Positions 1 through 64,000 of a stretch of DNA of 64,000 nucleotides are shown here, in pieces. Position numbers and translations under genes: made by a program. Below the pieces are notes generated by a model. It was not told where the DNA came from. It made no database searches and saw only the letters and a program-made list of their open reading frames with translations. The first letter of the stretch is position 1. Each line of letters begins with the position of its first letter. The stretch covers positions 93,808,001 through 93,872,000 of the forward strand of contig NC_086108.1 in assembly GCF_963921235.1 (NCBI RefSeq). The letters run 5' to 3'. Source of the stretch: Mobula hypostoma (taxonomy: Eukaryota).

Positions 1-431
1 ATATTGTTTGGGTTTCTCAGAATGAATTTAAATCTCTTCAATCTCTTTTATCAAGGCCTGTGTATTTGATTCCTCAAGGAATGGTAACTGATATTGTTTC
101 CTCAGGTAAAGAGACGCTCCAGTCAGTCCAGACATCTGGATAAACACCACAAAGACAAACTTGTCCTCCTCCCTCCACTTGGCAAACTCGTCAACCACCT
201 CTCCCCACCACGTTTTTCCCTTATTCTTGTCCTCTCCCCCACTTGGCAAACTCCTCAACCACCTCTCTCCACCACATTTTTCCCTAATCCACCTCTCCCC
301 ACCACGTTTTTCCCTGATCCCTCTCCTCTCCACTTTTCCACTTGCATATTCTTCTCTTCCCTCTCCCAGCCTCCACTTTCTGCTCTTCCTGCCCCCCTCC
401 CACCCCGCCAACTCCACCTTCCTCTTTCCCT

Positions 432-1022
432 GAGCAGCACACACAAAATGTTGGAGGAACTCAGCAAGTCAGGCAGCATCGACGGAGTGATATGGAGTCG
501 ACATTTGGGACTGAAGCCCTTCATCAGGACTGCAAAGGAAGGGGCAAGAGGCCAGAATAACAAGTTGGGAGGAAGGGAAGGAGTACAAGCTGGAAGGTGA
601 GAGGTGAAGCCAGGTGAGGAGGAAGGTGTGAGGATGGGGAAGGGGAGGTGAAGCAAGAAGCTGGGAGGTGATAGGTGGGAAAGGTAAAGGGCTGAAGATG
701 AAGGAATCTGATAGGAGAGGAGAGTGGACCATGGGAGAAAGGGAAGGTGGAGTGGTGCCTGAGGGAGGTGAAATGCAGGAGAAGAGATAAGAGGGAAGCC
801 AGAATGGGGAATGAAAAAAGAAAGAAGAGGGAGGGGGAGAAACCACCGGAAATTAAATAAATCAACGTCCATGTCGTAAAGTTGTAGGCTACCCAGACGA
901 AATATGACATGTTGCTCCTCCAACCTGACAGTGGCCTCATCAAAGCAGAAGAGGAGGCCATGGACTGACATATCGGAATGGGACGTAGAATTAAAATGCA
1001 TGGCCACCAGGAAAATTCTCCC
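432..1022 (-). mobile_element. Penelope-like element 3' fragment (GIY-YIG C-terminus plus pLTR)
   Basis: Encodes HFNSTSHSDMSVHGLLFCFDEATVRLEEQHVIFRLGSLQ, then a pyrimidine-rich UTR, a degenerate hammerhead motif (496-531) and the gctgcctgac...ccaacattttgtgtgtg terminus. Confidence 0.85.
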
Positions 1023-1144
1023 CATTTCACACTAGCAACCAGCAGTGTGGCTCTACCATTCTCCGTCTACCTGTAGTTCACCCCAACAGTCCGCGGCTGT
1101 CCCCCCTCCTCCACTGCCATGCAGTACGTCCCCCTCCTGGCCCA

Positions 1145-1470
1145 GTGGGCGACAAGCAGTGTAATGGATAGTGCATCTCTTTACACCATCAGCTGTAAGA
1201 TCGAGGATTCAATTCCCGTCGCTGTCTGTAAGGAGTTTGTACAGTCTCCCTGTGACCATGTGGGTTTCCTCCAGGTGCTCTGGTTTCCTCCCACATTCCA
1301 AAAGGAAGACATGGGTTAGGGTGAGTGAGTTGCCGCCATGTTATATTGGCACCAAAAGCATGGTGACACTCATGGGCTGCCCCCAGCACAATGCACGCCG
1401 GTTTGATTTGACAGAAAAACGACGCATTTCACTAAGCTTCAATGCACACATGACAAATAAAGCTAATCTT
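1145..1470 (+). mobile_element. tRNA-derived SINE
   Basis: B-box-like gattcaattccc, core gggtttcctccaggtgctctggtttcctcccacattccaa and tail gacaaataaagctaatc. Related copies occur at 11225-11460, 42780-43110, 60840-61065 and 62960-63215. Confidence 0.75.
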
Positions 1471-3591
1471 TAAAAAAGTACCAACGTCCCAGAGGTGCCT
1501 CCTCCCTCATCTGTGACTATTCTCCCACTCCTCTCTTCACTCACTGTAGGCCCTGGGCTCCTCAGGAAGAGGTGGGAGGGGGATACGGGAGGGGGGAGAG
1601 GGACGCAGGTCATATGAAGAGGAAGCAAGTTCTGATCCAATCTATGGAGAACAAAGCCACTGCCCTCACCACCCTGGTCTACTGGCAATCTCCTCTGATT
1701 CCAGTCCCAGTGGGCATACCATATCAGTGCTTCCTTACAACATAGAAGGAAGCCATTCGGCCCATCGAGTGTGTGCTAGCACATGGTGCAACCACATTCC
1801 CCACTACTGTATTTATCCTTGTAAGCTCTTCACCCCTCGTTTCATTAACTCCCTGTCAGGTTCGATCACTAACTTTCTCACCAGGGCCCCAGCCCACCCT
1901 CTGGGCTGTGAATGGGGACAGAAGCAAACAGGGATATCCACGATGTTTATCACAGGGAGAATGTGCAAGCACCACACAGACTGGATTGAACCTGAGTTGT
2001 TGAAGCTGAAAGGTAGCAGCAACCTTCACCCTCTCTCCTGGTTTATATCCCTCCTGTCTTTGAGGAAAGACCATAAGATACAAGAGCAGAATTAGGCTAT
2101 GTGGTCCATCGAGTCTGCTCCACCATTTCATAATCTCCTGCCTTCTCCCCGTATCCCTTCATACCCTGACCAATCAAGAATCTATCGACCTCTGCCTTAA
2201 ATATACAGCCTCTTGGCCTCCACAGCTGCTGGTGGCAAAGAATTCCACAGATTCACCACTGTCTGACTAAAGAAATTCCTCTCATCTCCGTTCTAAAAGG
2301 ACCCCCTTCTATTCTCTATTCTGAGGCCATGTCCTCTGATCTTAGACTCTCCTACCATAGGAAATATCCTCTCCACATTCACTCTATCAAGTTCTATCCA
2401 TCATCCAAATCACTGACATGTAACATAAAAGAATCAGTCACAACACAAATCCCTGTGGAATGCCACTAGTCACTGGCAGCTAGCCAGAAAATGTTCCCTT
2501 TATTCCCACTGTTTGCCTCCTGCCAATCAGCCACGCTTTATCCATGCTAGAATCTTTCCTGTAATACCATGAGCTCTTAACTTGTTTAGCAGCCTCATGT
2601 GTGGCACGTTGTCAAAGACCTTCTGAAAATCCAAGTACACAGCATTAACTGATTCTCTTTTGTCTATCCTGCTTATTATTCCTTCAGAGAATTCCCACGG
2701 ATTTGTCAGGCAAGATTTTCCCTTGAGGAAACCATGCTGACTAAGGGCTATTTTATCATGTGCCTCCAAATACCCTGAGACCTCATCCTTAATAATCAAC
2801 TCCAACATCTTCCCAACCACTGAGATAAGACTAACCGGCCTATAGTTTCTTTTCTTCTGCCTTTCTCCCTTCTTGAAGAGTGGAGTGACATTTGCAATTT
2901 TCCAGTCTTCTGGAACCATTCCAGAATCTAGTGATTCTTGAGAGATCATTACTAATGACTCTATGATCTCTTTAGCCACATCTTTCAGAACTCTGGGGTG
3001 TACAACATCTGGTCCAGGTAATTTATCTACCTTCAGACCTTTCAGTTTCCCAAGAACCTTCTCTCTAGTTATAGTAACTTCACACACTTCATGCCCCCTG
3101 ACACCAGGAATTTCCACCATACTACTAGTGTCTTCCACAGTGAAGACTGAAGAGCTTCAGTTCATCCACCATTTCCTTGTCCCCCATTACAACCTCTCCA
3201 ACATCGTTTTCTAACAGTCCGATATCCACTCTCAGCTTTCTTTTGCACTTTTAGTATCCTCTTTAATATTATTGACTAGCTTACTTTCATATTCCATCTT
3301 TACCTTCTTAAAGACTTTTTTAGTTGCCTTCTATTGGTTTTAAAAGCTTCCCAATCCTCAAACCTCCCACTAATTTTCACTCTATTATCTGCCCTCTCTC
3401 CAGCTTTTATGTTGGCTTTGACTTCTGATGTTAGCCACAGTTGTGTCATCTTTCCTTTAGAATACTTCTTCCTCTTTGGGATATTTGGCATACGCTTTCC
3501 AAATTGCTTCCAGAAATTCTAGCCTTTATTGCTCTGCCATCATCCTTGCCAGTGTTCTTTTCCAATCAATTATGACCAACTCCTCACTCAC

Positions 3592-4462
3592 TGAATTGAA
3601 TTGAATTGACCTTATTTCTTATATCCTTCACATACATGAGGAGTAAAAATCTTTACATTACGTCTTTATCTAAATGGACAATGTGCAATCATAGTAATTT
3701 ATAATAATTTAAAATAAATAGAACAGTCAATGTAATATAGAGTACACTCAAATCAGCATGAGTTCATCAGTCTGATGGCCTGGTGGAAGAAGCTGTCCCA
3801 GAGCCTGTTGATCTTGGCTTTTATGCTGTGGTACCGCTTCCCAGATGGTAGCAGCTGGAATAGATTGGGATGGTTTGGGTCCCCAATAATCCCACGTGCC
3901 CTTTTTACACACCTGTCCTTGTAAATGTCCTGAATCATGGGAAGTTCACAACTACAGATGCGCTGGACTGTCCACATCACTCTCTGTAGAGTCTTGTGAT
4001 TAAGGGAGATACAGTTCCCATACCAGGCAGTGATGCAGCCACGAACACGAGGAATTCTGCAGATGCTGGAAATTCAAGCAACACACATCAAAGTTGCTGG
4101 TGAACACAGCAGGCCAGGCAGCATCTCTAGGAGGAGGTACATTCAATGTTTCAGGCCGAGACCCTTCGTCAGGACTAACTGGATGCAGCCAGTCAGGATG
4201 CTCTCAGTTGTGACCCCGTGGAAAGTCTTAGGATTTGGGGCCCATACCAAACTTCTTCAACCGTCTGAGGTGAAAGAGGCACTGTTGTGCCTTTTTCACC
4301 ACACAGCTGGTGTGTCCAGACCACGTGAGGTCCTCGGTGATGTGGATGCTGAGGAATTAAAAGCTGTTTACCCTCTCAACCCCAGATCCATTGATGTCAA
4401 TAGGGGTTAGCCCATCTCCATTCCTCCTGTAATCCGCAACCAGCTCCTTTGTTTTTGCGACA
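3592..4462 (-). mobile_element. Rex1/Babar-type LINE 3' fragment nested in CR1
   Basis: ORF 3753-3980 encodes LPMIQDIYKDRC...DPNHPNLFQLLPSGKRY...SFFHQAIRLMN; (tgaat)n tail at 3592-3608. Confidence 0.8.
4042..4181 (-). mobile_element. 140-bp PLE terminal insertion with degenerate hammerhead
   Basis: Flanked by 10-bp TSD gatgcagcca (4032-4041, 4182-4191). Begins cagttagtcCTGACGAagg on the minus strand. Confidence 0.85.
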
Positions 4463-5764
4463 TGCTTCTGTAATTCCCTTTACTCCTCTGTAATACTGAT
4501 ACATCTGATTTTAGCTTCTCCTTCTCAACATTCAGGATTAATTTGGTCATATTATGACCACTTTCCCCAAGGGTTCTTTGACCTTAAGCTTTCTAATCAA
4601 TTCTGGTTCGTTGCACAACACCTAATCCAGAATAGCGGATCCTCTGGCTGGCTGTACCAGGAGCTGCTCTAAAAAGCCATCTCATAGGCACTGTAGAAAT
4701 TCCCCCTCCTGGAACCCCGCACCAATCTACCTGCATATTGAAATCCCCTATGACTTCTGTAACATTGCCCTTTTGACGTGCATTTTCTATCTCCCGTTGT
4801 AATTTGTGGGCCACATCCTTACTACTGTTTGAGGGTCTGTATACAACTCCCATCAGGGTCCGTTTACCCTTGCAGCTCCTTAGCTCTATCCACAATGATT
4901 CAACACCTTCCCACCCTATGTCACCTCTTTCTAACGATTTGATTTCACTTTTTAGCAACAGAACAACACCACTCCCTCTGCCTTCCTGCTTATCTTTTCA
5001 ATACAATGTGTATCCTTGGACGTTAAGCTCCCAGCTATAATCTTTCAGCCATGATTCAGTGATACCTACAACATCATACCTGACAATGGGCAACTGTACT
5101 GCAAGTTCATCTACTTTATTTCGTATACCACGTGCATTAAAATACAGCACCTGCAGTCCTGTATTCATCCTTTTCAATTTTGTCCTCATTTTATGTTGTT
5201 TCTCATCCTGTTGACTGCAATTTTGTCCAGCTACCTCATCTTCAGCACTCTTATCCACCTTTCTTATGATACTTTGATATACGTGCAGCTCAGGACATCA
5301 GTCTCACCAAGCTCAACCTTTTGATTCCTAACTTTGTCTGAGGTCTTACCAACATCTGCCTCCACAATCTCGCCACTAACTGTTCTGCCATTCTAATTCC
5401 CATCTCTTTACAGCTCTAGTTTAAACCCCACCGTGCAGCACTATCAAACCTTCCCGCTAGGATACTAGTCCAGTTCAGGTGCAAGCAATCCCTTCTGTAC
5501 AGGTCACACCTTCCCTGGAAGAGAGCCCAATGAACCAAAAACCTTAAGCCCTCCCTCCTCCACCAACTCTTTAACCACATGTTAGACTGTATAATTTTCC
5601 TAGTTCTGGCCTCGCTAGCACAAGGTGTGGGTAGTAATCCTGAGATCACAACCTTGGAAGCCCTCGCCCTTTAACTTATCTCTAAGATCTCTCTATGCAG
5701 AACCTCGTCCCTTGTCCTGCCCATGTTATTGGTACCTACATAGATCACAACTTCTGGTTGTTCA

Positions 5765-8044
5765 GTCAGTCAGTCAGTGGGTGCTGTCCCGAATCCAGGG
5801 TTGGCGGCTATGCACCTCCATCTTCTTCGATCTCGCGTTCTTTTTCTGGCCTCAGCATAACTCACCCCAGTCCGTTGCCTCACATTATCGTACCAAGTGG
5901 TTCACTGCCTTCCTCTTTCCCTCTCTCCTTCTATCATCCCTTCCAATAACAATTTCTGCAGTCCACCACCTCTTAACAAGTGCCCGGCATATTCCAGCTT
6001 CCTTTTCTGCACATTGTTCAGCAACTCCTTTTCTCCCCTCACTCTCTTCAACACTTCCATATTACTGACCTTCATCACCCATCTAATGTTCTGCATTCTC
6101 CTTAAACACCACATTTCAAAAGCCTCCAGTCGTTGTTGCGCTTCCTTGCATGAGGTCCACGATTCGACTCCATACAACAGACTGCTCCAGACGTAGCATT
6201 TCCAAATTCTACAACGCAGCCCAAAGTCCAACCTGTTGCCACACAGAACGTCACTCAGGCTCCAGAACCTTGATCTTGCAATCTCAATTCCTCATCTAAT
6301 TTCTGTATCACATTTCCCATCCTCTGTGACCATCTGTCCCAAGTACACAAACTTCTTGACTTGCTCAATGCCCATGCCATTAATTTTGATACTGATTTTG
6401 AGAACTTCTTTTTCCGTGATACCACCATCATCTTTGTCTTTGCAGCATTTATTTTCATTCCAAATCGTTCACCTTCAGCATTTATCTCATCTACTATTCT
6501 GAGTAACTCGTCCTCAATCTCAGCTAACAACACTGAATCATCTGCATAGCTCAAGCTGTTCACTAGATACTGTCGTTCACCAGATACTCAAGTTGTTCCC
6601 CAGAACTTCAGGTTGTTCTGGGGATACTGGAAGGAGACAAATTGACTATATTGCAGTGAGGAAACGCTTCAGGAGAAGTATTAGGATGGCCAAGACTTAT
6701 CCAGGCGCCGATATAGGCTCGGATCACAACTCGGTGGTTGTTAGGGTGAAGATTGCACTAAAGACAAAGATTAAGGCTGCAACCAAGAAAGCCAGGCTGG
6801 ATATGGACTTACTGAAGAAGAGCGAGTATAGTGAAAGATTTTCTGCAGCGGTGTAAAACAGGTTTAAAGGACTGAGAGTAGAAGACATGGAGCAGACACC
6901 AGATAACATGTGGTCAAACCTGAAGGACTGTATGCAAATGGCAGCTGAAGAATGTCTCCCCAAAAGAAGGCGCGTAGCTAAACAAGCCTGCATGACGGAT
7001 CACATTCTGAAGCTCATGGAAGAGAGAAGGAAGCACAAGAAGGACACATCTAAGTACAAGGAATTGGACCAACAAATAAGAGCAGAATGTGCAAAAGCTA
7101 AAGGACAACGGTTTATCCAACAGTGTGAAAAGATAAAGACCATGGACATGTTACATCATTCAAGGGACATGCACAGGGAGACTGCAGAGATGACCAACAG
7201 GAACAAGAAACAATCAAGGACTGGCATTATTCAAGACAAGGACGGGAACATACTCTTTGAGAATGACAAGGTGGAAAGTAGATGGATGGAATACATTAGG
7301 GAATTGTACTACGATGCTAGAAATGATCAAGTGAGTGAGAAGAACACGGAAGGTACGGAAATTTTGGTAGTGGAAGTAAGAGCAGCCATTGGAAAGTTAA
7401 AAACTGGTAAAGCTTGTGGTGTAGATGGTATTACAGCCAAAATGTTGAAATGTCTTGGCGACTCGGAGGTTGAGGAGATCACGAGGCTTTGCAATACAAT
7501 CTACTCAACAGAAAAGTGGCCAACAGATTTTGTGGTGTCAGAGTTTGTCATGATCCCAAAGAAAAGTAAGAGCACAAAATGCTCAGACTTTAGAACTATA
7601 AGTCTTATAAGTCATGCCTCCAAGATCTTGTTATTAACACATCTAAGCAGAATAAAAAGGACAGTTCTTAATGAAATTAATGAGTGCCAGAGCGGATTTA
7701 TACCGGGTAAGGGTACCCGTGAAGGGGTTTTCAATTTGTGAATGATTGTGGAACGAGGTCTAGAAAAAAAAAAGACATTTACATCTGCTTCCTGGATTAC
7801 GAAAAAGCTTTTGACCGAGTCAGTCATGAACAGATGGACAATTGCCTGAACTCATTGGGGCTGGATGGGAAAGATGTTTGACTGATTGCGAGTCTGTACT
7901 GGCATCAGAAGGCAGTAATAAGAACTAGTGATGGGAATTCACCGGAAGTTGAGATCCGAAAAGGGGTTCGCCAGGGCTACATTATCCCCCCTTTATTATT
8001 TAACATTTACTCAGAGGTAATCTTCAGGGTGTTGAACAATGAAG
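5765..8044 (-). mobile_element. RTE-clade (BovB-related) LINE with inverted 5' segment
   Basis: Minus segment 5765-6580 encodes SYADD through LLYGVESWT...LEAFEMWCLRRM and ends in an (actg)n tail. Plus segment ~6590-8044 encodes QIDYI...FRTISLISHASKILL...GVRQG...LFNIYSE. TSD ctgg[t/c]tgttca (5754-5764, 8045-8055). Confidence 0.88.
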
Positions 8045-8793
8045 CTGGCTGTTCACCCTCCCACTTAGGAATGCTGAGGACTCAGTCCGAGATATCCCAG
8101 ACCCTGGCATCTGGGAGGCAATATACCATCCCATAGAACCTTCCGTCTGTTGCCCTAACTAACAAATCCCCTATCACCACAGCGTGCCTCTTCTCCCCTC
8201 TTCCTTTTTGCGTCACAGAGGCAGGCTAGTGCCGGAGACTCGCCCACTGTGACTTTCTTCTGTGAGGTCATTCCGCACCCACCCACCCTGATAGCATCCA
8301 AAGTGGTATACCTGCTGTTGAGGGGAATGGCCACAGGAAAACTCTGCACTGGCTCCTTAACCCCTTTCCCCTTCCTGACTCACCCAGTTTCCTGTGTCCT
8401 GCACCTTGGGTGTAATTACCTCTCTGTATGTCCTATCTGTCACCCCCTCAGCCTCCTGAATGATCCGGAGTTCATCCAGTTCCAGCTCCAACTCCTTAAT
8501 GTGGATTGTTAGAAGCTGCAGCTGGATGCACCTCGCAGTTGTAGTCATCAGGGACACTGGAGGTCTCCCTGCCTTCTGCGTCCCACAAGAGGAGCATTCC
8601 ACTATCCTGCCTGGCATCTCTACTGTTCCAGCTGAGCAGATATAAAGAAGAGATGGAAAAAAACCTTGAGCTTTCCTTTCCTTTGCTTTCTCTGACTGGA
8701 GCCGCGAAGAGCTAAAGCCTCAAGATCACCACAGACAGCAGCCCCTGCGCTTGCCCTTGTCTCCCTTTAATTTACTCTTACTAACCAAACCCA

Positions 8794-9095
8794 TGTGGCC
8801 AAGTGGTTAAGGGATTGGACTAGAGACCTGAAGGTCGTGAGTTCGAGCCCCAGCCAAGGCAACGTGTTGTGTCCTTGAGCAAGGCACTTAATCACACATT
8901 ACTCTGTGACGACACTGGTGCCAAGCTGTATGGGTCCTTATGCCCTGCCCTTGGACAACATTGGTGTCGTGTAGAGGGGAGACTTGCAGCATGGGCAACT
9001 GCTGGTCTTCCATACAACCTTGCCCAGGCCTGCGCCCTGGAGAGTGAAGACTTTCCAGGTGCAGATCCATGGTCTCACAAGACTAACGGATGCCT
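8794..9095 (+). mobile_element. tRNA-derived SINE inserted in CR1 5' region
   Basis: A box tggccaagtgg, B box gagttcgagcc, and an imperfect TSD taaccaaaccca/taatcaatccca. Confidence 0.75.
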
Positions 9096-9494
9096 TAATC
9101 AATCCCAAACACCGATTATCCTCAGGCACTGGACCTGATTGAAGTCCCCTCCTCTCCAAACTTCCAATGTCCAGATTGGCCACTGGTCAAAGCTCTTTTT
9201 GACAAGGGGCCAATCTGAGGAGGTAATTGAGCCGGGGGACTCAAGTGAGGTGAGGTGCTGGGCTTAAATACTCAGTGAGGCTCCTTGCCACCAAGAAACA
9301 GAAGTTTGTGGCAAAGAAGCCCATTCTGTCACTCATCTCTGTGCTAGCTTTAGAATTAATGGTTATTGAGGGGAAAGTATTTGTACAGAGGGGTGGATAT
9401 ATGGAACAAGCTGCTGGAAGAGGCATTAGAGGCAGGTACAGTTGCAGTTTTTAAGAGACATTAGGACAGGTTCATGAACACTAAAGATTTAGAG

Positions 9495-9574
9495 CAGGGG
9501 TTTCCAGCCTGGGGTTCACAGACCCCTCGGTTAATTGTAAGGCTCCATTGCATAAAGAAAGTTGGGAACCCCTA
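9495..9574. mobile_element. 80-bp hAT (Charlie/Buster-type) MITE in a CR1 3' UTR
   Basis: Ends caggggtttcc...gggaacccct; 8-bp TSD atttagag/gtttagag. Confidence 0.75.
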
Positions 9575-10364
9575 GTTTAGAGGGATACGACCAAAATCAG
9601 ACAAGTGAGACTGGCTCAGCTAGACACCTTGTTGAGCCAAAGGGCCTGTTTCTGTGCTGTATAATTCTCTGACTGTATGAATTCTTTGGAAAAGCATTTT
9701 TTCAGCTCAAAGCTCTCACTTTTTGTAAGAAACTTGGTAAATTCCCTTATCCTCAAGTACTACAACTAGAGGTCATAGGTTAAGGGTGAAAGGTGAAAAG
9801 TTTAAGGGGAACATGAGAGGAAACTTCTTCACTCAAGAGAGTATCGGGAGTGTGGAATGAGCTGCCAGCTCAAGTGGTGCATGTAAGCTCGATTTCAACG
9901 TTTAAGAGAAATTTTTTAGGGACATGGTTTGTCATGGACTAGATGGGCTGAAGGGCCTGTTTCTGAGCTGTACTTGTCTATGACTCTGTGACTCTACTGA
10001 TATCAGATTCCTGAACAGATCTCATGTATGATAATCTCGTTATAATCTTGTACTTTATCATTTACCTGTACTGGACTTTCTCAGTAGCTTTACTCTGCAT
10101 TATTATTGTTTTACCTTATTCTAGCTCAATGCACTGTGTAATGATATGATCTGTATGAACAGTATTCAAGACAAGCTCTTTAATTTATCTCGGTACATGT
10201 GACAATAATAACCCACTACTCCCTTCGTTAGCTATTTTTCAGATAATCTTTCACCATCTCTTCAGGCAGAGGGTTTTGATTATTTACCAAAACACTCTGC
10301 TAGAAGTCTGTGGGAGCTTGCTGTTTACAAAATGGCTGCCATGCTGCCTGTAACACAACCACAA

Positions 10365-10865
10365 TAAGATACAAGATCAGAATTAAACTATTTGGCCCAC
10401 AAGTTTGCTCTGTTATTTGATCAGGTCTGATTTTTTTTTTATCCCTCTCAACCCATTCTCCTGCCTTCTCCCCATAACCTCTGATGCCCTTACTAATCAA
10501 GAACCTGTCAACCTCTGCTTTAAATATACCCAATGACACGGCCTACGCAGACATCAGTGGCAATGAATTCCACAGATTCTCACCTTCTGGCTGAAGAAAT
10601 TGCTCCTCATTTCTGTCTAAAGTGACATCCTTCTATTCTGAGACTATGTTCTCTAGTCCTAGACTCCTCCACTATAAGAAGCACATCCACTCTATCAAGG
10701 TCTTTCAATATTCAGTAGGTTTCAATGAGATCCCACCCCGCTCTCCCCCATTCTTCTAAACGTCAGAGAGGTCAGACCCAGAGCCATCAAATGCTCCTCA
10801 TAGGTTAACTCATTCACTCCCGGGATCATTCTCATGAACCTCCTCTGAACCCTCTCCAGTGCACC
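10365..10865 (-). mobile_element. CR1 3' fragment
   Basis: Encodes LERVQRRFMRMIPG and GIFKAEVDRFLISKGIRGYG; CR1 3' UTR follows. Confidence 0.85.
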
Positions 10866-11085
10866 ATTGTTGGCCGAAAACAGTTCAAGACCCCATGTAC
10901 AGGGGCCCAAGAAAAACACAACTATTTCCATAAACCCCGAGCAAAAAGTCTCCTCACCTACCTTCTGTATTTGGTTTTACTGACATTTTTGCATTTATCT
11001 GCCCTCTCTCACACTACCTGGCATTTGACCAAGGTACCCTGGAGTAGGGAATGCTGGGATCACAGCCAGATGCAGGAAGACTCAC

Positions 11086-11189
11086 CGTGGTCCAGCCAAC
11101 CTGTGGGCCAAGGTCCTTGAAGTAGAAGGTTGCGGTAGTTCCAACTGGGAGGGTCTGTAGCACTTCCTCATCCCTGACACATTTACCCT
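11086..11189 (-). CDS. TECR: TECR-family exon 4, 104 nt ((K)GKCVRDEEVLQTLPVGTTATFYFKDLGPQVGWTT)
   Basis: Acceptor ttatcttgcag and donor gtgagt. The peptide matches TECR KGKSLKDEDVLQKLPVGTTATLYFRDLGAQISWVT. Exon lengths 195+52+45+104=396 nt stay in frame. Confidence 0.96.
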
Positions 11190-11574
11190 CTGCAAGATAA
11201 AGATCAAAGAGATTAAAGTTTAAAGATTAGCTTTTATCTGTTACATGTACATTTAAACTTACAGTGAAATGCGCCTTTTTGTGTTGATGATGCATTGGGG
11301 CAGCCTGCAAGCGTTGCCATACTAACATAGCAAATCCATAACTTACTAACACCAACACATACGTCCTCGGTATGTGGGAGGAAAACAGGGCAATCAGAGG
11401 AAACCCATGTAGTCACGGGGAGAACGTACAAACTGCTTAGAGGCAGCGGCGGGAATTGAACGCTAATGAGCTGCCCTGTGTCAATAGTGGTACGAGATGG
11501 TCAGGTATATTGGCACTTGGGACCAAACTGCATCCATTCAGAAGGGACCTTACATTTGGTCCCTTCTTATTCGT

Positions 11575-11985
11575 AAGGCCAGTGATGTTGTGGGGATGGA
11601 ACTGGACTCTCTCACAGTGGTGTCTGAAAAGAGGATTCTGTCCAGGTTGCTTGCCATCTTGGTCAATGTCTCCCATCCACTACATAATGTACTGGGTGGG
11701 CACAGGAGTACATTCAGCCAGAGACTCATTCCACCGAGATGCAGCACAGAGCGTCATAGGAAGTCATTCCTGCCTGTGGCCATCAAACTTTACAACTCCT
11801 CCCTTGGAGGGTCAGACACCCTGAACCAATAGGCTGGTCCTGGACTTACTTCATAATTTACTGGCATAATTTACATATTACTATTTAACTATTTATGGTT
11901 CTATTACTATTTATTATTTATGGTGCAACTGTAATGAAAACCAGTTTCCCCCGGGATCAATAAAGTATGACTATGACTATGACTA
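11575..11985 (+). mobile_element. Rex1/Babar-type LINE 3' fragment
   Basis: Encodes SHPLHNVL...STFSQRLIPPRCSTERHRKSFLPVAIKLYNSS, then gggatcaataaagta and a (tgacta)n tail. Confidence 0.8.
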
Positions 11986-14900
11986 GGAAGCAGAAAGCCT
12001 TGCAAAGGCCATGCGCTTGCTGTAAAGGTTACGAAAGCAGAAAATCATACAAACAAACACACAGCAGGTCAGGGGATGTGTGGAAATAAAAGCAATTGCC
12101 AAGGCTGAAAATCCAGTTTTCTATCAGATTTCTGCAGTGCTTCTGATTTCCATTGTCATGAAGGTGAGAGAGTCAGAAGGAGGATGTGTTTCACTGAAGA
12201 TAGTTTGTAGTAATCCTACGGGGTTTCATGCTGTGTGGGAGAACAAAACATTGCAAGGTAACCAATATGCATGCGAGCCAGGCATTGCTTAACAGCGGGG
12301 CTGTATAGATTAGCTGAGGTAGGTTTCAGTGAGACGAGCTGACCCACTCCAGAGGGTCCTTGCTAGCTGGGTGTACAGCAGTGGGATGCGTCACCTCGGT
12401 AGGGATAGGGAAAGGAGTGAGGGGTAGTTACGTAATGGTGAGGTTTTATCGTCGATACTGTATAGCATAAGATTGCCAGCAGGTGGATCCCTTCCCAAGA
12501 ATCAGAATCAGGTTTATTATCACTGACATAGGTCACGAAACTTGTTGTTTGTGACAGCAGAACACTGCATACATAAAATATACCATAAGTTCCTTACAGA
12601 AATATATATATATCTGTACTGTATACTTCATTTAAATGTTTATAATTTTATAATTTATTTATTAATATAATTTAGGGTATACACATATCTACTGTATAGT
12701 ATATATACAGTACAGATATAAAATTAAATAAATAGTGCAAAAACAGTGATAAATTGTGAGATAGTGTACATGGGTTCATTGTCCATTCAGAAATCTGCTG
12801 GTGGATGGGTAGAAGCTGTTCCTAAAACATTGACTGTGAGTCTTCAGGCTCCTGTACCTCCACCCTGATGGTAGCAATGAGAAGAGGGCACGTCCTGGGT
12901 GATGGGGTCCTTAAAGATGAATGCTGCCTTTTTGAGGCATTGCCTTTTGAAGATAATCTCGAAGGTGCAGAGGCTAGTGCCCACGATGGAAGCTGGCTGC
13001 GTTTAAAAGCACTCTGCAGCTTTTTTCTGATCCCAAAAGCTAGTTGGCAAGGCCCGAATGTGAGTGCAAGCCCCTGTGGAACTGAAAAGGTCTGTGTGCT
13101 CTCGCCCAGGAGGGTAGGTGAGACCACCATCTAGAAACTCCCGTCTAGGTCCTGATTTGGAAATTTATCCAACTCCCTTCCTAACGGTTCATCACCACCC
13201 TCCCAAGGGCAATTATTGATGGTAGGTGGACACTGGCCTTGACAGTAGTGCCCACATCCCACAGATGGGTGCCACGGTAGCTATTACAGCTGGGAGCATT
13301 CTGGAGTTCAGAGTCCAGAGTTCAATTGTGGTGCTGTTTTGCAAGGAATCCCTGTACGTCCTCCCTGTGGAATGTCTGGGTTTTCCCCGGCTGCTCTGGT
13401 TTCCTCCCACAGTCCAAAGACGTTCTGGGTAGGTTAATTGGCCATTGTCAGCGCCAATGACCCAGTTCAGTTCCACCACTGTCTGTCACAAGTTTGTACT
13501 TTCCGTCCATGACCGTGTGTAGGTTTCCTGCAGTTGCTGCAGTTTGCTCCCACATTCCGAAGACGTAAGGGTTAGTTGGTCACAATGGATATAATCCAGC
13601 AGCACAGACTGGTCAGGCCAGAAGGGCCCGTTACCATGTTGTATCTTCAAATACAAATGGAAGTCTATGGAGGGGGGATGCCTGACCAGCATTTTGTGTG
13701 CGTTGCTCAAGATCTCCAGCACCCGCACAATCATTTGTGTCTCTGATGCACTGCATCAACTGTTCTTTTATTATACAGGGTCTGAAAACTGGAATCATCA
13801 CCCCACCTGCACGGGCAGATAACCTTCACCAGAAGGACTATAGCAGGTCAAGAAGGCAACTGACAACAACCTTCTCATGGGCAATTAGCGATGGGATCAA
13901 ATTTATTAACCATATACATTTACATCTATTGGGAATTTGCTCTGTCCTGCAACAAATAAAAACATTCAACAAGTATACAAATAAAGAATTATGTATAAAA
14001 GTTCAAAATAAATTTATTATCGAAGCACCTATATGTCACAATATGCAACCTTGAGATTTGTAAATTCATATATGTCACCATATATAACCCCGAGATTTGA
14101 AATTTAACCTCTAAAATGAATTGAGGTTAAATTACAGATATGAATTAAAATGTGCATAAATACATAAATACCATCAAATATTTACAATATGAACATAGAA
14201 ACATAGAAAACCAACAGCACAATACAGGCCCTTCGGCCCACAAAGCTGTGCCGAACATGTCCTTACCTTAGAAATTACCTGGGGTTACCAATAGCCCTCT
14301 AATTTTCTGATTTCCATGTACCTGTCCAGGAGTCTCTTAAAAGACCCTATCGTATCCACCCCTACCACCATCACCGGCAGCCCATTCCACGCATAAAAAA
14401 ACTTATTCCTGACATGTCCCCTGTACCTCCCTCCAAGCACCTTAAAACTGCCCTCTCGTGCTAGCCATTTCAGCCCTGGGAAAAAAGCTTCTGACTATCC
14501 ACACGATCAATGCAGCGTTATAAAAAGTGGTTTGCTGTGTTTACAGAGCAGTACTGAGATAATGGAAGGGGGTTGGGGGACTAACTAGAATGGTTGATCA
14601 GATTAACTATCTGGGGGGAAAAACTTTGAAGCTGGCATAAGGCATTTATGTTAATAGCCCTATAGTGCTTTCTGGAAGGGAGCTTTTGGAAAGGCTCTTG
14701 TCTGGATGGGTAGTGTCCACAATGATTATTCCTGCCCGCTTCTTTGTCCTGGGCTCATACCAGTCCTGCAGTGAAGGTAGACTACAGTGAATGACCTTTC
14801 CCGCCATCCTGACAGTTTGTTGTAGTTTTTGTGTATCGTGAGGGGATGCTGTACCAAACCAGACAGTCATGGCTGATGTGAGGATACTCTTTGTGAAGGT

Positions 14901-16291
14901 AGTGCGGAATGGCACCAGTATGTTCTGGGGGAGATGGAATAGGCAATAAATTCTGCCTCGGTGGCAACGTCCAGATCCTGAAAATGAAATAAAAGAATTC
15001 AAGGGTGACTTTAGACGGCAAATTGGACCTCGCTCTTTCAAAGATTTGGGCTGCTGTTATTTTGGCAAGGGATCTGAGTGGGGTCTGATTTGCCCCGACG
15101 CACTGGACGGGGATTGAAACTGTCGCTCACTCCATATTAGTGTTAGCCCCGTGATCAGGATCACATCCACCGGCCGCTGAACATGCCGTCACAAGCAGAT
15201 TCTTTCAGCAGAGCACATTTCTGAGATTCCAGAACTATTAAGGTAGATAAACAGAGCGTGTTATCTGCAAGTCAGTAAGGCACCACATGCAATCCCTTCA
15301 TCTGACTCTGTAAAAGGAAACCGGGTTCTTGCCCTCGCCCAGTGAAGTAAGTTGCGTGCCAGTGGCAGTGAAACTGTGGCGTCTTCGCATCAGTCAGAAA
15401 CCTGCCAGTACTGGGAATCTGAAAAGAAGTGTTTCTAGAACTTGCTTCAATGCTCAAGCTTTGATTCTATCTGCCTCGGCTCAAATAAAGGAGATTTACG
15501 CAACTAGGACGGATTGGAGGATATCACTACGCCCACACCTCCTACAATCGCTCCTCTGCGGATCGTCACCTCGCCATTGTGGAGAGGCTTGTGGGTTCCT
15601 GACATCCCGAGAGCGATGCCCTCCGGGGTTTAGCCGCCTGGAGCTTAGCTCCAAGTCGGGTTACCCACAGGGGCATTCCACAGGTGAGGCTGGAGGAAGA
15701 TGACGGCACACCACAACGACAGTGAAAATGCAGGAAGGCTGCAGCAGTGAAGAATCCCCAGTCATCGTGCACCCTGTGCCACTAGACCCTGACCCCAAAC
15801 TGTCAAACACTTTGTGGTGGCTGCCCCTGGATCAGCCTCCCCATGTTAAATAAAACCAGCCACAGGCGTTCTCCTCTGAGGGAGTAACCCTTGGGAGAAC
15901 ATCCGTACTTAACTCGAGAGGTCGCACATCTACAACCAGAAACACCAGTGATGGCCAAAGTAGAATTAGAAAAGCACAGAAGGCGGCTATTTGGCCCATG
16001 GATAATGTGCTGGCCTTTTAAAGAGCTTCTCATGTAGTTCCTCTCTCCTTCCCTTTCCTACATTTTGGAATGTTCTTCTCTTCAGCCATTACCGATTCCC
16101 TTTTGAAACTTGCTATTCGATGTTCCCCAAATCCACTTCAATGGAACGCACTTTCAGAGTGAGGGTAGAGGCAGATACATTAAGCAGATTTAGGAGACTC
16201 TTAGATAGACACGTGGATGAAAGAAATATGGGGGGGAATAAACAGTCGAACTCTAGGGCCGAGACTCAGCCCAAAACATGACTCATTATTC

Positions 16292-18035
16292 AACACTCAC
16301 AACACGCTGGAGGAACTCAGCAGGTCGGGCAGCATCCGTGGAAACGATGAGTCGCCGTTTCGGGTCGGAACCCTTCGTCAGGACTGAAGAGGGAAGGGGC
16401 AGAGGCCTTATAAAGAAGGTGGGGGAGGGGAGGGTTGGAAGGAGAAGGCTGGTAGGTTCAGTTGAAAAACCAGTAATTTGAAAGACAAAGGGGTGGAGGA
16501 GGGGAAGCAGGGAGGTGATAGGCAGGAAAACAATGGGTAGTAGAAGGAGGTGGAATCATGAGGGAGGTGATAGGCAGCTGGCGGAGGGGGTAAAGTGAAA
16601 TAGGGATAGAGGAAGGGAAGGGGAGGGAATTACCCGAAGTTGGAGAATTCTATATTCATACCAAGTGGCTGGAGACTACCTAGACGGTATATGAGGTGTT
16701 GCTCCTCCAACCTGAGTTTAGCCTCATCATGGCAGTAGAGGAGGCCATGTATGGACATACCTAAATGGGAATGGGAAGCAGAGTTGAAGTGGGTGGCTAC
16801 CGGGAGATCCTCTCTGTTATGGCGGACCGAGTGGAGGTGCTCGATGAAGCGGTCCCCCAATCTGCGTCAGGTTTCACTGATATCTCGGACACTTCTCTCT
16901 TCTTTCTCGATGTCTCGGTCTCGATCTCTGGAGACAGACTGTCCACCGACATCTTCTACAAGCCCACTGACTCTTATAACTACCTCAACTATACCTCTTC
17001 CCACCCCGCCACATGCAAAAATGTCATTCCCACAACAGGGACAGAGTTCCCCTTGTCCTCACCTACCACCCCACCAGCCTCCGGATCCAGCACATTATCC
17101 TCCGCAACTTCCGCCACCTACAACAGGACCCCACCACTAAGCACATCTTTCCCTCTCCACCTTCCGCAGGGATCGATCCCTCCACAACTCCTTTATCCAC
17201 ACGTCCCTCCCCACGGATCTCCCACCCGGCACTTATCCCTGTAAGCGTAAGTGCTACACCTTTCCCTACACCTCCTCTCTTGCCACCATTCAGGGCCCCA
17301 AACAGTCCTTCTGGGTGAGGCAACACTTCACTTGAGAGTCTGTTGGGGTCATCTATTGCATCCAGTGCTCCTGGTGCGGCCTCCTCTACATCGGTGAAAC
17401 CCGACGCAGATTGGGGGACCGCTTCGTCGAGCACCTCCGCTCCGTCTGCCACAACAGACAGGATCTCCCAGTAGCCACCCACTTCAACTCTGCTTCCCAC
17501 TCCCATTCAGATATGTCCATACATGGCCTCCTCTACTGCCATGATGAGGCTAAACTCAGGTTGGAGGAGCAACACCTCATATACCATCTAGGTAGTCTCC
17601 AGCCCCTTGGTATGAACATAGAATTCTCCAACTTCCAGTAATTCCCTCCCCCTCCCTTCTCCTATCCCTATTTCACTCTGCCCCCTCCCCCAGCTGCCTA
17701 TCACCTCCCTCATGGTTCCGCCTCCTTCTACTACCTGTTATGTTTTCCCCTATTCTTTCTTCACCTTTCCTGCCTATCACCTCCCTGCCTCCCTTCCCCC
17801 ACTGCTTTATCTTTCCCCTTACTGGTTTTTCAACTGGACCTACCAGCCTTCTCCTTCCCACCCTCCCCCCACCTTCTTTATAGGACCTCTGCCCCTTCCC
17901 TCTACAGTCCTGACGAAGGGTTCCGGCCCGAAACGTCGACTCATCGTTTCCACGGATGCTGCCCGACCTGCTGAGTTCCTCCAGCGTGTTGTGAGTGTTG
18001 CTTTAATCCCAGCATCTGCAGAGCATTTTGTGTTT
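16292..18035 (+). mobile_element. Penelope-like element with inverted pLTR (fold-back) architecture
   Basis: Minus arm 16292-16883 mirrors plus arm 17388-18000. The centre encodes FLDVSVSISGDRLSTDIFYKPTDS and GIY-YIG (VIYCIQCSWCGLLYIGET). 14-bp TSD atgactcattattc (16278-16291, 18036-18049). Confidence 0.93.
17906..17941 (+). ncRNA. Minimal type I hammerhead ribozyme motif in PLE pLTR
   Basis: AGTC-CTGACGA-A-GGG-ttccgg-CCC-GAAA-CGTC-GACT: stem I AGTC/GACT, core CUGANGA and GAAA, stem II GGG/CCC, palindromic ACGU in place of stem III, GUC cleavage triplet. Confidence 0.75.
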
Positions 18036-19004
18036 ATGACTCATTATTCCCCTCCGTTGATGCTGTCTGACCTGCTGAGTTCCTCTCGCACTTTGTGCGT
18101 TGCCAAAGATTTCCAGCATCTGCAGAATCTCTGGTGCTTTGGATGAAAGAAATATTGAGGGCTATGTGGAGGAAAGCAGCAGGTTGACCTTGCGGTAGGT
18201 TAAAAGATCGGTACAACACCTTCGAGCTCGACTGAGCGATCTGCTGTCCCTGGAGAGGACCCTGAGCACGGGCTGTCTCACGCAGAAGAACACAGATGAG
18301 GCACAGGGCTGTGATTGACTCGACTTCGAAGCGTCGAGGAAGATCGCAGCATCGGGGCGAATGTGGGGGATGTCAGCGGACACTCTCCACGGAGATCACG
18401 GGTCGATGGCGGTTGGTAGCCAAGACAGCGACACTGCAGTCTCCCTTCGCGGAAGGACTGGGTTCAAGCGGCCACTCTCCTCAGTTCTGGCGGATGGACG
18501 TTTTCGAAATTCTGAGATTTATGTGATTATTGGACTGTAGTTTATATTGCTGTCCCTCAGTTTTCTCTGTTTTCTTTCTTGCTGCTGACTAGTGGGTTGG
18601 GGTTCTGGATGGACGATATGTTGTTTTTTTGCAAGGGAGGGGGTTGGGGGGTCTGGGATTTTTGATATTCTGGCTGCTGTCTTCCATATGGGCGATCTGC
18701 TAGTATTTGTATGAGAGAGGGGTTGGGGGTTTCAAGTTTGGTGTTCCAGCTGACGTTTCAGTTTTTTCGTGTGGGGAAGAGAGTGGTGGGGGAGCTTCCT
18801 AATTCAATCCTAGACAACACCATAACAGAAAACACAATAACAACCTACAATTTACAATACAATAGGGCAAACAACCATGAGCAATTAACTATCGGCAGAA
18901 AGGTCACATGCACAAATGTCAATAATCAAACCTAAGTAAACGTGAACATATGAACAGACTTATCAATAGAAGGAGAGTGGGAGAGTCCATTTAACAGATG
19001 TTGT

Positions 19005-19495
19005 GCAGGGACAGTCAGATTATTACACCTGATTCTGGGAACAAAGGGGTTAACATACGAGGAGTGTTTGGCAGCTTTGGGCCTGTACTCACTGGACTTT
19101 AGAAGAATGTGGAGTAATCTCATTGAAACCTACCGAATGTTGAAAGGACAAGATAAAGTGGATGTGGAGAGGATATTTCCTATGGTGGACAGATCTAGAA
19201 CTAAAGGGCACAGCCTCAAAATTGAAGGTGACCTTTTAGAACAGCGGTAAGGAGGAATTTTTTTAGCCAGAGAGTAGTGAATCTGTGGATGCTCTGCCAC
19301 AGACTGCAGTGGAGGCCAAGTCTATGGGTATATTTAAGGTGGAAGTTGATCGTTTCCTGATCAGTCAGGGCATCAAAGGATATGGCGAGAAGGCGGGTGT
19401 ATGGGGTTGAGTGGAATCTGTGATCAGCCATGACGGAATGGAGGAGCCGACTTGATGGGCTGAATGGCCTAATTCTGCTTCTATATCTTATGGAG
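19005..19495 (+). mobile_element. CR1 3' fragment
   Basis: Encodes LGLYSLDFRRM...LIETYRMLKG; CR1 3' UTR gatgggctgaatggcct. Confidence 0.85.
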
Positions 19496-19676
19496 TGAGT
19501 TTTGGTGAGAAGCTGGATAGCTACAGAAGAGATACTTTGGAGATGACGTGTAGTCCTGGTGGTGAGGGACGTGTATCATCTCCTTGTTGGCAATTTGGTG
19601 AATAGCTGAATGCTAGGATGGGTGGAGCCAGCAGTAAATTTTTCACCTTTTTATTTGCTCTGGCAATGAACAGGTG

Positions 19677-19920
19677 TTGAAATAACTTGGGCATGCAATT
19701 AAAACTGACTTGCACAAAAGTTCACATTTACCACTAAAAGACAGCATTAAATCCCAGAAATAACTAGAGATTTGGTACATACTGACCAAATTCAATTTTA
19801 ATTACAAAAACAGGCTAGGATTGAATTTGGTCAGTATGCACAAAATCACTAAGTATTTTGGGAATTTTAGTGGTAAATTAATCATGCCCAATCTCCCAGA
19901 GTTTGAACTCGATTATTTCA
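19677..19920. repeat. Imperfect ~245-bp palindrome (MITE-like) in TECR intron 3
   Basis: Perfect 19-bp arms at 19778-19796/19820-19838 and 14-bp arms at 19726-19739/19865-19878, plus outer matches ttgggcatg/catgcccaa and ttgaaataa/ttatttcaa. Confidence 0.8.
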
Positions 19921-19957
19921 AAAGGAATAAAGTCATTGATAGCTGCACGGTACTTAC

Positions 19958-20002
19958 TGGGATCTAACCTGATGGATTGTCTCGCTGGATACCACTGGGG
20001 GT
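19958..20002 (-). CDS. TECR: TECR-family exon 3, 45 nt ((Y)PQWYPARQSIRLDP)
   Basis: Acceptor ctcttttttttag and donor gtaagt. The peptide is nearly identical to TECR PQWYPARQSLRLDP; phase 1-1. Confidence 0.96.
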
Positions 20003-21574
20003 CTAAAAAAAAGAGATGTAAAAATAGAATTCATCTGTTATTGCAAAGTGTCACATAGCAGTTATGAGCTTTTAATGGAGAGGTTCTGGAATGAGGCGAG
20101 TATATTTCCCACAAGGAAACCATCCCCAAATGAATTCTGCCCACCCAAACACACCTCTGCTTCTCTACCTTATTTTCCAAGGCTTGTATATGTTGTGAAG
20201 AGCTCGCTGTGTGGTAGTAGTCTAGAATTAGCACGTCCTGAAACATCCCAGTGAGGGCTGTTTTGTGATTCCCTGTGCTACTGGCTGCCCCACTTATTCT
20301 GAGCAGAATCAAAGTGGTACTGACAGAACAAGTGATGTCATTTCTTCATCATCCTCATAGGACCAGGCATAATTAATTTGATGATATTGCTCTTTCAGTC
20401 TTATCTGGATGATACAACACAATACAGAATAAAGCAATTCCAGTGGCGAATCCGTGAAATTCATCGCCACGGGCAGCTATGGAGGCCAAGTCATTGGGTA
20501 TATTTAAGGCAAAAGTTGATAGATTCCTGATTAGTCAGGGCATGAAGAGATCTGGGGAGAAGGCAGGAGATTGGGACTGAGAGGAAAATTAGATCAGCCA
20601 TGATGAAATGGTGGAGCAGACTTGGTGGGCCAAATGGCCTAATTCTGCTCCTATATCTTGTGGTCTTATCCGTGCTTGCTCTTTCCGAAAGTGTTTCGAT
20701 TAGTGGCACCTCTCAGTTTTTTACTGCCCTTGGAAATCCATTCCAAAATTACTCCTGGCCCTATTTTCAGGTAAGGCAACTTACATCATTTTTAAAAAAC
20801 TATGTTCGATTCCCTCTAATCACTTTTCAATAAAATTAGATTTGTAGCCCATATCGGTTTTGCACCCCTTAACGTTAGAGACATTTTCTCCTTATTTACA
20901 TGACCAATTCTGCTAAAAATTCCTTACCTGTTATCTAACCATCAGGGACCCACCCTAACTCTGAAGCCTCTCCAGACAAATGAAGGCTCACACTCCCTTT
21001 CCATTATATCAAGTATTGTCTGCAACCCCTCCAAGGATTTGACATCTTTCATGAAGTGTGGTCATATGAATTCAACTCAGTAATTCTGTCAACCAGTCAT
21101 TTAGAAATTCCTGGCATAACTTCCTTGCTTGTGCACCATTAATAACACCAAAGATCCTGTATCCTTTTTTTTAAAAAGGCTTCTCAACATGACTTGCCAC
21201 CAGGGACGTGTGGGACTTTTAAGTATGAGCAGACTTGGAGGGGCAATTAACGACATAACTATTGAAAATATTTGTGCAAATGTCTTATTTCCTCAACATT
21301 CTCAGTAACTATTGGGTATTGAGGCAATGACCCTTGGCACCCCCTCTCCTTCACCCAATACACTCTCCTCCGCCACTGCAAAAATCAGGGTATCTATGCA
21401 ATTGGGTGTCTGTGTTCAGGATCCTTCTTAAAATTGAAGCATCGCCCCTTATCCTTGCCCTTTCCCATTCCTCATACTGACTTCCAAAGAGGTTGCCTGA
21501 CATTTCTCTGCTAAATTTCACCCACTGCACATTTCACCACCATTTTCAAGTTTGCTGCCCTCAGGAAGAATGAA

Positions 21575-22385
21575 AGGTACAATAAAAATGGGCTGGTAAG
21601 TGGCAGATGGAATTTAATGCAGACAAGTGTGATGTGTTGCATTTTGGGAGGATAAGCCAGAGTAACACTTACACAGTGAATGGTACTGCATTGAGGAGTG
21701 AGGTAGAACAAAGGGATCCATAATTCCGTGAAGGTGGAACCACAAGTAGATAGGGTTCTAAAGAGAGCTTTTGGCACGTTAGCTTTCATAAATCAGAGCA
21801 CTGAATGCAGGAGGTTGCATATTATGTTGAAGTCTATAAGGCATTAGTGAGGTCAAATTTGGAGCATTGTGTACAATACTGATCACCTACCTTCAGAAAA
21901 TATGTCAATGAGATTGAAAGAGTGCAGAGAAAATTTACAAGGATGTTGCCGGGACTTGAGGACCTGAGTTATAAGGAAAGATTGAATAGGTTAGGACTTT
22001 ATTCCTTGGAGTGTAGGAGATTAAGGGGAGTTTGATAGAGATACACAAAATTATGAGGGGTAAAGACAGGGTAGATGCAAGCAGCCTTTTCCACTTTGGT
22101 TGGGTGAGACGAGAACTGGAGGTTATAGGTGAAGGGTGAAAGGTGAAATACTTAAGGGGAACCTTCTTCACTCGGAAGGTAGTGCGATTGTGGAATGAGC
22201 TGCCGGCAGAAGTGATAAATGCAGGTTCACCTGCAACACTAAAAAGATGCTTGGATAAGTCCAAGAGTGAGAGGGTTATGGCGGGCTATGGTCCAGTTGC
22301 AGTTTGATGGGACTAGGCAGAATAACGGTACAGCATGGACCAGATGGGCCAAAGGGCCTGTTTCTGAGCTGCAGCACTCTATGAC
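21575..22385 (+). mobile_element. CR1 3' fragment
   Basis: Contains aagtggcagatggaatttaatgcagacaagtgt, ERVQRKFTRMLPGLEDLSY and a CR1 3' UTR. Confidence 0.85.
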
Positions 22386-23339
22386 TCACACAGCAGGTTT
22401 GAACGCATGTCATCGTACCTTTATCATTCCTCACAACATACAATGAGGCTACTCGGCCCATCGGGTGTCTGCCCTCTCTCAGAGCACTCCGTTTCCCTGT
22501 AACCTAGTCTCTCTCACATGCTTACTAATGCCCTCTCCTCCTGCCATCCACCCACACAATCTTCAGCCACCTTAAGCCTACCAGTCGTGGGGGGGGTGGG
22601 GGCGGGGAACAAGAGAACACAGAAGGAAGCCATAAAGTCACATGGAGAGCACACAAATTCCACAAAGGAGAGATAAAAAGGCAAATACATTGGTTGGGGC
22701 AACTTTAAAGTCGTGATTGGCATTCCCTCATTTAGGTCATTAATATTACCATGAAAAAAGAGCAGATCTCCCAATCCCCATGTCTGGGAGGCTTTGAGGT
22801 AATTGACGTCTTCGGGGTTACTAATTAGTCTTCACTTCATTTGACAACCTTTATTCGGGAACAGCGAATCAGCTGTCGGGGGCTCTGTACTCGGATCGCG
22901 CTCTCTCACTCTCGGTGGGGGAGAGTTTGCTGCCGATTCTTGAGTTGGAGAACGGAAAAAGCAAGGTGGCAGACTTCAACACCGTAAATCAGTGAGTTGT
23001 TTTGCCTATGTCTCCCCTCTCTTTGAGTGACTCCTCTCTGCCCCTTTATTAGGGTGAGAGAGCCTGGGGTTTTTCAAATTGCTGGGTGAACGATCAGTTT
23101 TTGCAGATCATGGTCCTTCTTGGTGGGTGGAGGACAATGATGCTTTTTGCTAAAGTGGGGGAGAGGGAGGGGGAGGGCCAATGCTTTACTGTTGCTTGGG
23201 AGTGGGAGGGGGAAGTAGAGGCATTGGGGGTTCTAATGTTTTTACTGTCACTCATTCTTTAGGGCACTGTTCTGTTTTCATAGATGCCTGTGAAGAACAA
23301 GAATTTCAGGTTGTATAGTGTATACATTCTCTGATATTA

Positions 23340-25710
23340 GACCATAAGACAAAGGAGCACAAGTCGGCCATTCGGCCCATGGAGTCTGCTCTGCCATTTT
23401 ATCATGAGCTGATCCATTCTCCCATTTAGTCCCACTCCCCTGCCTTCTCACCATAACCTTTGATGCCCTGGCTACTCAGAGACCTATCAATCTCTGCCTT
23501 AAATACACCCAATGACTTGGCCTCCACTGCCACCCGTGGCAACAAATTCCACAGATTCACCACCCTCTGACTAAAAAAATTTCTTCACATCTCTGTTCTG
23601 AATGGGCGCCCTTCAATCCTTAGGTCATGCCCTCTCGTACTAGACTCCCCCATCATAGGAAACAACTTTGCCACATCCACTCTGTCCATGCCTTTCAACA
23701 TTCAAAATGTTTCTATGAGGTCTCCCCTCATTCTTCTAAACTCCGAGGAATACAGTCCAAGAGCGGACAAACGTTCCTCATATGTTAACCCTCCCACTCC
23801 TGGAATCATTCTAGTGAATCTTCTCTGTACCCTCTCCAACGTCAGCACATCCTTTCTTAAATAAGGAGACCAACACTGCCCACAGTACTCCAAGTGAGGT
23901 CTCACCAGCGCCTTATAGAGCCTCAACGTCACATCCCTGCTCCTATACTCTACTCCTCTAGAAATGAAAGTCAACATTGCATTCGCCTTCTTCACCAGTG
24001 ACTCAACCTGGAGGTTAACCTTAAGGGTATCCTGTACGAGGACTCCCAAGTCCCATTGCATCTCAGAACTTTGAATTCTCTCCCCATTTAAATAATAGTC
24101 TGCCCATTTATTTCTTCTGCCAAAGTGCATAACCATACACTTTCCAACATTGTATTTCATTTGCCACTTCTTTGCCCATTCTTCCAATCTATCCAAGTCT
24201 CTCTGCAGACTCTCTGTTTCCTCAGCACTACCGGCCTCTCCACCTATCTTCATATCATCAGCAAACTTAGCCACAAAGCCATCTATTCCATAATCCAAAT
24301 CGTTGATGTACAATGTAAAAAGAAGTTGCCCCAACACGGACCCCTGTGGAACACCACTGGTAACCGACAGCCAACTAGAATAGGATCCCTTTATTCTCAC
24401 TCTCTGTTTCCTGCCAATCAGCCAATGCTCTATCCACATATGTAACTTTCCCGTAATTCCATGGGCTCTTATCTTGTTAAGTAGCCTCATGTGTGGCACC
24501 TTGTCAAAGCCCTTCTGAAAATCCAAATATACAACATCCACTGCAAACAACAGGAATACTGCAGATGCTGGAAATTCAAGCAACATACATCAAAGTTGCT
24601 GGTGAATGCAGCAGGCCAAGCAGCATCTATAGGAAGAGGCGCAGTCGACGTTTCAGGCCTCTTCCTATAGATGCTGCTTGGCCTGCTGCGTTCACCAGCA
24701 ACTTTGATGTATGTTGCTTGAACATCCACTGCATCTCCCTTGTCTAGCCTACTTGTAATTTCCTCAAAAAATTGTAATAGGTTTGTCAGGCAGGACTTTC
24801 CCTTAAGGAATCCATGCTGAGTTCTGCCTATCTTGTCATATGCCTCCAGGTACTCTGTAACCTCATCCTTGACAATCGACTCCAACAACTTCCCAACCAC
24901 CGATGTCAAGCTAACAGGTCTATAATTTCCTTTTTGCTTCCTTGCCCACTTCTTAAATAGCGGAGTGACATTTGCAGTCTTCCAGTCCTCCGGAACCATG
25001 CCAGAATCTATCGACTTTTGAAAGCTCATCGCTAATGCCTCCGCAATCTCCACAGCTACTTCCTTCAGAACACGAGGGTGCATTCCATCTGGTCCAGGAA
25101 ATTTATCTACCTTTAGACTATTCAACTTCCTGAGTACTTTCTCTGTCGTAATTGTGACTGCGCACACTTCTCTTCCTTGCCAACCTTGAGTGTCTGGTAT
25201 ACTGCTGATGTCTTCCTCAGTGAAGACTGATGCAAAATACTCGTTCAGTTCCTCTGCCATCTCCTTCTCTCCCATTACAATTTCTCCAGTATCATTTTCT
25301 ATCGGTCCTATATCTACTCTCACCTGTCTTTTACTCTTTATATACTTGAAAAAGCTTTTAGTATCCTCTTTGATATTAATTTCTAGCTTCCTTTCATAGT
25401 TAATCTTTTCCCTCTTAATGACCTTCGTAGTTTCCTTTTGTAAGCTTTTAAAAACTTCCCAATCCTCTGTCTTCCCACTAATTTTTGCTTCCTTGTATGC
25501 CCTCTCCTTTGCTTTAACTTTGGCTTTGACTTCTCTTGTCAGCCACGGTTGCATCCTTTATCCATTCGAAAATTTCTTCTTTTCTGGAATATGCCTGTCT
25601 TGCACCTTCCTCACTTCTCGCATAAACTCCAGCCACTGCTGCTCTGCCGTCCGTCCCACCAGTGTCCCTTTCCAGTCAACTTTGGTCAGTTCCTCTCTCA
25701 TGCCACTATA
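23340..25710 (-). mobile_element. Young 5'-truncated CR1 LINE (RT nearly intact), split by a PLE fold-back
   Basis: ORFs 24487-25554 and 23702-24586 rejoin as DKGDAVDV|VYLDFQKGFDK once the insert is removed. Motifs GVPQGSVLG and FADD are present. Confidence 0.95.
24546..24720. mobile_element. 175-bp PLE terminal fold-back insertion
   Basis: 13-bp TSD aacatccactgca (24533-24545, 24721-24733). Two inverted copies of the pLTR end. Confidence 0.9.
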
Positions 25711-26486
25711 ATTAAATGGAACTGTTGAACTATTGACAACCTTTATTCAAGATATAAATTTATAAAACACTTTTGTGCTCCCTATCAAGTTACCGGCTAA
25801 TCTATCCTCATTTACAGACACAAGAGGATCTGCAGATGCTGGAAATGTTGAGCGACACACACAAAGCACTGTATGAACACGGGCGTCATTCAGTCTTTGA
25901 ATCTCGTATTTCTCTTTCAACTCCGCTCTGTGTTTATGCCTGCCGCTCCACTTTAACACCAGCCTGACATTCATCCAAACCCTATTTTTCTCTTTCATCT
26001 TAATCTTCAAATCTCCATTTATCCATGGAGCTTTAGCTCTGGATGCCCTTCTCAGTAATGAGGCTGGACCCGAACCATCTTATCTTCAAGTGCTTCCCAT
26101 CGCTCATTCTCTGTTTTCCTGCATTTCCTGGGGCTTTGTCTGAATATCAGGTTTCACTGGGTACATCCTCATTGTTAAATTTATACTGAAGGGCAGCTAG
26201 TGGAGGAATCAGTATCCCAGATCCAGGAATTGTCATCGATGTAAAATGGAATGGTGCGAAATAATTTACAGGCTCCCATACCAAACCAGGTTCCCATTGC
26301 ACGGCTTTAGTAAAGTGAATAAGCTTTTCTGCATTAAGAAGACTGATCTAGTAAAAAAGAACATGCGTCTTGACAGGAGGACTTGATAGGAGTCTTGATG
26401 GGAAACAAATGGATAAATTAAAAGCAAGCAATTGTCAAATTATTTTTTAAAAATTCACTAGAACTATTGCTACAGATATGACTTAC

Positions 26487-26538
26487 ATGATTTATGGAAC
26501 ATAGATTTTATTTCTCCAACTGTCGCATTTGGTTCGAC
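26487..26538 (-). CDS. TECR: TECR-family exon 2, 52 nt (VEPNATVGEIKSMFHKS+T)
   Basis: Acceptor ctctcactcag and donor gtaagt. The peptide matches TECR VEPHATIAEIKNLFTKT and is in frame with both neighbours. Confidence 0.95.
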
Positions 26539-27093
26539 CTGAGTGAGAGGCAAATGGAATATGTTCAGTATTTGTTCATTACTGAAATCTGTTCAGTGCT
26601 AAATAAAATACATTCAGTAACACTGCTTACGAGAAACCCCATGAGGGAAAGAGTGTGGCTTTTACAACTGCAGTTTTATGAGGAAGCATTTAAGTGAGCT
26701 GCACATGACCCAGGAATGCACTTTTACCCACCAAGGATATAAATATGTGTTAATATGACATTTTAATCCCAGGCAGCCTCACAGCACTGAAAGTGGCTCC
26801 CATTGCCTTGCAACAAAGTCATTTACGAAAGCAATGACTCCGAACATGATTCTTTATTCACCTTACATTCGTTGGCCGTCATTAAAAAGTTATTCTTCAA
26901 AGCTATTGGGAATTTTACATGAGATAAAATTTAGCGGGATCCTCAATAAATGCGCCACCTATTAAAGACTGCATGAGTTAGATGCTTGAAGCTGCAAAGC
27001 TGAGTATTTTTTTAAAAGAAAACCTTAATAACGTAAGAGTTTTTTAAGCTACAATGGTACCCAAGACACATTTTTAGACGTTTAAGCTCTCAC

Positions 27094-27288
27094 CTTGTCC
27101 AGGAAGCAGAGTTGTTCTTTGTTCTTGGCATCTAGGATTTCCACCTCAAAGAAAACAAATGATTTTACTTTTTTAGCTGAGGTTGAGGAATCTCTTGACT
27201 GCAGTGTAACATTAGGAGTAACTGTTTTCTTTTTGAAACTAGACGCAGTGAATACAGTAGATAAGTCGATGGTCTGCAGTGATGCCAT
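27094..27288 (-). CDS. TECR: TECR-family enoyl-CoA reductase, first coding exon (MASLQTID...FFEVEILDAKNKEQLCFLDK)
   Basis: EVEILDAKNKEQLCFLDK matches the TECR N-terminal motif EVEILDAKTREKLCFLDK. It is followed by donor GTGAGA (phase 0). The ATG at 27288 has a strong context (aaaacaATGG); an in-frame upstream ATG exists at 27384. Paralog identity (TECR vs tecrl2-type) is not resolved. Confidence 0.88.
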
Positions 27289-27736
27289 TGTTTTGCAACA
27301 GGCAGACGGGTGAATGGAAATGTTGCACAGAGGCACCAGCAGCCTGGATGTGAAGAAATTGGCAACTACGCATGTCCTTGACATTTCCACGACAATAATT
27401 GTAAGGGGGGAGTATGACAGCAGCCTGACAGAAGGACCCAACTGATGGAAATGTCCTTGTAATTTAATACTCCAGATAGCTTACTCCATCAGCCACATTT
27501 GTAGTAGAACAGATCCATTTCCTTCTCATCCAGCTGCTTCACTGCCCATACATTCATCCTTCAAACCAACACGAAGTTACAATCGCAGCAAACCATATTA
27601 TCAAAACAAATTCAGCCCCTTAAAAACTGGAGGTGTTTAATACGATGCAATTAAACAAGAGCATACCACACATTCCAAAATATCTAGCATTGTGAGACTG
27701 AATATCCTATGTCAACACGCATCTCCTCACGTTACT

Positions 27737-29051
27737 CCCTCCGTGGCCACTTTGTTGGGTACCTCCTGCAGCTAATAGAGTGGCCACTGAGAGTACATTC
27801 GTGGTCTTGCACTGCAGTAGCCTGTCCACTTCAAGGTTCAATTAGATTAGATTAGATTATGAGGACACGCAGTCCTCTTTTATTGTCATTTAGTAATGCA
27901 TGTATCAAGAAATGATACAATTTGTTCCTCCAGAATGATATCACAGAAACACAAGACAAACCAAGACTAAAAAAACTGACAAAAACCACATAATTGTAAC
28001 ATATAGTTACAACAGTGCAAAGCAATACCATAATTTGATGAAGAACAGACCATGGGCACATAAAAGAAAGTCTCAAAGTCTCTCGAAAGTCCCATCATCT
28101 CATGCAGACGATTGAAGGGAGAATCTCCCTTCCATGAGCTTCCAGCGCCGCAAACTTGCCGATGCAGCATCCTGGAAGCACCCGACCACAGTCCGATCCC
28201 GAGCCCGTCCGAAAACTTCGAGCCTCCGACCAGCCCTCCGACACCGAGCACCATCTCTGCCGAGCGCTTCGACCCCGGCCCCGGCAACAGGCAATAGGCA
28301 AAGCTGAGGATTTGGGGCCTTCCCCTCCAGAGATTCTCGATCAAACAGTAGCAGCGGCAGTGAAGCAGGCATTTCAGAAGTTTCTCCAGATGTTCCTCCG
28401 TGCTTCTTCACGTCTGCCTCCATCAATCAGGATTGCGCACGGCATCCTACTTCACAAATACGTTATCATTCAGAGCGGCTGCGCACGCTGCGTCGCGCCA
28501 CCATCTTCTCCTCCCCTCCCAGCCTCCCTCAATGCATTGTGCATTCAGAGATGTTCTTCTGCACATCACTGTCGTTTGTTCCAGATACAGTAAGACCATA
28601 AGACGCAGGAGCAGAGTTAGGCATTTCAGTCAGCCATGTCTCCCCCTCTCCAGTGCAATACATCCTTCCTGTCAGCTTGAACCAGTATGGCCAGGCTCAT
28701 CTGACCTCTCTCATTAACTAGGAATTTTCTGCCACAGAATTGCTACTCACTGGATTTTTTTTTTTTGTTTTTCACACCATTCTCTGTAAACTCTAGAGAC
28801 TGTTGTGCGTGAAAATCCCTGAAGATCAGCAGTTTCTGAGATACTCAAACCACCCCATCTGGCACCAATGATAATTCCACAGTCAAGGTCACTTAGATCA
28901 CATTTCTTTCCCTTTCTGATATTTTGAACTGAACCTCTTGACCATGTCTGCATGCTTTTATGCATCGAGTTGCAGCCACATGCTTGGTTGATTAGATATT
29001 TGCAATAACAAGCAGGTGTACAGGTGTACCTAATAAAGTGGCCACGAAGTG
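27737..29051 (-). mobile_element. Tc1-family non-autonomous element with transposase N-terminal remnant
   Basis: TIRs gtggccactttgttgggtacc / ggtgtacctaataaagtggccac followed by TA. ORF 28747-28965 encodes KGKKCDLSDLDCGIIIGARWGGLSISETADLQGFSRTTVSRVYREW (Tc1 HTH). Confidence 0.85.
27843..28528 (-). mobile_element. Non-autonomous LINE-derived element nested in the Tc1 element
   Basis: CpG-rich 5' end gagaagatggtggcgcgac, aataaa, and a (ttaga)n tail at 27842-27860. Short duplication tcaat at both ends. Confidence 0.65.
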
Positions 29052-29126
29052 TATAAACGAACTAATGTTTTACATGAGTTGGACAGTAAAATTCTAAAGG
29101 CCTTTGGTCTAAGGACAAGATAGCAC

Positions 29127-29762
29127 TGTACGGAGTTTCTTCTTTGTTATGTTAAATTTTAAATGGCTTCTTTGTTAAATTAATCTTTTAAACTGCTGCG
29201 TATGTGGATTAAAATGGCTTCTATGTTATGTTAAATGCTGAGAAAGTCACCAGCTAGACATTTGCTTGGGTTAATACAGATAGCAGAGGTACTATTAGCC
29301 AATGGGTGTCCATATTATTCTTTCCTGGGGTGCTATGCTGTCTCATATGACTGGGAACCGGGGGCTTTTGGCAGGGAGTCAGAGGAGAGACCGTGAGGAC
29401 AACGGACGTGTGGGAAGGCTCAGCTTGATCACTCCAAGTGGTCCCGAGCCGCAAGTCGATGGGCTCCGGGTGGTCCCGAAGAGGGTCCTGAGCTCCAACG
29501 TGTGCACGAAGAAATTGAACTTTGATAAGCCTGGCGCCTTTTTCATTCCCTTTCTCTGTATTGAACTTATGTTAATTTCGTAGACTTAGTAATATCTACA
29601 AAGTGTACTTGGTGAAATGTACTGTGTGTGCTGGCTGATGGTTGATGTTTGGAACTGATTTCGGTGGCAGTGGTACAGCAACCGACGTAACCGGGAGCGG
29701 TCAGGCGGCGCCGGACGGGATTTCCCCTGGATATATACCAGCCAATATAGCTGAGCCTTACA
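29127..29762. mobile_element. Solo LTR (636 bp)
   Basis: Termini TGTAcgg...cctTACA, 4-bp TSD gcac (29123-29126, 29763-29766), internal CCAAT box. Confidence 0.75.
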
Positions 29763-29935
29763 GCACTAAAATGAAAAAGGAGATTCATATTTGATATGAA
29801 GATAATTGTTTGCAGATATTTAAATGTGACCTAGAAATTGAAAAATCAGATCTTTCTCTCAGATGCATTTGCGAATTATTTTGTAAAGAGTCCAGGGTGA
29901 CTTTTACAGCGTGTGTATGTGAAACATGGGTAAGA

Positions 29936-30212
29936 GCGGTACACACACATCAAACACCGACCTTCTACCAATACACTGGTCCCTGTATAATACCCGCAGT
30001 ACACACACATCAAACTCGACCTCCTACCAATACACTGGTCCCTGTACAATACCCGCAGTACACACACATCAAACACCGACCTCCTGCCAATACACTGGTC
30101 CCTGTACAATACCCGCAGTTCACACACATTAAACACTGACCTCCTGCCAATACACTGGTCTCTGTACAATACCCGCAGTACACACACATCAAACACCGAC
30201 CTCCTGCCAATA
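29936..30212. repeat. ~60-bp minisatellite, ~4.5 copies
   Basis: Unit acacacacatcaaacaccgacctcctgccaatacactggtccctgtacaatacccgcagt is repeated in tandem. Confidence 0.95.
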
Positions 30213-30450
30213 TACAATCTCTGGCTTTACTGCAGTGTTACATTTCAGATTCAGATTCATTTCTCACACGTACATGGAAACAGACAGTGAAATGTGTTAA
30301 CCAACAACACACCTGAGGGTGTGCTGCGGACAGCCCACAAATGCCACCACACATTGTTGTGCTAACACGGCATGCCTATGAACAACACAGAACACAACAA
30401 GTAACAAAACAACAACAGCAAAATAAGCCCCTTTCTTCCCTCCCACTCAT

Positions 30451-30451
<1 letters not shown>

Positions 30452-30481
<30 letters not shown>
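30452..30481. repeat. (CA)n microsatellite
   Basis: Direct dinucleotide run. Confidence 0.95.
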
Positions 30482-30485
<4 letters not shown>

Positions 30486-30737
30486 GTCCTCCAGCCCCAA
30501 GACGGGCCTCCAGGCTCCACATTTCAGATATCAGGCATCAACTTCCAGACTTCTGATCGATCTTCAAGCTTCAGTCTTCGGTTTTGAACCCTGAGCTAGC
30601 CAATGGCACAACCTGGAACTTCAGGCCTTGAAACCCAGGCTCTCTGCCTCACCGTATCTTTGGGTACTTTATGACTATGGTTCTATTTAACACTCCCAAA
30701 AACAATTTTATAACATCTCTAATACAGTAACCAGACA

Positions 30738-31110
30738 GCAGGGTGGAGATACCGCTCTACCAAAGGAGGTGTAAGGCACTCCTTCCCTCCGCTAGCCTGC
30801 AGGTCACCCTTGGGCAAGGTGTAGCCCCTAATTAGCCACCCCCCCCCCGATCAGGGTCACGTGGAGCCATGGGAGTAGGTGGTGGATGGTCGAATGAGCA
30901 GCTGGTGCTCCTGGTCATGTGACCACCAACACCGGGGAGACCAACTCTGAAGAATATTGGTAATGGCTAGGGTCACCGGTCTTCCAAAGACACTGACCAG
31001 AAGACGACAATGGCAAACCACTCCTGTAGAAAGATTTGCCAAGACCATTCATGGTCATGGAAAGACCATGATCGCCCATGTCATACGGCATGGCACATAA
31101 TGATGATGAT
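30738..31110 (+). mobile_element. Short RTE-related non-autonomous retroposon
   Basis: Ends ggcacataatgatgatgatg with a (tga)n tail; a second partial copy lies at ~34988-35220. Confidence 0.6.
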
Positions 31111-31269
31111 GCACACAGTAAAACATCCCATGTGGAAGATCAATCGAATAAAACTTGGCACTTATTAAAACAAATATTAAGCAATATTGTGGTAAGTAAG
31201 AAAAAAATGATCAAGGGGGAGATTTTAAAGAGCACCTTAAAGAAAGGGAGAGTAAGGTACAGTAATACC

Positions 31270-32526
31270 TTACTTACATAATTTTTTGAGGATGTAACTA
31301 GTAGAGTGGATAGGGGAGAACCAGTGGATGTGGTACATTTGGATTTTCAAAAGGCTTTTGACGAGGTCCCACACAGGATTAGTGTGCAAACTTAAAGCAC
31401 ACGGTATTGGGGGTAAGGTATTGATGTGGATAGAGAATTGGTTGGCAGACAGGAAGCAAAGAGTGGGAATAAACGGGACCTTTTCAGAATGGCAGGCAGT
31501 GACTAGTGGGGTACCGCAAGGCTCAGTGCTGGGACCCCAGTTGTTTACAATATATATTAATGATTTAGACGAGGGAATTAAATGCAGCATCTCCAAGTTT
31601 GCGGATGACACGAAGCTGGGCGACAGTGTTAGCTGTGAGGAGGATGCTAAGAGGATGCAGGGTGACTTGGATAGGTTAGGTGAGTGGGCAAATTCATGGC
31701 AGATGAAATTTAATGTGGATAAGTGTGAAGTTATCCACTTTGGTGGCAAAAACAGGAAAACAGATTATTATCTGAATGGTAGCCGATGAGGAAAAGGGGA
31801 GGTGCAATGAGACCTGGGTGTCATTGTACACCAGTCATTGAAAGTGGGCATGCAGGTACAGCAGGTGGTGAAAAAGGCGAATGGTATGCTGGCATTTATA
31901 GCGAGAGGATTCGAGTACAGGAGCAGGGAGGTTCTACTGCAGTTGTGCAAGGCCTTGGTGAGACCACACCTGGAGTATTGTGTGCAGTTTTGGTCCCCTA
32001 ATCTGAGGAAAGACATTCTTGCAATAGAGGGAGTACAAAGAAGGTTCACCAGATTGATTCCTGGGATGGCAGGACTTTCATATGATGAAAGACTGGATCG
32101 ACTAGGCTTATACTCTCTGGAATTTAGAAGATTGAGGGGGGATCTTATTGAAATGTATAAAATTCTAAAGGGATTAGACAGGCTAGATGTAGGAAGATTG
32201 TTCCCAATGTTGGGGAAGTCCAGAACGAGGGGTCACAATTTGAGGATAAAGGGGAAGCCTCTTAGGACTGAGATGAAGAAAAACTTCTTCACACAGAGAG
32301 TGGTGAATCTGTGGAATTCTCTGCCACAGGAAACAGTTGAGGCCAGTTCATTGGCTATATTTAAGAGGGAGTTAGATACGGCCCTTGTGGCTAAAGGGAT
32401 CAGGGGGTATGGAGAGAAGGCAGGTACAGGGTTCTGAGTTGGATGATCAGCCATGATCGTACTGAATGGTGGTACAGGCTCGAAGGGCTGGATGACCTAC
32501 TCCTGCACCTATTTTCTATGTTTCTA
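31270..32526 (+). mobile_element. Young 5'-truncated CR1 LINE
   Basis: ORFs 31328-31789 (GVPQGSVLGP...FADDTKL) and 31838-32437 (LVRPHLEYCVQFWSP); ttctatgtttcta tail. Confidence 0.95.
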
Positions 32527-32647
32527 ATAGAAACAGGCTTATTGTCATTGACATAGGTCATGATATGTATTGTTTGTTGAGACTGTGGAGTGCAAACATA
32601 AAAGTTACTGGAAGTTGCAAAGTAAATAGTGCAAATGATGAATATTA

Positions 32648-33222
32648 AATGATAACAAAAACTTTGACGAACTTCTATAGATGTGTAGTGGAGGGTGTGT
32701 TGACTGGCTGCATCACAGCCTGTTATGGAAAGACCAATGCCTTTGAATGGAAAAATATACAAAGGGTAGTGGATTCAGCCCAGTACACCACAGGTAAAGC
32801 CCTCCCTACCACTGAGTACATCTACATGAAACATTGTCATACAAAGTCAGCATCCATCATCAGAGATCCTCGTCACCCAGGCGGTGCTCTTTTCTTGCTG
32901 CTGCCATCAGGAAGAAGGACTCGTATCATGGGGTCAAGAACAGCGACTACCCCTCAACCATCAGGCTCTTGAAAAAAGGGGGTAACTACACTCATCTATT
33001 GAGATGTTCTCACAGCCAATGATCTCACTTTAGGGACTCTTCATCTCGTTATCTCATATTCTTGTTATTTATTGCTATTTATTTATATTTGCATTTATAT
33101 AATTTGCTGTCTTCTGCATTCTGGTTACTGTTCTATAGATTTGCTGAGTGTGCCAGCAGGAAAATGAATCTCGGAGTTATATGTGGTGACATATATGTAC
33201 TCTGATAATAAATGTACTTTGA
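32648..33222 (+). mobile_element. Rex1/Babar-type LINE 3' fragment
   Basis: Encodes LTNFYRCVVEGVLTGCITACYG...IIRDPRHPGGALFLLLPSGRR. Confidence 0.82.
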
Positions 33223-33737
33223 ACTTAATTGAGTTCTTTGTAGTAAAATTTATATATGATTTACATTTTTTTGTGAATGCTGCTTATATGATGTGATGTG
33301 CCTTTGGCACTGCTGCTAGTGAGTTTTACACTGCATCTGTTGCACATATAACAATAATTTGAACTCTTATTTTTATTTTATTTGGAGATTCATCGCAGTA
33401 ACGTGTCCTTCTCGCCCAGGAAGCCCGTGCCACCCACTGCTAACCACACGTCATTGGAATGTGAGAGGAAACTGCGGCACCTGGGGGAAACCGATTGGTC
33501 ACAGGGAGAGCGATGGAAGCCGTTGGGGTGGGGAGGTCCAGGTTTCAGACCAAGTGACATTAGAGGAACAACTGATGCAGGGACACAAGAGATTCTGCAG
33601 GTGCTGGAGATCTTGAGCAACGCACACAAAATGTTGGTCATAGATTGTCATTTTTATTTAGGGATGCAGCACGATAAAAGGCCCTTGTGACCCACAGAGC
33701 TCACACCGCCCAATTACATCCGTGTGACCAATTAACC

Positions 33738-34070
33738 CCTCCAAGAGGACCACAACCTTGTCATTGGGTTTGGAGGCTTGTGTGCCTCAGTGACCTGGAG
33801 AGCTACGTTGACTGGAGTCAGGGCTTTATGCTTTGGCTCTTGGTAGGGTCACCAATGCCAAACAGGTCAAAGGGTAGAGGCCAGACCACGAGTGGCCCAC
33901 CGGTCCTCCAGGTTCAGGGTATCAACTCAGGGCGAACAACCCTGACCAGTAAAACAAAATTGTTATGGAAATAACAATGAAGAATCCTTCTACATCTGTG
34001 TGTGAGGGTATGGACAGATGGAGATGGAGGACCTTCATCGCTGCCCTAAATGCCAGTGGCATAACAGGTA
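33738..34070 (+). mobile_element. Bipartite RTE-derived non-autonomous element (copies also at 47198-47595 + and 62455-62870 -)
   Basis: RTE-type 5' UTR (accttgtc...ggaggcttgtgtgcctcagtgacc...gagagcta) is fused to an RTE 3' end (WRTFIAALNASG). Three clearly alignable copies. Confidence 0.7.
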
Positions 34071-35732
34071 GTAAAACCAATTAACCGACATCCTTGGAAT
34101 GTGGGAGAATTCCAAAGCACCTGGAGAAAACCCACACAGTCATGGGGAGACCATCCAAACACCTTACAGACTGTGACAAAATTGAGCCGGGTCACTGGTG
34201 TCGTGATAGCACTATGCTACTGTCTTTCCTCTGGCAACATTACAGTCCCATACACTGCACTGTCATGAATCTATTACTGTTATAGAAACACAACTATGTC
34301 AAACTTATCACCTGTCACATGTATGATGGTGTAATTCTTAATCCAAAGGAGCAGAGATATAATAAAATTAAAGTTTTAGGTGGACAAAAATAAAGCAGTA
34401 TGTAACCGCTTCAGATGTGACACACCAGGTCACTGCTGGCTAGTGTCGTTTTCCTTAGAGAATGGCTCTTCAAGGGCACACTCACTCCTCACCTTGTCCC
34501 TTCGCTGCACCCCCTCTCACCTCTCCCTTGGGCCTCTACACCCTGGCCACTCCCCCACAGCTTTCTGCTCTCCCCCACCCTCATCCCCTCCTGCACCTCG
34601 TACCCCCCCTCGAAATTGCGATGAGTATGGATAAGGTGGTGTGATGACAGTCTTTTCCCTAGGGGAGGAGAAACTGAAACCAGAGGGCGCAAGTTTGAAG
34701 TGAGAGGGGAAAGATTTGAGGGGAACCTGGGGGACAAGTTTTTCACACAGAGGGTGGTGGTTGTATGGAACAAATCTGCCAGAGGAAGTGTAGAGGTGGC
34801 TGGAATTACAATGCTTAATTACAATTTGTACAGGTGCACAGATAGGAAAGGTTAGAGAGATATGGTCCAAATATAAGAAAATGGGACCAGCTCAAGTAAG
34901 CACCTTGGTTCGTAAGGACAAGTTGGAACAAGCGTCCTGTTTCCACACTGACTTACTCTGTTACACATGTATATAACTGCCATCTCAGGTGATGGATGGT
35001 CCTATGAGCAGCTGGTGCGTTTAACAAGTTCGGGTTATGCAACCACTGACAATCTCTGAAGAGTATAGATATTGACTGGGGTCACCCATCTTGTAAAGAC
35101 ACTGCCCAGACAAGACAATGGCAAACCACTCCTGTAGAAAAATTTTCCAAAGAATCATCATGCTCATGGAAAGATCACAATCGCCCACGTCATACGGCAC
35201 GGCACGTAATGAATGAATGACAACTCCCATCTAGTGTCAGCTTGATCCTTCCTGGCGTCCATGTCTATGCTTTGCAGTACAGAAGCTACAAGTCAGATGC
35301 CAGGGCACCTGAACGTCCCTCCAGCTCTGGATTCAGCACCGAGTCCAGCGGCTGAGCTCAGACCAATTGCTGATGAGAACCACTCAACCACGAAGCTGTG
35401 TCACGCGTCAGGGATGGAAATAGTCAATCCAAATATAACCCGAAGAGAAACAGATTCACTTTGAGTTTAAACCAGAAACCAAACAGACCAAAAGTTGACT
35501 TGACAAAGAATTTTGGAGTTTGGCGCCTTAGCAGCTGACAGCATGCCAACAGTGGCGCAGAAGTGAACTAGGATAAAGGTCACAGAGCTTAGGAGGTCCT
35601 TACATTTACAGGGGGGAGACCTGCCACGAGTGTGAGGGAATAGAAAAGTTGCTAAACAATATCACTGACAGAGTCCTCAACTTGGGCGTCAAGTTTCAGT
35701 TGATCTATTCGACATTCTGTAAAAGGTTTGTG

Positions 35733-37252
35733 GATCTCAACTCATTACAAGTCTGTAAAACCAACCTCACTCAGTATCTCCACTCGTTACAAGCCTGCAA
35801 AACCGGCCTCACTCAGTAACTCAACTCATTACAAGTCTGTAAAACCAGCCTCACTCGGTATCTCCTCATTACGAGTCTGTAAAACCGACCTCACTCAGTA
35901 TCTCCTCATTACGAGTCTGTAAAACCGGCCTCACTCAGTATCTCCTCATTACGAGTCTGTAAAACCGGCCTCACTCAGTAACTCAACTCATTACAAGTCC
36001 GTAAAACCAGCCTCACTCGGTATCTCCTCATTACGAATCTGTAAAACCAGCCTCACTCAATATCTCAACTAATTACGAGTCTGTAAAACCAGCCTCACTC
36101 AGTATCTCCTCATTACGAGTCTGTAAAACCAACCTCACTCAGTATCTCCTCATTACGAGTCTGTAAAACCGGCCTCACTCAGTAACTCCTCATTACGAGT
36201 CCGTAAAACCAGCCTCACTCGGTATCTCCTCATTACGAGTCTGTAAAACCAGCCTCACTCTGTATCTCAACTAATTACGAGTCTGTAAAACCAGCCTCAC
36301 TCAGTATCTCCTCATTACGAGTCTGTAAAACCAGCCTCACTCAGTATGAGTCTGTAAAACCAGCCTCACTCAGTATCTCAACTCATTACGAGTCTGTAAA
36401 ACCAGCCTCACTCGGTATCTCCTCATTACGAATCTGTAAAACCAGCCTCACTCAATATCTCAACTAATTACGAGTCTGTAAAACCAGCCTCACTCAGTAT
36501 CTCCTCATTACGAGTCTGTAAAACCAACCTCACTCAGTATCTCCTCATTACGAGTCTGTAAAACCGGCCTCACTCAGTAACTCGACTCATTACAAGTCCG
36601 TAAAACCAGCCTCACTCGGTATCTCCTCATTACGAGTCTGTAAAACCAGCCTCACTCTGTATCTCAACTAATTACGAGTCTGTAAAACCAGCCTCACTCA
36701 GTATCTCCTCATTACGAGTCTGTAAAACCAGCCTCACTCAGTATGAGTCTGTAAAACCAGCCTCACTCAGTATCTCAACTCATTACGAGTCTGTAAAACC
36801 AGCCTCACTCAGTTTCTCAACTCATTATGAGTCTGTAAAACCAGCCTCACTCAGTATCTCAACTAATTACGAGTCTGTAAAACGAGCCTCACTCAGTATC
36901 TCCTCATTACGAGTCTGTAAAACCAGCCTCACTCAGTATCTCCTCATTACAAGTCTGTAAAACCAGCCTCACTCAGTATCTCAACTCATTACGAGTCTGT
37001 AAAACCAACCTCACTCAGTATCTCCTCATTACGAGTCTGTAAAACCAGCCTCACTCAGTATCTCCTCATTACGAGTCTGTAAAATCAGCCTCACTCAGTA
37101 TCTCCTCATTACGAGTCTGTAAAACCAGCCTCACTCAGTATCTCCTCATTACGAGTCTGTAAAACCAGCCTCACTCAGTATCTCCTCATTACGAGTCTGT
37201 AAAACCAGCCTCACTCAGTATCTCAACTCATTACAAGCCTGTAAAACTAGCC
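35733..37252. repeat. 40/42-bp minisatellite, ~37 units, with higher-order duplication
   Basis: Unit gagtctgtaaaaccagcctcactcagtatctc(aa)ctcattac. Diagnostic variants recur ~395-397 bp apart. Confidence 0.97.
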
Positions 37253-38157
37253 TTTTCTGGATTAGACTTCACATTCTATATCTCAGAATTGTCTTCTCGA
37301 AATAAGGATAAAAATTCATTTTTTTCAAAACGACCTGATGTGAGGAGTGATTTAGAGTTGTGAGAATTGTGTTATGTTGCAATTTCTTAAGTGCTTTTTG
37401 ACAGACATTAAGAGAAGTGTTAAAGCAAGCTGCTTGTGGCGATTGCTACCTCCATTTAATTGTTTGATTTATTAATTGACTTAAAACAATTTATTAATTG
37501 TTTTCAATGGACCTGTGCTATCGTGGTTCTAAAACCCTGCCGTTCTATTGCAATGGAGTGATGTGGATCAGCAACGGAGTGACATTCCGGGAGGAAACTG
37601 CAGCCAATTTCCAAGATAGTCAAAGTCAAGGCCGAGTAACTGTCATTGTCATCGGCACAAGTACATGTATGTGCACACACAATGTAAAACTTGCTTGCAG
37701 CAGTATCACAGACACGTAGCGTCAGATACACAGGAGAAACATAAATTACGCACAGTTTTTGCAAGAAGATAAACACAACTAAAATGAACGAAAAGACAAA
37801 GTCCATTGTAGTGCAGAGTGGTCAAAGTCATCATACTGTTGTTATACTGTGTTAGTGATTAGGATTGTGCAGGCTAGTTCAGGAGCCAGATGGATGAAGG
37901 GAAATAGTCGTTCGTAAACCTAGTGTTGTGGCACTTTAGGCATTTACACCCCCTACTCGATGGTAGCTGCAAGATGGCCCGGAGAGGTGAGGTCTTTGAT
38001 GATGGATGTTTCCTTCTTGAGGCAATGTCTTATGTAGATACTACTGACGATGGGGAGGGACGTGTCGTGGTGTATTGGGTGAATCCACTACTGTATGCAA
38101 CTTCATATTGCCAAACCAGCCCACGATGTAGCCAGTCAGAAGACACCCAACAGTGAC

Positions 38158-38680
38158 TCACACAAAATGCTGGAGGAACTCAGCAGGTCAGGCAGCATCT
38201 ACGGAAATGAACCAGCAGTCGATGTTTCGAGCCGAGACCCTCATCGTGAATGAAAAAGGAGGGGGAAGATGCCAGAATAAAAAGGTGGGGGGGGGGGAGG
38301 AGAATAGCTAGAAGGTGAAAGGTGAAGCCAGGTGGGTTGGAAGGATAAAGGGCTGGAGAAGAAGGAATCTGATAGGAGAGGAGAGTGGAAGATGGGAGAA
38401 AGGGAAGGAGGAGGTGATAGGCAGAGGAGAAGAGGTAAGAGGGCAGAATGGGGAATAGAAGAGAGAGGAGGGGAGCGAAAATTTATTTTACTTGAAGAAG
38501 AAATTGATATTCAGGCCGTCAGATTCCATGCTACCCATACAGAAAATGAGGTTTTGCTCCTCCACGCAGAGGGTGGACTAACGTGTCAGAACGGGAATGG
38601 AATTGGAATTAAAATGTTTGGCCATGGGGAAGTTCTGCTTTAAACAGATGGTAGTGAGGTGCTCGTCCAGGCCGTCATTC
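38158..38680 (-). mobile_element. Degenerate PLE 3' fragment
   Basis: cacacaaaatgctggaggaactcagcagg terminus, decayed hammerhead, purine-rich UTR and GIY-YIG C-terminal remnants. Confidence 0.8.
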
Positions 38681-39243
38681 AACAGAACATCTGTAGAAGT
38701 TGGTCAGAATATTTAGTGGCATGCTGAAAATCTTCAAAGAAGGTAAAGATGCAGGCTCACCTTCCCTGAGATTGCATCAACATGCTGTGCTCAGGACAGG
38801 GCATCTGACGTGTTAACACGCAGGAATTTAAAGCTGCTGGCCCTCGCCATGCCAATCCACCGATGCCCGCCCCCCTCGTCAAAATACATACCTGTTTCCC
38901 TCACGTGCCCAGCAACGCCAGTGAGTTCCAATGCCTTGTTGTTTCATTTTAAAATGTACCAGTGCTTCGACTTTTAAGGTGAGTGGAGGCAGGTGAAGGG
39001 GAGATGTCAGAGGTAGGTTCTATTGCACAGGGTGGTAAGTATCTGGAGTTAGGTAGAGGCCGATACATCAGGGACATTTAACAAATTGGCACATGGATTG
39101 AAGATGAAGGGAGGGTCATGGTCTGTGTAGGAGAGAGGAGTTAGACTGATCATGGAGTAAATCAAAAGGACGACACAAGATCATGGGCTGAAGGACACAC
39201 ACAGTTCGATGTTCCGTGTAATAGAGCAGCGATTATTTACTCA

Positions 39244-39460
39244 AGCAACACACACAAAATGCTGATGGAACTCAGCAGGCCAGGCAGCATCTACAGGAAG
39301 AAGTACAGTTGATGTTTCGGGTCGAGACCCTTCATCAGGATTCCTCAAACCGAAACGTCGACTGTACCTCTTCCTAGAGATGCTGCCTGGCCTGCTGCGT
39401 TCCACCAGCATTTTGTGTGTGTTGCTTGGATTTCCAGCATCTGCAGATTTTCTCGGGTCT
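39244..39460. mobile_element. PLE terminal fold-back insertion
   Basis: Inverted pLTR ends; TSD gattattta[c/t]tca (39231-39243, 39461-39473). Confidence 0.85.
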
Positions 39461-39727
39461 GATTATTTATTCACTTCGTTTCTATCCATTAGCAGGCTCC
39501 CGACCTGAGTAGCTTAATTGGCAATTTCACAGTCACATAGACTAAACCAGGTAACGGTGGCAGAATTCCTTTCCTGAATGACGTCCGTGAAATAGATTTG
39601 TTTTTATGGCATTCCAGTAATTTCACTTTCGTCACTATGAACACAAGAGTTTGCTTTACATTTGTAATTTTTTTTACAATGGTTAAGTACAGGTGGCTAA
39701 AATTGTTTGTCTCACTAAGTTACCAAA

Positions 39728-40262
39728 CATATAGAACCATAGAGCCATAGAACCATAGAACACTACAGCACAGAAAACAGGCCATTTGGCCCTTCTAGTC
39801 TGTGCCGAAACTTTATTCCGCTAGTCCCACTGACCTGCACCCAGTCAATAACCCTCCAGACCTCTCCCATCCATGTACCTATCCAATTTATTCTTAAAAC
39901 TTTTAAGAGTGAGCCAGCATTTACCACATCAGATGGCAGCTTGTTTCACACTCCCACCACTGTCTGAGTGAAGAAGTTCCGCCTAAACCTTTCCCCTTTC
40001 ACCCTAAAGCCATGTCCTCTCGTACTTATCTCTCCTATTCTAAGTGGAAAGAGCTTATTCACATTTACTCTGTCTATACCCCTCATAATTTTGTAAACCT
40101 CTATCAAATCCCCCCTCATTCTTCTACGCTCCAAGGAATAAAGTCCTAACCTGTTCGATCTTTCCCTGTGACTCAACTCCTGAAGTCCCGGCAACATCCT
40201 AGTAAATCTTCTCTGCACTCTTTCAATCTTACTGATATCCTTCCTATAGTTAGGTAACCTAT
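39728..40262 (-). mobile_element. CR1 3' fragment
   Basis: Encodes PNYRKDISKIERVQRRFTRMLPGL...; (catagaac)n tail. Confidence 0.9.
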
Positions 40263-40614
40263 ATCTGTCAACAAAGTCGACGCAGTGCATTCCACGATCT
40301 TTCAGTCTTTGCTTAAGTTTTTAGTAATGTTTCACATGACTTTTGTTCTAAATTTTTACGTTTCTTATATCTTTTGGAAGCTAGGTCATTCTCCCAGGTT
40401 CCATGGAGATTTAAGTTGCAAACTGCATCAGCATCTGATTTGCAAGTACAACCTCCATCTCAGGAATACAGTTCTATTAATTCTGTGCAGTATATCAGAG
40501 TTATCATTGTGGTTTTAGATGATTTTGGCAATTTGTACTAAATAATGGGCAGTTATATTTCCTGTGCTCGCTCTGAGAACTGAACTGGAGGTGTAGTCTG
40601 CGGAAAGATCTCAT

Positions 40615-41245
40615 TTATAGAGTCATAGACAACTGCAGCACAGAAATAGGCTTTACGCCCCATTGAGTCCGTTCTGAACCACTTAAACTGCCTATTCCCT
40701 TCGACCTGCACTGGTACCATAGCCCTCCCCACCCCTCCCATCTATGTCCCTATCCAAACTTCTGTTAAACGTTGAAATCCAGCTTGCATCCACCACTTGT
40801 GCTGGCAGCTCGTTCCACATTCTCACGGCCCTCTGAGTGAAGGAGGTTCACCTCTTGTTCCCATTAACCTTCTCACCTTTCACCCTTAAACCATGACCTC
40901 TTGTTGTAGTCCCACACAACCTCAGTGGAAAAAGCCTGCTTGCATTTACCCTATCTATACCACTCATAACTTTGTATACCTCTATCAAATCTCCTCTCAG
41001 TCTTCTCCGTTCCAAGGAATAAAGTCCTAACCTATTCAATCTTTCCTTACAACTCAGGTCCTCCAGACCCGGCAACATCCTTGTAAATTTTCTCTGTACT
41101 CTTTCAACCTTGTTTACATCTGTGCTGGAGGTAGGTGACCAAAACTGCACACCATACTCCTAATTAGGCCTCAACAACATCTTAAACAGTTTCAACATAG
41201 CATCCCATCTCCTGTACTCAATACATTGATTTATGAAGGCCTATT
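40615..41245 (-). mobile_element. CR1 3' fragment
   Basis: Encodes QFWSP...ERVQRKFTRMLPGLEDLS. Confidence 0.9.
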
Positions 41246-41710
41246 TCTGACCTGGCTCCCATTTTGTTTATACTCTCGTTTGGCTCTGAAGTACTGACAC
41301 AGCAAACTTAAGTCAAGGTCATTAATAATTCATCACTTTCCTTGTGTACATGGAGTTTGCGACTATATCCCAACGGACCTCACATCGACCAGCACTGCTG
41401 ATAGTCTTGATCATCTTCAGACATGCCTGCACCATTAGCTTGCAATAATGTAGTGCCTCGAACGTAGTAACATGACCCAAGGCATTTTAGAGACCTGTTG
41501 TCAAACATTCCTTAAACCATTAGTTCAAATAGAACATATGCATGTAACCAATACCAAGGTTTGACGTGCAACAATATTCCAGCTTCTGAGCTACTTAACT
41601 GATTTAATTTTAACTGCAGTGAATGGTGCAGGGATTATGAGAGCCTGTATTAGAAACTTAATCAATCCAAACACAAGGAGAGATACATAAGCACTAGGAT
41701 GCTTTCAAAA

Positions 41711-41955
41711 GCGGCACGGTAGCGTAGTGGTTAGCATAACATTTTCCAGTACCAGCAACCCAGTTTCAATTCCCGCTGCTGTCTGTAAGGAGTTTCACGT
41801 TCTCCCCGTGACTGTGGGGGTTTTTCCCGGGTGTTCCGGTTTCCTCCCACAGTCCAAAAACGTACTGGGTAGGTTAACTGGTCACTGTAAATTGTCCCGT
41901 GATTAGGCTCGGATTGAATCAGGGGGTTGCTGGGCGGCGGACCCTATTCCGTGCT
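41711..41955 (+). mobile_element. tRNA-derived SINE, followed by a Rex/Babar 3' end (41960-42270)
   Basis: gcggcacggtagcgtagtggttagc (A box), gtttcaattcccg (B box) and the ccggtttcctcccacagtccaaa core. Confidence 0.78.
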
Positions 41956-43707
41956 GGACAGCCAGATTTGGGAACAGCTTCTTTCCAACTGTGATAAGAC
42001 TGCTGAACAGATCCTGACCCGGATCTGGGCTGTACCCTCCAAATATCCGGACCTGCCTCTCGGTTTTTTTGCACTACCTTACTTTCCAGTTTTCTATTTT
42101 CTATTTATGATTTATAATTTAAATTTTTAATATTTACTAATTTGTACTATTTTTCATATTTTTAATATTTAATATTTGTAATCCAGGGAGCAGGAAGCGC
42201 AGAATCAAATATCACTGTGATGATTGTACGTTCTAGTATCAACTGTTTGGCGACAATAAAGTATAAAGTTTGAAGTATCTCAATAAAGTAAAATAAAATA
42301 AGCATATTGATGTGATTAGAGTTGGTGTTAACATTTCCATAATGTCACTATTGTAATGCGATGATCTGTATGAATGGCATGCAAAACCAAGATTTCTACT
42401 GTACGTCAGTCCATTTGACTATTATAAACCAATTTGATTCCTAGAAAATTTTCTCAGACAAGTGTTAACTTAACATTTCTCCTTCAATTGCCTACTTTCC
42501 TTCTGAGCATCTCCAGTATTTTCCAGCATGTGCCCTGGTGAAGGGTCTTGGCCCGAAACGTCAGCTGTTTACTCCTTTCCATAAATCCTGGTTGACACAA
42601 AGTTTTCTGTCTCGATACAATGACAATAACAAACTAGTTTACCAATGTTGTTCCGAATCTGCCCCCTGTATCTGCACCACTGCCGTTAATAACAGCTCTC
42701 TCTATCTCTGGAAGCATTCCCCGCCCACCTCTCCATCCTACATTCACCTTGTTCTGCCAACTCCTGGTTCTTTTTTTTTTAAAGATTTGCTTTATTTGTC
42801 ACATGTATATCAAAATATCGAAATAGAAAGTGAAACACATCGTTTTGCATCAACAACCAACACAGTCCGAGGAGGTGCTGGGGGCAGCCCACAAGTATAA
42901 TCACACTTGTGGTACCAACGTAACATACGCGCAACTCACCAACCCTAACCCGTACCTCTTTGGAATGTGGGAGGTAACCGGAGAACCCAGAGGAACCCCA
43001 CATGGTCATAGGAAGAACGTACAAACTCCTTACAGACAGCCGCAGGAACTGGACCTGGATCACTGGCACTGTCATAGCGTTACGCTAACCACAGTACCAC
43101 CATGTGCCACGTTCTCTTCTGACTGTACACTCTCAATACAAGCAGGGATCTACTGTCAAAGCCCATCAGAGAGAGGTCATTGTCAGAATCAGCAGACATT
43201 TCCGATTCTGGTACTCAAATGTGCGGCCGCGTCCAGCTGCAGACGGGCGCCAACGGCAGCGACCTTGCCTCAGCGATTTACTCATCGTCGAGATGCTGCT
43301 TCACCCTTGCTGGACACCGAACGCCTCGTCAGCAGGAAACTGCCTCCACGTGGAGCTGCTCTAAAGCCACTTCAGCTGGCTGCCAGTTGGTGAGCCAGAG
43401 TCATGGGAAACGGAGGGATCCCCTTCAATGTGTGTGTTCCAAAGAGTGAGATCAGCCATCACTGATCTCGCAGTCCCCACACATTTCATTTCTGTGCGGA
43501 GTATAAATAGCGGGATGGACCAAAGGGGTATTCCTGTGACCTCTGTCAGTTATTAATAAAATATTCTTGACATCAAGCCACTTAAGATGCAAGCCCTGCT
43601 TCTTTGGGCGCTAGCTCAATGGGCTGACAGTCCAAGGATACTAATGACGAACCATCACCACATTAATAAATTAGCACCTGCACTTGGACAGAAAGAGCAT
43701 TAACTGT

Positions 43708-44172
43708 TGTTGGATCTCTGTTTCGTTTCTGAGGCTTAGGGTTCTTCCGGGTGTCAAAAATGACGAGCAGTCTTAATTACAAGATTTCAATTTTATTTTA
43801 GAGCACAGACAGACAAGCAAACACCAAGCAAACTAAATAAAGAGCTGAGAAACGATGCCAAGAAGGGAATTAACGCTAAGAGGCATCAGACAAAGGAACA
43901 AAGATGGCGCTGCTGAAAAATCTATCACTTATATAGATAACATAAAGAAATTCCTTAAATAGAGATAAATTAGCTAGTAGGCTACATAACTAAAACAATT
44001 ACATCACATGGGTAACATGCTAATACTTAGCCAATGAAAAATGAGAGAGGTGATAAACCATGAGTTTAGCTGCTATACTGCTTTCTACCCATGAGTGTGA
44101 AAAATACATGAATTTGTTAAAAAGTACAAATCTTCTTTAAACATTGTACTGTAAGTATCCAGAGATTTTACA
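43708..44172 (-). mobile_element. Solo LTR (465 bp), probably ERV/Gypsy type
   Basis: Termini TGTtggatctctg / cagagattttACA are mutually inverted. Near-TSD ctgt/ctgg. CCAAT, TATA-like and AATAAA motifs are ordered for the minus strand. Confidence 0.68.
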
Positions 44173-45783
44173 CTGGATTGCGGCTGGCTGTTTCTGACAC
44201 CCCTCTCTGCATTGGTCAATCTACTTCTGGAAGAGTGGGACATGAGGCATCATCATTCCCTCACTCCTACGAAAACATACTCATTCAAAGCTCAAAGTGC
44301 CTTCTACTTTAGTGTAACTTTCTCTCTGTGGTTTATCACTCTTCTCCCATCAGTCAGCTCAAATTTTATTTTCTTAACAAATAGAAAGGGGGGGGGGGGG
44401 CAGAAAAGATCCATGAGGCCATTACTGGAACTGGAGGATTTGAGTTGTAATGAGAGGTTGGATACACTGGAATTTTCATCTCAATCTCAGGATGCTGATG
44501 TAGTATATAAAATCAGGATGGATGTAGATAAAGTGGATGATCACGGTCTTTATTCCCCAGGGTAGGGGAGTCTAAAACTGGAAGATATAGATTTAAGGTG
44601 AGAGGGGAAAGATTTAAAAGGGACCAGAAGCAAATTTTTTTCCCATGGAGAATGGTGTGTATATGGAACCTAGCTGCAAAGGAAGTTGTGGAGGTAGGTA
44701 TAATTACAATGTTTAAAAGATATTCAGACAGTAAGTGGATAGGAAATGTTTGGAGAGATATGGGCCAAATATAGGCCCCACCTTCCCTTGCAATGTGTAA
44801 GCAAGTCGGACCAATAAGTGGATGAAAGTCCCCGTTTAAGGACTCAAAGAATCTGGCATTTTATACAGTGTCTTCCATGGCCGTAGGGTGTCGCAAAACA
44901 GCCGGAGATTCACTACTGGAGATGGTCACTCTTAGTAATGCAGAACTTTAAGCTCTGATTCAGGGCCCTGCCCAAAGTAGCAATATTTTACAGCCGCAGT
45001 CATTTTCAAATTAGAAATGAGGAAGTAAAAACCACCTGGGATTTAGTAACACAGGAGTAGCTGACATCAATGTAAGTGAAAATCGGGTGTTGTGTAGGTC
45101 ACAGAGGCATGAATGATACAGTAGGATGTGTCCTGAAACACTGTCCTAGAACATTGGGCATACAACAGTATAGCACAGTGCAGGCCCTTTGACGCACAAT
45201 TGTGTGCTGACCCTTTAACCTACTCATTTTTAACCATTCAACCATTTTCATTCATCCGTGTACCTAAGAGTCTCTAAAATGTCCCCAATGTACCTGGCTG
45301 TACCACCAAACCCCAACAGTGCATTCCACCCACCTACCAACCACTCCCTGTGTACAATACCCATCTCTGACATCCCCCCTTTACTTTAAGAGTTGTGCTC
45401 CCTCGTACTAATCATTTCCTCCCTGGGAATAAGTCTCTGGCTAACCACTCTATCTATTCTGCTTATCATCTTGTATATCTCTATCCAATCACCGCCCATC
45501 CTCCTTCTCTCTAAGGAGAGATGTCCTAGGTTGCTCAAACTATCTTCATAAGACATGGTCTCTCATCCAGGCAGCAACCTGGTAAATCTCCTCCGCACTC
45601 TCTCTAAAGCTTCCACATCGTTCCTATAATGAGACATGCAAAACTGAACACAATACTTTATGTGTGGTCCCTCTCTGTCTGGTGGCCTTCTCTGAAAATG
45701 TGAGAGTATAATTGATTTAATGTGGGATGGTGTAATTGTGAGGGTGCGTGGGTGAAAGGGTGTGTCAATGATGTGTCCGTATG

Positions 45784-46315
45784 CAGACATCCCACCCTGC
45801 AAAAACTCATTTCAGGGAGGTAGTACCATCAATTTGCGGGAGACTTCCGGGAGAGGCGGGATGTCTGCAATAGAGTAGCTCCTTAGCAGCTAGCCAGCTA
45901 GTTTAAATAACGTTAGCTATGCTAATGAATGAATGACACCTGTTAAACTCACCTCGACACGTCTTTTACAGTCTTAACCCACCATGGGCAATAGAAAAGT
46001 CACTGTTGCAAACAGTGCAGTGAGCAACACTATCATTATTTTTGACCTCTATTAGGCAGGGGTACACTTTAGTGTAGTGTGGGGTGACGTACGTTTTATA
46101 TTTTCTTTTTTTGGAACACTCTGCCACTGTCTTTTTTTGGAACTCTCTTGCTCTTGCTCTCGCTTGCTCTCTCTCACACACGCGTTCTCTCGCTCGTGGT
46201 CGCTCTAATTCGCATTCGCTCTCTCGCACTCGCTCTCTCACGCTTGCTTTCTCGTTCTCGCTCTTGCTCTTGCGCTCTCTCTCTCGTGGTCGCTCTCACT
46301 CGCTCTCTCATGCTT

Positions 46316-46372
<57 letters not shown>

Positions 46373-46560
46373 TGCTCTCGTGCTCTCTCTCTCGTGATCG
46401 CGCTCTCTCGTGCTTGCTTTCTTGCTCTTGGGCTCGCTCTCTCTCTCTCTCGCTCTCAAAAATTTGATTTCCGTGATATTGTATATAATTTGCAGGCATC
46501 AGGGAGCCACTATTAACATGCAGGAGACTCCCAGAACTTCCGGGAGAGGTGGGATGTCTG
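45784..46560 (-). mobile_element. hAT-type non-autonomous DNA transposon with BED-finger remnant and CT-rich microsatellite
   Basis: TIRs cagacatcccacc/ggtgggatgtctg; flanks ccgtatg/ctgtatg. Encodes AHCTVCNSDFSIAHGG. CT-rich tract at 46140-46457. Confidence 0.78.
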
Positions 46561-47080
46561 CTGTATGTTTGACTGACAGTGAACAGTAGGAAGTTTATCC
46601 CAGGCAGAAGTTGCCTCAAGATGGATGCAATGCTGATGAGATAATCGTCCACTTCTGTGTTTGCTGTGCATGTCCCAAGATGGTCTGGAAAACAATGCGA
46701 CGATCCTCATCTGGTTATGTCCTCAGCAGCAGAAACTTTGACCTATGGGCTGCTCCCAAGAATGCATGCAAGACAAGCACTAATTGCTGTAGGAAAACCA
46801 TCAACTTCTGCCTCAAAGCTGTTGATCTGCCAGTTTAACAAGGAATCCGCAAGCGGGTATTACTGACTGGCACATTCCAGGAGTACATTGCAAGGGATGC
46901 AGTACCACGAAGGCTTTGTGGGGAAAGACCACAGACTAAAGTCCTGCTATTAAAGCCTCTCAAACATTGTGTGGACATACTGTTTAATGCAAAAACTTAA
47001 GTGGCTGTGCACATTGTAAAAATATGTATTGGTTTGACACCACAATGAATATAAAGAAAGATGAGTGTTGATGGTATTTA
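46561..47080 (+). mobile_element. Degenerate L1/Tx1-clade LINE 3' fragment
   Basis: Frameshifted remnants CPQDGCNADEIIVH (CCHC knuckle), TYGLLP, LAHSR..Y..RDA and LWGKTT. Confidence 0.55.
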
Positions 47081-47821
47081 TTTCTTATCTTTATTTTTGC
47101 AAATAAGTTATAGCCTTGAAAAGGTGAGTACATTTGTGTTTGTGTGGGCATAGAGTAAATAAGTGAGTGTCAGCGCATTTGTAAGAGTGCATTATTAAGA
47201 GCACCACAACTTTTCGTAGTTTGGAAGCTTGCATGTCTCAATGACCCAGAGAGCTATGCTGACTGGAGTCAGGGCTTTATGCTTTGGCTCTTGGTAGGGT
47301 CACCCATGTCAAACAGGTCAAAGGGCAGAGGCCAGACTAAGAGTGGCCTACCGGTCCTCCAGGTTCAGGGGTTCAGCTCAGGGCTAACAACCCTGACTGA
47401 TGAAACAAAATTGTTACAGAAACAGCAATGAAGAATCCTCCTACATCTGAGTGTGATGGTATCCCAGGACTTGTATGGCTGACAGTAGTGCAAACCCAGA
47501 GGAAGCTACGGACATGATGAAGGAAGCCCTGAACACTGCCAGAGATGGAGAATGTTCATTGCTGCCCTAAAGACCAATGGCGCAATGGGCAGCTAGGTGT
47601 TTTTAAATATGAGTGTGAAAATAAGTGAGATGGTGCACACAAGTCTGCGGGAATGAGAGGGATGGGCTTAGTAATGAATTCAGACAAAATCAAATCATCA
47701 TTTCAGATGCAGGTTCCATTTCTCTGCTCCCATTAATATCACCACACCACTTTCAGAGGAACTGAAAGAGGACATTAAAGAGTACGTCTGATATGGGTTT
47801 AAAAGGAGGAGGTAAATGAAA

Positions 47822-48012
47822 GCGACACACACAAAATACTGGAGGAACCCAGCAGGCCAGGCAGCATCTATGGAAAAGAGAATAGTCGACGTTTTGGGCC
47901 GAGACCCTTCATTCAGTCGTGATGAAGGGTCTCAGCCCGAAATATCAACTGTATTCTTTTCCTCCAGCATTTTGTGTGCTGCTTGAATTTCCAGCATCTG
48001 CAGATTTTCTTT
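47822..48012. mobile_element. PLE terminal fold-back (older)
   Basis: Two head-to-head decayed hammerhead halves (gacccttcattcag / gtgatgaagggtctc) with pLTR ends on both sides. Confidence 0.75.
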
Positions 48013-50597
48013 TGCTGGAAGTGAATGAAATCTGAGATTCCTATGAAGGTGGAGAAAATTACGAAAAGCTGGAAATGTTGGAATTGTTGAATTTAATGTT
48101 GAGCCCTGAAGGCTGTGAATTGACTCGTCAGCTGCTGTTCCTTTGGTGGAACAGAACAGTACGGGCTGCCAGTGACACAGTGACATGATCTATGTTCCTT
48201 AATTAATTGAGAGTAGTTTAAGATCCAATGCACTTAGTAGAAATTACCTCTCATTCATTTTGATTGAATAAGGAGGTTAGGTTTATTACTCTGAGGAAAA
48301 CAAATTGACTGTACGGTGGGAGGGCATGTTTTGCTGTTGTCCAGTTGTTGCTTGTGTCATTCTGCTGAACATAGTGGGTGGCAAACTGTGCTGGAATGTG
48401 TGCTGACACTTCTGGGCTGTCCTCGGAACAGGCTTAGTTTGTAAATGACACCTTACATTGTGTGTTTTAATGTACAAGTGACAAATAAATGAATCAACAT
48501 TCTGAAATGCTGGATGTTATAAAAGGACTGAGGAGGCTGATGCTCTTGTTGATGTGCAGAGAAAGCCGGCTGGAGTGCTCCAGAAGTAGAAGTGACTGTT
48601 ATCCTTATCCAAGATGGTGGCGATTTAGTTGTTCATTTTTAAACTGGTTTTTTAGGTTCATAAGGCTGGTTTTGGGGACAGAGAGTTTAAAAATAGCTTT
48701 TTTTAGGTTCATAAGGATGGTTTGGGAAGTTTGGGGCAGAGTCCCAGTCTCCACTCCATGTTCAAAGGCCAGTGGTGCAGGCGGGAGACGTCCATGGTTG
48801 GACGCCGGGCCAGCAGGAGGTGGATGAGGGCCCTCCCCCACCCCCACCCCAGGTCGGTGAGTTGTTGGCGGGTTCAAAGTCGGTGCTCCGTATGGGCAGG
48901 AAGAACAGGTTCCGATGACCCTCTGGGTTCGCAGATCGGTGAGAATGGAGTTCGAGGCCAAGTGTTCAGTGATCAGCGTGTCCTGGGATCGATGCTGAGG
49001 ATCGAGCGTGAAGTTTGAATCGAGTCTGGAAGTTGAGACCTTTTGGCCGGAGCCAAGTCTGCAGATCTCCGCAACTCCGCTGAGGATGTCGAAGCACAGT
49101 ACCTGCAGGCCCGGGTCCAAGTCCGCTGGAGGTCTGCTAACGCAAATGGCACATTTCACTGTACGTTTCAATGCAAGCGTCACAAATAAACTTGAATCTT
49201 GAATCACTGTGCAAACATCAGGTCACTTCCAACCATGCTATTTAACCGGAGAGCTCAGAATGAGAAGATGATTCCCTTGCTGAAGTAACATTAAGATGAA
49301 TTTGCTTCAAGTCTGCTAAGCATTTGTCTGATAGCAGCACTTTTCACAGAGAATCAAAGTAAATGGCACAGGAGCATTGAGTTTTTTGGCTGGATTGCAC
49401 CATTGAAATCAGGCTCTGACTTAGAAGTGATGCAAGTGTCAATGAGTTCCCCTTCCCCCAGAGCTGGAAGTGCTCATGAGACGTTTATTGCTGCACTTTC
49501 AGTGCCTGGTGCAAGGCAGCTTTATTGCTTATTTTGTTTCTCCCAATAGCTGCTCCTGCTCATTGGAGAAGTTATTACTTCCCCTTTATTGAAGCCAAAA
49601 GACTATTACAATTGGTGCCATGATCATGTCATTGAAAAATGCTGAACAGTACAGTTCTGTTTGTTCGCCTGAAAGCCGCATATTTCCTCAGGCAGAATCA
49701 GCCTCCCTGATATCCCGACCAAAATCCATTCCTCCGCATGAATGCCTGGGAAGAGTTTATCTGATTATTATCTCCTTGCAGTTGGATATCCTACAATAGT
49801 GACGAGCCTTCAAAAGGCTTCACCAGCTGTAAGCACTGCAGCCATTTGTAAAAGGGCCTAGATAAATGAAATGGTTTTCCTTTCAGATGGGAATTCTCGA
49901 AAAAAAATTGGTAAATTGGTTTATTACTGTCCCATGTACCAAGGTACAGTGAAAACTTGTCTGACGTGTTGCTCATACAACTTTGAGGCAGTACAAAGTA
50001 AAACAGAGTGCAGAACAAAGTGGAAAGGCTGCTGAGAAAGTGCAGTGCACATAGACAGCGTCATAACAAGGTAGATCGCGAGGTCAAGAATCCATACTGA
50101 GCAAAGAAGTGGCAGATGGAACTGTACGGACATGCGCTTTGGTAGACGGAATAATGGCATGGACTATTTCTAAACAGGCAGAAAATTCAAAAATCAGAGG
50201 CGTAAAGGGACATGGGATTCCCAAAAGGTTAACTTGCAGGTTGAGTTGTGATAAGGAAGGCAAATGCAATGTTAGCATTCATTTCGAGAGGACTAGAATA
50301 TAAAAGCAAGGATATAACGCTGAGTCTTTATGAGGCATTCGTCAGATCGCACGTGAAGTATTGTGAGCAGTTTTAGGCTCTTTATCTAAGAAAAGTTGTG
50401 CTGACATTAGAGAGGTCCTGAGTAGATTCACAAGAATGATTCCGAGAATGAAGGGGTTAACATAGGAGGCATTAGGGAACAATTCAATCGTTTTATAATA
50501 GCGGGGTAGAAGCTGCCCTTGAGCCCGGTGGTATGGGCTTTCAAGCTTTTGTATCTTCTGCTTGATGGGAGGGGAAGAAGAGAGAATGTCTGGGATG

Positions 50598-51447
50598 TCA
50601 CCCTTGTCCATTTGTCCCCCCCATCCCTCCCCACTGATCTCCCTCCCGGCACTTATCCTTGTAAGCGGAACAAGTGCTACACATGCCCTTACACTTCCTC
50701 CCTCACTACCATTTAGGGCCCCAAACAGTCTTTCCAAGTGAGGGGACACTTCACCTGTGAGTCGACTGGGGCGATATAATGCGTCCGGTGCTCCCGATGC
50801 AGCCTTCTATATATTGGCGAGACCCGACGCAGACTGGGAGACCGCTTTGCTGAACACCTACGCTCTGTCCGCCAGAGAAAGCAGGATCTCCCAGTGGCCA
50901 CACATTTTAATTCCACATCCCATTCCCATTCTGACATGTCTATCCACAGCCTCCTCTACTGTAAAGATGAAGCCACACTCAGGTTGGAGGAACAACACCT
51001 CATATTCCGTCTGGGTAGCCTCCAACCTGATGGCATGAACATTGACTTCTCAGACTTCCGCTAATGCCCCACCTCCCCCTCGTACCCCATCCGTTATTTA
51101 TTTCTATACACACATTCTTTCTCTCACTCTCCTTTTTCTCCCTCTGTCCCTCTGACTATACCCCTTGCCCATTCTCTGGGTTCCCCCCCCCTTGTCTTTG
51201 TCCCCGGACCTCCAGTCCCATCATCCTCTCATATCCCTTTTGCCAATCACCTGTCCAGCTCTTGGCTCCATCCCTCCCCCTCCTGTCTTCTCCTATCATT
51301 TTGGATCTCCCCCTCCCCCTCCAGCTTTCAAATCCCTTACTCACTCTTCCTTCAGTTAGTCCTGACGAAGGGTCTCGGCCTGAAACGTCGACTGCACCTC
51401 TTCCTACAGATGCTGCCTGGCCTGCTGCGTTCACCAGCAACTTTGAT
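50598..51447 (+). mobile_element. Penelope-like element 3' part (GIY-YIG plus pLTR)
   Basis: Encodes CESTGAI.CVRCSRCSLLYIGETRRRLGDRFAEHLRSV; 12-bp TSD atgtctgggatg (50586-50597, 51448-51459). Confidence 0.92.
51358..51393 (+). ncRNA. Minimal type I hammerhead ribozyme motif
   Basis: AGTC-CTGACGA-AGG-gtctcgg-CCT-GAAA-CGTC-GACT. Confidence 0.75.
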
Positions 51448-51829
51448 ATGTCTGGGATGAGTCGTGTTTTTGATTATGCAGGCTGCTTTACTGAGACACT
51501 GAGAAGTGTAGAGAGAGACCGTGGAGGGGAGGCTGTGTTCACAACTTTGCAATTTTTGCAGTCACAGGCAGAGAAAAGTGCAATGTTTAAATTAAATTTA
51601 TTATCAAAGTACGTATGTGTCACCAAATACTACCCTGAGATTCATTTTCTTGCAGGCATTCATAGAACAAAGAAGTAGAATAGAATCAACGAAAAACTAC
51701 ACACAAAGATGACAAATTGCGTAGATGAAAAAGTACAAGTAACAATAATAAATCAATAAAACTGTGAATCTTCAACATGAGTGCAAAGGTTGTGTTCAGC
51801 GATCAGTTCAGTGTTGTGGTGAGTGAAGA

Positions 51830-52500
51830 TGTCCACACTGGTTCAGGAGCCTGACGGGTGAAGGGAAATAACTGTTCCTGAAGCTGGTGCTGTGGGGCCT
51901 AAAGCTCCTGTGCCTCCTCCCTGATGATAGCAGCTTTCCTATGGCAGCTTTCTATGTAGATATGCTCAATGGCAGCAGGGACTTCTCCTGTGATGAACTG
52001 CACTGCATCCATTACTTTTTCTAAGCTTTTCCATACTGGGGCACTGATATTTCCGTACCAAACCTTTGTCAGAGTTTTAGATGACGTGCCGAGTCTGCAC
52101 AAACATCTAAGAAAGTTATTGTCATACCAAGCCATGATGCATCTGGATAGGATGCTTTCAGTGGTGCATTGCCAAAAATTGGCGAGGGGCAAAGGGGACA
52201 TGCCAAATTTCTTCAGCCTCTTGAGGAAGATAGAGGTTCTGGTGAGCTTTCTTGGCTGTGGCCTCTACATGATTGGACTGGGCCAGGCTACTGGAGATGT
52301 TCACATCTAGGAACGTGAAACTCTCAACCTCAGCAAACCAGGAGATTGTGCACTGCCCTCCTTCCTAAAGTCAATGAGCAGCTCTCTTGTTTTGCTGACA
52401 TTGAGGGAAAGGTTGTTGTCATGACACCATCTCATTAGCATCTCTATCTCCTTCCTGTACTCTGACTCGTTGCTATTTAAGATATGACCCACTATAGTGG
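51830..52500 (-). mobile_element. Rex1/Babar-type LINE fragments
   Basis: Encodes ESEYRKEIEMLMRWCHDNNLSLNVSKTRELLIDFRK and LANFWQCTTESILSRCIMAWY. Confidence 0.8.
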
Positions 52501-52536
52501 CATCTTGTGTACTTAATATATCAGTAACATTTGAGT

Positions 52537-55500
52537 GGGGGTGGGGGGGAGGTCTGGGCCTGACGTCCCGCTCACCCAGGGATAGTGTACGTGCAATACA
52601 TCGCCTCTCCTTTCCCGGTGTAGCAGATTGCTGCGTGGTCACTGTCTGGCCTGCTAGGCAGGAGGCCACTGCAAATGGCCTCCCCTACATTACTGTATCC
52701 ATAGCAACACCTTCTCGCCGGTGCCCCCCCCCGTTTCCAGCGAGCTTGCTACGTCATGGCGCGACCGAGTGTCCGGCGGTATAACTGGATGGGTCGGCTG
52801 GGCTCATTAGCCTTGGTTGGCAGCCAGCCTAGGAGAAGGACAACTCTGAATCCAAACCCGGGCAGGTGGGGCTTGTCAGCCTTGTCAGATCATCCACCTC
52901 GGAGCAGGACACTCCGACATAAATCCTACGACCCGAGGTCCTCACCGTCACATCTATATCACAACACTGTCACTGTTCATCTATGGAGATGAACGCCGGG
53001 TGTAAAGAGTGGGACCAGTACTGTGCACACTGCACTCCATCTAAAATACCATTGCGCAGGCTGAAGGACACACCCACGTCTGCGACCATCCTCCCCGAGC
53101 TCATCAAGCTCTGCAGAGATGGGAAAGGGGTGAAAAAGGCAGGTGGAAGATGACACTGGAAGCCGCAGTTCCGATCCTGCATGCAGGCGGTTCAGGTGTA
53201 TCAGTCGTCTCATGTTGACCCCCGAGACGACAATATCATTCAGCAGCACCCTGAACGACCAAGCAGCCTTCTCTAGAGACAGCACTGCTTGCTCCACACG
53301 GAGAGGGGCCTAGAATAGGTGGCCCAACCAAAGCTCGTTTCCATTTCCCCCAGTTGGCTAGCCGCGGTCGACGGGCATCCTCAAATGCAGTCGAACAACA
53401 ACAAAGATGAAAAAGTACACACCTGTCTCACTAGGAGTGCAAGGACTAAAGCTCGCATGCTGGGACATCAGAACCATGCTCTACACAGCAGGTAGTGGTC
53501 GCCCAGAACAACGATCCGGTCTAGTTGCACATGAACTTTCAAGACTGAATGTCGACATCGCTGCTCTCAGTGAAGTCTGCTTCCCAGAGTAAAGCAACCT
53601 TCAAGAACATGGCGCCAGCTACACCCTCTACTGGTCAGGCAAGCCAGAGACTGAGAGACGCCTTTCTGGCGTTGGCTTTATGGTCAGGAACTCTATTGCC
53701 TCCAAACTTGAAAAACTGCCAATGGGTCACCTCCAACCACATCATCTCCATGCACCTCCCATTTCGATCTAAACAGCGTGCCACACTCTTCAGCGTGTAT
53801 GCCCCTGCTCTTCAGACGGATCCTGCAGAAAAGGACAAGTTTTACACTGATCTGTGCAACCTCGTGCGGAACACCCCTGCAGACGACAAGGTCTTCATCC
53901 TTGGCGACTTCAATGCCAGACTAGGCCAAGATTCAGAAGCCTGGAAAGAAGTACTTGGCAAACATGATGTTGGAAACTGCAATGACAACGGGCGCCTTCT
54001 GTTAGAGTTTTGTGTGGAGCAGCAACTCACCATCACCGACACCATTTTCCAACAGAAAGACAGTCTGAAGACAACCTGGATGCATCCTCGGTCCAAGCAT
54101 TGGCACCTCATAGACTACATCTTGGTGCGCCAGAGAGACCTTCGGGATGTTTTACTCACCCCAGTGATGCCCAGCGCAGAGTGTCATATGGACCATCGTA
54201 TTGTGTGCTGCAAACTCAGTCTCTATTTCAAACCCAAGCCAAAGAGAGGAGACGCTCCAAGGAAGAAGTTTCAGGTTGGCAACCTCCAGTCAGCTGAAGT
54301 GAAAGCTGACTTTCAGACGAATCTTCACTCGAGGCTTCAGGATCCTGGTTTCCCCACAGACTCCTCTCCCAAAGTGCTTTGGGAACACCTAAAAACCACC
54401 ATCCTGCAAACCTCTGAAGAAGTCCTCGGGTTTTCCACAAAGAAGAACAAGGACTGGTTCAATGAAAACAACCAGGAGATCCAAGAATTGCTGGCGAAGA
54501 AGAGATCCACCCACCAGGCACACCTTGCTCAGCCGTCTTGTCCTGATAAGAAAGCAGCCTTTCGCCTTGTATGCAGCAACCTCCAGCACAAGTTTCGAGA
54601 GATTCAGACGTGTGGTGGACCAACGTCGCAAAGAGAACTCAGCTTTGCGCAGACACCGGTGACTACAGAGGGTTTTATGAAGCCCTGAGAGCGGTGTACG
54701 GCCCTTCACACCAGGTCCAGAGTCCCTTGCGCAGTGCAGATGGTCAGGCGCTCTTCACAGACAAGGCGTCCACCCTGAACCGGTCCTCGGAACATTTCCA
54801 GAATCTCTTCAGCGCCAACCACAAGGTCCAAGACTCAGCAATTCATCACATCCCACAGCAGCCAGAGAAAACAGAACTGGACAAGATTCCAACCCTAGAA
54901 GAGATAGTCAAGGCCATAGAGCAGCTGAAAAGTGGCAAGGCAGCGGGAGTTGATGGAATCCCACTTGAGATTTGGAAGCATGGGGGCCCAGCGTTACACA
55001 CCAAACTCCACGAGTTCTTTGTCTGCTGCTGGGAGCAAGGTAAACTTCCACAGGACTTCCGTGATACAGTCATCATCGCCCTGTGTAAGAACAAGGGAGA
55101 AAAGTCCGACTGCTCCAACTACCAGGGGATAACTCTTCTCTCTATTGCAGGAAAAATCCTCGCAAGAGTACTCCTGAACAGATTGGTGCCCATCATTGCA
55201 GAAGAACACCTCCCAGAGAGCCAGTGTGGCTTCAGAGCCAACAGGAGCACCACCAACATGGTATTTGTTCTCAGGCAGCTCCAAGAGAAACGTAGGAAAC
55301 AGAACAAGGGATTGTCGACCTTACCAAAGCATTCGACACTGTGAGCAGGGAAGGTCTGTGGTAAATCAAGGAACGACTGGGATGCCCCCCAAAGTTCCTC
55401 AGCATGGTCATCCAGCTACATGAAGATCAGAGTGGCCAGGTCAGACACAACAATGACCTCTCAGAACCCTTCCCAATAGGCAATGGAGTATAGCAAGGCT

Positions 55501-56673
55501 GCATCCTCACGCCGACTCTCTTCACCATCTTCTTCAGCAAGATGCTCGAAAGGGCCACAGAAGACCTTGATGACAAGGATGGTGTTTACATCCGATACCG
55601 CACCGATGGCAGCCTGTTCAACCTGAGGTGACTACAGTCCCACACCAAGACATTGGAGCAACTCATCCGAGAGCTACTCTTCGCTGACGATGCTGCCCTT
55701 GTTGCCCACATGGAGACAGCCCTGCAGCGTATGACATCCTGCTTCGCAGAGGCTGCCGAGCTCTTCGGGCTGGAAGTCAGCTTGAAGAAGACAGAAGTTC
55801 TCCATCAGCCCGCACCTCAGGAAGATTACCACCCTCCCCTCATCACCATCGGTGAGGTAGAGCTGAAGACAGTCCACCAGTTCAGCTACCTGGGGTGCAC
55901 CATCTCGTCAGATGCCAAGATCAACAAAGAGATTGACAACAGACCGGCAAAGGCAAACAGGGCATTCGGCAGGCTGTACAAAAGAGTCTGGAACAACATG
56001 CATTTGAAGAAAGGCACAAAGATCAGCGTGTACAGAGCCGTTGTACTGACTACCCTCCTGTACGGCTCCGAGTCGTGTGTCACCTACCATCACCACCTAC
56101 GACTCCTTGAGTGTTTCCACCAGCGCTGTCACCGCACCATCCTCAACATCCACTGGAGTGACTTCGTCACCAACATCGAAGACCTCGAACAGGCGGAGAT
56201 CACCAGCATTGAGGCCATGTTGGTGAAGATGCAGCTGCGCTGGGCAGGGCATGTCTCCAGGATGGAGGATCATCACCTGCCCAAGATTGTGATGTATGGC
56301 AAACCCTCCACTGGCCACCATGGCAGAGGGACACCGAAGAAGAGGTACAAGGACTCTGTGAAGAAATCCCTTGGTGCCTGTCACATTGACCATCGCCAGT
56401 GGTCTAATCTAGCCTCCGATTGCGAGGCCTGGTGACACACCATTCACCAGTCTGTCTCCTCCTTTGAGAACGCATGCAGGGCTGGCATTGAGGACAAAAG
56501 GAGGAGAAAGAACTGTGACACAGCAGCACCAAACCCAGAACAGAATTTCCCTTGCAGCCGCTGTGGCCAGACCTGCCTGTCCCGTACTGGCCTCGTCAGC
56601 CACCAGCAAGCCTACAGAAGACATGGGCAGCCCCTTCCTAAATCTCCATTCACGAAGCCAAGCCATGATGATG
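52537..56673 (+). mobile_element. Full-length RTE-clade LINE (4137 bp), AviRTE-like, with disabled ORF
   Basis: 11-bp TSD aacatttgagt (52526-52536, 56674-56684). RTE 5' UTR motif ctaggagaaggacaactctgaatccaaacc. APE (LACWDIRTM...GDFNAR...HLIDYIL), RT (NYQGITLLSIAGK, ESQCGFR, LLFADD), C-terminal C2H2-like CSRCGQTC...SH and a (tga)n tail. Several stops and frameshifts. Confidence 0.93.
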
Positions 56674-57169
56674 AACATTTGAGTAATATTGCAAATATAT
56701 TGTTTGATTAACCGTTCTTTGCTTGTGTACATAATTAATTACAGGTTTTATTCAGAAAGTATGTGAATAGCATATGTCACAATGCCATCAGGTCATATGT
56801 ACGCACCTCACTAAAGTGAAAAAACAAAGAGCGGACACATTATCCCCAAGCTCCCATCTTTTTCTTTCAATTCTTGGAGTTACAAAACAAAGCAGAATCA
56901 TCTACAAATATGTGGATAGCGTTAGGGCAGAATCTAGCATGTGTTAAGTGAGTGAATTCCTGCCAATCTCTATCCTGCTTGACTGTCCATACAATCTGTT
57001 TAAGATACTTTGCAATGTTTTAATAAAGGGTTTTTGTTAGCTGGAAATAAGAATTATAGAATAGTATTCCAAACTAATTAAAACCCTGACTTCAAAAGTT
57101 GGCCTCGATCACCTTTGAATATAACGACAGGTCACATTTATGTAACATATTTACATGCACTATAATTAT

Positions 57170-58240
57170 TTATATAGGCAAAAGTCGACATGGCTTCCTG
57201 AAGGGGAACTCTTGCCTGGCAAATCTGTTGCAATTCTTTAAGGAAATAGCAGTCAGAATAGAGGAGAGTCAGTGGGTTTTATTTACTTGACATGAGGCTG
57301 CTAAACAAGATAAGAGCCTGTAGTATCACAGGAAAGATACTAGAATGGATAGTAGATTGACTGACTGGCGGGAGGCAGAGAATGTAAATAAAGGGAGCCT
57401 TTTATGGTTGGCTGCCTATGACTAGTGGTGTTCCGCAGGGGTTGGTGTTGGGACCGCTTCTCTTCACGATGTGTGATGGAACTGATGGTTTTGTTGCCAC
57501 GTTTGTGGATGATACAAAGATAGGTGGAGGGGCAGAGAGTGTTGAGGAAGCAATGAGTCTGCAGAAGGACTTAGAGCAGAGGGCACCAACCGTTTTTATG
57601 CCATGGACCATTACAATTAAGCAAGGTACATCCCAGGTTGGGAACCCCTGACTTAGACCTATTTGGAGAATGAGCAAAGAAGTGGTAGATGGAATTGTAT
57701 GGTCATGCACTTTGGTAGAAGGAATAATGGCACAGACTATTTCTAAACAGGGAGAAAATTCAAATATCAGAGGTGTAATGGGACTGGGAGTCCTCATGCA
57801 GGATTCCCTAAAGGTTAACTTGCAGGTTGAGTTGATGGTAAAGAAGGCAAATGCAAAGTTAGCATTCATTTCGAGAGGCCAAGAATATAAAAGCAAGGAT
57901 ATAATGCTGAGGCTTTATAAGGCAATGACTGGAAAGTCTAAGACCAGAGAGCACAGCCTCAGAATAGAGGGGCATCCATTTAGAACAGAGGTGAGGAGGA
58001 ATTTCTTTAGCCAGAGGGTGGTGAATCTGTGGAATTCATTGCCACAGATGTCTTTGGAGCCAAGTCATTGGGTATATTTTAAACGAAGGTTGATAGATTC
58101 TTGATTAGTCAGGGTGTCAAAGGTTATGGGAAGGAGGCATGAGAATGCAGTTGAGAGGGATAATAAATCACCCATGATCAGATGGAGTAGCAGACGTGAT
58201 GGACTGAATGGCCTAATTCTGCCCCTAAGCATTCTGGTCT
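57170..58240 (+). mobile_element. Degenerate CR1 3' part
   Basis: Encodes HGFLKGNSCL, TSGVPQGLVLGPLLF and FVDDTKIGG; CR1 3' UTR follows. Confidence 0.87.
57577..57650. mobile_element. 74-bp hAT (Charlie/Buster-type) MITE in CR1
   Basis: cagagggcaccaacc...ggttgggaacccctg; TSD acttagag/acttagac. Confidence 0.75.
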
Positions 58241-59314
58241 TATAATACACTGTTGACATGCTACATAAATACAAGGCAGGAAAATGGCCAAAAGATTAGA
58301 CAACGGTACATTTCATGCAGGGCAAGAGTACAAAGGTCAGAGATGATGGATGGAACTCTATTGCTCGAGTCATGGAAAACAATAACAATATATGTTTTTA
58401 TACCTGCTATAATGTAGTAACACGTCAAGACTCATTTGACATCAAGCCATATGTTTATATTATTCTTACTGTTGTAGAGTCTACGTAGCTCTAATCAGGC
58501 AATAGAGGACTAATAACATTTCGTTAAAAACAGAGGCCTGGCATACATGTCCCATTTAGGTCAACCGTAGGGAGAGTCCTTAGAAGGGAAAGAAGTCCAA
58601 GTGGTATTCCAACTGAACAGAAACTTTCCGAGAGTCCTTTGCCAAAAAGCCCATATAATGAAACAACAAGAGATGTATTGACGTGTGTATAAATTTAAGA
58701 GGGCACAAAAATTCACTACTACTATAAAACAATCCATAAATATCTTCTTATTTAGCTGGTTCAAAGGTTCATAGGTTCACTTATTATCAGAGTATGTATA
58801 CAGTATACAACTCTGAGATTCTTCTTCTCCAGATAGCCACGAAACAAAGAAAACCATGGAAGCCAGTTCAGAGAGGAACAGTAAACCAAGCCCCCCCACA
58901 TAAAAAAAGAACAGCAACACCCCAATCCCCCTCCCCTACATGGATATCTGCCCCCGAAATCCCACTCTCCCTGCACAAAAAACTTACAAAAATGCAACAA
59001 CAGCAATTCTGACGGAAAGGATATTCCTGAACAAGAACAAAGAAAACTGTGGTATGTGCTGTGACAGTCCGAGCACAAGCCTATTCAATTCGTTAGTCAC
59101 CTACAACCAAATACATTTGAAATAATTATTTGTTCAAATCCAGTACAGCTGTCAGTAACTGACAGACAATGAAACAAATATTAGCAATGCATTTGAACAT
59201 CTGAGTTGAGAAAACAATTACATATTGTAACAGAATAAACATCGACACTGGTTTTAAATCCCTTATTTACTAAACAGAAATATCCCCGGCTAAATTTTAA
59301 ATAGAAGTGTTTCA

Positions 59315-59900
59315 TACTGCTGGTGACCTTTTACCGCTGCACCATAGAGGGCATCTTAACATACTGCATCTCTGTGTGGTATCTGGGTTGTACAGCAGCT
59401 GATAGGAAAGCACTTCAGCGGGTCGTCTCTAGCGCACAGAAGATCATCGGGACACAGCTCCCAGCCCTGGAGGACACCTACAGCCCTCGCTGCCTAAGGA
59501 AAGCTACAAGCATCTGTAAGGACAATACACACCCATGCAATCATCTGTTCGAACTTCTTCCATCTGGCAAATGTTATAAGATTTTCTATGCCCGCACTTC
59601 CAGACTGAAAAATAGCTTTTTCCCCAGAGCTATAATTGCTCTGAACCAATCGATCAAGCATCATCCATAAATTGTTATATTGCTGCTTTAATACTGGTTT
59701 TATGGCTGTCAGGCACCTGAGTTGTGCTTTTGTACTGCTGGACATTGCTTGTACTGGCTGGTTACTTGATTTATTTATTGTTTATTTATTTTATTTGTTG
59801 TTTTATAGCATTGAGTACGAGAGTTGCAAACTCATTTTCGCTGTATTGGTGCATGACAACTGTTCTATGTAATGGCAATAAAGATATTTCATTTCATTTC
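59315..59900 (+). mobile_element. Rex1/Babar-type LINE 3' fragment
   Basis: Encodes FYRCTIEGILTYCISVWY...HLFELLPSGKCY...RLKNSFFPRAI; aataaa plus (atttc)n tail. Confidence 0.88.
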
Positions 59901-62236
59901 AAATTTCACTCCATACTAAACACAACACCTTTCCTAATGAAGGGTCTCAGCCTGAAATATCAACTGTTTATTCCCACCAAACGGACTGACTGGTTGCGTT
60001 CCTCCAGCACTTTGCTTCATACCAATGTATTCTCCTCATGAAGTGTCTCAATGCTTCAGTTTTCATCAAAGATTCTGTTTTAATCCTACTTCCTAGCTAA
60101 GCATCTTTGGAACAAAAATCAACACAGATACTTCAGCTATTGCCAAACTCGATAGCCAACCCAGGACTGGAAATATTTCGATGGACAGAGATAATCTCAC
60201 CATTAATTACTGTATGCAATAAGAGTTGATCAGGAGCTTGAAGTTGAATGTTACATAATCTCTGGGCTCAAATGATTTGCACAAAGTGCAAGCTTGGCTC
60301 TTGTGTTTATATAATCTTCGGAAACTTTGATCACCTTATGTCCTGTAATGTATACAGCTTCTTTTCCTGGCAGGCTATGAGTATCACTGGACTAAGTGCA
60401 AAGGTGATGATAGGAAAAGATTCCTACTATGTGCATATCACAGAAAAATCGTGAACATGTTTATATGAAGACAGTTATAAATAGCAATCATCTCCAGTGA
60501 GGGCCTATGTGTATTTGTACAAGTGCCAGAAACAAGTAAACCTTGATGAAATGTTATTGATCTCAGCAGTACAGTCAAACCAAGTTTTTGGATTTTGAGG
60601 AGAGCAGAGAGTATCATGAATCCCAGGAATGCAAAAATAAGAATGGAAATTCTTCAGGTATACAGACATCAGCTACCCTCTGCAGTCAAAGCTGAATCAA
60701 CATAGCCCCAAGTTAAGACTTGACAGCTCCTGCTGCAGACGCCATATGTACAAGTGTTGATCAATAAGAATAAAGTTTGCATTTATATAGAACTTTTCTC
60801 GTCCGCAGTGAGTCTGTACACCAAGAGAGATACAGACCAGTAAGAGGAACCTAACAAGCCCCACGTCGCCAATTATATCCATGTGACCAATTAACCTACT
60901 AACCCACACATGTTTGGAATTTGGGAGGAAACCAGAGAACCCCAAGGAAACCGACATGGTTACAACGCCAACGTACACAAGTTCCTTACAGACAGCAGCA
61001 GGAATTCAACCAGGTTCACTGGCACTGTAATGTTGAAATGCTGACTGCTACGCTAACATACACCCTCAATTCCATTTTGGAAGCCAATAATGCAGAAGAA
61101 AGCAGCAGTCAAAATGTGCACAAATATTTCTAGTCCAAGCACACTTGTTACATATATATAGCTTACAATCCCAAGGCCTGGTGATCAAGGAATATGGGTT
61201 CAAATCCCACCCCAGTAGTTGGATATTTAAATTCAGCTGATTACTTCTGGAATAGCAATTATTTTTGCTCATAATATCGACCATGAAACCATTGACTTGA
61301 CATAGTTGTCTTTGATCAGCCTAGCTGTGCTAAGTAGTGTGTAATCAACTCCAAACCACAGCAACCTGGTCGATTTTTGACCGTGTTCTGACAAGTTACT
61401 CAGTTAAAGAACAATTTGGGCTGGGAAATAAAATCTGACCTCTCGATAATGCTCTTTATCACGTGAGTGAATGAATTATGGGTAGGCTAGTACATTGGAT
61501 ACAAAATTGGCTTGGTGGTAGGAGGGAAAGGGTGGTGTAGAGGGCATTCAGAATGGTGACATATAGCCAGTGGAATGCTGCATGGATTGGTGCTGTGTTC
61601 TTTATTACTTATCATATATAAATGACTTGGAAAAGGTTGTCCATTGTGTCTGACGATAACAGGAAACTGTGCAAGAGAGTTTTTAAAAGTGAAAAAGTCA
61701 TTGCACTCTCTCAAACTCAGACGTCCGGATCCAGTGGTACAAACAAGCATCACAATCTGGGATCTACCATGGTTGCAGTGGATGACCATGACATCTTCTG
61801 TGCCTTGGCATGCCTATCGCTCTCCACGGAGCATTGCTGCTGGGTCTCACTGTATATCAGCTCTGCCCAGTCCGTAGGAGCTGACTTCACGTGCTGGGAC
61901 AGGCACCTCCCTACCTCACGGGAGTACAAGGCCACCAGCTACCCTTACCTGGTTTAGCCCATCTGCCGAAGCAGTGTACCAGGGTGTGGCCGCCGTCGCA
62001 TGCAAACAGCTACTTGGAGCTACGGGGGAGAGCTGAGTGTCCGGTGGGGGCCAAAGCTTAGAAAACTGTCCCAGAATTGACATAACAAGCCCCTTTGGAA
62101 GAGAATATGGATACTATAATTAGTAAATTTTCAGATGACATCAAAATTGGTGACGCAGTGGAGAATGAAGGTGGTTTCAAAGATTAAAGCAGGATCCAGA
62201 TACTTGGGAAGGCGGACAAACAAAAGGCAGGTGGAA

Positions 62237-62336
62237 GTTAGTCCTGACGAAGGGTCTCGGCCTGAAACGTCGACTGCACCTCTTCCTACAGATGCTGCTT
62301 GGCCTGCTGCGTTCACCAGCAACTTTGATGTGTGTT
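62237..62336 (+). mobile_element. 100-bp PLE-derived insertion consisting of hammerhead plus downstream pLTR
   Basis: 10-bp TSD gcaggtggaa (62227-62236, 62337-62346), inserted in a CR1 RT remnant. Confidence 0.88.
62240..62275 (+). ncRNA. Minimal type I hammerhead ribozyme motif
   Basis: AGTC-CTGACGA-AGG-gtctcgg-CCT-GAAA-CGTC-GACT, identical to the copy at 51358-51393. Confidence 0.75.
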
Positions 62337-63854
62337 GCAGGTGGAATTTAACTCAGACGAATGTGACTTTGTGCATCTTGGGAAGTTAAACCAAGAGATG
62401 ATAGAGACAGTGAAAGGCAGGGAGTGTTACTGACCAGACAGACATTGATTTATTGTCCATAACACCGCTGGTGTTTAGGGCAGCAATGAAGGTCCACCAT
62501 CTCTGACGGTGTTCAGGATTTCCTTCACTCAAGTCAATAGCTTCCTCCCAGTTTTCACTACAGTCGGTCATGCAAGTCCCAGGTGGAGACTCAGGAATAC
62601 CATTGAACTCAGATGTAGAAGAATTCCTCATTGCTGTTTCCATAACAGTTTTGTTTAACCAGTCAGTGTTGTTAGCACTGAGCTGAACCCCCGAACCTGG
62701 AGGACCAGTGGACCACTCTTAGTCTGGCCTCTACCCTTTGACCTGTGTGGCATGGATAACCCTACCAAGAGCCAAAGCATCAAGCCCTGATGCCAGCCAA
62801 CGTAGCTCTCTGGGTCACTGAGGCACGCAAGACTCCAAACCCAACAAGAAGGTTGTGGCCCTCTTGGAGGACAGAGGCCTTGGGATAAAAGAAAATATTT
62901 CCCTGAAAGTGGTGACACAGGTGGACAGGGTCAAGAAGAACACATATGATGGAAAAGTCACAGGGAGATTAAAACATCGAAGTATACAGTGAAATGAATT
63001 ATCTGTTTTCTTGACCAACACAGACCAGAGGTACGCTGGGGGCAACCCGCAACAGTCGCCATGCTCCTGGTGCCAACATGGAATGCCTAAATGCCCACAT
63101 CTTAGTAACCCTAACCTATACATCTTTTGTAATGTAGTAGGGAACCCACATGGTCACGGGGAGAACATACATTCTCCTTACAGACAGCAGTGGGAATTGA
63201 ACCCAGTTTACCGATCAGCTGAGTTACTAAATATAGGAATTGGGACATTATGTTATGGTTGTAGAGTCTGGTGGCAAGGCTGCAAAAGAGCATCATTTGC
63301 AATTCTGGACTCTACACTATAGGAAGAATATAGAAAGTTGCAGGTGCAATTAGAACATTTAAAAGATACTCTGTCGAGGTCATGGTTAAGAAAAGTTTAC
63401 AGGGATATGGGCAAAATTCTGGCAATAGGTTAACATAGGTAGGCAACTTGGTCATCATGGATGAATTGAGACATACGGCCTGTTTCTCTGCTATAGAATT
63501 CCATGAATTTCTCCAAAAGGCACGTGGACAGAAGTTGGTAACATAATTTCCTATCTGAGTCTGAGTTCTGTCAAAGGGTCTTTGACCTGAAAAGTTCCAT
63601 CTGTTTCTCTTCCCACGAATGCAACTAGATATATAGAACATAAGACAGCACAGTACAGGCCCATCAGGGGAGCAGTTAGGATTAAGAGCCGTGAGAAAAC
63701 GTTGCAGCTCTATAAAACTCTGGTTAATATTGTGTTCAGTTCTGGTCGCCTCATGAAAGGAAGGATGTGAAGTCCTTAGAGAAGCTTCAGAGGAGATCCA
63801 AGTGACAGAAGTAATGCATTTTTCAAAGGTGCTAGCTTGCAAGGCAATCTCACC

Positions 63855-63989
63855 AACACATATACACACACACATATACACACACACACATACACACACA
63901 CACATACACACACACACACATACACACACACACACACACACATACACACACACACATACACACACACACACACACATACACACACACAC
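63855..63989. repeat. Compound (CA)n/(CATA) microsatellite
   Basis: Direct run of CA units interrupted by TA. Confidence 0.95.
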
Positions 63990-64000
63990 TTCTTCGGTTG

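Follow-up and report, generated by a model that had tools for sequence, protein, structure and literature searches.

The motif of 36 nucleotides at 17906-17941 is very probably a minimal type I hammerhead sequence from a Penelope-like element with an endonuclease (EN+), which is very abundant, carries the motif in its 3′ pseudo-LTR and likely belongs to the Neptune clade in a ray. It would cut only in an active master element, as a dimer or with the help of the element's own protein, and the copies in the window (the whole 64-kb stretch of DNA analysed here) are likely inert. The initial annotation had placed a high-copy minimal type I hammerhead in the termini of Penelope-like elements, and both the letters of the motif and its Penelope context support this.

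The motif and its host element

The motif (AGTC-CTGACGA-A, stem II, GAAA-CGTC-GACT) is intact at 17906-17941, 51358-51393 and 62240-62275, all on the forward strand, as had been annotated. The parts of the first copy are given below in the hammerhead numbering convention, as in PMC4209133.

17906-17941, forward strand: intact minimal type I hammerhead motif, subfamily A, recognised from sequence
17906-17909, forward: stem I, 5′ strand
17910-17916, forward: core CUGACGA (C3 to A9)
17917, forward: extra A between positions 9 and 10.1
17918-17929, forward: stem II (G-C, G-C, G-C, U.G) with a 4-nt loop
17930-17933, forward: GAAA (G12 to A15.1)
17933-17936, forward: ACGU palindrome; C15.2 and G16.2 without a loop, then U16.1
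17937, forward: C17, with the predicted cut at 17937/17938
17938-17941, forward: stem I, 3′ strand

The predicted position of C17 agrees with the cut after GUC that had been proposed. Helix I is 4 bp long in the copy at 17906 and 5 bp long at 51358 and 62240. Helix III is replaced in the intact copies by the ACGU palindrome at 15.1-16.1, again as described before.

A strict descriptor (core boxes, a 15.2-16.2 pair, UH, stem I of at least 4 bp and stem II of at least 3 bp) matched three times in the window, against two matches in 200 dinucleotide-preserving shuffles, a chance expectation of about 0.01 strict matches per 64 kb. A profile search gave 16 matches at E 1.1e-8 or better, among them the nine window copies from which the profile was built; the best match in the reversed window had an E of 0.15. 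In total, 17 motif traces in 13 insertions were counted within the 64 kb, where more than ten had been claimed. Three traces are intact and 14 are broken. Three are weak, namely those at 63565 on the forward strand (E 0.012), 16240 on the reverse strand (E 0.19) and 16269 on the forward strand (local alignment only). The decayed copies listed previously are all real; six of them (496, 4141, 16350, 38215, 39305 and 47885) lie on the minus strand, which had gone unstated. The Rfam covariance models found no hammerhead over the whole window at the gathering threshold, and none of the five matches obtained over 15500-19000 with E up to 10 was a hammerhead. This is not counted against the hammerhead reading, because these are minimal motifs without helix III.

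The copy at 17906 lies in an insertion made of two inverted arms, which itself sits within an older pair of the same kind.

16292-18035, both strands: younger Penelope-like insertion, with a minus arm (16292-16881) and a forward arm (16882-18035)
16882-17641, forward: broken ORF end, with an RT-thumb fragment (16882-17031), a deletion and frameshifts, a zinc-linker remnant and GIY-YIG (17339-17641)
17642-17905, forward: pyrimidine-rich 3′ UTR or pseudo-LTR upstream of the motif
17955-17978, forward: downstream conserved block
18004-18035, forward: optional tail of about 30-35 nt, found on only one arm of each inverted pair
16350-16385, reverse: motif of the inverted arm, broken by a change of U16.1 to G, with U-A at pair 10.4-11.4
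16230-18139: older pair of inverted termini (16230-16277 and 18050-18139), invaded by the younger element and holding two short decayed motif traces

The two arms of the younger insertion are identical at 544/587 positions and match at 34/36 within the motif, about the same divergence as overall. This insertion is flanked by a 14-nt target-site duplication (16278-16291, 18036-18049), and the older pair by one of 16 nt (16214-16229, 18140-18155). The younger inverted copy entered right behind a decayed motif of the older pair, and both duplications were preserved. Its inversion junction (16876-16887) falls on a 6-nt palindrome common to both arms, as expected for microhomology-guided strand switching.

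The GIY-YIG domain (PF01541, E 6.7e-4) scored 20.4 bits, below the curated cut-off of 22.6. It ends at 17641, about 265 nt ahead of the motif, and endonuclease remnants also lie upstream of the motifs at 496, 16350, 38215 and 51358. Relatives of the ORF (46 matches) were headed by ray proteins (Hypanus 89%, Mobula 83%), followed by coral and echinoderm proteins at about 50%. Close relatives encode an RT core (YIDD), a CX4CxxC linker and the endonuclease; the RT core is absent from the window copies. A CX2-5CxxC linker is present in the relatives P0002, P0003 and P0015 and in the DNA near 50650, and the last linker cysteine is changed in the 17906 copy. According to passages of PMC8557442, this linker marks both Neptune and Nematis. 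From sequence, the element is likely an EN+ Penelope-like element of the Neptune clade, an assignment made from the linker alone, which Nematis shares. The host is likely a myliobatiform-like ray. Ray proteins annotated as DIPK1C, mucin-2, ABHD14A, LAMP3 and ULK1 isoforms (P0001, P0004, P0042, P0045, P0046) also contain endonuclease sequence, probably through repeat contamination of gene models or through exonisation.

A pyrimidine tract runs into CAG where stem I begins (17890-17907; 51335-51357) and resembles a 3′ splice site; passages of PMC4209133 place an intron end of the D. virilis Penelope at helix I. Among the joints listed from contigs over 17640-18050, none was a splice joint into the start of stem I. 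A downstream ATG, considered as a candidate ORF start, has by eye an open frame in some copies and one closed after 16 codons in subfamily B.

The other copies in the window are as follows.

51358-51393, forward: intact motif of subfamily B, with U in place of C at 11.1 and a stem I of 5 bp, within an 850-nt 5′-truncated copy (50598-51447) with the GIY-YIG region and a 12-nt target-site duplication
62240-62275, forward: intact motif, subfamily B, within a 100-nt insertion (62237-62336) whose start lies about 3-4 nt upstream of stem I, with a 10-nt target-site duplication
4141-4176, reverse: decayed motif of subfamily B, with breaks in both the palindrome and stem I, within a 140-nt insertion (4042-4181) with a tail and a 10-nt target-site duplication
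496-531, reverse: decayed motif, with G12 changed to C and with T for C at 15.2, carried by a 580-nt copy (433-1012) that reaches the endonuclease end
24546-24720: short inverted pair of subfamily B, the minus arm running from stem II, with the motif's 3′ half kept; a target-site duplication of 13 nt; missing from the earlier list
38215-38250, reverse: decayed motif; the copy that carries it is older and measures about 530 nt (38152 to about 38680)
39240-39460: short inverted pair joined at the motif, part or most of which is kept on both arms; 9-nt target-site duplication
42532-42596, forward: decayed short copy (profile E 1.1e-8)
47816-48013: short inverted pair whose arms meet at the motif and are both decayed, with no convincing target-site duplication
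59932-60014, forward: decayed short copy starting in stem I
63561-63622, forward: very old, weak trace (profile E 0.012)

Target-site duplications of 9-16 nt were found at 7 of the 17 regions tested, compared with 16 of 300 random pairs. Contigs matching 17640-18050 with at least 85% likeness numbered 53,287 and 51,989 in two DNA runs; these counts reflect the diversity of copies and not copy number, and one run may share the window's own source.

Conservation, decay and pairing

Sixteen window copies were aligned and their cells scored against the column majority; the copies are related, so p-values are descriptive and do not represent independent tests. The core (142/155 cells conserved) and the stems (172/195) stand above the spacer behind the motif (118/204) and the upstream flank (137/189). 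However, the downstream block at 17955-17978 (265/294) was no different from the core (Fisher p = 0.73). The expected excess of core over flank conservation is seen against the spacer and the upstream flank, but it disappears against this 24-base block. Conservation alone does not single out catalysis, because the downstream block equals the core. The block is likely a protein-binding or initiation signal; its consensus fold had no supported structure (2 pairs, no covariation; 6 of 11 rows without the tail). Subfamilies A and B are identical at 33/36 positions of the motif, 5/13 of the spacer, 11/36 of the upstream flank (few gaps allowed) and 26/38 downstream. All catalytic letters are retained in both subfamilies whilst the spacer and upstream flank diverge, a contrast which would support selection in the master lineages.

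Decay of the motif is concentrated at CpG, with 35 CpG-type changes in 153 CpG cells compared with 36 other changes in 514 cells; CpG-type changes make up half of all changes in the motif. Among the variants listed from the two DNA runs, C17-to-T accounts for 30-31% of depth and C11.1-to-T for 23% and 16%. A G at 17942 is found in 68-69% of depth in both runs, which extends stem I to 5 bp. A change of T to C at 17941, present in 17-19% of DNA-run depth and in 0/16 window copies, might belong to a subfamily in which stem I is compensated. Depth steps 2.0-fold and 2.4-fold at 17905/17906 in the DNA runs, a step that would agree with 5′ starts at the edge of the motif but is confounded by the divergence of subfamilies upstream. 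In two further runs of uncertain type (X13 and X16; RNA or DNA) the contigs span the motif, and no pile-up of molecule ends was reported.

The extra A after A9 and G10.1 are both invariant (13/13). C11.1, which lies at a CpG, is kept in 10/16 aligned copies and is T in the other 6/16, including 4/4 copies of subfamily B. The change leaves either a G.U pair or, at about the same weak energy, a slipped register (-2.5 vs -2.2 kcal/mol in subfamily B). In subfamily A the register with an unpaired A is predicted to be favoured (-5.1 vs -0.5 kcal/mol). Stem II had been described as varying compatibly between copies (A-GGG/CCC vs AGG/CCT). A closer inspection reveals a one-sided C-to-U change at a CpG and not covariation. 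The slipped register A-U/G-C/G-C was likewise rejected as covariation, being impossible in subfamily A (A.C) and the product of a single CpG change in B. Pair 10.4-11.4 alternates between U.G and U-A, again one-sidedly. Covariation of the stems across copies, which had been suggested as a check, is therefore lacking in the window, where changes are one-sided only, but is present for stem I across 33 distant families.

These families come from a metagenome scan for a pattern modelled on the window motif, with the core and the stem II base fixed and stem I left free. It returned 123 loci from 9 of the 64 parts of the collection. Stem I pairs over at least 4 bp in 48 of 91 distinct flanked motifs, compared with a mean of 8.6 (maximum 19) when partners are shuffled. 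When the motifs were grouped by downstream flank (33 families; 124 motifs), 108/132 stem I cells paired, against 63.9 ± 5.3 (maximum 80) under the partner shuffle and 34, 47 and 43 in slid registers. Each of stem I positions 2-4 shows four or five pair types among the families. A Penelope-type endonuclease end lies within 300 nt of at least 35 of the 123 loci, and none of the 123 resembles the flanks of the window element. Stem I of the window element starts C-G, U-A and that of the metagenome families mostly A-U, C-G, a two-sided change. Judged by this pairing, the motif class is under structural selection and the window motif is a member of it; the covariation is that of organisms other than the ray and does not imply activity in the ray. 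Two of the metagenome loci (L038, L044) have a second motif on the other strand, about 55-60 nt away, the geometry of the inverted pairs in the window, in unrelated organisms.

Predicted activity, insertion ends and alternative readings

The monomer is predicted to fold best as an inactive rod, in which GACG of the core is base-paired to CGUC; the rod reaches -12.5 kcal/mol and the open hammerhead form -8.5 kcal/mol. With z-scores of -0.3 to -0.4, the folding of the monomer is unremarkable. Moreover, a GUCGAC palindrome (17935-17940) spans the cut site, with a predicted duplex of -7.5 kcal/mol compared with -1.7 kcal/mol for ACGU, and may compete with the ACGU dimer. A cut-spanning palindrome of this kind occurs in 0/124 metagenome motifs. 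Since the monomer is predicted to prefer the inactive rod and GUCGAC to form a stronger duplex than ACGU, folding agrees with a need for help. Passages of PMC4209133 report no monomer activity and low dimer activity for minimal hammerheads of Penelope elements, and one of nine Xenopus retrozyme dimers was cleaved according to parts of bioRxiv 10.64898/2026.07.22.740005. In the sections of PMC11167929 on the green anole, the motif cuts only with the element's protein, catalytic mutants insert normally, no RNA reads end at the cut, and insertion from uncut RNA is shown.

The window holds no full-length or tandem master, and no motifs stand head-to-tail among its copies. The window copies are probably inert, because there is no direct tandem, 14/17 traces are broken, and paired arms differ within the motif as they do elsewhere; any function would belong to master elements outside the window. 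With 3/17 traces intact and no direct tandem, the description of a high-copy family of self-cleaving RNA motifs goes too far.

Twenty two arms were examined for where they start, of which 17 reach the cut site. Twelve of these start between -15 and +18 of C3 and five at least 440 nt upstream; none of the 17 starts between -440 and -16, and none at the cut. The other five arms start at +29, +35, +65, +71 and +71, and only the first, a faint old trace, is near the cut (+27/+28). The clustering of starts has p ~1e-13 against a crude uniform null, with 3 of the 12 boundaries weak and several arms sharing an insertion. The simplest reading is that reverse transcription ran off or stalled at the 5′ edge of the motif on uncut RNA. 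At the other end, one arm in each of four inverted pairs stops about 90-99 nt past C3 and its partner 122-128 nt past; passages of PMC11167929 tie a one-end tail of 30-40 nt to two internal RT start sites. Three tiny copies of about 55-65 nt with a tail were also seen (13685-13740, 25818-25881 and 33583-33638). All begin at +65 to +71, where a small hairpin is predicted in the downstream block, and this shared start is possibly a second stop site.

By analogy with published elements, a tandem master element would be transcribed, two ACGU palindromes would pair and so build helix III, and the RNA would be cut after C17, slowly or with the help of a protein. Insertion would be independent of the cut. 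On uncut RNA, reverse transcription likely has two start sites, located about 90 and 125 nt past C3, which would produce the optional tail. It would often halt at the 5′ edge of the motif, resulting in many copies of 100-220 nt and in inverted pairs. The inserted copies would then decay, largely at CpG. A more far-reaching model, which we put forward tentatively as possible and somewhat short of probable, is that the hammerhead is off by default (through the rod and GUCGAC), that its 5′ edge is the start of the template RNA, and that most insertions are run-off copies of 100-220 nt primed internally on uncut RNA. If this is true, the high-copy genome is a natural in vivo record of Penelope priming, stopping and inversion, and also tests whether the ribozyme matters for transposition.

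An alternative is a motif of hammerhead origin that has stopped cutting in this lineage and is retained, along with the downstream block, for its structure or sequence as a signal (promoter, protein-binding site or RT stop). The equal conservation of that block is in its favour, as are the predicted inactive rod and the competing GUCGAC duplex absent from the metagenome motifs, the spread of subfamily B with C11.1 to U in 4/4 copies, the lack of any arm that clearly starts at the cut site, and the normal insertion of catalytic mutants reported in those sections of PMC11167929. However, both subfamilies keep all of the catalytic letters whilst the spacer and upstream flank have diverged. Moreover, stem I is complementary with letters unlike those of other families and has 5 bp in the majority of depth (17942 G, 68-69%), yet a pure DNA or protein signal has no need of a paired stem I. 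We regard such a relic as unlikely, and prefer a hammerhead that would still work in the master elements.

Less probable still is a strong reading of the initial annotation, in which the copies scattered through the genome would themselves be active as self-cleaving RNAs, either by dimerising in trans or by pairing with a neighbouring copy in a host transcript. Three intact motifs in 64 kb and the diversity of copies in the contigs would offer many partners, but most traces are broken, there is no intact direct tandem, and even the two nearest intact motifs are separated by about 10.9 kb. Long hairpins would be expected from inverted pairs, and only -1.7 kcal/mol is predicted for the ACGU duplex. 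Within one insertion the motifs of the two arms have diverged, U16.1 included, to about the same extent as the arms overall (34/36 and 544/587). Least credible of all is a chance resemblance multiplied by repeat amplification. Few masters stand behind all the copies, which leaves one or two independent observations, and Rfam does not score the motif; yet about 0.01 strict matches are expected per 64 kb, the location is that reported for Penelope elements in passages of PMC4209133, with the published extra A and palindrome, and stem I covaries across distant families that share the core. Position and class-level covariation have already largely refuted it.

Relation to known Penelope hammerheads

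Minimal hammerheads (min-HHR) in the pseudo-LTRs of metazoan Penelope elements were described by Cervera and de la Pena (2014, PMC4209133), passages of which report them from fish Xena, Poseidon and Neptune elements, the coelacanth and Xenopus. As described there, they share with the window motif the type I arrangement, the lack of a helix III stem, the palindromic 15.2-16.2, a helix I of 4-5 bp, the unpaired base between 9 and 10.1, and G10.1-C11.1. They also occur mostly as solo copies from truncated elements, with close pairs on opposite strands. By comparison, helix II in the window has 4 bp and a 4-nt loop, whereas the Schistosoma families have 7-8 bp; G10.1-U11.1 in subfamily B and the GUCGAC palindrome across the cut are further differences. 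By its letters and location, the motif matches the metazoan Penelope minimal hammerhead, a kind that has been in print since 2014, in the core boxes, helix I, helix II, the palindrome in place of helix III and the position in a pseudo-LTR. Cartilaginous fish are unnamed in the main-text passages of PMC4209133, and two of its supplementary files name no shark or skate. No paper on Penelope hammerheads of rays was found in a search that was thin on subscription journals and did not extend to Repbase or Dfam entries. What the window contributes is rays as a host lineage and a family of very high abundance; the system itself is not new.

The Poseidon element PAc of the green anole (Frangieh et al. 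2024, PMC11167929), as its sections describe it, likewise has a pseudo-LTR hammerhead upstream of two 3′ end points 30-40 nt apart and copies that do not start at the cut site. Unlike the window element, PAc belongs to the Poseidon clade and its ORF starts within the ribozyme; on a comparison of sequences, the window element differs from it in having a zinc linker. Neptune EN+ elements (Craig et al. 2021, PMC8557442) share with the window element, according to passages of that paper, a C-terminal GIY-YIG, a CX2-5CxxC linker, a pseudo-LTR hammerhead, 5′ truncation, an inverted truncated copy at the 5′ end and a tail at one end. Non-LTR retrozymes, as presented in parts of bioRxiv 10.64898/2026.07.22.740005 and found there in one chondrichthyan, resemble the window units in being short non-coding hammerhead units derived from Penelope pseudo-LTRs. 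However, they form head-to-tail tandem arrays, whereas the window units stand alone or head-to-head, and those for which a target-site duplication was found each have their own. Identity with a tandem non-LTR retrozyme was rejected, there being no direct tandem among the window copies.

Passages of PMC8557442 and PMC11167929 leave the in vivo role of Penelope hammerheads open. The many young and old copies of the ray element allow statistical tests of insertion starts against the cut site and of selection on the catalytic letters in the masters.

About 30% of the window is self-repeated. Outside the self-repeated parts, a stop-free frame of 294 codons at 6857-7741 (forward) had no Pfam match. 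A frameshifted LINE ORF2 with AP endonuclease and RT domains lies at 53549-56435 (forward), and repeated LINE-type RT fragments lie at 2067-3590 and 23335-25700 (both reverse). One such LINE-type RT fragment is interrupted by the inverted Penelope pair at 24546-24720.

Follow-up and report, generated by a model that had tools for sequence, protein, structure and literature searches.

The stretch of DNA analysed here, called the window below, comprises 64,000 nucleotides of Mobula hypostoma (GCF_963921235.1, NC_086108.1:93808001–93872000). It carries one copy of an RTE-clade LINE at 52537–56673 on the plus strand (4,137 bases), bracketed by an exact 11-bp target-site duplication (TSD). The parts of the insertion are listed by position; AviRTE is the bird–nematode element with which the copy is compared throughout.

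52526..52536, plus strand: left copy of the TSD, AACATTTGAGT, with the length and initial A typical of RTE-clade TSDs
52537..52790, plus strand: distal 5′ UTR module, resembling the 5′ ends of two much more distant RTE loci but not that of AviRTE
52791..52950, plus strand: conserved mid-UTR block whose two halves loosely resemble each other; homologue of the AviRTE 5′ UTR
53095..53400, plus strand: proximal leader, conserved above the synonymous level and probably a structured RNA
53362..53730, plus strand: ORF piece 1, endonuclease N-terminus; frame open from 53362, stop at 53590
53732..54607, plus strand: ORF piece 2, remainder of the AP endonuclease and linker (alignment, Pfam)
54613..55311, plus strand: ORF piece 3, linker followed by the first part of the reverse transcriptase (alignment, Pfam)
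55314..56630, plus strand: ORF piece 4, reverse transcriptase core (FADD) and C-terminal region, with 4 stops
56553..56615, plus strand: C-terminal CCHC-type zinc-finger motif, last ligand altered; Pfam match weak and below cut-off
56638..56673, plus strand: short 3′ end, a conserved motif (56654–56665) followed by about 3 TGA units
56674..56684, plus strand: right copy of the TSD, AACATTTGAGT; its first A may equally finish the last TGA

Several other features share the window. About 25 kb from the RTE copy, a TECR-like host gene occupies the minus strand. One of its exons, at 27088–27150 (−), has a GT donor end and resembles the beginning of the ubiquitin-like domain of TECR (PF21696; E 6.9e-06, slightly below cut-off). 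A far more distant LINE at 5875–8049, 24–30% identical to the relative P0001, has its C-terminal part at 5875–6572 (−) and an earlier part at 6641–8049 (+), and looks like a 5′-inverted insertion. Two long inverted copies (16291–16881 and 17390–18000), 88% identical, flank a short ORF; we take this unit to resemble a Penelope-type element, and 16291–18000 gave no Pfam match. Tandem-repeat arrays occupy 35731–37253 and 29936–30215.

Structure, decay and family of the RTE copy

Pfam domains, ORF layout, and reverse-transcriptase phylogeny agree in identifying an RTE-clade LINE, as had been proposed from the sequence alone. A single ORF combines an AP endonuclease with a reverse transcriptase, and no ORF1 is present. 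Exo_endo_phos_2 scored above the Pfam cut-off, RVT_1 above it in the C-terminal piece and slightly below it in the middle piece, and the C2H2 match at the C-terminus was weak and below it. The very short 3′ UTR, the microsatellite end, and the 11-bp TSD are likewise RTE traits; TSDs of animal RTE LINEs are mostly 10–12 bp, typically with an initial A (PMC6007223).

Intact 1,059-residue relatives are 77–78% identical to the copy over their full length, and one such relative aligns to it in four pieces across three frameshifts (near 53731, 54608–54612, and 55311–55314). Because these frameshifts are accompanied by five in-frame stops (53590, 55362, 55491, 55629, and 56433) and by an altered last zinc ligand—Tyr here versus a Cys codon in five aligned relatives—the copy is full-length yet dead. 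The sequence-only reading of a complete element is borne out in extent, TSD, 5′ UTR, endonuclease, reverse transcriptase, zinc-finger-like motif, and tail; it leaves out that the copy is not intact.

As to the boundaries, matches of at least 11 bases occurred in 21 of 20,000 random stretch pairs drawn from the window, and at the 5′ boundary a second family copy, seen in read contigs in a different flank, starts matching at 52538. No second copy of the same family was found in the 64-kb window itself. On its left, the target site adjoins a fragment of another LINE at 51899–52500 (−), with RT-like frames and no Pfam match.

The target is a short AT-rich repeat (52500–52536 and 56685–56720), present at very high depth in all four sequencing runs examined in depth; no other copy was seen within the 64-kb window, and a pattern search gave 0 matches. 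At 56677, 416–513 loose ends resembling the left flank were counted across the four runs. The right flank extends over 269 bases with 0 differences in run X1 and shows 10 differences in 268 in X5, which makes the organisms behind these two runs the host or its close kin. Joints that skip the element, found in all four runs, were considered as empty alleles and rejected: the flank is an abundant repeat, and their short sides measure 22–29 letters. Since other copies of this very abundant repeat carry the target once in read contigs, the joints are probably paralogous empty sites, and as such support target duplication, not insertion polymorphism.

Beyond the window, 20 of the 23 runs listed—seven organisms plus skin metagenomes—hold 12–41% of the element's words; the small shares in X9–X13 and X15–X19 are not used as evidence. 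The family is multi-copy in all four runs examined in depth, with 8,104–11,313 contigs in each and all 30 bins covered. Read depth in X1 climbs from about 750–2,500 over the endonuclease to about 10,000 at the 3′ end, which shows that sister copies are 5′-truncated in the usual LINE manner. Relative to the run majority, the copy differs at 214, 227, 225, and 297 places in 4,651 bases, a divergence of about 5% from its own multi-copy family. A>G or T>C changes account for 116 of the 214 differing places in X1, and CpG observed/expected is 0.45 in the copy versus 0.59–0.67 in three relatives; from this excess in the change spectrum and the low CpG ratio, we infer that decay fell largely on CpG sites.

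Composition of the 5′ UTR and the 3′ end

The 5′ UTR combines segments with different affinities. Its first 250 bases show no match, by eye, to AviRTE 5′ ends. Of 80 loci, only two score clearly higher than the shuffle maximum against the distal module: L020 (175 of 231 aligned bases) and L070 (154 of 210). The segment shared at 73–76% lies at L020:281–514 and L070:567–784, in loci that are 47–49% identical to P0001; the L020 ORF has 44% amino acid identity to the Mobula copy, with fourfold sites saturated.

The mid-UTR block matches AviRTE at about 66 of 81 positions in its best part (about 81%, by eye) and is matched too by L020, L001, L069, L071, and L072. An RTE-wide UTR domain that also occurs in Ceph-SINEs has been described (PMC5786205), and the mid-UTR block probably corresponds to it.

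The proximal leader follows the close relatives, at 78–84% identity to seven of ten aligned loci and 58–71% to the other three (10 of the 80 loci entered the leader and ATG comparisons). It is probably a structured RNA: 22 of 73 predicted pairs show two-sided change, counted over related rows and with no independent control. For this copy alone, the leader folds no better than shuffled sequences (z 0.43). The ATG at 53407 is absent from all ten aligned relatives; the first shared ATG, at 53476, lies downstream of the first conserved endonuclease motif.

Because the distal module matches the distant L020 and L070 while the proximal leader tracks close relatives, the 5′ UTR looks mosaic. We read this as a 5′ module that may have been swapped in from a distant RTE lineage; the rival account is an ancestral 5′ module, strongly conserved here and lost from other lineages. 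Two observations in the reads touch the same region. In run X5, two contigs pass directly from the 5′ UTR, at about 53095, into the 3′ end, at about 56550 (window positions 53093–56555), and run X20 has a depth peak at 52768–52923; bipartite non-autonomous derivatives or SINEs of the Mobula RTE family are a possible source of both.

At the opposite end, the published AviRTE 3′ primer site is matched at 19 of 19 positions. An exact match occurs in no fetched locus, and L015 carries the site with 1 mismatch. L001 has the identical 12-base tail motif, which is common to non-bird loci; because it is shared in this way, the 3′ motif and (TGA)n tail do not, in the loci compared, define AviRTE.

Placement among aquatic RTEs and route into rays

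Protein relationships were summarized in four trees: a quick tree (P0066 left out), a tree of 103 of 183 rows selected by length and identity, and two trees of 37 hand-picked rows, over 440 C-terminal and 400 N-terminal columns, respectively. The model was LG+G4, with no mixture model, and the bootstrap of the N-terminal tree was not fully settled. Suboscine bird proteins (Manacus, Pitangus, Willisornis, Lepidothrix, Pseudopipra, and Myiozetetes) served as the AviRTE stand-in; one agrees by eye with the available published Manacus AviRTE consensus. No nematode protein was among the matches listed.

The trees have a star-like backbone, on which amphioxus, shrimp, sea urchin, mollusc, medaka, carp, electric ray, bird, and ENA/JGI elements are separated by short distances. 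Bird proteins matching the available published AviRTE sequence share one supported clade with the Mobula copy. Within that clade, the bird rows form a clade of their own that excludes the copy in all four trees, with support of 100/100 in the two careful ones; the bird-clade stem measures 0.16–0.24 over the four trees and 0.16–0.21 in the two careful ones, where the copy sits in an open fork. Its nearest rows by path are non-bird in every tree.

Pairwise identities give a similar picture. The best matches are ENA/JGI proteins (77–79% amino acid identity); amphioxus and shrimp proteins reach 71–76% and bird copies 64–73%. Expressed as counts, 777–822 of about 1,043 residues are identical to P0001–P0005 and P0009, versus 64–74% for 11 bird-type rows, figures that decay of the Mobula copy and of the bird copies lowers. 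Since every identity of the Mobula copy is depressed in this way, the distance between its active ancestor and AviRTE was probably about the same as for the best other aquatic elements.

A second set of ray elements lies elsewhere on the backbone. A 99/97 clade of Narcine, carp, and shrimp rows excludes the Mobula copy. This arrangement suggests two separate RTE lineages in rays, though an AU test does not reject joining the copy with Narcine (p 0.42).

Horizontal entry into the ray lineage appears likely, because amino acid identity to amphioxus and shrimp remains 71–76% despite decay, fourfold sites are unsaturated, and the Narcine elements fall in a separate clade. Across the 14 of 80 loci used for the fourfold-site comparison, identity was 44–55% in nine of ten close loci (37% in L002) versus about 28% at saturation, where the hosts of loci with unsaturated sites may be closer kin than assumed.

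Cartilaginous fishes evolve slowly, which counts toward a competing account: the family would be an ancient RTE lineage passed down vertically in chondrichthyans, with slow evolution plus purifying selection accounting for its likeness to invertebrate elements. The presence of the family in seven organisms and skin metagenomes would fit such a lineage, as would the occurrence of RTEs of the same radiation in Narcine. Vertical descent nevertheless has to accommodate a tree in which bird, carp, shrimp, and amphioxus elements and two separate ray lineages are interleaved over short internal distances, together with fourfold sites that are unsaturated against most close loci, and we judge it unlikely.

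Our preferred reading, which we hold with considerable confidence, is that the locus preserves a full-length dead copy of a multi-copy RTE family, that this family is one branch of a star-like radiation in which AviRTE is another, and that it most likely goes back to an old horizontal transfer. Non-LTR elements are established to insert by target-primed reverse transcription, in which the protein works on the RNA that encodes it. Here, an ancestor encoding one endonuclease–reverse transcriptase protein would have inserted by this route into an abundant host repeat: the target would have been nicked, the (TGA)n RNA end primed, and the 11-bp duplication left behind. The family would be a branch of a shallow, star-like RTE radiation spanning amphioxus, shrimp, sea urchins, molluscs, teleosts, electric ray, and suboscine birds, with AviRTE as a different branch of that radiation. 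Old horizontal transfer from a marine pool would have been followed by multiplication with 5′ truncation and then by decay.

Searches for a vehicle and for further relatives added little. No viral vector was seen, 66 IMG/VR pattern matches including 0 relatives, which is no proof of absence; the ESM Atlas returned generic RT-like clusters only. In titles and the opening lines of abstracts, no such element in rays or sharks is evident in the literature, and the family may already be in Repbase or Dfam. "Callorhinchus" has 0 matches in the available text of supplement 7 of Suh et al. (PMC4844689); the supplements of that paper may hold closer neighbours.

RTE transfers of this kind are widely reported (PMC7070016, PMC6036668, PMC6542046, 10.1101/2020.02.27.968685, PMC5055719), and the available text of another study describes no general aquatic excess of transfers (10.1101/2024.12.18.629015). 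Suh et al. (2016, PMC4844689) had found AviRTE itself to group among RTEs whose hosts are aquatic or semi-aquatic. Aquatic RTE transfer and the aquatic relatives of AviRTE are thus already known, and the Mobula family is a new member of the radiation. It adds one vertebrate lineage, what looks like a second ray lineage beside Narcine, and a mosaic-looking 5′ UTR.

Relationship to AviRTE and other known elements

The sequence-only reading had singled out peptides and a tail resembling AviRTE, and both resemblances are real: the peptides, which sit in the ORF at 53549–54688, are present in published AviRTE proteins, and the 3′ primer agrees throughout (available text of PMC4844689). The same peptides vary hardly at all among 14 non-bird relatives, and on these alignments peptides and tail are clade-wide rather than AviRTE-specific. 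The further suggestion that the copy is a close relative extending the bird–nematode network of AviRTE is not sustained as stated. Reverse-transcriptase phylogeny, the check proposed with that suggestion, groups the bird rows at 100/100 with the Mobula copy outside, as it is in all four trees; few bird residues are present, the distal 5′ UTR differs, and amphioxus, shrimp, and ENA/JGI elements are as close as birds or closer.

Site-level comparison points the same way. At the 45 of 725 columns that separate 11 bird-type from 16 aquatic rows, some of them suboscine-specific rather than AviRTE-wide, the copy agrees with the aquatic rows at 39, with the bird rows at 2, and with neither at 4; the 16 aquatic rows themselves carry 0–5 bird-state residues. 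Over the first 373 residues, identity to one available AviRTE consensus is about 72% (about 270 of 373, by eye) versus 76% for the best ENA/JGI relatives, which puts AviRTE only about 4 points below the best aquatic rows. Judged on these sequence comparisons, the Mobula copy is not AviRTE.

It could still be the nearest known relative, or sister, of AviRTE and point to a marine vertebrate-associated source for the bird–nematode element. AU tests allow the copy to be grouped with birds (p 0.379 for the C-terminal and 0.064 for the N-terminal alignment), and in the quick tree a set of 17 rows that holds the copy, the birds, and an amphioxus group has an SH-aLRT of 90. The 3′ primer, exact in none of the fetched loci, and the mid-UTR block with its by-eye likeness of about 81% would also suit a sister relationship. 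Each of these meets an opposing observation: the 2 of 45 bird residues lie inside the range of the aquatic rows, the nearest rows are non-bird in all four trees, L015 has the same primer with its single mismatch and L001 the same 12-base motif, and the distal 5′ UTR is unlike AviRTE. We consider a sister relationship quite improbable. If a consensus-level tree made the family AviRTE's sister, it would help locate the origin of the bird–nematode element.

The broader combination, in which the family is AviRTE's closest relative, entered rays by horizontal transfer, and acquired its distal 5′ UTR from a far RTE lineage, is very doubtful; if true, it would imply a marine origin for the bird–nematode element and promoter swapping within a horizontally spreading LINE radiation.

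Shared peptides, tail, and overall layout would suit membership of AviRTE itself, as a subfamily that moved in the very transfers that gave rise to the bird and filarial elements, but this reading has a negligible probability. AviRTE subfamilies reach 83–99% DNA identity over a length that takes in the UTRs (Suh et al. 2016, PMC4844689). The Mobula copy falls outside that range as judged by eye and by primers: the other four of five AviRTE primers or motifs need at least 5 mismatches, and protein identity is only about 72% by eye. The 100/100 bird clade also excludes it.

The preferred placement, as one branch of the radiation beside AviRTE, can be set against four known systems. RTE-Snek and RTE-Kret of sea snakes are marine RTEs that were transferred into vertebrates and for which no close donor was found, the best matches being 75–85% (10.1101/2020.02.27.968685); their likeness to the Mobula element is one of description. 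The Narcine bancroftii RTEs (P0247, P0260, and P0295) belong to the same radiation and also have a ray host, but they are 67–68% identical to the copy and group with carp elements at 83/95 inside the 99/97 clade.

The aquatic RTEs of Branchiostoma, Penaeus, Lytechinus, Diadema, Oryzias, Cirrhinus, Labeo, and the ENA/JGI sets are members of the same radiation at 67–79% amino acid identity and share the tail motif and proximal leader of the Mobula copy. None is a supported sister; since none exceeds about 80% amino acid identity over long stretches, no donor can be named among them.

AviRTE matches the copy in general design (PMC4844689): both are RTE-clade elements of about 4 kb with one ORF of about 3.2 kb, a long 5′ UTR, and a very short 3′ UTR, and both have a homologous mid-UTR block, an identical 3′ primer site, and copies broken by frameshifts and stops. 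They differ in protein sequence (about 72% amino acid identity, by eye), in the first 250 bases, and in length (about 4,000 versus 4,137 bases here), and the Mobula copy stands outside the bird clade, with its bird-specific residues missing.
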